Of a stretch of DNA of 64,000 bases, positions 1-64,000 are shown piece by piece (position 1 is the first letter of the stretch; the number at the start of each line of letters is the position of its first letter). A program made the position numbers and the translations under genes. The notes beneath the pieces were generated by a model, which made no database searches, was not told the DNA's origin, and saw only the letters and a program-made list of their open reading frames with translations. The stretch comes from Cycas panzhihuaensis (taxonomy: Eukaryota > Plantae > Cycadophyta): assembly GCA_023213395.1 (NCBI GenBank), contig CM041465.1, positions 176,459,741-176,523,740 on the forward strand, written 5' to 3'.

Positions 1-263
1 TAGTCTCATGACCTATTAGGATCACTTGACCTTAGTGGTTAGGGCTATTAGGGCTTAATACACCTTGGTACACTCATATGCTAATTCTATTCAATATCCA
101 GTAAATAATATGGGGTTCATACTTGTAATATCTTAAGAGGTATGTCCATCCAATGGTTGTGACTCTTTATCATATTTCATTGAATCTTTAATACCCATAT
201 CTCTTAGATAAACCACAAGTAATTAACCTTATACTAAGTTAGCTTCAAGTTAGTTTTCTAATA
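1..263 (-). repeat. 3' LTR of N1 (partial)
   Basis: Direct-repeat similarity to ~37760-38047; ends ...TTTTCTAATA next to the PPT complement. Confidence 0.75.
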
Positions 264-2844
264 TCCCTCTTTAAGGTGAGTGTGGGATCATAGGTTCTAA
301 TCAATTTCATTATCATGGCTAAAGACAAGAATTATCCTTACTATTATTGTTGTATCTAACATATTGTCCCTTAATAATAACTTTGTTGAATCAAAATTAA
401 CACACTCTTAAGTCCTCAGAAACAACTTTGCATGACTTCTTTATACACCACACACCTACAAAGGCCTATGCACCTTCCAATGGGATTAGTTTCCTCTCTT
501 TTATGGTTCTTTTTGTGTCAAACCCACTCCATATTGGTTCCATATCAACTTTTATCCTTTTAAATTCTCTCTCTCTCTCTCTCGTTATATAAGCTTTATT
601 CATAGAGTATATGTAGTAATATAGCCTCTTCTACACTCCAAGTAATATCATGGGGCTTCACATGCCTTCAACATAGACCTGCATGGCTTTAACGTGCATC
701 CCTATGGTATCTTACATTACAACCTAACTCTAATACGATCTAAACATCTATAAAATTCTCATTAGCAAAATAATTCTTTTCTTGATGAGTGAATATATAT
801 TTGACTAAGCATATATGGAGCACCTCGTTTTAAACACTTCAATGCTATCTCATTGAATTTTTAGTTTATCACATGTTTACTTGAGTGGCTCTTAGATATT
901 TTATGAATCTCACCATGGCCTCAACACTCCATCAACATTTGTACAGTCCACATGTAGTTTCATTGACCAAATGATTCATATGTAACTTCTAAAGCATTAC
1001 ATACTTTAACTTGGCCTATATATATTAATGTATCTTTTAATAGCTTTTGATAATTATTAAACTCCCTAAAACTACCTTTATTTTGTTGAGAAAATTTACA
1101 TATTTTGAATGGATAAGTGTGGCTCCTCACTTTAGAATATATAGATGTGGCCTCCATGACTAAGTTCCCCAAGGTTTCCACACCAAATATAGCCTCACAC
1201 CTATTTTGAACTTCTCTAAATTACATTTATTTTTTGGAAAATACCCTTAAGATTTTGAATACACTTCATGGATTTCAGACAAATTCTTTTGGTCTCAAGC
1301 TTCTATTGGTTTCATGATTATGATATCTCGTATTGTACAACTTTTCATGTGGCCCACATATTTACATATGTCCCACATGCTTTGCTTTGCTTTCATAAGC
1401 TCTTTCATGACCTCTACATGCTCTCTTATGGCTTGAAGTTACTTCAACATGCTTTTTATTGACCTTTAATGGACTTTAAACACTTCCACTTAGTTAAAAC
1501 AACTTCATGTCAATGTTCAATGACTTTATGCCAAGTTTATATGGTATTTACAAAGCTACCATCATTCTTACTTATGAAATGAGCCAACAATGCTCTATAA
1601 CTTCATGTAGCACTTCACACAACTTCCTTGGGATTTGTATTATTGCTTTTGTAGTTTTATTATTTTTTAATAGCTCACACAATGTTTATCTAATGCACTT
1701 CAATGCCATGCCATAGATCAACTCTAAATAACAGTTATACAAGTTTGAATGCCTTTAGATTACACTTTGTCAATATTAAATAACTTTATGTGTATATACA
1801 TTACTCTATAACTTTATGTCTCACTCATTCTTCTCAAAACACACCATACTAATGCTTCATGTAATGTTAATTATTAACAACTTTATTAACATGCCATGGC
1901 TTTATGTTGTAGCTATGCCAATTCTTCACACTACTCTATAACACCTATGTTCTTCTTACCATGGATTCTTATTGCTCCAAACTTCTTTATAATGCTTTGG
2001 ATGATGTTATGTCAGTTTGAATGCATCACATGTCATAATGCACTATTTACTATACAATATGACTTACTAATTTTGATTATAAGTTTAAATTCATATGTTT
2101 GTAGTGTAACACTCATGTTACATATTATACAATAGGTCTCTAATGCACTACATTGTTGCTCACTAATGTGCCATGTTATTTATGTAAGTTTTGAAATCAC
2201 AACTTTAAATTGGCTTCTCATAGTCCTCCAATGCAACACCACACTTCTTACAATGCCAATATGAATGATTTATAGTGGTTTCTTTCCCTACTTCTATTTA
2301 AGAATGGTCACAACCTTTATGTGACCATCAACCCTTTAGAAAATATACGCAGTTGCCATAGTTGAAAATAATAAATCGTATTTTCTTTCTTTGACCTTAA
2401 ACAATCAAATTCATAATTAAAAAACCTTTGTGACTATATACCAAGACTGACTCTCTTGAATTTATTAAGAAACTTTGATTAAATAATCTTTAATCATTGC
2501 AACATTATTCTTGGGCCATAGATCCTGGAACAAAGACAATGTAATACACTATTCTTACATGATTTAGTTGCCACTTTTTTTTGTCTTTATACTATGTTTT
2601 TACAATATTGAAAATCAAATTTCAATGTGAGATAGCTACCTTGTCTCTTTCAAATCTGTCACCTTCTTTGTAAACTCACTACCACTTTATGGAGCTTAGG
2701 AATTATTCATTAGTAAATGTAAGTGTTGTATGAACTTGAGACAATCCCCAATAAAACAATTCAAATCTTAATTATAATGGACCTATAAAGGCTTAGTTCC
2801 TTAACTAATCATGGAGAGATCAAGGTATCGATTATGGATAGACT

Positions 2845-3497
2845 TGTTGAGAAGCCAAGGTCCCAATACCCTGAAATTGCCACCAAGATCTAAACTATTC
2901 TTGTAACTAGTTATATGAATTAAAATTAAAATTTAATATGCAAGTTCATAAACTAGAGATAATATAATAAAATGAATAAGAAATCCAAGCATCACATATA
3001 CACCTGATATAACGTGGTAAAAACCTAGTAGTGTGCTAGCGAAACATCCACACAGGAAAGGTATCGATCTTTATTATTAAAGAATTGATAAAATGTATAC
3101 AATCTGTAGCAGAGTACTCACAACAACAACAACCAGCTACCTAACTCCTCACTGTATATCTAATACATCAACCACCATAATGAGAAATTCCCTAAATCGG
3201 GCTACATGAGAGAGTCATACAAGGCACAAATCTCAACCGTAGAATCTAGGATATTTTGAGTGAACAACCCTGATTCTCTTTATAATTTAATATATTTTCT
3301 AGTGCTAGCTTTTCGATTCAAGGGCTATTTCCCTTGAACCCCTTCTTTATGAGGGGCGTTCTATGCCCCCAACACCCCTTGGCCAAGGGGGGCTCCTGCC
3401 CCCCTTGGAACCCCCTAAGGAAGGTTTGGGGGGATACTGCGCTATCAACCTGTCCAAATTTTAGCCTCCAAACTATTTATTGTCACATTATCTAATA
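2845..3497 (-). mobile_element. Solo LTR (family S) inserted in the Gypsy-A 5' LTR
   Basis: Reverse-complement homolog of 14088-14733; TGTTGAG...CTAATA termini; perfect TSD AGACT on both sides. Confidence 0.9.
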
Positions 3498-4003
3498 AGA
3501 CTAAGGCATAGACTATGAGTAGAGTATGACTTAAATATTTATGCATTATGATAGAAGAATTAATATTGAATTTATTAATTCAACTTAGTCATTTATAAGT
3601 ATATTATACATGTTATAAATATTAAAGTTATATTGGTTACTTTATCATATTAATATGATAAAGTACATTGTAAGTATTATTATCATATTAGTGGTTAGCT
3701 ATAACTTGAGGTTATGAGCCTAATATACATGGGGTCATATTTTTCTTACACCTCATTGTAATGCATATGTATGTTGATTATCTAAGGTGCCAAATATCAC
3801 CACGCATGATTAGCCTTTCACATTCCCCCATACCCCTCTCATAATTATAAATATTTGTATATATGAGACAACATTGATGTAATATGATATTAGTGATGAA
3901 TGAATGTTGATTTTGGGGGCACTTTTGATGTATTATTTTCATGCATACTTTATGTGGTTAGATCATCACTAGAAGTTGGCTTGAACTACCACTTCCCTTC
4001 ACT

Positions 4004-4021
4004 TGGTATAAGAGCTAGGTT
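4004..4021 (+). promoter_or_regulatory. PBS of Copia-1 (tRNA-iMet)
   Basis: TGGTATAAGAGCTAGGTT matches 16/18 of TGGTATCAGAGCCAGGTT, the complement of the plant tRNA-iMet 3' end. Confidence 0.9.
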
Positions 4022-4420
4022 ATGATATACATCTATTATTGTATGTGAAAAATCCAATCCAAGCATTGATCATAATCCATGTATTATATTGACATACTTA
4101 ATAGCCTTATACAATCAATCACTCTTCTATACTTGGAGTGATTGAAGTTATCTCTACTACTCCTTCAAACTCCCAGGTCTTATATCCAAATATTTAAGCA
4201 TAGGGTGATCTTTAAGTATAGAGTAAATAGATGCAAGCTCTACTTCATAATTGGTAATAGCTTGATGAAGTTGTGTTCATTCTTGAATTGCATGGTCTAT
4301 CTTCCATATATAAACCTCCAAGCATTCTTATTTATGATGTAACATCATTTTATCTCTCTTGTCATCTATTTCTCCTATTTCATCCCATATTAACTAGAGC
4401 TCATAAAGAGAGTTGTAGAT
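4016..4420 (-). pseudogene. MAP65: Captured, intronless MAP65 N-terminal fragment, antisense in the Copia-1 leader
   Basis: Minus-strand translation NSLYEL*LIWDEIGEIDDKRDKMMLHHK*ECLEVYIWKIDHAIQE*TQLHQAITNYEVELASIYSILKDHP...GSLKE**R*LQSLQV*KSD*LYKAIKYVNIIHGL*SMLGLDFSHTIIDVYHNL matches recalled MAP65 motifs (LLYELQIIWDEVGE..RDKML..EQECLEVYRRKVD; QLQELQKEKSDRL.KV.E.V..VHDLC.VLGLDF..TV.EVHPSL). Most stops fall at Q/R codons. Confidence 0.85.
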
Positions 4421-5527
4421 GTAGAGGGTAAATCTATCATTAACATCCAAAATAGAAGTTTTAGTTATAATGTACAACTTGTTCAATGCTAATCCAAGGT
4501 TCTTTCTTAATATTCAACCATTTCTTGAAGTGTCCCTTGAATCTAGCATTACAAATCCATTTACTCTCTTGGCATTTTGTCTATATAATGATGTTTTGGT
4601 ACCCTCCCTTTTTTCTTCCTCATATATATCTCCAAAAATGATTTCATATGGAGAAATCACACTTCTAAATTATAGAACCTATATGTAGATAGAGTATAAG
4701 GCTTGCATAGCCTATAAATTCATAGTTCTCAACTACCTAAGTCTTATTTTACATTTTTTATTATGATTTGGGGCATTACTAAGCCTACAAGTTATTCATA
4801 AAGAACTTCTCTACTTTATGACTTTATTGGAGAAGGAAAAGGGTGAGAACATCGCCAAATTAAGGAGGTCTGCATTTTCCTATTACTAAAGCATTGGTTA
4901 ACTAGCTTCAAACAATCATCAAAGAGGGTGATTCTAATCTTTATTAGATCTTTAGATAGAGGTAAATGCTCTTTCATTAATTTATAAAGATTGATTGATC
5001 AATTTAGTTATGGAGACAAGTTTGGGTGACTTCCACATTTTCATTTTTACTAGCATTCATTATGAAATTAATGAAATAATGTAGTGTATCCATTCATTAT
5101 GATCCTCATAGAGTCTAAACCTTAAATACAGTGCCAGATTATGATTCCATAGTTTTATTAAAAAGAAATTCTTATCTATATCCTATTTTCATTACTCAAG
5201 TTTTCTAAACCTATCATTTAATTTTTATTTTTCTATAGTTTCTAAAACCATAGGTTATATAATTTATAATGTTCATAGAATATCCCCCCTTTAATATTAG
5301 TCTCCATCCTAAAGTTTTATTTTTTAATCTTATTAAATAATTTTTAACTCACTTTTAAGCTATCTTTATCCCATTTTTTGATCCACTTTGGGCTACTTTT
5401 TAGTCTTTTAGGAGTTTTTTAAAATTTTTGATATATTTTTATTTAAAAACACAAAAAAAATCATAAAATCATTAAAATAATTTTAAAAAACTTGAAAGAT
5501 TAAATCCTAAGTGAACCACCATCATTA

Positions 5528-5891
5528 CTAGTCTTGCAAGGGGAATGATTAGAACCCTTGAAGGTACCACTCCCACATATGTTATTATACTTTATCAAAT
5601 TTTATGGACTATAGGAGAAGTGAATAGCTATCAGGTGTATTACGTGGCCAACTAAGGTGTATACCTAAAAACTTTAAGAGTTTGGAGACCAAGTTAGATT
5701 CAGAGAGGATGAGTGCCTTAGTTGTAAGTATGTCTTGAGATGAGGATTTATCATTCAGGTCATAAATCTGGAATAGATGGATTAATAGTGTTAGGGAGGT
5801 AGTAGATCCATTAGTAGTGCCTATATATCTTTAGGTATATAGGGTCCCTAAACTGGCACTTATGAGTAGGTATGTCATCAGACAAAACAAT
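5528..5891 (+). promoter_or_regulatory. Conserved non-coding leader element upstream of Copia-1 gag (homolog of 44296-44618, minus)
   Basis: Colinear blocks shared with the Copia-3 leader: CTTGCAA.GG.AATGATTAG.ACCC, AGGTGTATTA.GTGG, AGAGTTT.GAGACCAAG, GAGAGG.TGAGT.CCTT.GTT, GATTTATCA, GGTCCCTA, CACTT.TG..TAGG. Function unknown. Confidence 0.7.
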
Positions 5892-5988
5892 CTCAACTAC
5901 CAGGGGCTATTAGGAAAGGAGACATAGACACTATATCTACTAGACTAGTAAATAATTTTAGATAGATAGGATACACACCTAAGATAAA

Positions 5989-8900
5989 ATGGCACTTTAA
6001 ATGGTTGTACCTAATGTAATTAAATTATTAGGTAGTGATAATTTCTTGGCTTAGAAGAAATAAGTCAAGAACATTCTAATAATAAACAAATTATAGTCTT
6101 ATGTTTCTAGTGATATTCCTATGCCTAAAGGTATCCAAGATCCTAATTAGTTTGATGTTGTCATCCCTAATAATCTTGTTTTTTAGCCTCCTTTAAAGAA
6201 TTGGATGAAGTTTCCCTTTCTTTCCTACACCTATCTTGTGAAGATAATGTTGACCAAAATATTGAATTTGTCTCTACTTTTGTTGAAGCTTAGAACATAA
6301 TCTATGCATTGTATGAAAGGAGAAATAATGTGAGAGTTGTCATACTCAAAGATTATCTCTATTCCATACTATTTATAGGATTAATTATAGCTCATCTAAT
6401 ACAGATCAAATTAATTAAGAACCAGTTGAGTGTTATGGGACAACCACTTGATGGTAATGATCTAATGTCTTGTATAGCTAATGTATTGTTAGCTAGATAT
6501 AATTCCCTCATATCTAACGTATCTCATATTGATTTCCTTATTACACTTCACTTCAACACCTTTAAAGGTCTTCTACTTTAAGAGGAATGTATTTTAGACA
6601 AATTGATAGATTCAAATACCTCCTCTTCTACTCCTTCCTTTGCAGCATGGCATAAAGGGAGATAATAACATCGACATCTTAATCAACAATTTGGTTTAAT
6701 GAATTTGAATAAACATCCCTATCAATAAAATTACCAATGACCTTAATATCCTATTTAGTTTGTTTATCACTATGGAAAACCTGATCACATTACACATGGT
6801 TATAAGAGGAAGAAAGTTGATCTACAATAGTAACAACACCAAAATTACCTTGTCACTCAAGGTAATCAAAATTATGGATGTGGTAATTATCAAGGATCAA
6901 GAGTGTAAAACTAAAATGACTATTAAGGGCTAAGGAAATATAATCAAAATTCCCCTTAGATCAATCAACATATTAGGAATTATAACCATAGTTGAAATTA
7001 GAATCAAGGTGGCCACATGGCTGATAAACTACACATCATTCTAATAAATCTTAGTTAATAGATTCTAGAGCCTCTCGTCACATGATAGGTTCCAAAGATT
7101 TACTTATAGACATAAGGATAATACATGACCAATCAACAACATTTGGTGATGATGTTGTTTTAAAGATTACCAACATTGACAATGCTCCTATATCTTTAAA
7201 GAATTTTGATATTTGACACCATCTTAACAATGTATTCTATGTCCCTAATATAACATATAATCTATTATTAGTTAGATAGATAAATAAGCAAAGCTTAATA
7301 TTTTGTTAATCGCCTTAGGAAATGTTTGATTATAGATTTGAATGGTAATTTCATTACCTCTAGATATAAAGATCAAGGCTTATATAAGCTTAATGTAATC
7401 TCAAGATTTATGTTCTTGCAAAATGATACTAGCTCTTATAGTAACACAACTTCCACTTCTCATACTTCTATTTCCACTTTAAATAGTGATGAATAATCTA
7501 CTTCAAAGGCACTTATTTCTTAGAGTTTTTCAAAAGACCAATTATGGCATCAACACTTTGTTCATTTAAATGTGAATAATTTTCATCTACTTGTCAAATT
7601 GAATATGGTAAATGAAATACTAAATAGTAAGCAAACCAAATATATCTATGAGGCTTATATTGTGGAAAAACATCATAGAGCTCTATTTGGATTAGATGGA
7701 AGAGCTTTGGATGCTAAGGAACCATTTGGTATGCTACATTTTAACATTTGTGGACCCATGTCTCAAGCATCTTATAATGGCTATTGATATTTTATTATAT
7801 TTATTTATGATTATTCTTAAAACATTTGGGTTTATTTCATGAAGCAAAAATAAAAAATATTTGAAAAACTTAGATAATTTAAGCTTGATATTGAATTGGA
7901 ATCTAAAAGTCTAATTAAAATTCTTCATTATAATAATAGAAGTAAATATAAATCTAGAAAATTCACCTAGTTTTACAAGGATAATGGCATTAAACAACAA
8001 TTCTCCACCCCTTACACACCTTAACAAAATGGAGTTGTTGAGCATATAAATTGGACCTTGGTTAGCAAAGGTCAAGCTATGATTACTATGAAAATTTTGG
8101 ACCTTTAATTCTAGGCTAAAGCCCTTAACATAGCTACTTATCTCATGAATTAAAGTCCAACCAAAGATGTTTTAAATATCACATTTGAGAGGGACTAGTT
8201 AAATAAAAAACCCATGGTCTCATATTTACACACTATTAGTTGTACAATATATATACTTATACTGATAGAATAAAGAAAGAAGCTAGATGATAAAAGTAGA
8301 AAATATATTTTCATAGGCAACTGATTTGGTTGTAAAGCATACAAGCTTTATGATCCTATTACTAAGCAAATGTATACATCTCAGGATGTTATCTTTTTAG
8401 AAGAGAACCATGACTTGGACATGACTCAACTATTATTCTTTGATGAATAACCTATAGTAACTCCTATTCCACCTCTTATTACACAAAGTATTCCTACAAT
8501 TCAGTTACCTCTATCAACATTATATACTCCCAGTACTTTATTTGTACCTCCTACCTCTACTTTAATAATTTCTTTGAAATATATTTAAGAAGAGGTCACT
8601 TCAAAGTAGCTCCTTAAATAGTACTTGCAGACGATCTCTTTTGCTCCATCACCTCCATAATAAACTAAGTGGAAATCCAAATATAGGTCATCCACCAACT
8701 TCATCTTAATGATAGAAGTATTATCGTTTCTTAAACCTACCACTTTTGAAGAAATTATTATAAATCAAAAGTAATAAGCAACCATGGTGAGGAGACTGAT
8801 TATATTTTGTAAAACAATACTTAGAACCTAGTTGAGTTACTTGATGGAAAGAAATCAATTGATTATATGTAGATTTACAAAATAAAATTTCATGCAAATG

Positions 8901-10270
8901 GCTCTATTTAATAATACAAAGTATGATTAGTTACTAAAAGTTTCAAATAGATTAAGGGCATTGATTATAAGGACACATTTATCCCTATATCTAACATGAC
9001 CACTATGAGGCGTGTTTTGGCTTTAACAACTTAATTTAAATGGCTTGTCTTTCAAATAGATGTGAAAAGTGCCATTTTAAATGGTAACTTATAGGAGGAA
9101 GTATACCTAAATCAACCTCCTAGCTATGTTGTTCATGGAAAATAGCATCTAGTTTACAAGTTGAATAAGACTCTCTATGGCCTTAAGTAATCACCACATA
9201 CTTGGTACGTGAAAATAGATGAATGCTTTCAAAAGCATGGACTTATATGCTCATCCTTGGATCCTAATTTATATATAAAATCTAAGATAATTTAATCGCT
9301 ATAGTTGTACTATATGTTAATGATTTACTAATAACAGGTAATAAACATAGAGTGGATTCCATACCTCTCAAGAGAATTGAATAGTATCTTTGAGATGACT
9401 AACCTTAGGTTTCTTCATTACTTTCTTATCATGGAAGTCTAGTAGTAGTTAGGCCATATGTTCCTTTTATAGTCCAAATATATAAGGGAGATCCTTCCAA
9501 AGTTTATAATAGAGGAATATAAGACATTGCTAACTCCTATGGAGACTAGACTAAAGCTAGATATTGATGAGCATGGTAAGCCTATGGATCCTACTTTATA
9601 TAGGTAGCTTGCGAGGAAATTAATTTACCTCACACATGCTTGACTAAATATTTCAGATATTATTAGGAACTACTTTAGGTTTATGACTTAACCTAAGATT
9701 TCACATTAGAAAGTAACTATGTGGATAATAAGATATCTTTAAGGTTCACTTCAGTTTAGACCTATTTACTTCTAGGTGGATAATCCTACTTTAGTAGGTT
9801 ACATAGATGTTGATTGGGCTAGTTACAAGGATAATTATATGTTGACCTCATGCTACTATTTTAACTTGGGTTTTGCCTCTATTTCTTGATGTTATAAAAT
9901 GCATCTAAATATTACCTTATCATCCATTGAAGTAGAGTACAAATATATAATTAGTGTATCTACAAAGGCTATTTGGATTAGATGGATTCTTTAAGAGCTT
10001 GGTATTGATCAAGCACAAGTTACTACTCCCTTCTATGATAATTAAAGTGTTGTAAAATTGACCAAGAATCCTATGTCTCATATGAAGATAAAGCATATTC
10101 AGGTTCACCATCACTTCATTAGGAAGTATGTTTAGGATGGTAAGATTGATTTGGTTTACAAGTTGATAAATAAATAAATTACTAATATCTTTAACCAAAC
10201 ACTTTCTCATTATAAATTCAAATGGTTTTGGAATGGCCTCAGTATCAGAATTAATGAACTTATCATTAAT
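5989..10270 (+). pseudogene. Copia-1 gag-pol (many stops and frameshifts)
   Basis: ATG at 5989 (MAL*MVVPNVIKLLGSDNFLA*KK..); protease-like *LIDSRASRHMIG ~7052; LWHQHFVHLN; integrase TPYTP*QNGVVE ~8005; RT Q(I)DVKSAILNG ~9055 and VLYVNDLLITG ~9310; RNase H GYIDVDWA ~9797. End coordinate approximate. Confidence 0.9.
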
Positions 10271-11502
10271 GGAGGGTGATGGAAGAATTGATGTTGAATT
10301 CATTAATTCAACTTAGTGATTTGTAAATGTATTATACATGTTGTAAATATTAAAATTATGTTAGTTACTTTATTATATTAATATAATAAAATATATTATT
10401 AGTATTATTACCATGTTAGTGGTTAATTACAGCTTGAGGTTGTGAGGCTAATATACATGGGATCATATTTACTCATACCTTATTATAACACACATGTATA
10501 TTGATCATACAAGGTGTCAAATATCACCTTGCATGATCAACCTTTCACATTCCATGATGCCTCTCTCATAATTATAAATATTTGTATATATGATGCAACA
10601 TTGATGTAATATAATATTAGTGATGAATGAATGCTGATTTTGGAGGATCATACATACTTCATATGATTGGATCCTATGCGGAAGCTAGCTTGAGCTACCA
10701 CTTCACTTCATAGTGTATAATTTTACTTTCTAGTTTGTTCATCTTATGTAAAGCATATGCTTATTTATGTAACATTAGGTGTAAGGATGTACTATTTGGT
10801 TATCTTATATTAGTTTATTCATCCCATGTAAGGTGTATGCCTATTTATGTAGTGCCAAGTGTGAGGATGCACCATTTTAATTTCTTAGTTTAGTAGGTAG
10901 TATAGTGTTAGGTTTCAGTCTATCCAAACTTAAAACTACCTATCTTATTTAATGTAAAATTATTCTTTTATTGGTTTCTTGCATAATATAAAAGTAGCCA
11001 AATTACTTCACATGGTTAGTGTAGACTAGGGAGCATATGATATGAACAAAGGAGGAATAGAGGAAAAATATAGATATAAGGGTGGATGATATATTTTATA
11101 ATTTTTATGACTTCATTGGAATACAAAAGATGCCTCATAATTTCAGAAATGAATATCTAAAAGGAAATATAAAGGAATTCTCTTCATAGTTTTATAAACA
11201 AGTCATTGAGCCCAAATATAAGAACATAAAGAGAATGAAAATGTATGAAAATAAGGAATTTAAAAACTTGATCCTTTAGCCTTAAAGAGAGGAATATGAA
11301 AGGGAATTATTTAGGCATCTATTACCTCTCAATCTACTCCATCTCTATAAGATTTTGGGGATGAGAAATTGAGAGAGAGAAAGCACATGAGTATTAAATA
11401 GACTATGATTTTGATCTTGAATATGGTTAGGTTGCATATACTAGAGCATGATCTTGATCTTAAGTAGAGTAACATCTAAGATTGGGATGATAGATAGATA
11501 CA

Positions 11503-11900
11503 ATAGTATTGCATTGGTTGCATAGAGCAATATTGATTTGGTTGTATAAAGTAGTATCAAGTAGGTTTCATAAAGTAGTATTGAGCTAATTACACAAGAG
11601 TACCATTGATCTAGTTACATCAAGTAGCTTTGAGCTAAAGGCATAGGACAATGGAGAGTTGATTCTATAAGGTAGACAAATTATACAAGATTATTCTATG
11701 GTTTAGTTATATAGAATAAATAATAATTATATGATTATCCTTTGGTTCAACTTCATACAACAGATTAATTTTGTATGCTCATTCTTTGGTTTAGTTTTAC
11801 TAAGCAAATAAATTTTGGAGGCCCATTCTTAGGTTTAGTTTGATAGTGCAGATAACATTTTACTAGGAAAATAAATTTATAGGCTTATTCTTGGATTCTT
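11503..11900 (+). repeat. Degenerate tandem arrays (~24-bp then ~39-bp units) inside the Gypsy-A LTR; counterpart at ~34983-35360
   Basis: Repeated AGTAGTATTGAGCTAGTTACATAG-like units, then ATAAATTTTGTATGCTCATTCTTTGGTTTAGTTT-like units, present in both LTR copies. Confidence 0.6.
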
Positions 11901-12883
11901 TGGTTTAATTTAAAGGGGATCATTATGCTAAAATATATTTTAGATTAGCATTATTAAGAAAATGAATCCACAATTGAATAAATCTCTTAGGATTTTATCT
12001 CCATGCCATACAAGGAATAGATTTAGTAAGTGCCATAAATATGTGTAATCATTACCATTTCAATCTCCTTATGGGCTAATAGTTAAGTGACTTACTAGTA
12101 CTCCAATGATCATATCATGTGCTCTAACTTAGGAGAGATTTCCTTTATAAGAATGTTATTGATTGGGTAGTGAGTCTATCTAAAGTAATTTATCTAGTTC
12201 CTCCTTTTAGTTAAATTAATTATATGTAAGATGTCATAATAATAAATTATAATGCTTAGTTTCTTAATATCACTTATATAATTTACATTTGATAAGATTG
12301 AGTTTTAAAACAATTAGAAAATATCACTAATTACTTGAGTTAATAATATATTTGGGTATATGTTTTTCTACTAGGCATGTTAGCATAACTTAGATTCTAA
12401 GTTTTGTCATTCAAGTAGTTTAGTAGTGTTAGGAATATCAATGTTAGTTTTATTTTATTATTACTTTATCTTTATGTCACATGTGTAATTATAAATTTAA
12501 GTTATATAAAGGTTTAATCTATGATAATATTTATTCATTATGTGAAGGTCATTAAAATATGCAACTTCCCATTTCAACGAACCTCTCTTGCTACAAATAG
12601 TCTCTCCTAGATCCTAGGAAGGGATTCTGAGAATTTAGGAGGTTGTCCAAATCCTATTTCAAATGCTAGTTTATTGTATGTAGGAGGTATGCTTATCAAG
12701 GTTTAATGTATAGTTTCTAAAATCAATAAATTCTTAGATTAGGAGGTGGCTTTTCTTCCCCAGAAGGGGTTTTCCACCTATCAAATGTTGTGTACGTGTG
12801 CAATGTCTAATTTTACTTATGTTTGTTGATTTCTTAATCATGTGGCATTGTGCATGATACCTATTCTTACATGGTATCAGAGC

Positions 12884-13032
12884 TAGAATCATCTTTTCTA
12901 TGTTTCTTTGAATGTTTATGCTTATGCCTCCTCTGATGCCTCCTTTTCTTACCTCCTTCCTCAGAATCTCTTCTAATACTTGAATCTGAATTAGATGAAA
13001 ATTTTGTATGTTTCCTGCTGGCCCTTTTATCT
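12884..13032 (-). pseudogene. Probable captured fragment of a K/R/S-rich (nuclear-type) protein mRNA, antisense, abutting the Copia-2 PBS
   Basis: Stop-free minus frame DKRASRKHTKFSSNSDSSIRRDSEEGGKKRRHQRRHKHKHSKKHRKDDSSSDT running into the PBS complement. Low complexity; parent gene not recognised. Confidence 0.5.
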
Positions 13033-13036
13033 ATAA

Positions 13037-13506
13037 AGGGAGGGCTAGCTTTGTCTATTCAAGGGGTGGTTGTGCCTTGCCTCGGTAAAAGTTAGACAGG
13101 GTCCAAGTTGCATTCCTCAATATGGACAGTTTTATTTAGCTGGGCTATAAGAGGCATGAGGGCACCATGACTAAGGACAAAATCTCTACATTTAGGTGAA
13201 TCGCCAGTCATATTCCCCAATGCCCAGATAGTCTATTCTTGAACATCATCACTTGGAGAGCCAACATGCTACACAAAAATTGGTACAACTCCATGGTTAA
13301 TAACAACACGAGTGTGTTCTAATGTTCCTGAAGCAATATTTATCAAAGCCCATGCAGCCTCAAACTGAAGCTAAAAAAAATCATTCCTTGTGAGGAACTC
13401 CATAAAACAGGGGACCACACCTGAAGCAATGAGAGAAGCTTCCTAAACTGAGTAGTTGCTTCTAGTTATAAAGAAGGATCATCAGTCCATACTACTGATA
13501 CCATGG
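13037..13506 (-). pseudogene. IMPA: Captured, intronless importin-alpha fragment (first ARM repeats), antisense in the Copia-2 leader
   Basis: Minus-strand translation [75 protein letters not shown]...[31 protein letters not shown]...[27 protein letters not shown]: diagnostic importin-alpha motifs with no intervening introns. Confidence 0.93.
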
Positions 13507-14087
13507 CTATCCTCGAATTCAGTCAAAGTGACATCCTTATAATCACACTACAGAGCTTATAGTATGGCTTCTAGTACAACCAATAACACTTAGAGTGACA
13601 ATGCCTGGAGGAGATGACCTAGACAAGAAGTAGGAAGGAAATATTAAACCACACAAGGTTGGCCTTGAAGGCTTCCTCAGAGAGATTCTAAAAGACCTAT
13701 ATCAACTGGAAGGCAAACATTTTCTCCTCCTCACCTTATCACCGAAGAACCTTCACTACCACGAACTAGAAGGAGAAAACCAGATAAATGCCATTAAGTT
13801 ATCATTCTCATTGTAGAAACCCTAACTAGGGTCAAACGCTACCATCATCTGCCCCTCACAACAGCAAAAAATAACATTAGAAGAAACCTAACAATTGGTT
13901 GATCTTAGCGTGGAAGGTAAACATCTGAAACAAATTCTCAACGATGTTGTTAAAGTAGCCTATCCAAGTGAACCTTGGTTCAACTTTACCTCAATGCAAA
14001 CGATCCTTCCAAAACTCCAGTTGAAGAAAGAAGCCTTCAAACTACTTGCTGATACCTCCTTCTCGACGTCATTACTCAGATCTATGA

Positions 14088-14733
14088 TGTTGGATATTGT
14101 GACAACAATATTTTGGGGCTAAAATTTTGGCATGTTTTCGGCATGATTTCCCCCCTTAATCTTTCTCGAGGGGTTCGAAGGGGGGTGGGAGCCCCCCTTG
14201 GCTGAGGGGTGCGAGGGGAGTCGAACGCCCCCTATTAAGAGGGGGTTCAGGGGTGATAGCCCCTGACCCAAAAATTAGCCCTGTAAACCATATTAAAATG
14301 TAAAGAGAATTAGGGTCATTCGATACAAATACCCTAGATTCTATGGTTGAGATTCATGCCTTGGATGTCCCTCTCATGTAGCCTGATTTAGGGATTTTTC
14401 TTATTATGTTGTATGTAATATAATGTACTATGATGAGGGCAGTGGCTGGTTGTTATTCCTGAGAGCACTCTACTATTGAGATGTATTGTTTCTCCATTCT
14501 ACAGTAATAAAGATCAATATCTTTCCTGTGTGGATGTTTCCCTAGTACACTGCTAGGGTTTTACCATGTTATATCGAGTCCATTTGTGATGTTTGACTTT
14601 CATTTTAATGTTATTATATAATCTTTGATTTTAGAACTTGCATGTAATTTTAAGTTTCAATTTCTATAACTAGTTGCAAGAATGTAATAGATCTTGGTGG
14701 CGGTTAAAGGGTTAGGACCTTGTATTCTCAACA
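14088..14733 (+). mobile_element. Solo LTR (family S) inserted in the Copia-2 leader
   Basis: TGTTGG...CTCAACA termini, TSD TATGA/TATGC, homologous to the reverse complement of 2845-3497. AATAAA at ~14506 supports + orientation. Confidence 0.9.
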
Positions 14734-15057
14734 TATGCAGTCGTTCGAATGCTATTGACCTGCAACCAGATGAAGTCCAAAAGCTGCCACCATCAATAAG
14801 TAGGGTTTACATCTCGTTATCCCTTTCAGACCGTAAATTCCATTTAATTTTAGTTAACTCCTTTTTTAAAAACTAAAAACAAAACAACGGTTGGGTCTGA
14901 GTTATGTTATGTTTTTTATATAGTTTTTTATATGTATATTAAGAACAATAAACCTTAGGCTAAATTTAAACCCCCCCTTTTCGATTATTAAATCCCCTAC
15001 ACTTTATCAATCCCTTCTTATTACATTTGATTTACATTTTTAAAATTAACCCTCTCA

Positions 15058-15063
<6 letters not shown>

Positions 15064-15109
<46 letters not shown>

Positions 15110-15113
15110 TTTT
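15064..15113. repeat. (TA)n plus poly-T microsatellite in the AT-rich Copia-2 leader
   Basis: Direct reading. Confidence 0.9.
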
Positions 15114-15965
15114 CAAAATTAAGTCAAATCAATTTTAGGCTAAAATCAAGATAAACTCTCTTTTGATTAAATAAACTTTATTATGAATTACCATTCAATT
15201 ATATATACCTTATGGTAATTAACATAAACCTTCTTTCATTACATTCTAAAATCAAATCAACCACCCTCACATTTTATTATTGATTTATAAAGCTGCCTCT
15301 CTTATTACAATTTAATAATTTTATTAACCCCTTACATCTTAATATTAAAAATAGTGTTCCCCTTATTATATAATACCTCTTTTAATATCTTTTCTAATTA
15401 AATTTTTATTTTTAATCAATAAAAACTTTTTATAACCCCCATTAAATATTTAGAAATTAAATCCCTTTCAATACTAGATTTTAATTATGTTATTTTACTT
15501 GTTGATTTAATAAATAAATTAATAAAACTTTTTTTCCTTTTAAACTATATATCTTTGTTTTTTCTCAGCATTATCATTTTGTAGAAGACCTATAATAAAT
15601 TTTACAAACTATTGCTTTCTAATTGACAATAGTAAATCAATAACCTTTTATCTTATTCATATATATCTCTCAAAACAATAAAAAAGAAATCTAAATACTC
15701 TAGTTATAAAGTATTTTTTAAGTCTTAAATAAGCAATTACTTTATTAAATAAGTTAAGGGGACTATTAAATTTTTTCAAAAAAGGGGAACATGTAATTCT
15801 TTTTAGGGGAAAGGTATTCAATCATACAACTATGATTTTTAGTTTTTTAAACATACCTGTGAAATGTTAAGAATTACTCTGATGTTTGGTAACTTTTTTA
15901 AGTGACTATTTTCTCACCTACACTTACAACTTCTGATCTCTAATTAATCTTATAATATAGCTCTA

Positions 15966-18900
15966 ATGATAGGGACAACTACCTGCGTTCCAATTCTAAT
16001 TTTAACCAGCTCAAACTATGCCGACTGGAAGAATCACATATCTAATTAGCTTAAACAGTAAAAGATATGGTGATATGTAATAGGTGAATTCAAGAAATCA
16101 ACTGATGCAACTTTAGAAAGTTATATAGTATATCCAATGAACTTAGATTTAGCCATAGGCATCATCCTAAACTCACTTTCACTAGAAATCAGTCAGTAGT
16201 TCTCTGAAACAGATGATCTAGCCACTATCTAAAATACTCTTAAGGAGAAATATGATAAGGTCGACATGTATCAATTGGTTGTTTTAGAATAGCAATTGTA
16301 TGACCTTAATTATGATGATTTTTCTAAAGTTAAAGACTTTTTATCTAAAATTCAACTAATCAATAAAGACCTAGGCAACTGTATTAAAACCAAAATTAAA
16401 GTAGGTGATGATGAACAAATAGTCACACGTCTTAAAAATGACGATATGCTCGTTCATCTTACTATAAACAAATTACCAAAACATTTTTATTTCTTCAAAC
16501 TATTAGACAACAAGTTGGTAATCCTCCTATAACTTTTAATCAGTTGACAAATCAACTGATAGAACATCAAACCATATTAATTCAAACAAGAATGTTAAAA
16601 GATCCTTATCAGACTTTGTTTTCCAAAACTAAGTCTCAAAATAAAAACAAACATTAGAATAACTTCAATAGTAATCCAAAATTCCAGAAACCTCATATAG
16701 GTTCACCTTCTAACTCTCAAAATAATATTAAGTATTCGGGTCCATCTAAATATCATAATACTTCCAATCAGTCTTTTTCAAATTGAAACACTATTAATCC
16801 TTCTCAAAGTATTAGTTGTACCTATTGTTATAAAAAAGGCCATACTATTGATGTCTGTAGAAGTAGAATAACCTCAAAAGCATGGAAAGGTTCTAAGTGA
16901 TTGCAAACTTGACCATAATCTCGACCACAAAACTAGTAACAAACTCATAATTATTCTCTAATGGTAATAACTTCTACATTTGTTGTGCCAACTAATCAAC
17001 TATCACAATGGATCCTTGACTTTAGTGCATCCCATCACATGACAGGACACCAGAAAAACTTATCCACTTATCAATTTAAAACTAACTCTAAAGAAAAGAT
17101 TTCTTTTGGATGTGGAACCCAACTTAAAGTAAAAGGAACATGTGATGTTACTTTAAAAGATGGTTCAATAAATGATGTCTTCTATGTACTTTGGTTGTTA
17201 CCAAATCTACTCTTTGTTTACCAAATCTTATAAAAAGACCTTGTCGTCAAATTCTAGAAAGACAAATTTATTATTAAAGAACCATTAAACAAATTTAAAC
17301 ATATTATCTCTAGACTTGTTAATCATAGTACAAGTCTCTATAGTTTAATGAGTTTACAAAATAACAAAACAAAGCCCTTTAGTGCCTTTATAGCTAAATT
17401 TGACTCATTAAGTAAACTATGGCATGCATGATTTGTCCATACTAGTTATGGCAAACTTAAATACCTAAAAAGACATGACATGGTTTATGGTCTTCTACCT
17501 TTATATACTATTTATGGTGTTTGTGAAGCTTGTGTAATACATAAGCAACGCATGGATCATTTTTCACATAAAACTCAATTCAGAGAGAAAGTTTCACTTA
17601 AACTTATTCACTATGATATATATGGACCATTTCATGTAACTTCATATTCTGGCTCTCATTATTTTGTCATATTTATTAATGATTATTTAAGAAAATATTG
17701 GGTATACACACTCAAGACACGTAGTTAAGTGTTTGACATTTTTATTGAATTCAAAACACTTATTGAAAGCCAATCAAACTTGAAAATTAAAATTTTCAAA
17801 TCTAATAATGCCAAAGAATACTTAAGTAGAAAATTTACTTCCTTCTGTAGTAAGCACATAATATAATTTTAGCATTCTGTTGTCTACACTGCTTAACAAA
17901 ATGGTGTTGCTAAATGCAAGAACCTCACTCTTGTTGAGATGACTTGTTACATGTTACATACAAAGAATCCTAATTTAAAGTTGTGGGCAGAAGCAATTAC
18001 TTGCTCCAACTATCTTTTAAACCACTTACCTAGTAAATGCTTACAAAACATTACTCCAGAATAAAAGTGGTATAGAAGACAACCCTCAATTAATCATCTA
18101 TAAATATTTGGAACTATTACGTGGGGACACATTCCCAAAGAAAAACATAAGAAACTAGATCCAAAAAGTCAAAAATATATCTTCATTGGAAACAATAAAG
18201 AAAGTAAAGCCTACAAACTTTTGGATTCAATCACACATCAAATTTTAGTTTTGCATGACGTAATATTTGATGAAGATGGATCTTCTTCAATCTCTACTTA
18301 TGTAGAACTTTCGATTGAAAAAGTGTTAACCAATACCTATGCTGTTAACCCCTTTGATAAACAAGTTGACCCTGAAATTATAGAATCCTTATCTACACAA
18401 GTCTAGAATTGCACTCTATTTGAACCAACTAGAATAGATTCTTCTTCTCAAGCTAGCTCCTTAGCTCAACCTGTAACTACAGAAATAATTACTAATAAAC
18501 AACCCATATGGGCAAAGAAAATACTTTCTAACACTAGATCTAATGTAGGTAATCCTTTAGATACTAGATGAACACGTGCTTAAAAATTACATGCTAACTA
18601 TGCTTTAATGGCCAAAATAATGGATAATAATCATCCTAAAACCTTTAAACAAGCTAGTAATAATCTTGTATGGTAAGAAGCTATGCAAGTTGAATTTGAT
18701 GCTTTAAACAAGAATTCAACTTGGGATCTTGTACCACTCCCACCAGGAAAAAATGTAGTTGATTGTAAATGGGTTTATAGAACTAAGTACAACTCAACAG
18801 GTGTAGTTGAAAAACATAAAGCTCACATAGTTGTAAAAGGATTTTCTCAAATTGATGGCATAGATTATGACAAAACCTTTACCCTTGTTACAAAAATGAA

Positions 18901-20170
18901 TACAATTAAAACAATTATTGCTCTAACAACCAAATTTGGTTAGAAAATCTATCAAATAGATGTAAAGAGCACTTTTCTGAATGGTGATCTCAAATAAGAG
19001 ATCTACATGTTTCAACCACCTAGTTTTATTAACAATCCTAATTTAGTTTGTAAATTAAAGAAATCAATATATGGATTAAAACAAGCTCCTTGAGCTTGGT
19101 ACACAAAAGTTGATGATTGTCTAATTCAAATTGGATATACTAGATGTATTAGTGATCCAAACCTTTATTTCAAATGTGAAAACAAAAATATTACTATTTT
19201 AATCCTATATGTTGATGATATCATCATTATTAGATCATCAACTAATAACATTCATCACTTAAAAACTACTTTAATGAATAAATTTAAAATGATTGATCTA
19301 GGTCTCCTACATTATTTTTTCGAATTATAAATTTACCAATATGATTTAAAAATAACTATTTCCCAACCAAAATATATTTTAGACTTAATCAAATGGTTTA
19401 ATATGGAAAATGCTAAACCGGTTTCTAATCTGTTACAATCAAAAGTAAAACTATCTACTGATTGTTCCATACCCTCATGTGATGCAACCTTATATAGGCA
19501 ACTTATTGGTAGTCTTATTTATCTAACTCATACCAGTCTTGATATATCCTATGATGTCACCTTATGTTCATGTTATATGCAAAAACCACATGAATCATAT
19601 TAGAAAGCTGTTAAATATATACTTCGATATCTTTAAAACACTATTTTTTATAGACTAACTTATAACTCTTGTAGCAAACCTCTAATCTTAATAGGTTATA
19701 TAGATTCAGATTGGGCAAGCAACATAAATGATCATAAGTCTGCATCAGGTTATGTATTTTTTCTAGATTCTTTACCTATTACTTGGTCTAGTAAAAAAAT
19801 ACAGGCACTAGCTCTCTCAATGACTGAAGCTGAATATTGAGCACTCGTTGAAGCAAGAAAAGAAGCACTTTGGCTCAAATCTCTTCTAAATGAAATTGGT
19901 TTGTCTCCTAACTCTTCTATAGAACTTAAAGTTGATAATCAAAGTGCTATTACTATTGCTACAAATCCAGTTGCATATTCTAGAACTAAACACATAGAAT
20001 TACATCAACATTTTATTCATAATCTTGTTACTGATAATATTGTTCATTTATTTTATTGTCCTATAGATCTACAGGTTGTTGATATACTTACCAAGTGTTT
20101 GACTGAAGTCAAGTTTCTAAACCTGCGAGATTTGTTATAGATAAAAGAAATCTCTATCAAAGAGGGATCA
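15966..20170 (+). pseudogene. Copia-2 gag-pol (degenerate)
   Basis: ORF fragments: gag (16296-16532), Zn knuckle CTYC...GHTIDVC ~16817, protease WILDFSASHHMTG, integrase CEAC..LIHYDIYGP, RT WDLVPLPPGKNVVDCKWVY, RNase H KVDNQSAI..RTKHIELH. Confidence 0.93.
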
Positions 20171-21139
20171 ACATGATGAAAACCTTCTTTTACCATATTA
20201 TATAAAACCTAACATTAAAGGGGGATGTTAAGAATATTAATACTAGTTTTATTTTATTGTTATTTTATCTTTATGTCACATGTGTAATTATAAATTTAAG
20301 TTATATAAAGGTTTAATCTATATTAATATTTATTCATTATGTGAAGGTCATTGAAATATGCAACTGACCATTTCAACGAACCTCTCTTGCTATAAATAGT
20401 CTCTCCTAAATTCTAAGAGTGCATTCCAAGAATCTCGGAGGTTATCCAAAGTCTATTTCAAAGGCTAGTTTATTGTATGTAAGAGGTATGCTTATTAAGG
20501 TTTAATGTATAACTTCTAAAATCAATAAATTCTTAGATTAGGAGGTGGTTTTTCTTCCCCAAAAGGGGTTTTCCAACTATCAAATGCTGTGTACATGTGC
20601 AATGTCTAATTTTACCTATGTTTGTTGATTTTTTGATCCTGTGGCACTGTGCATGATACCTATTCTTACAAGTAGATATTGTCTTAGTTGACAAATTCAA
20701 ATAAGTCTTAACTAAGTAGAGCCACAACTAACCTATTGGGGTTGTGAGATGTGGTATCATAGCAAAGGTTAAAAGCATACACTTATGATAGGTATGGCGA
20801 TAGGGCAATAAGGTGAAATCCCATCTTATTAAAGATTCAAGGTGATGGATATTATGAAACCATGAAACTTTAATAATCTCTTAGGTGACAAAGGTGGTTT
20901 TATGAGCTAAAATTTAACAAATTATTATTGAAACTTAACAAATTACTAATTAGGACTTCATAAGTTAAATTTTAATAGATTTCTCATTAAGGTTTTATAA
21001 GTTAAAACTTGACAAATTTTTTATTAGGGTTTTATAAGTTGAAACTTAATAAAATACTGTTAGGATTTCATAACCTAAAGTTTAACATATTATATAATTC
21101 TAAGTATGAAAACCTTAATTTATAAAGAAAGAGACACCA

Positions 21140-24100
21140 TGTGAATAGAGAAAGCATCTTACAAGGATGATACTCAAGTAGCTCATGTAGATGAAGAAGA
21201 TCTCAACCTTGAAAATAAAAATAGGGTAGATATTCTAAGACATAGAGAAAGCTTATAAAATAACATCTTAAAGGCCTAAGTAGAAACTATTTATAACTTG
21301 TGAGAACAATTAAAATTTTATAAGGAAAATGATAAAAGAATCCTAATAAGGCATGAGGAAATACTCCTCAACATCTAACAAACAATTGAGTAGGATAAGA
21401 CTAAGAAAACTCAACATACTAGGAGAAATAGGAGGAGAGGTAGATCTTGAGAGTCCTCAATTGATGAGTATATAAGTAGGAAAAAAAATAAAAAATTCAT
21501 ACAATATATAATAAGCACTAAATCCTCAATTATAGAATCTTCTAGTGGAACTCTTAGGAGAGGAGAGAAAAGAGGTAGGAAGAGTATGCTTCAATATGAG
21601 ACAAGGAAGGTAAAGTTACCCTCCTTAAATAGAAATATTATGAGTGAAGAAGAAGCAAAAGTATGGCTACTTGGTATTGATAAATACTTTAGACTAAATG
21701 AATTTAGCTCTAATAAAATATTAAGGATTACTATTTACCATTTGACATACAAAGCATCTATGTGGTGTGAACATCACAAAAAGGTCAAGTTCATTTGATA
21801 GAGGGATATGAGGTGGAGTAAATTTCTAAATACTTCAAATAAAGGTACCTCTCTGAGTAATACTATAACAAAAAGGCAATAGCCTTCCATGAGCTAAAGA
21901 AAGGGAGAATGGTAGTGAGTATGAAAGAGAATTTTTGGAGCTTCTTTAATATGTTCCCTATACAAGAGAGGAGAAGATAAATACTCATAGATTTATCAGT
22001 GGACTAAACGAAAACATCTAGAATAGGATAAAAAATCATGAGCCTAAGAAACACTAGGTGTTATAAAGAATAATGGACAAAACCATAAAACCACCTAATT
22101 CAAAATACTAGGTGCTACAAAGAATAATGGACAAAATCACAAAATAAATAGGCTAGTTAGAAGAGAAAATAGTAGCTAAGACAAAGACTATTAAAGAGAG
22201 ATTCCAAATCATAAAGATATAATCAAGGTGAAAGGAATTTTAACTAGCTAATAGAACCCAAGGCCTAATTGGTACCCATGAATATTCCTCGAAATTTGTA
22301 AGATAGAAGATGTTATCGATGTAATAAGAAAGGACACATTATTTTAAAATATCCAAAAAGGATAGAAATGATAGTTGGAGCTCATAACATAGAGCTATAA
22401 TCCATAATGGTAGATGAAGCATAAGAGACAAGACACTTACATGTACATCTAGTAGTTAAAGGTAGACAAGTTAATAACCAATTCATCATGGTGCATGCCA
22501 TTTGTAAGATTGTAAGATAAGAACTTATTATACTTATAGATTTAGGAAGTGGTCATAATTTCTTATGTCTTAGAGTTACAAAAAAATATAAATTTAAAAC
22601 TCAAATAACCAAGAACAAGTGGACTATGTATATGGACAAAGGAAATAAGAAGAAAGTGTCTTAGTATATGCCTTATTTCCCATTAATATGGGATACATAA
22701 CCAACATATGCTATTTTTCAAATTTTACCTCTTGGAGACTATGCTACAATTATAGGTTTTTAATGGTTAATAGAACACAAGGCAAAGATAAATTATTATA
22801 ACAAGATGGTGGAATGATTGAATGATAGTGTAGAATCTATTCTTATTCAAGGGAAGAAGCTTATAATTAATAGTTGGTAGAATTCAACTATACAAGTTAA
22901 GAAATACTTTAGGAAAGGTTGTTGGGCCTATGTCCTTCACGTACATGAAGACAAAACACTTATAGAACCTCCCCAAATGAATCATCCCATGATATAATAT
23001 TTTAAGGATGTATTTCTAGAAGAGTTATCAAGACTACCACCCAAAAGAGATGTAGATGTAGACTATGTAATTGAAATTGTGGTGAGAATAGAACCAATTT
23101 CCAAGGTATCTTATCACTTGGCTACACCAAAGTTTGTAGAGCTAAAAATGTAAATACATGACTTACTTAATAAAGGCTACTTTAGCCACAATATTTTACC
23201 ATAAGGAGCTTCAATTCTATTTGTGAAAGGGAAGGATGGAACCTTACGATTGTGCATAAGACTATAGGTAACTGAACAAGGTAATAATAAAGAATAAATA
23301 CCCATTGTATAGAATTAAATGTTTATTCAATTGACTAAAGGGAGTCAAACTATTTACAAAAATAGACTTGGGATTAGGTTATTATCAAATTTGAATCAAG
23401 GAAGAGGATATCTTTAAGACTATATTTAGAACTGGGTATGGACATTGTGAATTTATAGTAATGCCATTTAGACTGACCAATGTACTTGGAAAATTTATAA
23501 GTTTAATGAATACTATGTTTAGGAAATATTTGTACAAGTTTTCTGTTATGTTCATAAATGACATCTTGATCTATCTTAAATATAAGGAAGAGCATGAAGT
23601 ATACTTGAAAATAGTGTTACAATTACTTAGAGAGCATAAATTATATGCCAAGCTAAATAAGTGCAAATCTTATAAAGACGAAGCACATTATTTAGGCCAT
23701 ATCACCTTAGAAGTAAGAATTGTAGTTGATCCCCAAAAAATAAAAGCCATTATGGAATAACCATCCACTAAAAATATGTATGAGGTAAGGAGATTCATGG
23801 GTTTAGTAAGTTACTATAGGAAATATATAAAAAATATTTCTAAAATTGTAGGCCCAATTACCTTTGTATAAACGAAGAGGGCTAAACTTATATGGATAGA
23901 CTTATATGAGGAATGGTGCCAACTACTAAAATATTTAATCACCAGAACTCCAATTCTCATAATACCTGATCTCAACTCAAACCTTTTACTTCATAGAAAT
24001 ATTGGTATGGAAGTTTTTCGAGTGGTTTTGATGCGAGATGGTAGAGTCATCTACTATAAGTCTAAAAAATTAAAGGATTATAAGAAGAACTACCCCACAC

Positions 24101-24431
24101 ATGATTTATAGATAATAGTAGTTATGCATAAACTTAAGGCATAGAGGCATTATCTACTTAGAAAATGTTTTAAAAGCATGATAGTATTAAGCTCATACTT
24201 GCTGAACCCTATCTTAATGAAAGACAATGTAGATGGATGAAGTACTTGTATGAATTCAATTTCCATCCAAAATACATTAAAGGAAAGGAGAACAAAGTGG
24301 TGGAAACTCTAATTCGATGATATCACATTACCATAGTAAGTATGTAGTGACTTAATTTGACTAGCATCATTGTGGTAGCTTATGAAAAGGGAAAATACTA
24401 TAAGCAAGAAAAAGAAGCCTTACAAATGTAA
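21140..24431 (+). pseudogene. Gypsy-A gag-PR-RT-RNase H (degenerate)
   Basis: gag EAKVWLLGIDKYF..ASMWCE (21586-21798), protease ILIDLGSGHNF ~22530, RT ORF 23461-23760, RNase H NYPTHDL ~24088. Start approximate. Confidence 0.85.
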
Positions 24432-25433
24432 TGTTAGGTGTAATATCCAATTACATAAATTAACCCTATGTAATCTTTCTCTATATTCTTTGTATTTTAT
24501 ATTAGAGGTTGTGGGTCCCATAGAGATATATGCCACCTATAAGTTGACCAATAAGATTCTCTCACTAATGGTGAGCATGTACTATAGGTATATACCTATC
24601 ATTCCCTCTAATTTGAGTTTTGGCTAATTGTCCACATATAATGTTTATTTGTGTATATGTTATACTTTAATACTTTATCTTTAACTCACCATTAGTTGTG
24701 TTTTGCATATTATATTTTAAATTCCTAATATGGTATCAGATCCCAAGGTTTAATCCTTAGAGGCATCATTGTAAACCCTAGTACATATTATTCTTGTTTT
24801 GATATTTTAAGCCTTGTCAATTTTTTTATGTGCCTACTTTGTGATATTAGTCACTTGAAGGATCATTTCATGTTATGTAAAGCCACCTTATGTACATTTT
24901 CTTATGGGACTATTATCAACTTTTGAGGAGCTATTTTGAGGACTTTTTTTAGTTGTTTTAAAGCTTATTTAAGCTACTCAAGTGGATATCTTATATGTCT
25001 GTGGCACTATAATAATATTACATGTAGGTTCTTCATGGTGAAAGTCCATGAAAATTTTTTGTGTGGATTCCAATTATTGTATAGATATCTCCTTCATATG
25101 TAAGTAGACAGATTTTAGTAGGAATTATTAATAGTAATTGAGACAGTTTCTTCTTGCTATCTAAAGGCCAAAAGTGACTCCATTTTGAAAGGGTTTATAG
25201 ATTTACAAGTGAATAAAAGATTATATATTTTTCTACTAATATGTACTCTCTTTGTGATTTATTATATTAAAAAAAAATAAAAAAATTATATTTATGGCTG
25301 TCAAAATTTGGCCTATATTCTTATGTATTTTCAAAAAAAAAAAAAGAGAAAGAGGGAAGGGGGTTGGAAGAAGATTTTTTGCATCACTAGTTTCAGCAAA
25401 ATATACAACTTTGATAATGGAGCTTGTATAGAA

Positions 25434-25935
25434 AATGTTCTCGTTCTAATTATATACAACACTAAGGAAATAGAGGCTATCATTTTGATTGATGTTTTTA
25501 GAAAAGCAAGATCTAATATGATAGTGACATCTATGGAATCTAACCTCTAGATTGAGCCTTCCAAGAGAGTTACACTTGTGGTAGACACCTTCATTTCTAA
25601 TTATGCATAATAGATATTTGACCTTATTATTCTAGGAGGAGGGATGCTAAGTTCCTCAAGGTTGATAGACTCTGAAATTTTACAAACCATCATAAGAAAA
25701 TAGGTAGCAGATGATCAAATTTATGGTACTATATATGCAACACTAGTAGTTTCCCTTTAGTCATGGGGTCTTTGATAAGTTATCCTCATCACTGACAATT
25801 AGGTCAAAGGTTCAGAAAGATGGGCTAATAACCACAAGTCATGGTCTAAGCATTTTCATGGAGTTTACTCTATCTTTTGTTGAATAACTATATGGAAAGG
25901 AAAAGGACAAGGAGATTTCAAATCTTATGGTTGTG
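25434..25935 (+). pseudogene. DJ1: Captured, intronless DJ-1/PfpI-family fragment (one domain), sense within N2
   Basis: NVLVLIIYNTKEIEAIILIDVFRKARSNMIVTSMESNL*IEPSKRVTLVVDTFISNYA**IFDLIILGGGMLSSSRLIDSEILQTIIRK*VADDQIYGTIYATLVVSL*SWGL/..SKVQKDGLITTSHGLSIFMEFTLSFVE*LYGKEKDKEIS matches plant DJ-1 (KVLVPI..GTEE.EA...IDVLRRAGA..FDLI.LPGGMPG..YGAICAAPA..TTSRGPGT.MEF...LVEQL.GKEKA.E). Confidence 0.88.
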
Positions 25936-26850
25936 TGTATAAATAACAAGACTCAATGGCAAGCCACCCAACACAAATTTGTAAATGATGGAAGCAACCC
26001 CTATAAATCATCATGGTAGCCTTGACTCCCTTAGGTAGACCTTCAATGGTGAATATAAATTGATGGTAGCCACACAGATGCTCCTATAAAAAAAATGGTA
26101 TATAAACCCTAATAGGGTCCATATACATTTTATTTGATTCATATTATACTTTAGCTTATGTTTTTTAATCAGTGGACAACAAATTTTATAAGAAAGGGTT
26201 TATTTTTTTTATGTTTGTAAATTTGGACTTAATGAAATTAAATAGTTTTTTTGGGTCTACTCAACCCCCCATCTATTTAGCACCTATTCATATGAAGCTC
26301 CCATATGACCTCTAGCTTGCTAGTGAAAGGGGCTTAACCCCTATTTTTTATACTTTATGGATTACTCATCACAGTTTTGATGATATCTTGAGGTAAGGGG
26401 CTTATTTTTTCAGTCTCATCTATTATATTGGGTTTGTAAGAAATAGATCTTTCTGTTGAAAAGTCATTTGACACTATTTGGATTTATTTTCATGAAGAAA
26501 TTTTAGTTTAAAATCACAAGTTTATGTTTTTCTTTATTTTTTAAAATATTCTTTGGACACATATTATATTTTCAAGGCTCCATGATGTAATGTACCCTAA
26601 ATGGAGGGGATAATATATACCAAGGTCCTAATTTTTGGCTCTTAAGAACCCATTGAGTTTTATTTTCAACTTTATTATATGAGAGATAGTCATTCATATA
26701 ATATTTAATTCACATCTATCATTATTTAGTCATGTAAAAATATTATTGCTAGTTATCTTGCCCATGGTGGCATGTTGTAAATCCAAAAGAGGCATTTTTT
26801 AGACCATGAGGTGATTTGTGGCTAATGAGCCACTTGAAGACTACTTGCAC

Positions 26851-27290
26851 TCCCATATGAGTAAGGGGTGGGACCATTTTTAGCTACTCTTACTAACTCT
26901 AGCCAATTAACACACATAAAGAGAACTCCTAGTTAACCGACGGTCATAACGATTAATGATCTATATGGTTTGATGGATGGTGTTCTCTTTATACGGATAT
27001 CAATAGTTTTTTATATTGGTGAAATAGGTTATGTTTATTTAAAGACTTGATAATTTTATTTGAAGCTTGTCTATATTCCCATATAAGTAAGGGGTGAGAC
27101 CACTTTATAGTTATTCTTGCTAGCACCGATTGAACCATGTATGTAAAGGGAGTTCCTACTTAACTGGTAGTTGTAGTGACTAGTGACTCATGCATTCTAG
27201 TAGATGGACTTCACTTCATATAAACATTAGTAGCTATTTATTCATGTGCAATAATATTTGATCCAACATACTTTTAAAGACTTGAGCTTT
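26851..27290 (+). repeat. Two diverged ~226-bp tandem units upstream of the N2 PPT
   Basis: TCCCATAT(G/A)AGTAAGGGGTG(G/A)GACCA at 26851 and 27077, with continuing similarity. Confidence 0.7.
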
Positions 27291-28765
27291 ATTTAATGTG
27301 ATAATATTTTATGTAATTTACTATTATAGGGTGGAATGTTGGGCATAATACCCAATTACATAAATTAACCCTATGTAATCTCTCTCTATATTCTTTATAT
27401 ATTATATTAGAGGTTGTAAGCTACATAGAGATATGTGCCACATCTAAGTTGACCAATGAGGTTCTCTCACTAATGGTGAGTATGTACTATAAGTATGTAC
27501 TTATCATTTTCTCTAATTTGAGTTTTGGCCAATTCTCCATATATGGTGTTCATTTATATACATGCTTCATCTTACTTATACTTTAGTGATTTATCTTTAA
27601 CTTACTATTAGTTGTATTATATATATTATATTTTTAATTCCTAGCAAGTAGTAGTTATACATGAAATTAAGGAAAAGAGGTATTATCTACTTAGAAAAAG
27701 TTTTAAACTTCACATATACCATGATAGTATTAAGCCAATATTCACTCAATTATATCTTAATGAAAGACAATGTAGAAATTGAAGAAATAGATTGCTAATA
27801 TTAAGTAACAACTAAAAGTAACACAAGACATGTAGAAAAGTTACAGAAACATGAAGAGATAAACCAAAACATTTAGGTTAATAACCGTGTATTTTTATAG
27901 GTAAGACCTAAACATAGCTCTCTTCACTTAAGCACATATAAGAAGTTAATAGTTAGGGACTATGGCCCATTTGAAATCCTTGAATGAATTGAATAAGTTA
28001 CAAATGTACTGACCTTACCATTAAATTAATAAATATATAATGTATTCTATATCTCATTGTTGAAAAGGTATGTTCTAAATTTGAAACGTATATTTGAGTG
28101 GACTAATTTGGTTGTAACATTCCAAAATCTAGTTAAAACTATGCCATCTAACCATTTGAATTGAAGGCCTCTGAACAAGGATTCCAACGGTTTAGACGAA
28201 AGTCAATTCTGACATTTCAATCAAAAGTTATAGCCATTTAAATTTAGCTTGCCAATTTTTTGAGAAGTTCTGGCCGACTTCTGTTTAAGCAGTTTTAAGA
28301 AGAATATTACCTAGTCTGGCAGACTTCTAATTAAAGTATTTTGATCACTATAAATAAGAAGTTTGGGCTGCATCCCAAACAATCGTCAGAGGTTCTTTGG
28401 TCGCGCATTTTTAGTTCTAGGGCTACAATTAGCTTGCCCATTTGGGGGCTACAGTTTAGAAGGTTCCTCACCTTGAAGAGGAAAGCTCACATCTTCAGGA
28501 AAGATAGGTACTTTATTGAAAATTTGCTCTATTTTGATATTATTTAATAATAAAGGCTATTATTTACTTCTGTAGATTCTATAATTCCTATTCATTATTT
28601 ATTTTTCTTGTTGAATAGCATCTAGTTATTATTTTTGTGGATTATTACTTGTATTTTTTAGGAAAATTGCTATAAAAGTAGAACTAGATCGCTATAAGTA
28701 GTATCAGAGCTTCGTTTTGAAGGGAAAAGGCAAAGGTAAAAGCACAAAAAATTCAAAAAAAATTA

Positions 28766-28787
28766 CCCCCCCCCCCCCCCCCCCCCC
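28766..28787. repeat. poly-C run (22 nt) in the Gypsy-B leader
   Basis: Direct reading. Confidence 0.9.
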
Positions 28788-28841
28788 TTAAGAGAAATAG
28801 AAACAGAATTGAGATCAAGGAAAAACCTCATTCCTAGGAAG

Positions 28842-31800
28842 ATGGTATTCCACTCTAGAACCTCAAAGGAAAAAATTGAAGGCATATCAGAATTAAACCA
28901 GAGCATAAAGGCTTTAACAACCTTAATCCAGGAGTTACTAGTAAAAGCAGATCAAGCAACACAGAATGTGTCAGGTGGAGAAATGGATAACAACAATGCA
29001 TCGGGAATAAAACAAATAGATACTTGGAACAATCAAGAAAACTATTGGGATAGATTTGATGGACAAATTTATGAAAGGAGAACTTCCAACATGGATAATG
29101 GATGGAAAGGAGCAAGATTATCCTTGGAAAAATTTGATCCTAAAGTATCCAAGAATATCAAAAATTGGATCTTACAAATGGAGAATTATTTTAGAGTTTA
29201 TAACTAAACAGGTAAGGAAAATATGGAAATAACATCCTTACACTTAAACATAAGGGCATTGAGGTGGTACTATTGATGGCAAAGGATGAATTTACCAATA
29301 CAACAGACTTGGGAGAATCTAAGAGGAGGACTAATAGACTAATATGATAATTCTTGGAATATGGATTACTTTGCTCAGTTAACACAATTACATCAATAAG
29401 TAATAGTCCAAGAATATACGGAATAGTTTTAAACACTACAATGTATGGTCTCAGAACAAATACTGTAGGAATGTTTATTGGAGACTTATATTAGTGGATT
29501 GAAAAATCAGATCAAATTTAGAGCTAAAGCAGCAGATCCACCTCAACTCTAAGTAGTAATTCGGATAGCAAGAAATGTAGAGGTAGAACTTAGAGATAGT
29601 AGACCAACATATACAAGGAGATATGAGCCACCACCATATCAGACCCAAAATCCTAATTAGGTAAAATCAGGAATAAAGGTAGATCCTGTATTAGCTATAA
29701 GAAATACGGGAGAAAGCTCAGGAATAACCAAAGAGGAGCATATAAGAAAAAGGACGTGCTTCAAGTGTAGAGGAAAATAGAATAACGAACACCAGTGCCT
29801 AGTATAAAAGGTTTTCATGATCAATAACAAGGATGTAGAAATACCAGAAGAAGTAGAGGAAGAAGTAGAACAAGACCATAACATAAAGAGGGAGGAAGAT
29901 GAACTTCTGGAAGTGGATACAAGGAATGTCCAAATCTCATTGTAGGCCATTACAGGGCAACAGGTATCCTCATAGACCCTAAGATTCTAAGGAAAAATCA
30001 AGGGAATACAAGTATCAATTTTAGTTGATAGTGGGAGTACATATAATTTTATAAACAAAGCATCAACAGAAAAATTAGGGTTACAAGTGAAACCCCTCAA
30101 CACCTTCCAATTGTTAATAGAAAATGGGAGAACAATGCCATGTGGAGGATACTGCAAAGATACAACTCTCTAGATTAATGATTACAAGGTCACAACTTGT
30201 ATGTTTGCCATGCCTATAGGTGGAGTGGATGCAGTTTTGAGGATTTAATGGCTATAAACATTGGGAAACATCGTTACCAACTATATGACAAGATTTATGT
30301 GTTTCTGACAAAAAGGACACAAATATCAACTACAAGCCCTAGCCACACCCCCAGTTCAGCTTGTCTCATCTCATAGGATGGAAAAAATTCTAAAGAAGAA
30401 TCTGCAAGCATACATAATGTCATGTTACAAAGTAGAAATAGAAGACATTTCCTCATAGATTTAGGAAATCTTAGAAAAACATCAAAGAGTTTTTGAAGAA
30501 CCCCAAGGACTGCCACTGAAAAGGGAATTAGAGCATGCAATAGACGTTATCCCTTAAGCAATACTAGTCAACATTCCTCCATATAGGCATCCTTATCATC
30601 TCAGGAATGAAATTGAAAAAATCACACAAGAACTATTACTCCAAGGTGTAGTGGTGAAAAGCACGAGTCCATTCGCCTCTCCCGTGGTGGTCAATCTAAA
30701 GAAGGATTGATCTTACAGAATGTGTGTGGATTATCCTAGCCTAAATAAATTGACCATAAAGAATCGATACCATATCCCAAGGATTGAAGATTTGTTAGAT
30801 GAGTTACATGGAGATTGATACTTTTCAAAGATAGATTTGCACTCAGGATACTACCAAATAAGGGTTAAAGAAGAAGATATCTACAAAACTACATTCAGAA
30901 CGTATGAAGGGTTGTTTGAATTCAAGGTTATGCCTTTTGGCTTAAGAAATTCTCTAGCTACTTTCCAAAGTATAATGAATTTAATATTAAAACATGTTTT
31001 GAGGAAATTTATGCTAGTTTTCTTTGACGATATCCTGATCTATAACAAAACATGGGAAGAACATATGGAACATATAAAGGAAGTTCTTCTCATACTTAAG
31101 AAAGTGCAACTATTTGCAAATAAGAAAAAGTGTTCTTTCACAAAAAAGGAATTAGAGTATCTAGGCCATATTATCACAGGTGAAGGAATCAAAATAGATC
31201 CAAAAAAGATTTAAGCAATTATAAACTGGCCAACTCTGAAGAATGTCACAGGAGTAAGAAGTTTTTTGGGTGCAATAGGATTTTTGAGAAAGTTCATAAA
31301 AAGGTATGCACACATTGCATTACCACTAACAGACCTGACCAAAAAGATGCTTTCAAATGGAATTTAGGAGCAGAAGGAACGTTTCAAGAATTAAAATAAG
31401 CAATGATCACAGCTCCAGTATTGGCCTTACTGGATTTTACTCAACTATTCACATTGGCATATGATGCTTCAGGCTTTGGAATATGAGTAATTTTGTTACA
31501 GGGAGGAAGGCTGATAGCTTATGAAAGCCAGACGATGAATAATAGGGAAAAAACAAAACTAATATATGACAAAGAGATGCTAGCCATTATGCACGCAACA
31601 CACCAATGGAGGTAGTATTTACTAGGGAGTAAATTTGTGGTTAGAACTGATCATGGTAGCCTGAAGTACTTTTTGAATCAAAAGGCATTATTTGATGAGC
31701 AACAAAAATGGGTCAGTAAGTTGTAGACTTTTGACTTTACTATAGAATACAAAAAGGGGAAATAAAATGTAATAGCAGATGCTCTATCTAAACTACCAGG

Positions 31801-33263
31801 GGAAGGAAAGATTAAAGCCTCAGGCAATTCAATGACAATAGCAACTCTAAAATAGGTAACAGAGTTAGCAAAGGAATATGAAGATGACAAGATATCATAA
31901 GGAATAAGGCAAAAGATTAGAGAAGGAAAAGTGGTGCAATTTATAGAACAAGGAGAATTAATTCTATCGAAAGGAAAAATATTTGTTCTAAAGACAAGTA
32001 AACTAAAAGAAGTACTACTTCAAGAAGCTCACTCAACTCCAGTTTCAGGACATTCAAGGATGGATAAGACTTATAGAAGGCTTCAAAGCTCATTTTACTG
32101 GAAAGGGTTGAAATTTGACATCCTCTGATTTGTATCAATGTGATATATATCGAAGGAATAAAATTGAATCTGTGAAGACCCCCAGGTTGCTACAAACCCT
32201 TCCCATTCCCCATCAAAAATGGGAAGAAATCTCTATGGATTTTATTATAGGTCTTCCACATTTAGAAGGAAGAGACGCAATTTTTGTAGTGGTAGATAGA
32301 TTAACTAAATATGCCCATTTCAGGGGAACTCAGACAAGAGCAAAAGCAAGCTAACTAGGAGAATTATATATGAAAGAAATCCATAGACTACATGGCTTTC
32401 CAAAGGTTATAGTCAGCGACAGGGATCCCAAATTCATAAGTCACTTTTGGAAGGAGTTGTTTAAATCATCCAGCACTAGCTTACATATGAGCACAGCATA
32501 CCACCCACAGATAGATGGCTAGATGAAAATAGTTAACAAATGTGTGGAGGGATACTTAAGAAACTTCGCATCAGATAAACAGACATAATGGCATCGATGG
32601 CTCTATTTGGAAGAATAGTAGTATAATACCACATACCATGCAGTGGTAAAAATGTCACCATTTCAAGCACTATATGGGTATAAACCTCAATCACTCTTGA
32701 ATTGGCTAAATACATCTAAAGTATAGATAGTCTAAGAAAACTTGCAATAGATGCAAGAAATAATTCAAATATTAAAGAATAATTTGGAGATGGTGAAAAA
32801 TAGGATGAAGCAACAAATAGATAGAAAGAGATCTAAACGGATTTTTGAGATAGGAGAATGGGTATTCTTAAGACTCCAACCCTACAAACATATGTCGATG
32901 AAATAAAATAATCGACATAAATTACCACCAAAATTCTTTGGACCATATCAGATTGAGGAATGCATAGGGGAAGTGGCATATGAGTTAAAACTGCCATCAG
33001 AAAGCAAAATCCATAATATCTTCAACGTAACTTACTTGAAGAAAAAGTTGGGTGAAAAGGAAGCTCTACAAACAAATTTACCAACACTCGATGAAGAAGG
33101 AATGGTGGTAGTGGAACTTGAGGGGATATTGAAGACCAGGGACAAGAATTTACAATCCAGAATAATAAAAGAGTATCTTATCAAATGGAAGATATTGAAG
33201 CTTAAAGATACATGGGAATCTAAAGAATAGATGCAGAAAAATGGGCCCTTACTAATGCTTTGA
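28842..33263 (+). pseudogene. Gypsy-B gag-pol with chromodomain (degenerate)
   Basis: gag WILQMENYF; protease LVDSGSTYNFI; RT SGYYQIRV..MPFGL..VFFDDILIY; integrase [10 protein letters not shown]; chromodomain EYLIKWK...TWES. Confidence 0.93.
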
Positions 33264-34100
33264 GGGTAAAGTATGTTTTAAAGGGGAGGGACTTGTAACA
33301 TTCCAAAATCTAGTTAAAAATATGCCATGTAACCATTTAAATTAAAGGCCTCTAAACAAGGATTCCAACGGTTTAGATGAAAGTTAATTCTGACATCTCA
33401 ATCAAAAGTTATGGCCATTTAAAGTTAGTTTGCCAGTTTTTGGAGAAGTTCTAGCTGACTTCTATTTGAGCAATTTTAAGAAGAATATTACCCAGTTTGG
33501 CTGACTTCTAATTAAAGTATTTTGATCACTATAAATAGGAAGTTTGGTCTGCATCCCAAACCATCATAAGAGGTTCTTTGGTCATGCATTTTCGGTTCTA
33601 GGGCTGTAATTAGCTCACCTATTTGGGTGTTGCAGTTTGGAGGGTTCCTCACCTCGAAGAGGGAATCTCACGTCTTCAAGAAAGACAGGTACTTTGTTAA
33701 AATTTTGCTCTATTTTGGTATTATTTGATAATAAAGACTATTATTTGCTTCTGTGGATTCTATAATTCCTATTCATTATTCATTTTTCTTGTTGAATAGC
33801 ATCTAGTTATTGTTTTTGTGGATTATTACTTGTATTTTTTAGGAAAATTGCTATAAAAGTAGAACTAAATCGCTGCATTGGTAGTAGGATCTAGTATTAA
33901 TTTTAAGGAAGAACCCTTATAAATACTAGATTGAAGGGAAAGAATATTATGAAGTAAGAGTATTAAGCAAGTGAAAGTGAAATGAAAATACTTAACACTA
34001 GTAGAAGCAACATGGGACTTGGAAAGTGATATAGTAGCCCTATTTATTTGTAATAAGATGAAGTTTCATCAAGAGTGATGTTTTTTAAAGGGGAGGGGAT

Positions 34101-36581
34101 TGTAATGGCCATGTAAGGAATTGGTTAATATTAAGGAACTAATCATTGATATATTAAGGCACTGACCATGACCAAAGTATAACTTCAATAAATATGCAAT
34201 GTATAGTTTTACTTTCTATTTTATTCATCTCATATAATGTACATGCTTATTTATGCAACATAAGATATAGGGATGTGCCATGTAATTCTCTTAGGTTAGT
34301 TTGTATAGCCTATATAAGGTGTATGCCTATTTGTGGAACATAGCATGGTCATGCATAATTCTAATTTGTTAGTTTAGCAGGTAGTATAGTGTTAGGTTTT
34401 AATCCATTTAGACATAAATCTACCTAGCTTATTTAATGTAAAATTATTCTTTTACCTATTACTTGTGTAACAAAATCAACCAAATTACTTTGGATGGGTA
34501 GTATAGGCATGGGAGCACATGATATGAATAAGGGAGGAATAAAGGGGAAACACAAATGTAAGGGTAGATGATATACTTAGTGGTTTTCATGCTTTATTTA
34601 GAATACAAAATATTCCTTATAGTTTCACAAATAAGAGGAAATACACAGGAATGTCCTTTATAGTTTTGTAAATGAGTCCTTAAGCCCAAATATAAGTACA
34701 TAAAGGGCACAAAAAAGTGAGAAATTAAGTAAATTAAAAACTTGATTCTTAAGCCTGTAAGAGAGGAATACAAAAGGGCATTATTTAGGCATATGTTACC
34801 TCTCACTTTATTTAATCTTTAAAAGATTCTAGGGGGGGGGGGGGGGGGAGAGAGAGAGAGAGTAGGGGACTATTGAGCATAGTATGATTTTGATATTGAA
34901 TAGGGTATAGCCAAATAGAGTAAAGCATGACCTTGATCTTAAGCATAGTAGCATTTAGTCTTGGGAGGAGCGATAGATAGAGTTATATTACATTGGTTGC
35001 AAGAGCAATACTGATCCAATTTTGTAAAGTAGTATTAAGAAGGTTACATAGAGTATATTAGGCTAGTTACATAGAGTAGTATTGAGTTGATTGTATAAGA
35101 GAAACATTAAGTAAGTTATATCAAGTAATTTTAAGCTAATTACAATGAATAATAAAGAGTTGATTCCATAGGGTAGATGAATTTTGCATGATTATTCTCT
35201 AGTTCAATTCTGTTGAATAGATAATTATTGTATGATTATCCTTTGATTTATCTTCACAGGGAAGATTAATTTTGCATGCTTAATTTTTTAGTTTAATTTT
35301 ACTAGGAATATAAATTTTGTAAGCTCATTCTTGAGTTAAATTTGATAGGGTAGATAATTTATACTAAAGTATATGCTAGATCAATGTTATCAAGTAGATA
35401 AATCCATACTTAGAGAAATCAGTTAGGGAAGGGGATGGACATACAAGTAATAAATTTTATAAGTGGCATGGACATGTGTAATCATTATTATTTCAATATC
35501 CTTGAACTATATTAGAGGTGCTAAATTATATATTAGTTTGAAGGGTTTAGGTTGAGGAGTTCCCTCTATATATTATTAGGAATTTGGGATGAGGAGTCCC
35601 TACTTCTTATGATGGTTGAGGAATCCCCTTTAGTTATTTTTCTACATGGGTAAGTTCTATAGGGTATGGATTCACATTCTCATTCTTCATGAGTGTTGTA
35701 CGGTATGAAACACACAACCCATTGGGTTAAGAGCCTCATTATTGATGTGTTAGGTGGTATAAAATTCTCATCCCCTTGGTACAACAAACTAGTGTGAATA
35801 CATGCAAGATTATTGACATGCAATATGTGGTATGGGATACAGGAGTCATAAAGAGATAGTCTAAAGAGATTTACTCAATAGTGGTGTATATATGGTATGG
35901 CATTTCCAAATAGAGTGCATAAACTTGAATTATAGTAAAAAACTCAAAACTAGTATAACAACATATTGTTATAGCTTTGACTTATTAGTGGAGCATTTTA
36001 ATAAAATACATATAAATTAATTTGCAACAGAAATTTTAGGACTGATATGGTAGTACATTATTATTTTGATATTCTTACATAGATAACATAAATTGATGTA
36101 TAGATTATAATTTAGAAATAGGTTAGCAAAATTTAGTTCTTAAGATAGGTTATAGGCTAAGAGTTGAGTGACTTAAGAATAATCTGCCATTCATATCGTG
36201 TGGCCCAACTAAGGAGAGCTTGCCTTTATAAGAATGTTGTTGGTAAGGTAGTGAATCTATTTGAAGTAACTTGATTGGTTCATCATTTTAATTAAATTAA
36301 TTATATGCAAGATATCCTAATAATAAATTGTAATTCTTGGATGCTTGATGTCAATTCTATAATTTACATTTGATGAGGTTGAGTTCTAAAATAATTAGAA
36401 AACAACATTGATCACTTAAACGTGTAGCATCTTTAGCCATATTTTTTTCTATTATGCATGTTAGCATAACTTTGATTCTAGCTTCCATAGTTTAAGTAGT
36501 TTAGTAGATGTTGCCTTAGTTGCCAAATTTGGGTAAATTTTAGCTAAGCTGAGTCATAACTAACCTATTGGGGTTGTGACA
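34101..36581 (+). repeat. 3' LTR of Gypsy-A (2481 bp, uninterrupted)
   Basis: TG..CA after the PPT; colinear with the four pieces of the 5' LTR; contains a poly-G/(GA)n tract at 34832-34862. Confidence 0.9.
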
Positions 36582-37610
36582 CTAATGAAGTTAATCATCC
36601 CTTACGAAAGCTAGTTTCTTGAAAAAATGGTGCCTAATGGGCGTAAAAAATATCCAAACACCTTTGGAAATTATCAACCTTATTAGAAACATAACCATAT
36701 CTATAATATAATGCCTAACATTATTTAATATTGTCCAATAATATCATTCTTATATTTATAAAACCAGAGTGATGTAATAATAATCCCATCAAGTGATAAC
36801 AAGCTCATTCACTCTTCAATGAAGCCCAACTTATATCAAAGAAGCATAATCATATCTTGAGATGTCCAACATGCTTATATTGCATCATATCATACAGAAA
36901 CCAAGACCATCATCTTATAATAACTATCCTATAGCTTTGAATGATCATAATTAGTGCTTAATCACCTTTACTATCTCCAAATGACCCTAACTAATGTTTT
37001 GAGCAATCTAATAACTCCTAACTAAGCCCAACATGTTGTAATAAGCTTATATAGGTTAGATACTATCCAAAATTAGTCAAAAATAGTTTTTGGTACCTTT
37101 AAAGCTTCCCAGTGATATCATTTAGAGTTGAAAATGATGTTAATCAATCATTCATGGCTCATGAAAAGTTTAAACACAGTTTACATATTATAATAATCAC
37201 TACTCCATTATTATCTTTTTCACAATATTATTGTTATCTTTACATAAGTTTGATGTTTACAACAAATGTTTTTATTATTTTAAATGAGTGTAATGATGTC
37301 TCAGATTATTCACATATGCCTATCCTCCACCCAACACTATAAGAACAAGGCCAAACTCATCTAAAATCTTTCACATTTTCTTACAACATCCAATAACGAG
37401 TAGAGGTCATGAATAAGCAAAAAACATGACTTGAACATCTCATTTTCTTTGCTTTTATGATCTCACACCATCATTTTATTCTCTTAGTAGTTAGAAATAA
37501 TTAGCATCATAACTTTAGGGCTCTTATTAACTTTACTAAATAACCTTTGATTTGATTTGACTCCACACCTACTTTACCTTAATTTTACATCTCTATTGAC
37601 TTTGATACCA

Positions 37611-38047
37611 TGTGAAGAAACATTAACATATACTAATAGGATCTTGATCATGCACAACAAGTATTCAAAGAATAATGCATAGCCATTTATATAAAAAACC
37701 CTTACAAGAGAAAAGCCATGGTTGAAAACATGATGATTTTTTTATATTTAAAACACTACTTGGTGTTGTGACCTATTAGGATCACTCGACCTTAGAGGTC
37801 AAGCCTGTAAGGCCTTTATACACCTTAGTAAACTTATAAATTAATTTTATTTGATATCTCATAACCATTCATATTTATAATACCCCAAGAGGTGCACTGA
37901 TCTAACAACTATGACTCTTCATCATGTCTCACAACTCTTCATTGTGTCCCATCAAATCCTCGATAGTTATGTCTCTTCATATCTCTTAGGAAAACCACAT
38001 AAGTCATTAAGTTGACATGAAGTTAGCCTCAATTGTGTTTATTAATA
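37611..38047 (-). repeat. 5' LTR of N1
   Basis: Adjacent to the PBS complement at 37599-37610; similar to bases 1-263. Confidence 0.75.
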
Positions 38048-38760
38048 GTTTACCTTAAAAATAAGCTTCACAAATACCACACACTCTAGATAGTGCAGGT
38101 AATCCATAAACTATATTATATTAATTTAAGATATGTAGCTTATCATAACTAATATGGCCAAAGCATATATGCCACAATTTCCTAAATGGACCAAATTAGG
38201 CTACATAAGAATTAAATTTTATCTTTTTCTTTAAGTTTATTAGATCAAAAGGATTATAAAGACTTGTTTTATGATCAATAGGTCTGGAAGTAATAGTTTT
38301 AAATTTGTTGGAAAGTTGTTTGATTATATATTTATCCTTCCAAATTTCAACTACCAAATCCTTCTAGTAGATCTGATATATAGATAACAGGTTTAGAAAT
38401 AATCCTAAAATATAAAGTACATTATTAATGGAACCATATATTAGTAGAATATTCATGGGTATTATGACTTTTATCTATGATCCACATCTAAAATATATTT
38501 CCTCACCTAAATTAACTTTGGGTTCATACGAGGAAAAGAAATTTTAGTGTACTATCATGTGATGGGAGGCACTTGAGTTGAGGACCCAAGAACTTGAAGA
38601 TAATATTAGGGTAAAAATAGATAAGGTGGATTTATAGAGTCATGGGATCTTTGTTGAATCCCTTTAGAAGCTTTTAATGTCTTAGATGTTATTTTCCATA
38701 ATCCAGGAATCCAACATCTATCTTAGCATAAGTAATCTAAGGTATGTATCATTTATTACT
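38048..38760 (-). pseudogene. Copia-4 protease and pre-integrase fragment (Copia-2-related)
   Basis: Minus translation SWVLNSSASHHMIVH*NFFSSYEPK..GSINNVLYILGLFLNLLSIYQI..KLWHICFGHISYDKL..VYGLP..GICEA is colinear with Copia-2 17005-17530; cut at 38048 by N1. Confidence 0.85.
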
Positions 38761-39924
38761 TTATTTTGAATCTTTTTTTAGCTTTCATATACATGTTTGC
38801 GCCAATAGGCGCCCTCAGACCACTTTAGTGAGGGAGTAGGAAGTGGGGTCTCATCCCTCCTATTTTACTCCCATATAATAATTTAAATAACTTAAATAAA
38901 AATAATAATAATTTAAATAATTATATAAAAAAAAAAAATTGACTTTTTCTCAACTTCCCAACAACCATTTTAAATGTCATTTTATGGGAATTTATTCTAC
39001 CATAAATAAAGGTTAGTACAAGTGCTTATTACTCCAAAAAGTGGGTAGATAAGAAGGAAATGAGCCTCTAAGTTAAAACTTTAATAACACCATGCATGTA
39101 TTATTTTGGACAAAATAAGTTCTAAATTAATGGGCACTCATGATTTTCTATAAAATAATAGGCCTTCTATCCTCCTTTGGAATTTCATTCAATTTTTCCA
39201 ACCAACTACCATTAATTTCTCACCATCCTTTTTCTAAACCCATGAGCAAACCCCATGGCATTAACCATAATTTCATTAAATCCATGGGCCTAAAAACTAC
39301 CAAAGGGGGATCACCCCTTAATAATAAATTGCCCCCTCTTTCCCCTTACCCTAATTTCATAAAATGGGGGTAAGACCATTTTTAACATCATTATGTTATT
39401 GAAATATTTCCAAAATTCACTCTCAACTCTTCACATCCTTGAGGTTATTTATTGAATTACATTTTGAGTTTAAAATTAGGACCACTCAATTACTAGACAT
39501 TATCTTAATTAGAGCTTATTTTAATGATTTGTTGCTTCAATTTATTGGCTTCAAGGTATAGAGTAGGAGGATTATAGGTGAGTATACATCATTCTAAAGT
39601 GTAAATAATTTCCAAAAATAAGATTGGAAGTGTTAAAAAACACTAGGGAGGTATTCTCCACCTATAAATAGAGCAATTTAGGGAGGCAGTAAGCGCCTCT
39701 ACCTGACAAATATTTAAAATTTTAAAAAATATTAAAATATTAAATAATTAATTGAATACTTACGTGTGATGGCTATGTCAGCTCTTTTATGGCTATTGGT
39801 GGCTACTTGATGATGCTAGGTGGCCTGAGGTGACCTAGGGAGGCCCAAGGTGGCATTGAGGGGCTCTAAGTACACACTTACATTAGTTAATTGGGCATTA
39901 TCCTAATATTCTCCTCTATAATAG

Positions 39925-42900
39925 CTAATGTGAAGAACCCCCATCTTGTCTCTAAATTTTTGAAATCTGATTTTACAGAATGATTTCATAAAGATGTCTA
40001 TTTCTTGGTGTTTGATGCTATAATATGCTAATTTAATTTCTCCTACTTGTAGTAGCTCTCAAATAAAGTGATGTTATGTCTTAATGCATTTTGTCTTGCC
40101 ATGGAAAACTGGGTTCTTTTCCATCTATATTATACTTTGATTATCACATCAAATTCTTGTAGGGCCTTTATATTTTAGATAAAAGTCTTACAATAGTCTT
40201 CTCAACCATATTATTTCATATGCACTAGTAACTACTACTTTATATTCTACTTCAACTGTAGATAGGGAAACCGTATTTTATTTCTTAGTGCTTCATGCTA
40301 TAGCTTCCAAACCCATACTAAACATGTAACCTGAAGTTGATTTTCTATCATTGATGTCACCTACCTAATCTAAATCTGTATAGCCTGTCAACTAGAAGCT
40401 TAATGAATCTTTATAGTAAAGACCATATTATGAAGTGTCTTTAATATGATGAAGAATTCTTTTGGCTACTTGCCAATGAGTAGCCTTAAGGTCTTACATG
40501 AATTTGGATACAACACTAACTAAATGTGTTATATTTGGTCAAGTGGATATCAAGTAGATCAAGCTTCCAATTAGCTATCTATAAAGTGTAGGATCAATTG
40601 GTGTAGATTCATCTGATTTGGAAAGATTAATTCCTATTTTTACTAGAGTTTCCAATGATTTGCAGTCAGTCATCTTAGACTTTTATAATAGATCTAGGGT
40701 ATATTTCCATTGGGAGATGAAGATGCCATTCTTATCCTGCCATACTTCCAAACCTAGGAAGTAATGTATTAATCCTAAATCTGTCATTTCAAACTCCTTA
40801 TACATGGATTCCTTAAAGTTTCGCAAAAGATGAGAGTCATTTCCACTGTAGATAAGATCATCTATATAGAGTCCTATAATTAGAATAAAATCTCCCTTGA
40901 TTTTAATGTAGATATTTGGGTTTGCTTGAGATCTTCAAAGCCTTGATCTCTAAAGTATTTGTTAATTCAGGAATACCAAGCCCTGGGTGCTTGTTTCAAA
41001 CTGTAAAGTGCCTTTTTAAGTTTGTACACTTTGTTTTCTTTCCCCCTGACTTCAAAACTAAGGGGTTGGGACACATAGATATCCTCTTCAATATAACCAT
41101 TGAGAAAAGCACTTTTGATGTCCATTTGATAGAGACTATATATCCCGTTTAGGCTACCAAACTCATCATCATTTGAACTATTTCCATTCAAATAACAGGA
41201 GTAAATGTTTCATTATAATCAATGTCTTCTCTTTAGGCATAATCTTTGGTGACCAATTTAACTTTATATTTATCGATTGATCTAATAGAGTGAAACTTAG
41301 TTTTATAGATCCACTTAATGCCAATTGCTCTTTTATTTAGAGGTAAGTTAACCAATTCCTAAGTGTCATTTTTAACAATAGAGTGATATCCGTCTTCCAT
41401 CACCTTTCTCCAAGAAGCATGTGTATTGGCCTCATCAAAAGTCTAAGGCTTATCGGACTCCAAAACTTTGCTCATAAGGGAAAAGTTTACCCTATGTGAG
41501 TGAGTGGATCTTTGATTATTATCCAAAATGTTGCCTACATCATGATTCCTTTGAACCTATTTTGGAAGATTTTGTGGTAGAGGTTAAGAAGAGGTTGCCT
41601 CCTTACTTGGTTCATTGATGACTCGTCTAGAGTGAAATATAGGAGGCATATATTTTGATTTGGTGGACTTGTCAAAAATAATTCTTACCTCTTTCTTCTT
41701 TTCTCGATTATCTTGATAACAAGCATCTTCCTAAAATTTAATATCTCTACTCAACATAACCCTCTTTGACTTAGGATCATAGACTTTGTATGATTTAAAA
41801 GTTTCACTATAGCCGAGAAATATGCACTTGATACTATGATCATCCAACTTAGATCTCCTTTGGTTAGGAACATATGCATAAGTTACGTAGCCAAATACTT
41901 TTAAGTGATGTATATTTGGCTTATGGTCTGTTTAAGCTTCTTCAGGTGTCTTCCACCTTAGGGCTTTAGTGGAGTACCTATTGAGGAGGTAAATAGATAT
42001 ATGGATTGATTTTACCCTAAATTCATGGCCCAATTTTATATCCTTGAACACGCACCTTGTCATTTCAATAATGGTGTGATTTTTATTTTCTGCTACATCA
42101 TTTTATTGTGGGATGTAGGGATTGGTGAGATACCTTCTAATCCCATGATGTACATAATATACCTTAAATTTATTGGAGATAAATTCTCCCCCATTGTTAG
42201 ATCTTAGAGAGAGAAGTTTGTGCCTACTTTGTTGCTCCATAAAGGTTTTGAAGTCAATAAAGATTCAACATCTGATTTAAATTTAAAGGAGAATACCCAC
42301 ATCTTCCTAGTATAGTCATCAATGAATGTGATAAAATAGCATGTACCTACTAATGACGAGACATCTATAGGACCACATATATCTATATAGGCTAGCTAAA
42401 GTGGACCAATTTCCTAATAACTAAAATCTAGAAAACTTTCTCTATGTTATTTACCAAGTAGGTATTCCCTCACATATGGTTTTGTCCACTTTAATGTTAG
42501 GTAAACTATTAACCATATCCATTCTTTTCATTAGGACCAAACTATTATAGTTGAGGTGTCCAAATCTCCTATTCCATAAATTACTATCCAACTTGACTGT
42601 AGTTCTTAAAGGATAGGTATCTAATGAAGTAAAGACAAATTTAAACAACTTATCTTTTATCTTTTACCTTTTGAAATAATTATCTTATTTATCCTCTTAT
42701 CCTTGATTATACACTCACCATTATCAAAGATGACCTTGTAATCTTGACCTATCATCTACCCTACTGATAATAGAGTTTTCTTTAACGTAGGAACATACAA
42801 TACATCATTGAGGTGTCTATACTCTTCTATATCTATCATGAGATCTATGTTATCTCTATCAACTAATTCATAGAATATATCATCTCCAAATATTATTGAA

Positions 42901-44124
42901 CCTCTTTTGCTTTTGTTTAAGGTACAAAATAGATGTTCCTTATGAGTCATATAGGTGGAGCAACCTAAGTTAATATACCAACTATCGTCATCTTCTTCTT
43001 TAGTACTATAAATAAATAGGAAAAGTCTATTATTATCCCTTATCTCTATTGTGATATTTGCACTCCCTTTGGTAGGCGATCCATATTTTAAAAAATATTT
43101 GTCTTCTGTATGACCACTACAATGACAATAGGAGCAGTATAGGGTCTCTCTTCTTCCATAGCTTGGACTTCGACTTCATGGATGAGTTCTTTCAATGTGG
43201 GAAGGTCTCCCCATTTTCTCATAATGTGGAACTAGATTTTCCCTTTATCTATTATTGTAATCATCCTAATTAGATCTTGTAGCTTGGACATTTCCTTGGC
43301 AATTGGGATAACATGGGTGTCCCTCAGGTTGTTTCTCCTAATTTAGATACCTAGGAGGATTCACATTTTGTTGGCTTGCTCCTTGTCTCGTTTGATATGG
43401 ATCTTGGTATTTAGGTGGATCTTGTCACAAATCCCTTCTAAGATTTCTATCCCTTCTCTTGGGAGTGATTCTCTAGATTTTGATATACCCACTTAAGAGT
43501 GAAATTGAATTCTGGCCTTGGTAGCAAAGGCATACTCAAGTGATTCATTTACATTTTGTTGCTCCTCAACCGACATCAACATGGCACTTAGTTATTCCAC
43601 CTTTAGTGTGCTTAGATCTTTAGAAACCCCTATGCTTATTGTTACCATTTCAAACCTTCTTACAGCACCTGCACACTTTAATATTCTTTCCACTACTCTT
43701 TGCTCTGTCAATGTATGTCTCAGTGATATCATCTAGTTTACTATATTTTGGATTTTAGTTATAAATTCTATTACAAATTCTGTTGGCATGTTAGGCTTTG
43801 AAACTTAGATGATGTAGCTCCTTCATAAATTAATTAAAGGATATCTCATTCTTCTTTTGACTTAGTCAACTCATTAACTTGTGGGAAAATATGATATTCT
43901 AATGTATAGAATATAAGAGTAAGAGCTTCATTATCATTTCTAACATTTTATTTATAAGTTACCTTTTCAATGTCAGTGGCATTCTATCCTAATTCACTAT
44001 AGCATGTTTTTATAATCTCCCATATATCATTAGCAATGAGGATGGGTCTCATCCTCCTACTCCACTTTAGAAAATTATTACTATCAAATTTGGGGATTAT
44101 CATATTTCTAAAGTTTGATGCCAT
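39925..44124 (-). pseudogene. Copia-3 gag-pol (degenerate)
   Basis: Start MASNFRNMIIPKFDSNNFLKWSRRM at 44124; protease/pre-integrase ORFs 42756-42950 and 42451-42648 (LWNRRFGHLN); RT YQMDIKSAFLNG..LKQAPRAWY (40967-41191). Confidence 0.92.
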
Positions 44125-44295
44125 CTCTTAACTAAGGTTTTAAAAACTATAGATAAAGTAAGGTTTTCAAAGGTTTGATTTAAAAATTAACCCAAGAAGT
44201 AATGTTCAAAGTTTTACCTAAGGTTTTTCGAGTGTCCTAGTCCTTAATAAGGATTCTAAGCTCTAAGTCTAAGGGTCCCCAAGGGAAACCTTTAG

Positions 44296-44618
44296 TTGTT
44301 ATTATGTCTAGTAGTGCCTATCCACAAGTGATAAAATAGGGACCTAATATATCAATATGTGAGCTCAAGGCTCGATATACCTCAGCCAAACTTATGCCTA
44401 GTGATAAATCTAGTGGTGAAGGTTTAACTAACCAAGGAACTCACCCTCTCCAGGTCTAGCCTTGGTCTCTAAACTCTAATAAAGATTGGTTCTCCACCTT
44501 ATCATACCACCTAATACACCTTATAATCAATGAATTTCCTCATCTAATATGAGTAGGCTAATTGGTGTGTGCATGGTGGTAACTTTAGGGGTCCTAATCA
44601 TTTCCTTTGCAAGGCTGG
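44296..44618 (-). promoter_or_regulatory. Conserved non-coding leader element upstream of Copia-3 gag (homolog of 5528-5891)
   Basis: Reverse complement aligns block by block with 5528-5891; ends ~170 nt upstream of the gag ATG. Confidence 0.7.
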
Positions 44619-46234
44619 AAAAGATATGGTTAATTTAAGAATTATCTTTCTTAATGTGAGAGTAAATTTGAATTGAATGTGGTCTTACTTAATCTCTCTA
44701 AGATTCTTTTTATTCAAGAAATGAAATGAAATACAAAATAAATCTTTAAGTAAGACAAAAAAATATCTCAACTAAAAATATGATGCAAAACTTTTATATC
44801 AAATCATAATAAGAATAAGTAAAAGAATCAAGATACTCTTCTTCCTTTACTAAACCAAGAAACAAATGCTAGTATGCAAACTAATGCTTTTAAATTAAGA
44901 TGCTTTTATAGGAAAAAAATAGAAAGTTATATGCTCTTTTGATTGTGATGCAATGCAATAAAGAAATCCTTAATATTTGAATGTTATTTAACTTTTAGAA
45001 TATTTGATTGAACTTTGAGACAAATAACTAATCAATGAACCTTGAAACTAAGCTTTTGTAGATCTCAAGCTAAAAAAAGACTAAAGATTTTAATAAAAAA
45101 TAAAGTAACTTCTTGATTAATATGCCACTTAATATTATAAGACAATGATATTAGAATTTGAGTGCCAAAGAGTTCCTTTACAAGAATAGAAATAAATATA
45201 TGAAACTTGTAATTTTTGGGAAGAAACTATATTTAAAGTGATTGGAAGTGCCAAGAAATAGTTTATATTTGATTGATAATATAAAAAATTAAAATGAAAT
45301 CAAGGTAGATAGTACCTGTTTGATGTATTATTGCATTTAGACTTCTTGAAGCTTAAAAAGCTAAACCGATATTAGTTGGCTATAAATAGCTTATAATCTA
45401 TATGAAAAGTCAATAAATAACTCTAAGAAATTGATTAGCAGTAGATTATATGCAAATAAGATTAATTAAAATGAAAAAATACTAAAAAATATTACTAAAT
45501 AAGCCTGTTAAGGGCTAAATTGGAGCCTCAACTTGAGCAGCTTCAAAGTCCTATAAAATGATATCAAAATAAAATAAAACTAATTCCAATGTGAAGATCT
45601 CTAAAATACTTTTTGATAGTTCTTATAATTTTGAAATCAAATCTAAAATGATCAAGTTATTATGAAAAGTGTGAATAGACCTCTTTAAGGCTAATAGAAT
45701 AAGTACTAAAAAAAGGTGGTTACTTTGGTTTATTAAAACCCAGCTAAAATGGACTCAAATTGGTCAAGTGATGATACCATCCTAAATATATCTAAAATAT
45801 AGTTTTAATAAGACTATTTTCACTAAAATCTGATAGTCTAAGAGAAAGTTACAATAAAAAATATGAGAGGTCCTCTTTAAGTTAAAACAAAATAATTTTT
45901 TTTTAATAAAGTGAATAATCCCCTTCCAAACTAGGAGCATAATCATATGTATATTATTTAAACCACCGGTTTGGTCTCAAGGGGGGCTGCGAACCTCAAA
46001 CAATTTAGAATATACTCATTAGCTCTTAAAAGAACCGAAGTCAAAAAATATCTTAAAGATAATGATGTGCACCTCTTAATAAATCCCAAAAGTGAGGTCA
46101 TGTGGATTGAAGAGACCGAGGACCAAAAAAGAGAAGGGGGCTAATACCCTTTAAAACACTGGATTTTAAAGATTATTAACAATAATTGAATTTTTATAAA
46201 CTATAATCAACTTTATAGACATTAATCAAATTAA

Positions 46235-46394
<160 letters not shown>

Positions 46395-48183
46395 ACAATT
46401 AAAAAAATGTGTAGATCATCATGATAAATAAAGGCAATTCTGAGGAGATTTATCACCAAAAAAATGATCAAAACTCTTTGATCCTTCACTGAGATGAGGG
46501 GTGGATCAGAGTACTGGGCTGATTGATCAATAATGATTGAAAATAAAGAGATTTGATACTTTCTTTTTTTTGTGAAAAATAGTAATAAAAAGGAGAATGA
46601 TGATTAAATAAAGATTTCTAGAGACAACACTAGCGAATAATCAATTAGAGATCGATCTCATGGATTGATTAATCATAGCAAGAGGGGCACCTATGTAATC
46701 CTTATGAAAATAAACCAAAAAAAGATTGGAAAAAACTATTTTTAAAACATATATATCATATGGAACAATAACATAAAAAGAGGAAATAGGCGACTAACCA
46801 GTGATTTCTAGAGGTTGCTAACTCAAATGATCTTGATCTAATGATTGATTAGCTACTGTGAAAGGGGAACCATAGGAGTGCTGACTCATTTGCAAAAAAA
46901 AACTCAAAAAAACTTTGTATAAGTTAAAAAAAACACTGAAAATGGTGGGCAAATAAGATGAGGAAACTCAGTTGATTTAAACTCTCCACAGAGGGCATCA
47001 TTTCTTATGAGATTTTAGGGGTAGTTGGGTATTCCAAATAGCAAGGTGTTGGTAAAATTTCATGTCCAATGGTTTCTTGTAGGTTCAAAATAAAGACCAG
47101 AGTAAAATGGGCCAAAACTAGGTATGCAGTGACTCCGAGCGAGATTTCTCTTAGCAAAAGTGACGAAATCATGTGCAGTTTCTTCTGATGGCTAGAGAAT
47201 TCAATTATGATTAGAATAAGTAGTCATATGCTACTATTCTGATTAATGTATAAGCTACAATCACCAGTTCTAATTTGACTATGTATAGTTCTAAAAATGA
47301 AATATAAACAAAATATGAACCAATATATATCATTTTCTAAACTTTTAATACTGTCAACAATTAATAATTCATAATATCATGCACATACATCACTCCAAAG
47401 TGTAAATGATTTCTAAAAATAAGATTGGTGATGTTAAAAAACACCAGGGAGGTATTCCCCACCTATAAATAGAGTAATTTGGGGAGGCGGCAAGTGCCTT
47501 TACTTGACAAACATTTAAAATTCAAAAAAATATTAAAATTTTAAATAATTAATTGAATACTTACCTGTGGTATCTATGTCGGCTCTTTGATGGTTGCTGG
47601 TGGCTACTTGATGATGCTAGGTGGCCCGAGGTGACCTAGGGAGGCCCAAGGTGGCATTGAGGGGCCATAAGTGCATACTTGCATTAGTTAATTAGGCATT
47701 AACCCAACACACTTTAGGATTATAAGCAACCTACCCCACTCTAACATCATTTGCATTTCTTTTTCCATTTTTATTTTATCTTATTGTATTATATATTTTT
47801 GGTTTACTCCTCTTTTGATTCTATTTGTTTAATTTCTATGGCATTGAAGTATTCAAAAGGGGTCAAAGAGGAATCAATAGATTTTTTAGGCTTAAATCTG
47901 GTGACAACCCTGCTATTTTTAAGTCTCACATCTTTATTGGGCTTACTTTAAAATAAATTTATAAAATTACATCATTAGTTTATTTTTAAGGTTTTTGGAT
48001 ATTTGCATATATACATGCTTATCTGTAAAGTTGATGTTATACTTAAAGAAGGCACAAATCGAGGGATTTTCTTATAGGATTCTATAGGAATTATGACTTG
48101 AAGTTTCTTTCTTCTCTTTTTACTTTCCCTCATAATTAGAAAGTGCCCATAAGGTAATGGAAGCTCTAACCTTTTTTTTTAAT

Positions 48184-51100
48184 TATATAAAAGGTGCACT
48201 TTCAAAAACTTATTTTAAACATATTTTTTGGTATTTTTACACTTAGTAACTCTTTTCTATTATAAGTTGATTTAGAAAATAGAAAAATTTCTAGATTTTT
48301 CCTATAAATTATAATACATGATTGTTCTACTCACCTTGTTTGTTGTCATTTTAATGGAACCCATGACATGAGGGCTTTGTTATGATGAAAAGCTAGTTGT
48401 TAGTGGTTGAAGTGAATTCTAGGTACTTTCCCCTAAAACCCTCTCTTCATAAGTTTTATTTCCAAAAGAAAAAAGGAAAAATTTGCATTTTTAATTCATA
48501 GTTTTATTTTGAAAATGAAAAGAGAAAGTTTTCTTCTTTGCATGTTGTATTTTTGCTCATTTATCCCCTCAATTACATGTTGGTTGTTTTACAAAAAAAT
48601 ATAAAAAGTTTGAAATCACAAAAAGAAAACAAAATAATAAACTTGCATCCTACACTTTGCATTGCATATTCTTATTATTTACTTACTTTGGTAAAAGCCT
48701 AATGAAGTGGAGGCTTGCACTTATTGTGTGTGATCAAATTCATAGGGATAAAAGATTCTCTTTTTAGACTAGCATTTTGATGTTATTTTCACTTAATTAA
48801 AATTGCATATTAATTGCACTATAGGTGTATGTTATTTGCTTCTCTTATATCTTTTAGGATAGGGTTATTCACTTTCTTTCTACTTGGATTTCATTATTAG
48901 ATAAGAGCAGTGATCTTATGCCCTGAGGTGGGTAGCATATTTTAATCTGTATTTTAAATAATCTAGTGGAGCATATCTATCTCCTCCACATGCTTATATG
49001 TATGGTCTTAATAATTAAGTGAACTTTATTCATCCCATTGAGAGTGGTGACTTATTTTTATTTCTCCTCTTAAAGATTAAGGATTATTAGAGTTGGATGT
49101 AAACACTGTCAAGATACCTTATACTTATATGGGATGGGTCATTGTTATTGATGAGTTCCCACTAACTTATCCATAAGCAAATCTATATTATGGTCCTAAC
49201 TCCTTTAGTGCTCTTACTATGCATAGTCTTTTCCCATATTTCTAGGTCAAATTCGACATTTACATTTATTTAGGAGTTTAGGATATGATAAGTTAGTCTT
49301 CCTTAGGAGGGGTAGTTGCATTAGGTAAGGCATGTAGTTCTTACCAATAGTTGGGGTAGATGTGCCCTAACGGACCTCTCATATCTTGAGAGATTTTTGT
49401 TGGGTATTGTTTGGTCCATTTGGGGGTAATTATTATGATAAATTGATCTTATCTCCATTGTTTCAATTAGATTAATAGTTCTCTTTTACCTTCTTTCCAT
49501 GCATTACTCCTTTTTATATAACTGTTTATATCATTAGCCTATTAATTAGTTGTTAGTTACTTTCTTTCAAGTTTTTTTCCCTATTATTCCCTTATTTTTA
49601 TCTGATCACATACTCTCGCAATGCCTCTAGACCACGAATCCCCCTTTTATCCCTACACTCACATCCATGAGATGCATAAGTATCCTATTAGAGCCTTAGC
49701 CTCTTCCCTTCTCAACTTAGACCCCTCAACCCTTATTATTTAACCACCAAGGATTTATTTTTAGGTTCCCTTATGCTCTCACTTCATTAAATGTTACAGT
49801 ACCATTCTAGATGGTTTCCCATATATTGGTTCATCATTATTATATTTTCTCAAACTTAATACATCCATAGTATGGTCGCTAATGAATGTTGATATATAGG
49901 TGGATGAGGTCAATCACACAACCCAACTATAGACCTAGGGAAGATGGGTCTAAGTCAAGAAGGGAAAGATCTTAAAGCTCCATGGGAGACTTGTGTATCT
50001 TATAGAGAGGACTGTAGGGACAAAAGTGAGATTCTTAGACAATGTAAAAGCATATATTTAAATGAAAATAAAGGAATGAGAATGGGGTACTTATGTGTCT
50101 CATAGATGTGAATGAGGGGATAAAATGGGGAATCCTAACCTAGGGGTAATATGAGAGTGTATACTCAAATGAAAATAAAGAAATAAGGGGGAAAATATTC
50201 TAAAAGAAAGTAACTAACAACTAACCAATTAGCTAATTATATAGGTAAGCATGTGAAAAGAAGTAATACATGGAAAAAATGTAAATGGGAATTGCTAATC
50301 TAACTAAAAGAATAAATATAAGATTGATCTATCCTAATAGCAAGCACCCCCAAAGGGACTAAATAACACTCAATAAAAAACTCTTAGGATCTAAGAAGTC
50401 TGCTAGGGAACATGTGTCCTAACTATTGATGAGAACTACATGCTTAACCTAATGCAACTACCACTCCTAAGAAAGACTGATGTATCCTATCCTAGATTCC
50501 CAAATGAACCTAAACATCAAACTTGACCTAGAAATATGGGAAGGGATCAATTGAAGTAAGAGTCTTAAAGGAGCTAAGACCATATGATAGATCTACTCAT
50601 AAATTAGTTAATGAGAACTCAAGAATATCAATAACCCATCCCACACAAGTGTGAGGTTATCTGACAATGCTTACATCTAACTCCAATGAGCCTCAAGCTC
50701 TAAGAGAAAAAATAAAAAGAGCTTATGAATCTCAATAAGATGAATGGAGTTCAGTTGTTTATTAAGACCATATATGTAAGCATGTGGTGGGGTATAAATG
50801 CCCTCCACTCGACCATTTAAAATATGGATTAGAAGACTCTACTCACCTAAGGACATAAGAATACCCTTTTCATCTAGTGATGAAATCTAAGTAAAAAAAG
50901 AATAATCCTCCTATATCGGTGAGGAAATAACCCTACCCTAAATGATTTAGGAGAAGCAAATAACATACACCTATAATGTGACTACTATGTAATTTTGATT
51001 GAGTGAAAATAAAATGCAAGACTAGTATAAAAAGTGACCTATTTAGTCATGTGTATTCTAAGAGTCACAACAAGTACAAGCCTCCTCTTCATTAGGCCTT

Positions 51101-51600
51101 TGCCAAAATGTGTAAATAATAATCATATATAATACAAAGTGTAAGATGTAAATTCATTCGTTTCCTTTATTTTTATGTTTTTTACTTTTTATAAAATAGC
51201 CTACATACAAAGGTCGGGAGAAAGTAAGAAAAGATGTGACATGTAAGCAAGTAAACTTTCTATTTTCATTTTCAAAATAAAACTATGAATTGAAGATGTG
51301 ATTTTTGTCTTTTTCTTTTGGAAATTAAATCTACAAAGAAAGGGTTTTGAGGAAAAGTACCTAGAATTCAATCCAACTACCAACAATTAGCTTTTCACCA
51401 TGAAAAATCTCTCATGTTGTGGATTCCATCAAAATGACAATAAGCAAGGTGAGTAACACAACCATGTATTTTAATTTCTAAGAAAAATATGATAGTATTT
51501 CTACTTGTTAAATTGACTTATGATGGAAAAAAATGTTTTAATTAATGGTAAAAGAGCCAAAAATAACATAAATATAATTTTTGCAAATTACTTTTATATG
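48184..51600. repeat. Large diverged inverted repeat: arms ~48184-49689 and ~50081-51600, ~390-bp spacer
   Basis: For example GAATTCTAGGTACTTT (48414) vs AAAGTACCTAGAATTC (51354), and GATGCATAAGTATCCTATT (49671) vs AATGGGGTACTTATGTGTC (50081); colinear across both arms. Non-coding, probably retroelement leader-derived. Confidence 0.85.
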
Positions 51601-51639
51601 TCCCTTTTTGAAGTAATATATAAAACTTTAAACTATACT

Positions 51640-52480
51640 TCAAGTAAGTTTTTTGGTAAGGTTTCTAAATAAGTTAGGACTCAATTATGTAGGATGATTC
51701 TACATAGAGTTTTGGTTTAAATTTCTTGATAAACTAAAGTTTGAGTTATTAAATATTAGATTGTTATTTTTTTAGGTGAGACCTCCACTTTGACTTTGAG
51801 GTCTTGAATTATTATATGTTATAGTTATAATTTATGATTGTTGATTTTAGGATTTAGGTCATTGAAAGGACTTAGTATGTGAAGAAAGAGCTAGTGATAA
51901 GTCTTGTATTTCACTATCTTGAATGAGCATGGACTAACATTCCATCAATTGGGTTGTTAGCTCATCAAATGATATGGTAGGATGAACATATTACTATCTT
52001 AGTGTCTTGTATTGGTTAGAATATTTTAGCAACTTATTTATTGTAAGTTGAATGAGTATATCATCAGCTTTAGCATGCATTATAGTGATAGTAATTTTAT
52101 CAATAATGATGGAAGACATAATATAACTTTCTAAATCAATATTAATTAATTGTAAACTAGATAGAAAGTCTTCTACTCTAGTTAAATCTTCAAACTTAAG
52201 ATCATATAACTTTTATTCAAGGATAGTGACTTATGAAGTGTCAACTTTATCATATTTTATTTTTAACATTTTCTAAACTTTAGTAAGTTCATATGTGTTA
52301 GTTAATTATTGTCATTTGTCAAGGGATAAATATGAGAGGATGGTCCCTAAGGTGTTATCACAATTCTTCAAATAAATCATACATGCATTTGAGTCATTTA
52401 TAAAGGGTTTCCTAAACTTGTTAGTGACATATCTCCATAATTTTTGTTATTTTGTTAGATTAATACTCATATGTTGATGA
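51640..52480 (-). pseudogene. Copia-4 gag fragment (Copia-2-related)
   Basis: Minus translation QKLWRYVTNKFRKP...KYDKVDTS*VTILE*KLYDLKFEDLTRVEDFLSSLQLINIDL...DDILIQLTINKL...ISFDELTTQLME aligns with Copia-2 gag (KYDKVDMYQLVVLE*QLYDLNYDDFSKVKDFLSKIQLINKDL..DDMLVHLTINKL). Confidence 0.85.
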
Positions 52481-53049
52481 AATGGAGTAGGTGATTCATA
52501 GGAGTTACAAAGTCCTAAATGGACTTATGACACATGCCAATATGGTTATAGATTCATTTATTAATCAGGACTAATACCACTTGTATATTTATCTATATTG
52601 TGCTATGTGTTGTTCAATTGGGTGATAAGTTCTTATGAATGTTAATTATTATGATCAAAGACCAATTCTACCTAAAAAACTTATGTCTTTATGCATTTGT
52701 TTGGTTTTATGTTTTGATCTTATTCATATTTGGCACTAGAGACAAGTTAGTTATAGGTTATAAATTAATTTCATAGTCAGTAACCATTGGAACTAGTATA
52801 GCTTTATGTTGTTAATAATTTATAAGTTTGTTTATTAAAAACTTTGCTAGTTTTATCCAATTTATTATGGGCTTGTTTGTTGATAGGTTGTGATGTTATG
52901 TTGTGTATTAATGTCATCGAAGAAATAAAAATAGAGGGTTTGTTCATGGGGTTGCTTTTACTTTTCATTGATAATAATATGGAAAGCTATGGTAGACAAG
53001 AGCCCCTTGGCCATAATGAACTTAATCACAACTGTGAAGCCACATGCAG

Positions 53050-53211
53050 AGGTGTAGATTCTACTCTAGGGCCAATATTATTTGTTGAAAGGCTTCCTAA
53101 AAATTGTACCCATAGAGAAGTATCTCATATTTTCTATCTAGTCATTGAATTTAAGGAGGTGAGAGTTGTACATAAAGAGTTTAATGCCTTATTGAATTTG
53201 TTGATGCAAAG
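53050..53211 (+). pseudogene. Captured RRM fragment of the nuclear-speckle RNA-binding (NSR/RBP1-like) family, antisense to Copia-4 in its leader
   Basis: ILFVERLPKNCTHREVSHIFYLVIEFKEVRVVHKE then, frameshifted, CLIEFVDAK; matches the recalled NSR-type RRM LYVEGLP.NC.RREV.HIFRPF.G..EVRLV.K...LCFV(D/E)F. Confidence 0.75.
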
Positions 53212-53313
53212 GTATGACTTATCATGATGAGCCACATGGTGGATGTGATCTTGAACATGATTACTATAGATCTCTAGGATGGTAGATGTCCATATAAGAG
53301 AATGAGACCCTCT

Positions 53314-53821
53314 TGTTAGAATAAAGGATTCTTTAAATATCACATATTATAATTAAAGGAAAACATATGGGGCTTGGATAAATACCACTCCTCCTTGAAT
53401 ACCTTAAAATAATAGAATAAACAAAGGAGATAGTCCTTACTGCTCTCTAATAGATAGTTTATTAGCTCAACATAAGAAGGTTCAAATGAGATCATATGTC
53501 TCATAAAATACCTTTGATTTCTAGTTAGGGGAGATTCAAAGAATTGATGGCATGCCATGATAATCATCCATAGACTTGCATACAGGATATGCTTACTAAT
53601 GTCATGCCATTTCCATAGAGAAAATATCATGGAAATGAATCTTGAGATGATCCTTAAATATAGATGCAAATTTTAAAATGAAGTGCCTATATATAAAGAA
53701 TGTGAATTGAATCACATAGCCTATAAACACCTAAACATAAAAATTCAATTCATTATGCACCATATACACACAAAACCTATCACCACATACTTAGGGGAAA
53801 ATATATTTATTTTTTCTAATA
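53314..53821. mobile_element. Possible solo LTR
   Basis: Inverted termini TGTTAGAAT...TTTTCTAATA; TSD unconvincing (CCTCT/TTTGT); no second copy in the window. Confidence 0.35.
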
Positions 53822-54194
53822 TTTGTATTACATTAAGTTATTCTTAATTTGATTTTGAGTTACATTAAGCCCCCTAGATCTTAAGCCCTTAGTCATGTTA
53901 TGTAGAAAAGGTTGATTTCATTTTTGGCTCACTGAAGAACCTATTAAAAAAAATAGAAGGTACTTTTCTCTAATATTTTTTATACTCTTCATATTAAAAG
54001 TGGTTATATAATCATTTTCTAGTTCCCTACATGGTGTTTGATGACATTAGTATTTTTGGAACTTTGTGAAGTGACTAAAGATCCCACCATTAGTATTTTT
54101 CAATAAAATTAATATATGTTATCCAAGGGCTATTTAACACCCACTATTTTCTTGTGGTCATGATTATTTTGTCATATTTTATATTAAAGTAAGT

Positions 54195-54255
54195 ATAAAA
54201 TGCTTGTTTTCCTATTTAGATAAAATGCTTGTTTTCCTATTTAGATAAAATGCTT
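54195..54255. repeat. 25-bp tandem duplication (x2.4)
   Basis: ATAAAATGCTTGTTTTCCTATTTAG repeated. Confidence 0.9.
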
Positions 54256-54339
54256 TAAACTTCTTATCATAGTCTATTACACGTTGGTCAATACCATTTG
54301 TCTGATTAGTGGAATATGGAAACAAATGAAAAGAGGTCC

Positions 54340-54620
54340 AATGATGCATGGCACATCAACTGAGATGCCTGTAGGCATATGATAGGTAGGTTTGAATGGT
54401 TCAGGCATATGTGGGAAGCCATTAGACACACAATTGTCTTAGGTAATAATAAGGTGATTGCTATCAAAGACATATGAGATGTCTTACAAATTATTCCTAA
54501 TTATGATGATTAATATATAGAGAATGTTTTATATGTGCTAGGTTTGAAAATGAACCTCATTTTGGTTAATCAAATAAAGGACAATGGAATGAGTGTTCTC
54601 TTTAAAGATAGAAGGTAACT
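54340..54620 (+). pseudogene. Isolated Copia protease-region fragment
   Basis: NDAWHIN*DACRHMIGRFEWF...IVLGNNKVIAIKD...IENVLYVLGLKMNLILVNQIKDNGMSVLFKD. Confidence 0.75.
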
Positions 54621-57185
54621 AGGTATATGATTTAATGTAACTAACATAGTAGGTAAGGGGGGCTCTTAAAGGCTTATATTTACAAGTAGTAGGAGCATGG
54701 AGCTTGGAAACTAATTTCCCTTTTTCTCTTTTCCTCCCTTCTATCTCTTTTTCTATTCTTTAAAATTGTTTGCTACCTGTTTTATAGGGGAAACTCTACC
54801 TAATTTTTTCCATGTGGCACCTTAAGGTACTCCATCTAAACTTGTATTTTTATTTTGATTTTCAATAATTTAGAGTTTATAAGAAAATGTTTTTTTATCA
54901 TAATATGGTTCAGTTAGTTATTAAGTTGCCATAATTCACCAAGATTCACTTAAGTTCATTTTTGTTATCATTTTGAGGTTAAGAACTACTTATAGGGTGG
55001 GGAAGATTGTACCCAATTTTTTTGGCACTATCTCCTAAGCTATTATCTTCTTAACCTCTCCTTTTACTAGTTTCTTACATATTTCAAATATTATAAGAAA
55101 ACTTTTTATTATAAGTTTATTTGGAAAGATGTTATGCTATCAAATTTTCGATAGAATCTTTTCTTATGTTATTTGTGCAATTTGGTTGTACAAAAGAAGA
55201 ATATCAAAAATGAGGAAAGCTCTCCATTGAAGTTATAAATGTTCTAAGATGGAGCCCTTTACCCCCTTTTTGTCCTTCATTTTATTAAATTCTAAGAAAA
55301 GAGGATATTTACAAAGGTAATATTAGGCCTAAAAGGCCTTTTCATATTTTATCCACTTTATAAAAAAAGATATATAAAAAAGAAATATAAGACTCTTTAC
55401 CTTCCCTTTTTATTTACCACAAAGATATAAAACTAATAATAAAAGGTGGGTGCTCTTTTTTTTTAATTTCTTATCCCCCTTTTCTTAACTACTTACTTTT
55501 ATTAAAGAAAAGAGTAAAGGAGAGAGAGGAGTATGAGGCACTTCCCTTTTCCTGCCTTATTCCCAAGAAGAGAAAAGAAGGCAAAGAGGAAAAGCAAAGA
55601 TAAAAGAGGGCGAGGGAGCATTTGGTTATTTTGTTTGCTTACATATGAATAAGCTTGCTTGTTCTTCCCCCTCTTCTTTATGCATATAGCCTTAATTAGA
55701 GAACTAAAAGAAAGAGGGAAAATAAGATCTTTGTATCTTGTAGGCATGTTTATTAGTGGGATTGAAGTAAGAAAAAGAGTTACATTTATTATAGGTATTC
55801 AAACCTATAAGGTCTTAGGTGTGTATATAATATGGGTTTTATGTTAATTTCATATAGCCACATTATAACTATGTGTTTTATTTTTTCTCTATGACCCCCT
55901 TGTCTAACCTAGGTTACTACCTTAGTTGTTATAATTGTGTCCAAGCAAAAAATAATGTTTATGAGAGAGTTTGATCTATCCCTTCTCAAATGAGGATATC
56001 TTCTATCTTAGGTCCTTTATTAAGTTGAGAAATAGGTCATTCCCTCCTCATATATTAATGATTTCTAGTGACCATACTAGGAGCTCATTGGTTATGGGGT
56101 TGATGGTACACCATTAGTCCTCCCCTCTTATACCACTTTAGTTTCCATTTTATGGTGGCTTACCTAACAAGGCCTTATTAAGTCCTTAGAAATTATAAGT
56201 TGGGATCATGATGACAATCTTGATCCACCTCCCATACCTTAGGTTAAAGGCAATCTAGTCTTATGTGATGATCACCTTAAAAGTAATGAAATGAGAACTT
56301 TGCATCTAGTTGGTGTAATACCCTATCCATTTCTATCTTATTAGACATACTAGTAGGGGCAACCCCTTGTAATGATGTCTCCCATATGACTGAAATGAGT
56401 TAAATGTCACAAGGTCATTACATTAGTTGATTATTCCTAAAAGGATCTGAAGTGAACTTTAAATTAGATAACTTAAGTAAAATATACTTTCATGTGTATT
56501 ATGTATAATTTTATTTCACCTAACTCTAATGCTCCCTCTCTTAATATAAAAGTAAAAGCTAAATGGAGGAGGTTCATTCTTACCTCCCTATTTTTATGAG
56601 AGCTACTCTTTCTCTCTCAAGTCTCTCTTGCTCCTATGTTTACCTTTGTGTATAGCACATGGAGATGAAGGATAGATCTACTCCTTTCATGTGGTGTTAG
56701 AGCTTACTTTGTTCATGTTCCTCACTTGCACTTATAATGGAGCCATCACTTCCTTCTCCCCCATAATCCATGTGGTGAAGGAGATTGTGAAAGTGGATTT
56801 GGAAATATTTTCAAGTTTTTATTATAGCATACTTAGTATTATTTACTTTCTCTTTCTCTTTTATAGGTTTGGAAGCATAATACAAGGAATTGTAAGGCCC
56901 AAGGATTTTAATCCTTTAGTATCCATCTATACATATCTCATTCTTTTTCTCTTTCCCCTCTTGTTGTCCATTTAACAAGGGGAAATGCTATCAAAAGTTT
57001 TCAAGCATTTAAAAAAATATTTGTAAGGGGAGGTTCTGTCCTTTTTTTTAAAGAATTTGGAGCCATTTAAAATATCTATCATTGTATACTCTCACCTTAC
57101 CCATATCAGGATCCTAGTGATTGAAAAATGATAAAAATTTCATATGATATCATGTGTTTATAAGATATTTGTAAGTTAAATTTTC

Positions 57186-57497
57186 TATAGAGCTCTAATT
57201 AATCTGATTCTAAGTTTTAAAGATGTGGCCTTGAGTCTAGTTTCTAGCACAAAAAATGGCACCCAATTTTGTTGTCGTATGAGAAAGTTATTGTTGTTTT
57301 AGTGAATAATAGTTATATTTAGTAAGAATTTTAGAAATATATATTTTATTTATTTTAAAGGACTTCTAAACATTTTGTAGAAGTTATTTAGACCTAATTC
57401 CACTTCCTAAATATGTGGCTCTGGGTCTAATTTGTAGCACAAAAATTGGCACTCAATTTTGTTATCGTGGGAGAAAGTTATTACTATTTTAGTGAAG
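57186..57497 (+). repeat. Two ~190-bp-spaced diverged repeats
   Basis: ATGTGGC....GTCTA.TTT.TAGCACAAAAA.TGGCAC.CAATTTTGTT.TCGT..GAGAAAGTTATT....TTTTAGTGAA occurs twice. Confidence 0.8.
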
Positions 57498-58365
57498 ACT
57501 ACTTTTTTGTATAAAAAGAAAGTGAAGAAAATTTCTTCCTTTTTAAGGCTTCAAAGCCCATTGTAAAAGTGAGTGGAAAACACCTGGATCAGAGCAATAT
57601 CCAGTAACCTCACCTCATTTCTTAACATTTTATTTTAACACTCCAAAATCACTCCAAGCAAGCACTACATTTTTAGTTATATATACGTTTGATGCAAATT
57701 CGATAATCTTTTCACTCTCTTTAAAAGGAACGCATCTTGTACATTATTTTCCACCATCTTGTACTTGTTCATATACTTTCCAAGGTTAACATACCTTAGT
57801 TGGTAGAATATCATGCCATAAAGAAGGTGTGGGTTTCAAGTTAAGACTGAACTTAATCAAAATATTAGTGAGGTTTAGTTAGCTATACCATCATGCTTCA
57901 ATTAGAGAACATCTTGATAACCAACTAAGAAAATAGAAACTTTAATATAAGATTAAAATATACCCAATTAAATATCCATCATAGCCATGGGTATGTACAT
58001 ACCACTCTTTAGAGAAGGTATATAGTTGCTCATTGGTGAACTAAGTGAGGATTGAGTGTACTTAGACTCCATTATAACTTAGATTTTATCACCAAATACA
58101 ATTATGGGTATCGTAGGTGAAGGCCAACTTAATTCTACTAGAAGCCTAGCCATCCCTTCAACAACATCAACTATATATTGGACATAAGTTACAGGCTATT
58201 GGGTTGATTACATATCCTACATTTAAGTTTTAGAGTTATGTGTACCCAATGATGTCAACTTCAAAATTAGTCTATAATCTTGTATATTAAATACTCACAT
58301 ATTTTCAAATAATGATCCATAGTGTAATCATAGTGCTACATTGTTGCTACTTCAAGATAATTCTA

Positions 58366-58521
58366 CCATAAGTGTTGGTGGCTAATTTTCATCATAGTGC
58401 TTCTCATATTCCTACTGCATTAGGTTAATATTTGCCATAAGTGTTAGTGGCTAATTTTTATCATAGCACTTCTCATATTCCTACTATGCCAGGTTAATAT
58501 TTATCATAAGTGTTGGTGACT
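58366..58521 (+). repeat. 69-bp tandem repeat (x2.2)
   Basis: CATAAGTGTT(G/A)GTG-starting units at 58366, 58435 and 58504. Confidence 0.85.
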
Positions 58522-58689
58522 TTTCTCTAAGTTTCTCCTTTTATATTTGAGTAACCATTCTCACTTCTCTATTCTTCCTTCTACTACATTGCTTTATTAC
58601 ATTTCTCATTTATAAATAGTGATTGGCTATTTATTGCCATCACTTTTATAAGTCCCTTATTCATTTCTTCCCTTCTTAAAAGACACCAT

Positions 58690-59785
58690 GTCTTTATAAT
58701 TCAAGTAAAATATGAATTACATTCTTAAAAGGAAAAATAATTAGGACAAGTAGTTCATTGGTATTAGAAATACTGCAAAGTATGAAGGTTTTTAGAGAGA
58801 TCATCCACATCTTACACCAATTATTGCTACCACAACTACCTCTGGAGAAACTCCTTCGACTCCTCCTATTAAAGTTATAGCCAAACATCAATGGGAACTT
58901 GATGATGATGAAATTTATATAGGGATACTTCTTGTCACTAATTATTCCATGGATAACCTCATTGATGAAGTTGTATATGATACAACATGGAAAGTCCTTA
59001 AAGTTCTCAAGAAGAAATTTGATATTAAATCAAACTTAGAATTTATTCACCTAGTACTGAAGATGAATAAATTAAAAATGTAGAAAGGATATGCAAGTGA
59101 GATAATCAATCTCCTTTATCCCATCAAGTAAGCCATCGATAAAGACTTCAAGACTCAATGTATTATATTGGCTTTCTTGATTTAGTCATGTCTCAATATC
59201 CCATATTATAAAAATCTACTAGGAAGTATTCAATATAGTGGCACCTTAAAGACCCTAAACTTTGAGGATCTTGTTAGTAAGTTCATCAAATTTGATAAGA
59301 CCTTTGATACTAACTTTGCCACTACATCATATCTAGTTGATGTTGCTTTTGAAGTGGAAGAAGATCTTTTTTATACTAAAAATCAAGGTCAATCCTCTTG
59401 TAAAGGTGGTAATTCATTTAGAGAGGCAGATCTAGACAATAAGGATAATTTCCTCATGGTCAACAGGCTCACCAATACCAATGAAAATAGTCTCAAGGCC
59501 AAGGCCAAAATAATCAACCTAGACTTAGATCTAGCAATCAAAGATAATTGAGCCAACTCAATATTTCTTATAAGACTAGAAATCAAATAATTATGTGCCA
59601 AAGGTGTCATAGAAAAAGACACTATACCAAAATTATAGAACTTCCACCAATAAACTACTAAGCTATCAACAACACCATGGTCCACCAATAAACTACTAAG
59701 CTATCAACAACACCATGGTGTACATAATGTTAATGATACTTCTTTCAAAGATAGTTTTAGTAGAATGCAATTTGCTCATGTATAT
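58690..59785 (+). pseudogene. Copia-like gag remnant, interrupted by Gypsy-C
   Basis: DTTWKVLKVLKKKFDIKSNLEFIHLVLKMNKLKM..LNFEDLVSKFIKFD resembles Copia gag; followed by a Q/N-rich linker. Boundaries approximate. Confidence 0.55.
59643..59719 (+). repeat. Perfect 38-bp tandem duplication
   Basis: TCCACCAATAAACTACTAAGCTATCAACAACACCATGG x2. Confidence 0.95.
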
Positions 59786-59953
59786 TATAATGAACCTGAA
59801 TCAAAAGAGAGAAATCTAATTGCATATGGTAACATAAGATCCAAAATTATATATAAGATTATAAAAGCATCTATAATCACATGTATCGATGGGCCTCTTC
59901 AAGGGGGAAACCTCTAATACATAAGATCATAATACTTTTAGATGATCCTCACT

Positions 59954-60009
<56 letters not shown>

Positions 60010-63000
60010 TATTAAGATTGCCCATCTCTTGGACTTATGAATGTGGGATAATTACAAGAATAGAAATATAAGATTTGAAAATAAGAGAGATAAGGGTTGG
60101 GTTCTTCATAGGTTCTCCCCTTTTGAAAAGGTTTACTCTCAAAGCTTGACTAGTCCTAGATGCTTTTGAATAAATTACTCACTTTCCCAAGTTGAATTGC
60201 CATGTGAAAACTGCTTCCATTTAATGAGATACTATTTGATGTCTCCAGAGTGCAAATGCCTAACCCTTTCCTCTAAAATTCGTTCAGGTATCAGTTGAAT
60301 CCTCCCTTTATTATCTAATATTGGTAATTTTGTTTATGCCTGCACTTACTATCCAATTACTCTTTCAAGACAAGATACATGGAAAACATTATGGATTTTA
60401 GTTGTTATAGGTAACTCCAAGGCATAAGCTACTTCCACCACTCATTTAAGGATTTTATAAGGCCCATAAAACCTTAGCTCCAACTTGTGTTTACCATCTC
60501 TTTTAAGTAAAGTTTGCTTGTATGGTTGCAAGTGCAAGTAAACCCAATCTCCTACTTGAAACTCTCATTCAGTTCTTTATTTATCTGCTTGTTGTTTCAT
60601 TCAGTTCTAAGCTAACTTTAGGTTTTTCGTAAATATCTTGAGTGTCTCTACGGTTTATTGTAGATTCTCCTCTACTACTTGAACTCTAATATTCTCTATG
60701 GAATAGTTCTTAATAGATGGTAGTTCATACCTATATAATGCATGAAAGGGACTTATTTTTATTACCATATGGTAAGTAGTATTATACCACCATTTTGCCA
60801 TGGGAAGCCAATGATGCCATTGATTTTATTTATCTAACATGTAGAATCAAAGATATCCTTCTAAACATTTGTTAACCACATTCATTTGTCTATTCATTTA
60901 TGGTTGGTATGCTTTGCTCATTATTAGCTTGAAGAGTTCAGTCTAAAAAATGCTTGTGAACTTTGGGTCTCTGTCACTGACAATCTTCTTAGGCATTCTA
61001 TGGAGTCAATGTATCTCTTTTAAGAAAATCTCAGTAATTTGTTTTGCCTTATAAGTGGACTGGATTCCATAAAAATGAGCATACTTTAGTAATCTATCAA
61101 TAACTATAAAGATGACATCCCTCCCATCTGATTTTGGTAATCATGTGATGAAGTCCATGGATATTTCTTCCCATCTTTGATTTACTATAGGAAGTGGATA
61201 TAATAAAGCAGATATCTTGCTCATTTCACCCTTTTGTTGTTGGCATACTTTACAAGTTGTAACCCATCGTTTAGTATCTTACTTAAGCCCATTCTAATAG
61301 AAGGATTACTTAATCCATTGGTAAGTCTTTAGGAATCTAGAATGGCCTGCTATTGGAGAGGCATGTACATCATGCAATATCTTCTCCTTAATCTTAGAAT
61401 TAGGTCTAAGATATATTCTATTTTTGTACCATAGGATGTTTACTACCCATGAAAATCTTTTATGACTATCTTGATCAACCTGTAGATCCTGTATTAATTA
61501 CTTTATCTTGGTATCATTTTTTCACTCTTCCCTTACCTCCTCGATCCATGAAGAGATAACTATTGTTAATGCATATAATATAGAATCTCCTTCTTTTTAT
61601 GATAAGGTGTCAATTACTATATTTTCCTTCCCTTTTTTATATATGATTTCAAAATCAAAATCTTGAATTTTAGAGACCCATTTTTGCTATTCATGAGAAG
61701 CTACCCTTTGGTCTAGGAAATACTTCAAGCTTTTATGGTCTGTCTTTTATTTGAAATGGGTTACGAGTAAATATTGGCACAATTTTTGAATTGCTTGTAG
61801 GATTTCCATAATCTCTTTTTCATATGTAGACTTGACTAAGTCCCTAGACTTTAATTTTTAACTTTCAAAGGTTATGGGTCTCCCTTCTTGAATGAGGACT
61901 GCTCTAATACCTTGTCTTGAGGCATCACATTCAATGATAAATGTTTTAGTGAAGTCAAGAGTGGCTAAAATTTGTATGGTAGTCATGGATACCTTTAGGC
62001 TCTCAAAAGCTTCAGTAGTGGCATATTTCCATATGAAAGAATCCTTATTTAATAATTATGTCACGGGTGCTATAATATTAGCATACCCTTTCATAAATTT
62101 TTGGTAGTACCCTATTAAACCTAGGAATCCATGTAGCCCATTGATATTTTTAGTTTGTGGCCAATTTACTATGGATTCAATCTTCCTTGATTGACCTTGA
62201 CTCCTTGTGAGATGATATACCCTAAGTATTCCACTTCCTACCTTCCAAAGTTATATTTTGATCTATTTGTAAAGAGTTTATTTTCTTCTAATAATTGCAA
62301 AGCCTTATCAACATGTTGAAGATGTTCTTCCTTTATCCAGCTATATACTAAGATGTTGTCAAAGAACACTAAGATAAACTTCCTTAGATAAGATTAAAAG
62401 ATTTTATTCATAAGCCCTTAGAATATGGTCGATGCATTGGTTAAGCCAAAAGTCATGACTAGGAATTCATAATGGCCTTCATGGGTGCGAAAAGCTATTT
62501 TGTAAGCATCAACAACCTTGATTCTAATTTGGAAATATCCAAATTTTAAATCTATGGTGATGAAAAGGGTTACTCCATTTAATTCATCTAACAATTCATT
62601 AATCACTGGTAATGGGGAGTTTATCTTTAATAGTAATTTTATTTAATTCCTAATAATCCACACACATACGAAAGGATCCATCCTTTTTTTTTACCAATAT
62701 TATTGATGCCAAAAATGTGCTTTTGCTTTTCCTAATGGCCCTAGCTTCAAGAAGTTCATGCACAATTTTTTTAATTTTATTCTTCTATTGATAAGGATAT
62801 CTATAAGTTTAGATGCTAGGTGGATTACTACTGGCAATGAGTTCAATAACATGATCTTTTTCCTTTTCTAGAGGAAGCCCCTTAGGAATGTCTTTGAAAA
62901 CCTTACTATGTTTGACTAACACTTCTTGCAATTTAGATGTTAGGTTATTCTCCTTATGAAGATCTTCCTTTATTACTAACTCATGCTCTTCTAATATATA

Positions 63001-64000
63001 ACATCTAGTTATAAGTCCTATTCCTCTTTTTCTTAGAAGCTTCTCCATCTTATGTGAATTGAGGACCTATGATGGAGGTGGGATACTTCCATTGAGTTGG
63101 TACTATTTCCCTCTTGAGTTAAAATAGATGAATAATTACTCTAAGTTAAGTAGAAAAGTACCTAATATTTTTAGCCATTATACTCCTAAAACCACATCGA
63201 CTCCTCCCACTGGAATGGCATACATTGAGGAAGCCAATCATTAATCCCCCATAGTCATTTTAATATTATAACATTTATCTCTGTAGGCTAATGTACCACC
63301 ATTGGTAACCATAACTTAAAATTTCTTAACTAGATAAGGGAAATAATTTAATTCTTCTGTAAGTTTCTTATTGATAAAAGTATATGTGCTTCCTAAATCA
63401 ATTAAGATGACTACCCTTTTCCTTGATGTATACTATAATCTTCAAGGTGTGTGGAGCTACAATCCCTACTAAAGCATGGATAGATATTATCATTATGTTC
63501 TCTTCTTTAATATCTAGTGATTTGGGAGGAGTGTCATCTTCTACAATGGCTTCTTCTATATCTTCTTCCTGTGTATCTTCAATGATGAATAGTCATCTTT
63601 CTAAACATTTATGATCTTTATTTCACTTCTCATTGCATCGAAAATGAATACCCTTTAGCCTTTTCTCATCCATTTCTTTAGTTGTCATCCTTCATGTTAT
63701 AGGAATGTATAGGCTTCTTTTTTCTTCCCCCATCCTATTATATTTTTAGATAGCCCTATTTTTAGCTTCAATTTATTGGGCTACTATGATTGCTTCTATT
63801 AGGATACTAAGTTTTAGTAAGCATAATTCATATCGTATATCTTCTTTTAAACCCCCAATGTAGAGTTCAAGCAATTTCTCATTATTAAGATCATTAAATA
63901 GGGTAGCCAATTTTTGGTATTCTATAGTGTATTTTGATACTTTTCCTTCTTGTTTTAGTTTAGCCAACTGACTAAAATAGTCATCATCCCAAATATTATC
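59786..64000 (-). mobile_element. Gypsy-C: degenerate chromovirus, 5' part outside the window
   Basis: Putative 3' LTR 59786-60110 with inverted termini (TATGAAGAACC / TATAATGAACC) and internal (TA)n; PPT complement TCTCCCCTTTT at 60114; chromodomain YLIKWKQFSHGNSTWESE ~60180-60235; RT ORF 62418-62606; gag ORF 63773-63967. Confidence 0.9.

What the first reader, a model, noticed from the sequence alone, without database searches (positions are those of the whole stretch)
4004..4060. MAP65 reading frame runs into the 18-nt PBS: candidate PBS-primed capture mechanism
The PBS reads TGGTATAAGAGCTAGGTT (tRNA-iMet complement TGGTATCAGAGCCAGGTT) with no spacer before the cargo. On the minus strand the MAP65 frame reads ...GAT GTA TAT CAT AAC CTA G (DVYHNL, cf. 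MAP65 EVHPSLD), so its last two codons are supplied by the PBS 3' end. It is established that plus-strand strong-stop DNA ends in a copy of the PBS. I infer that this 3' end (..CCAGGTT) mis-annealed to A(A/G)CCUGG in a co-packaged mRNA and was extended on it. That would place an intronless antisense fragment directly after the PBS.
Basis: partly seen in the sequence, partly recalled or inferred. Interest (0 to 1): 0.8.

Follow-up and report, generated by a model that had tools for sequence, protein, structure and literature searches.

The report
Backwards host gene abutting retrotransposon primer-site
An old, decayed jumping gene in a gymnosperm genome carries a backwards piece of the host's microtubule gene MAP65 joined directly to its tRNA primer site, at a spot where the host messenger RNA partly matches that site, so the piece was likely picked up when a copying intermediate primed on the wrong template; this is one case, not yet a rule.

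Summary
A decayed Copia element (LTRs 3549-4001 and 10277-10710) has an 18-nt tRNA-iMet PBS (4004-4021, 16/18) followed directly by antisense MAP65 coding sequence (4022-4409, with an in-frame 186-nt deletion). I read the host donor mRNA from RNA-type contigs of two public runs. In exact register with the PBS 3' end it reads AGCTTGG, not the predicted A(A/G)CCTGG: 5/7 Watson-Crick pairs plus two wobble pairs. In an orthologous CDS, 0.2-3% of positions score as well (8.6% with register slack). The element keeps the PBS letters across the overlap, as a primer would. Against the reading: the two bases next to the PBS mismatch the donor, and an 18-nt PBS is not diagnostic. Intron loss is untested. 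Other decayed MAP65 copies run through the junction, so the join may be a later mis-transfer onto an already cargo-bearing minus strand. PBS-end mispairing of some kind about 0.75; priming on mRNA about 0.45. Gene capture is very common in gymnosperm LTR elements and aberrant second-strand transfer is known from HIV-1, so this is a likely variant of a known process, shown in one element.

The parts
3549..4001 (+). 5' LTR (TG...CA) of a decayed Copia element
   Evidence: 80% match to 10277-10710; 70 differences in 434 aligned columns, K2P 0.19; 54 contigs of run X1 have loose ends at 3549
4004..4021 (+). 18-nt tRNA-iMet primer-binding site, 2 nt after the LTR
   Evidence: 16/18 to the tRNA complement (PMC6135502 passage)
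4015..4021 (+). PBS 3' 7-mer that lies in register over donor AGCTTGG (5 Watson-Crick + 2 wobble pairs); letters at 4018 and 4020 are PBS-type, not donor-type
   Evidence: register from the loose end (4044 = L001 862); donor letters; scoring
4022..4159 (-). Antisense MAP65 fragment, PBS-proximal part (about residues 165-210 of the Ginkgo orthologue)
   Evidence: tblastn; host RNA-type contigs match 4074-4149 at 65/76 and, by their loose end, 4044-4073 at 22/30
4160..4409 (-). Antisense MAP65 fragment, distal part (residues 20-102); an in-frame 186-nt deletion separates it from the proximal part
   Evidence: host contigs match 4193-4409 at 182/217; 229 donor letters stand where the window has 43; Pfam
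4410..5150 (.). Unassigned low-copy leader sequence (right end approximate)
   Evidence: X1 depth 1-33 in the bins 4462-5105 against 125-6470 in 5198-5565; no hit
5989..10265 (+). Decayed gag-pol, Copia order (gag, protease-like beta-barrel, integrase, RT), many stops and frameshifts
   Evidence: Pfam: Retrotran_gag_2 (weak, E=0.02), Pol_BBD, gag_pre-integrs, rve, SH3, RVT_2 E=2e-39
10266..10276 (+). Polypurine tract
   Evidence: purine run directly before the 3' LTR
10277..10710 (+). 3' LTR; no matching 5-bp target-site duplication recognised

Best explanation
A decayed Copia retrotransposon carries an antisense MAP65 fragment joined to the last base of its primer-binding site, likely because plus-strand strong-stop DNA, which would end in a copy of the primer tRNA, mispaired through its last seven bases with a MAP65 mRNA that was presumably co-packaged and was likely extended on it. 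Shown: the element, the orientation, the junction position, the donor's partial match in register, and PBS-type letters across the overlap. Inferred: co-packaging; an 18-nt stop in this family; extension toward the mRNA 5' end with a slip at a short direct repeat (the 186-nt deletion); a jump back to the element's minus strand, perhaps via further foreign sequence (4410-5150); integration as a heteroduplex; and limited later copying. The cargo is now neutral decaying sequence with no intact frame.
For: (1) The junction falls at nucleotide 18 of the tRNA copy with no indel. (2) Donor 885-891 (L001 numbering) reads AGCTTGG; no other letter was listed at 885-891 for the 5 contigs spanning it, of 6 laid. 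Background on the orthologous CDS: at least 5/7 Watson-Crick in 30 of 2301 positions; anchored 7-run with wobble in 5 of 2301; duplex energy as low as the host site's in 3.1%. (3) Overlap letters are primer-type. (4) Plus-strand extension on an mRNA gives antisense cargo directly; minus-strand switching onto an mRNA gives sense cargo (inference from the reverse-transcription scheme; model in PMC5131818, passages). (5) Free tRNA-tailed strong-stop DNA accumulates in Ty3 particles (PMC5371799), and aberrant second-strand transfer at the PBS is documented in HIV-1 (PMC12657518). (6) Cargo and mRNA are colinear with no insertion over 4193-4409 and 4074-4149.
Against: The predicted motif is not exact, and only 5 canonical pairs remain. 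With +/-3 nt slack, 8.6% of positions reach 5/7. The score was chosen after seeing the site, and the site was picked by a reader scanning for such coincidences. Bases 4022-4023 mismatch the donor; one needs a G-to-T change, a class seen at 1 of 44 listed places. An 18-nt PBS is not diagnostic: L004 has one natively, and two other PBS-like sites in the window end in AGGTT shifted by 1 and 2 nt. Intron loss is untested. Other decayed MAP65 copies cross the junction with gene sequence (X1 records 1 and 2; one of the two X2 variants). The background uses a conifer orthologue, not the host mRNA, and RNA energy parameters stand in for a DNA:RNA duplex.
Confidence: 0.45

Rival explanations
1. Secondary deletion. 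A progenitor element already carried a longer antisense MAP65 piece (or the minus strand had switched onto an antisense RNA). In a later cycle the strong-stop DNA mis-transferred onto the same seven bases in minus-strand DNA, deleting everything between the PBS and this point. The microhomology is real, but the template was DNA and the first capture happened by another route.
For: It predicts the same junction signature. Decayed MAP65 copies extend through the junction (X1 record 1, 846-916; X1 record 2, whose loose end skips 17 donor letters). X1 record 1 shares two codon changes with the window that the mRNA lacks. A further copy shares the distal junction at 82% (X1 record 4, 4346-4577). 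Transfer of plus-strand DNA to a downstream site on minus DNA is the HIV-1 precedent.
Against: The longer copies were not shown to lie in this element family. Their shared changes sit at one CAG site, a CHG methylation hotspot (own knowledge), so they may be convergent. Wobble pairs are weaker in DNA:DNA than in DNA:RNA (own knowledge). It needs two events and leaves the antisense orientation unexplained.
Confidence: 0.3
2. Coincidence or DNA-level capture. A MAP65 cDNA or pseudogene piece entered the leader by break repair or illegitimate recombination, or later deletion brought it next to the PBS. The partial match is chance or an ordinary repair microhomology.
For: Gymnosperm genomes hold on average about 400,000 TE-captured gene fragments (PMC13477047, abstract and passages), so 1-9% coincidences are plentiful. 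The two bases flanking the PBS mismatch the donor. The locus is old and rearranged (no TSD recognised; internal deletion).
Against: It needs the breakpoint to fall within 2 nt of the tRNA-copy end in a leader of about 2 kb and also on a top-few-percent complementary site, with primer-type letters kept.
Confidence: 0.25

Closest known systems
LTR-mediated retroposition by microsimilarity-dependent template switching (Tan et al. 2016, PMC5131818; passages read; cites maize Bs1 and yeast Ty)
   Same: Partial mRNA piece between two LTRs, short similarity at a junction (median 6 bp there), possible further cycles of copying.
   Different: There the retrocopy replaces part of the element's ORFs, by switches during cDNA synthesis from the element's RNA. 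Here gag-pol is retained, the cargo is antisense in the 5' leader, and the junction is the PBS end.
Aberrant second-strand (plus-strand) transfer in HIV-1 proviruses (PMC12657518; passages read)
   Same: The tRNA-copy end of plus-strand strong-stop DNA defines the junction and pairs at a wrong site; the paper also proposes mismatched double-stranded products.
   Different: There the acceptor is viral minus-strand DNA and the tRNA copy reads through m1A58 by 7-54 nt. Here there is no read-through and the joined sequence is a host gene.
Cell-derived inserts beside LTRs in unintegrated retroviral DNA (Dunn, Olsen and Swanstrom 1992; only the title seen in a reference list; content recalled)
   Same: Cellular RNA copies joined at LTR ends, as I recall through strong-stop DNA priming.
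   Different: Single-cycle avian retrovirus products, not a fixed plant genomic element; I could not read the paper, so the match in detail is unverified.
TE gene-fragment capture in gymnosperm giga-genomes (PMC13477047; abstract and passages read)
   Same: A Copia element with a decayed host exon fragment in a gymnosperm.
   Different: The main text has no occurrence of 'PBS', 'antisense' or 'orientation'; its supplements were not read.

Membership tests
Ty1/Copia LTR retrotransposon | Two direct LTRs, TG...CA | tested here: met
Ty1/Copia LTR retrotransposon | PBS after the 5' LTR, PPT before the 3' LTR | tested here: met
Ty1/Copia LTR retrotransposon | gag-protease-integrase-RT order with RVT_2 | tested here: met
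   (stops read as X; gag hit weak)
Ty1/Copia LTR retrotransposon | 5-bp target-site duplication | tested here: inconclusive
   flanks agree at 2 of 5 positions in a locus with 16% LTR divergence
LTR-mediated retrocopy (Tan et al. 2016) | Host gene fragment between the LTRs | tested here: met
LTR-mediated retrocopy (Tan et al. 2016) | Intron loss relative to the donor gene | tested here: inconclusive
   colinear with mRNA, but no donor genomic sequence; bamboo MAP65 genes have 9-15 exons (PMC11548304 passage), positions not given
LTR-mediated retrocopy (Tan et al. 2016) | Microsimilarity at the switch points | tested here: inconclusive
   PBS side 5/7; distal side cannot be scored because the cargo-free leader of the family was not obtained
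LTR-mediated retrocopy (Tan et al. 2016) | Cargo replaces part of the internal ORFs | tested here: not met
   cargo lies in the leader; gag-pol remnants are present
Aberrant plus-strand strong-stop priming/transfer product | Junction at the 3' end of the tRNA copy | tested here: met
Aberrant plus-strand strong-stop priming/transfer product | Acceptor complementary to the primer 3' end, primer letters retained | tested here: met
   5 Watson-Crick + 2 wobble pairs; modest statistics
Aberrant plus-strand strong-stop priming/transfer product | Acceptor was mRNA rather than minus-strand DNA | not testable with these tools
   needs all family copies from an assembly (none held)
Aberrant plus-strand strong-stop priming/transfer product | Strong-stop DNA of this family ends at tRNA nucleotide 18 | not testable with these tools
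   18 nt in HIV-1, 12 nt in Ty3

The most novel reading that the evidence does not exclude
Plus-strand strong-stop DNA priming on co-packaged mRNAs is a distinct, recurrent route of gene capture in plant LTR retrotransposons. It would place host fragments antisense at the very start of the element's transcript, choose donor breakpoints by resemblance to the tRNA-iMet T-loop end, and make every such element a source of antisense RNA against its donor gene.
Probability: 0.2. Interest if true: 0.7.

Novelty: new variant of a known kind. Interest (0 to 1): 0.42.

Why it matters
The usual template-switch model for LTR gene capture predicts sense cargo, and antisense cargo is left unexplained. A PBS-primed route gives a sequence-level prediction (antisense orientation, junction at tRNA nucleotide 18, donor match to the PBS end). 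That can be tested directly on the hundreds of thousands of captured fragments in gymnosperm genomes and in long-read sequencing of retrotransposon particle DNA. It would also bear on how captured fragments silence donor genes. On its own, this single dead element proves no rule.

Tried and rejected
No host assembly was held, so sister copies, the donor's introns and the genome-wide test were out of reach. No RNA holder of the element was listed, which is no evidence on expression. The first read-laying stopped at 4074 and did not reach the junction; laying the same host runs on a conifer orthologue did. Searches for a genomic MAP65 locus found none (0 confirmed of 38 and 0 of 124 stretches). 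A tRNA-iMet gene was not found by ARAGORN in 36 of 36 loci holding the PBS motif, so the motif rests on a paper and L004. The idea that a full 18-nt PBS is itself proof of strong-stop fixation was rejected. A second captured gene in 4410-6000 was sought without result: Pfam on six frames, one minus frame each, one plus frame in the Atlas (best 0.88, low recognition), Rfam (one chance-level hit, E=0.81). A codon-model scan gave only a weak signal at 4471-4620. Exon skipping as the cause of the 186-nt deletion was considered; both breakpoints lie in a short direct repeat in the orthologue, which favours slippage, but host letters there were not read. Paper searches for a plant precedent of PBS-primed antisense capture listed none by title or abstract; the library lacks most subscription and older papers, and no supplements were read.

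Full report
Setting. The window is AT-rich plant DNA full of decayed LTR elements. The finding lies in a Copia element: LTRs at 3549-4001 and 10277-10710 differ at 70 of 434 aligned columns (K2P 0.19), the oldest of the 4 LTR pairs measured (others 0.10-0.13). A polypurine tract precedes the 3' LTR, and gag, Pol_BBD, integrase and RVT_2 remnants follow in Copia order. No target-site duplication was recognised (2 of 5 positions agree). The cargo's best protein match is Ginkgo, then other gymnosperms. The stretch is held by runs under four organism labels, so the host is a gymnosperm with several close relatives; a cycad is my guess, not a result.

Observation. After the LTR and a 2-nt spacer, 4004-4021 matches the plant tRNA-Met complement at 16 of 18 (consensus as printed in PMC6135502, passage read). 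The minus strand from 4409 down to the PBS is MAP65 (Pfam E=4.3e-6, slightly below the curated cut-off; tblastn residues 20-102 and 169-212 of the Ginkgo protein, the only two hits in the window).

The donor. Laying four public runs on 3450-6200 showed one long RNA-type contig in each of two runs (X17, 2601 nt; X19, 2635 nt; that they are RNA is the tool's guess or my inference). Both match 4193-4409 (182/217) and 4074-4149 (65/76), with 229 donor letters where the window has 43, an in-frame loss of 186 nt. Of the 44 places of difference tallied for X17, 32 are window A/T against donor G/C, the decay expected of methylated TE DNA. The loose end extends homology over 4044-4073 (22/30) and fixes the register. 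To read the junction I fetched a full-length conifer orthologue mRNA (L001, 1 confirmed of 336 stretches; 99.7% to P0006) and laid X17, X19, X1 and X2 on it. The host contigs align over 846-929 with 11 differences, of which only those away from the ends are listed (884, 887, 899), so about 877-899 is read. Window 4044 equals L001 862, so the last PBS base (4021) sits over 885. Donor 885-891 reads AGCTTGG.

Test of the prediction. Against the PBS end it gives 5 Watson-Crick pairs, including the terminal one, and 2 wobble pairs. On the orthologous CDS, 30 of 2301 positions reach 5/7, 5 of 2301 give an anchored 7-run with wobble (one is the orthologous site itself), 3.1% give as low a duplex energy, and 8.6% reach 5/7 if the register may slip 3 nt. 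A fair reading is p about 0.01-0.03 for one site, chosen after the fact, on a stand-in sequence. Across the overlap the element has the PBS letters (4018, 4020), as expected if the PBS end was the primer; 4020 could also be decay. Against: 4022-4023 mismatch the donor, one by a rare transversion class (1 of 44). Strict homology therefore ends 2 nt short of the PBS, by decay or by misincorporation.

Is the 18-nt PBS itself a clue? Only weakly. It is the best of 11 PBS-like sites in the window at positions 13-18 (5/6; the two sites directly after other 5' LTR ends score 3/6), but two others end in AGGTT shifted by 1 and 2 nt, and L004 carries the full 18 natively. Where strong-stop DNA ends also varies: at m1A58 in HIV-1 (PMC12657518) and after 12 nt in Ty3, where such DNA accumulates as a dead-end product (PMC5371799).

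Other copies. In DNA run X1 (about 52% read), own-locus contigs have depth 2.9-4.8, the cargo 27-34 and the LTR bins 214-1558 (summed depths are not copy numbers), and 7-8 contigs overlap single cargo positions. The cargo is therefore rare within a large family. One contig crosses the distal junction at 82% (4346-4577), which points to a second copy of the chimera. In one search, DNA contigs run through the PBS-side junction with gene sequence: X1 record 1 looks decayed and shares two codon changes with the window, X1 record 2 has a deletion relative to the mRNA, and X2 has two variants. Their genomic context is unknown. They keep alive the rival that a longer cargo came first and the PBS join is a later mis-transfer on minus-strand DNA. 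The proximal ends of sister copies were not visible because the output tables were cut.

Mechanism. Most likely (0.45), tRNA-tailed plus-strand strong-stop DNA mispaired with a co-packaged MAP65 mRNA, was extended toward its 5' end with one slip, and returned to the element's minus strand. This yields antisense cargo at the PBS in one cycle. Secondary mis-transfer onto cargo-bearing minus DNA gets 0.30, and chance or DNA repair 0.25. Intron loss, which would favour an RNA template at some step, is untested: the cargo is colinear with the mRNA, and bamboo MAP65 genes have 9-15 exons (PMC11548304), but no donor genomic sequence was found. The stretch 4410-5150 is low-copy and unassigned.

Comparison and verdict. 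Capture by LTR elements with junction microsimilarity is established (PMC5131818, passages), gymnosperm genomes average about 400,000 captured fragments (PMC13477047, abstract and passages), and aberrant second-strand transfer is known in HIV-1 (PMC12657518, passages). Six searches listed no plant report of PBS-primed antisense capture; the library is incomplete, older retrovirus work (Dunn 1992, title only) probably covers the chemistry, and supplements were not read. Earlier scan notes describe PBS-end joins in other genomes; they are unchecked leads. Interest 0.42; a likely new variant of a known process.

Noticed in passing
window 4150-4192: The cargo lacks 186 nt (62 codons) in frame; in the conifer orthologue both breakpoints fall in a short direct repeat, as in polymerase slippage.
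   Followed up: partly
window 4410-5150: Low-copy leader sequence with weakly open frames on both strands at about 4412-4690; may be a second captured piece, but no database hit.
   Followed up: partly
runs X1 and X2 on L001:846-929: Several different genomic copies of the same MAP65 gene exist in the host group, at least two decayed; this donor appears to have been copied repeatedly.
   Followed up: partly
window 52826-53227 (+): A 133-codon stop-free frame containing LFVERLPKNCTHREVSHIF, which I recall as resembling plant RRM RNA-binding proteins; Pfam gave no hit at E 0.01. Possibly another gene fragment.
   Followed up: partly
window 48185-49689 and 50081-51599: A 1.5-kb inverted repeat at 74% identity with a gap of about 400 nt; a PBS-like site lies at 51546.
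   Followed up: no
window 20752 and 24731: PBS-like sites that end in AGGTT shifted by 1 and 2 nt, suggesting bulged extended tRNA pairing in other elements.
   Followed up: no
window 5474-5565 and 6026-6117: Very high read depth in run X1 (6470 and 15042) inside this element's leader and gag start, marking short motifs shared by many elements.
   Followed up: no
window 12427-20670, 28112-33886, 39584-47707, 24116-27776: Further direct-repeat (LTR-like) pairs at 79-91% identity, partly nested in older repeats.
   Followed up: no
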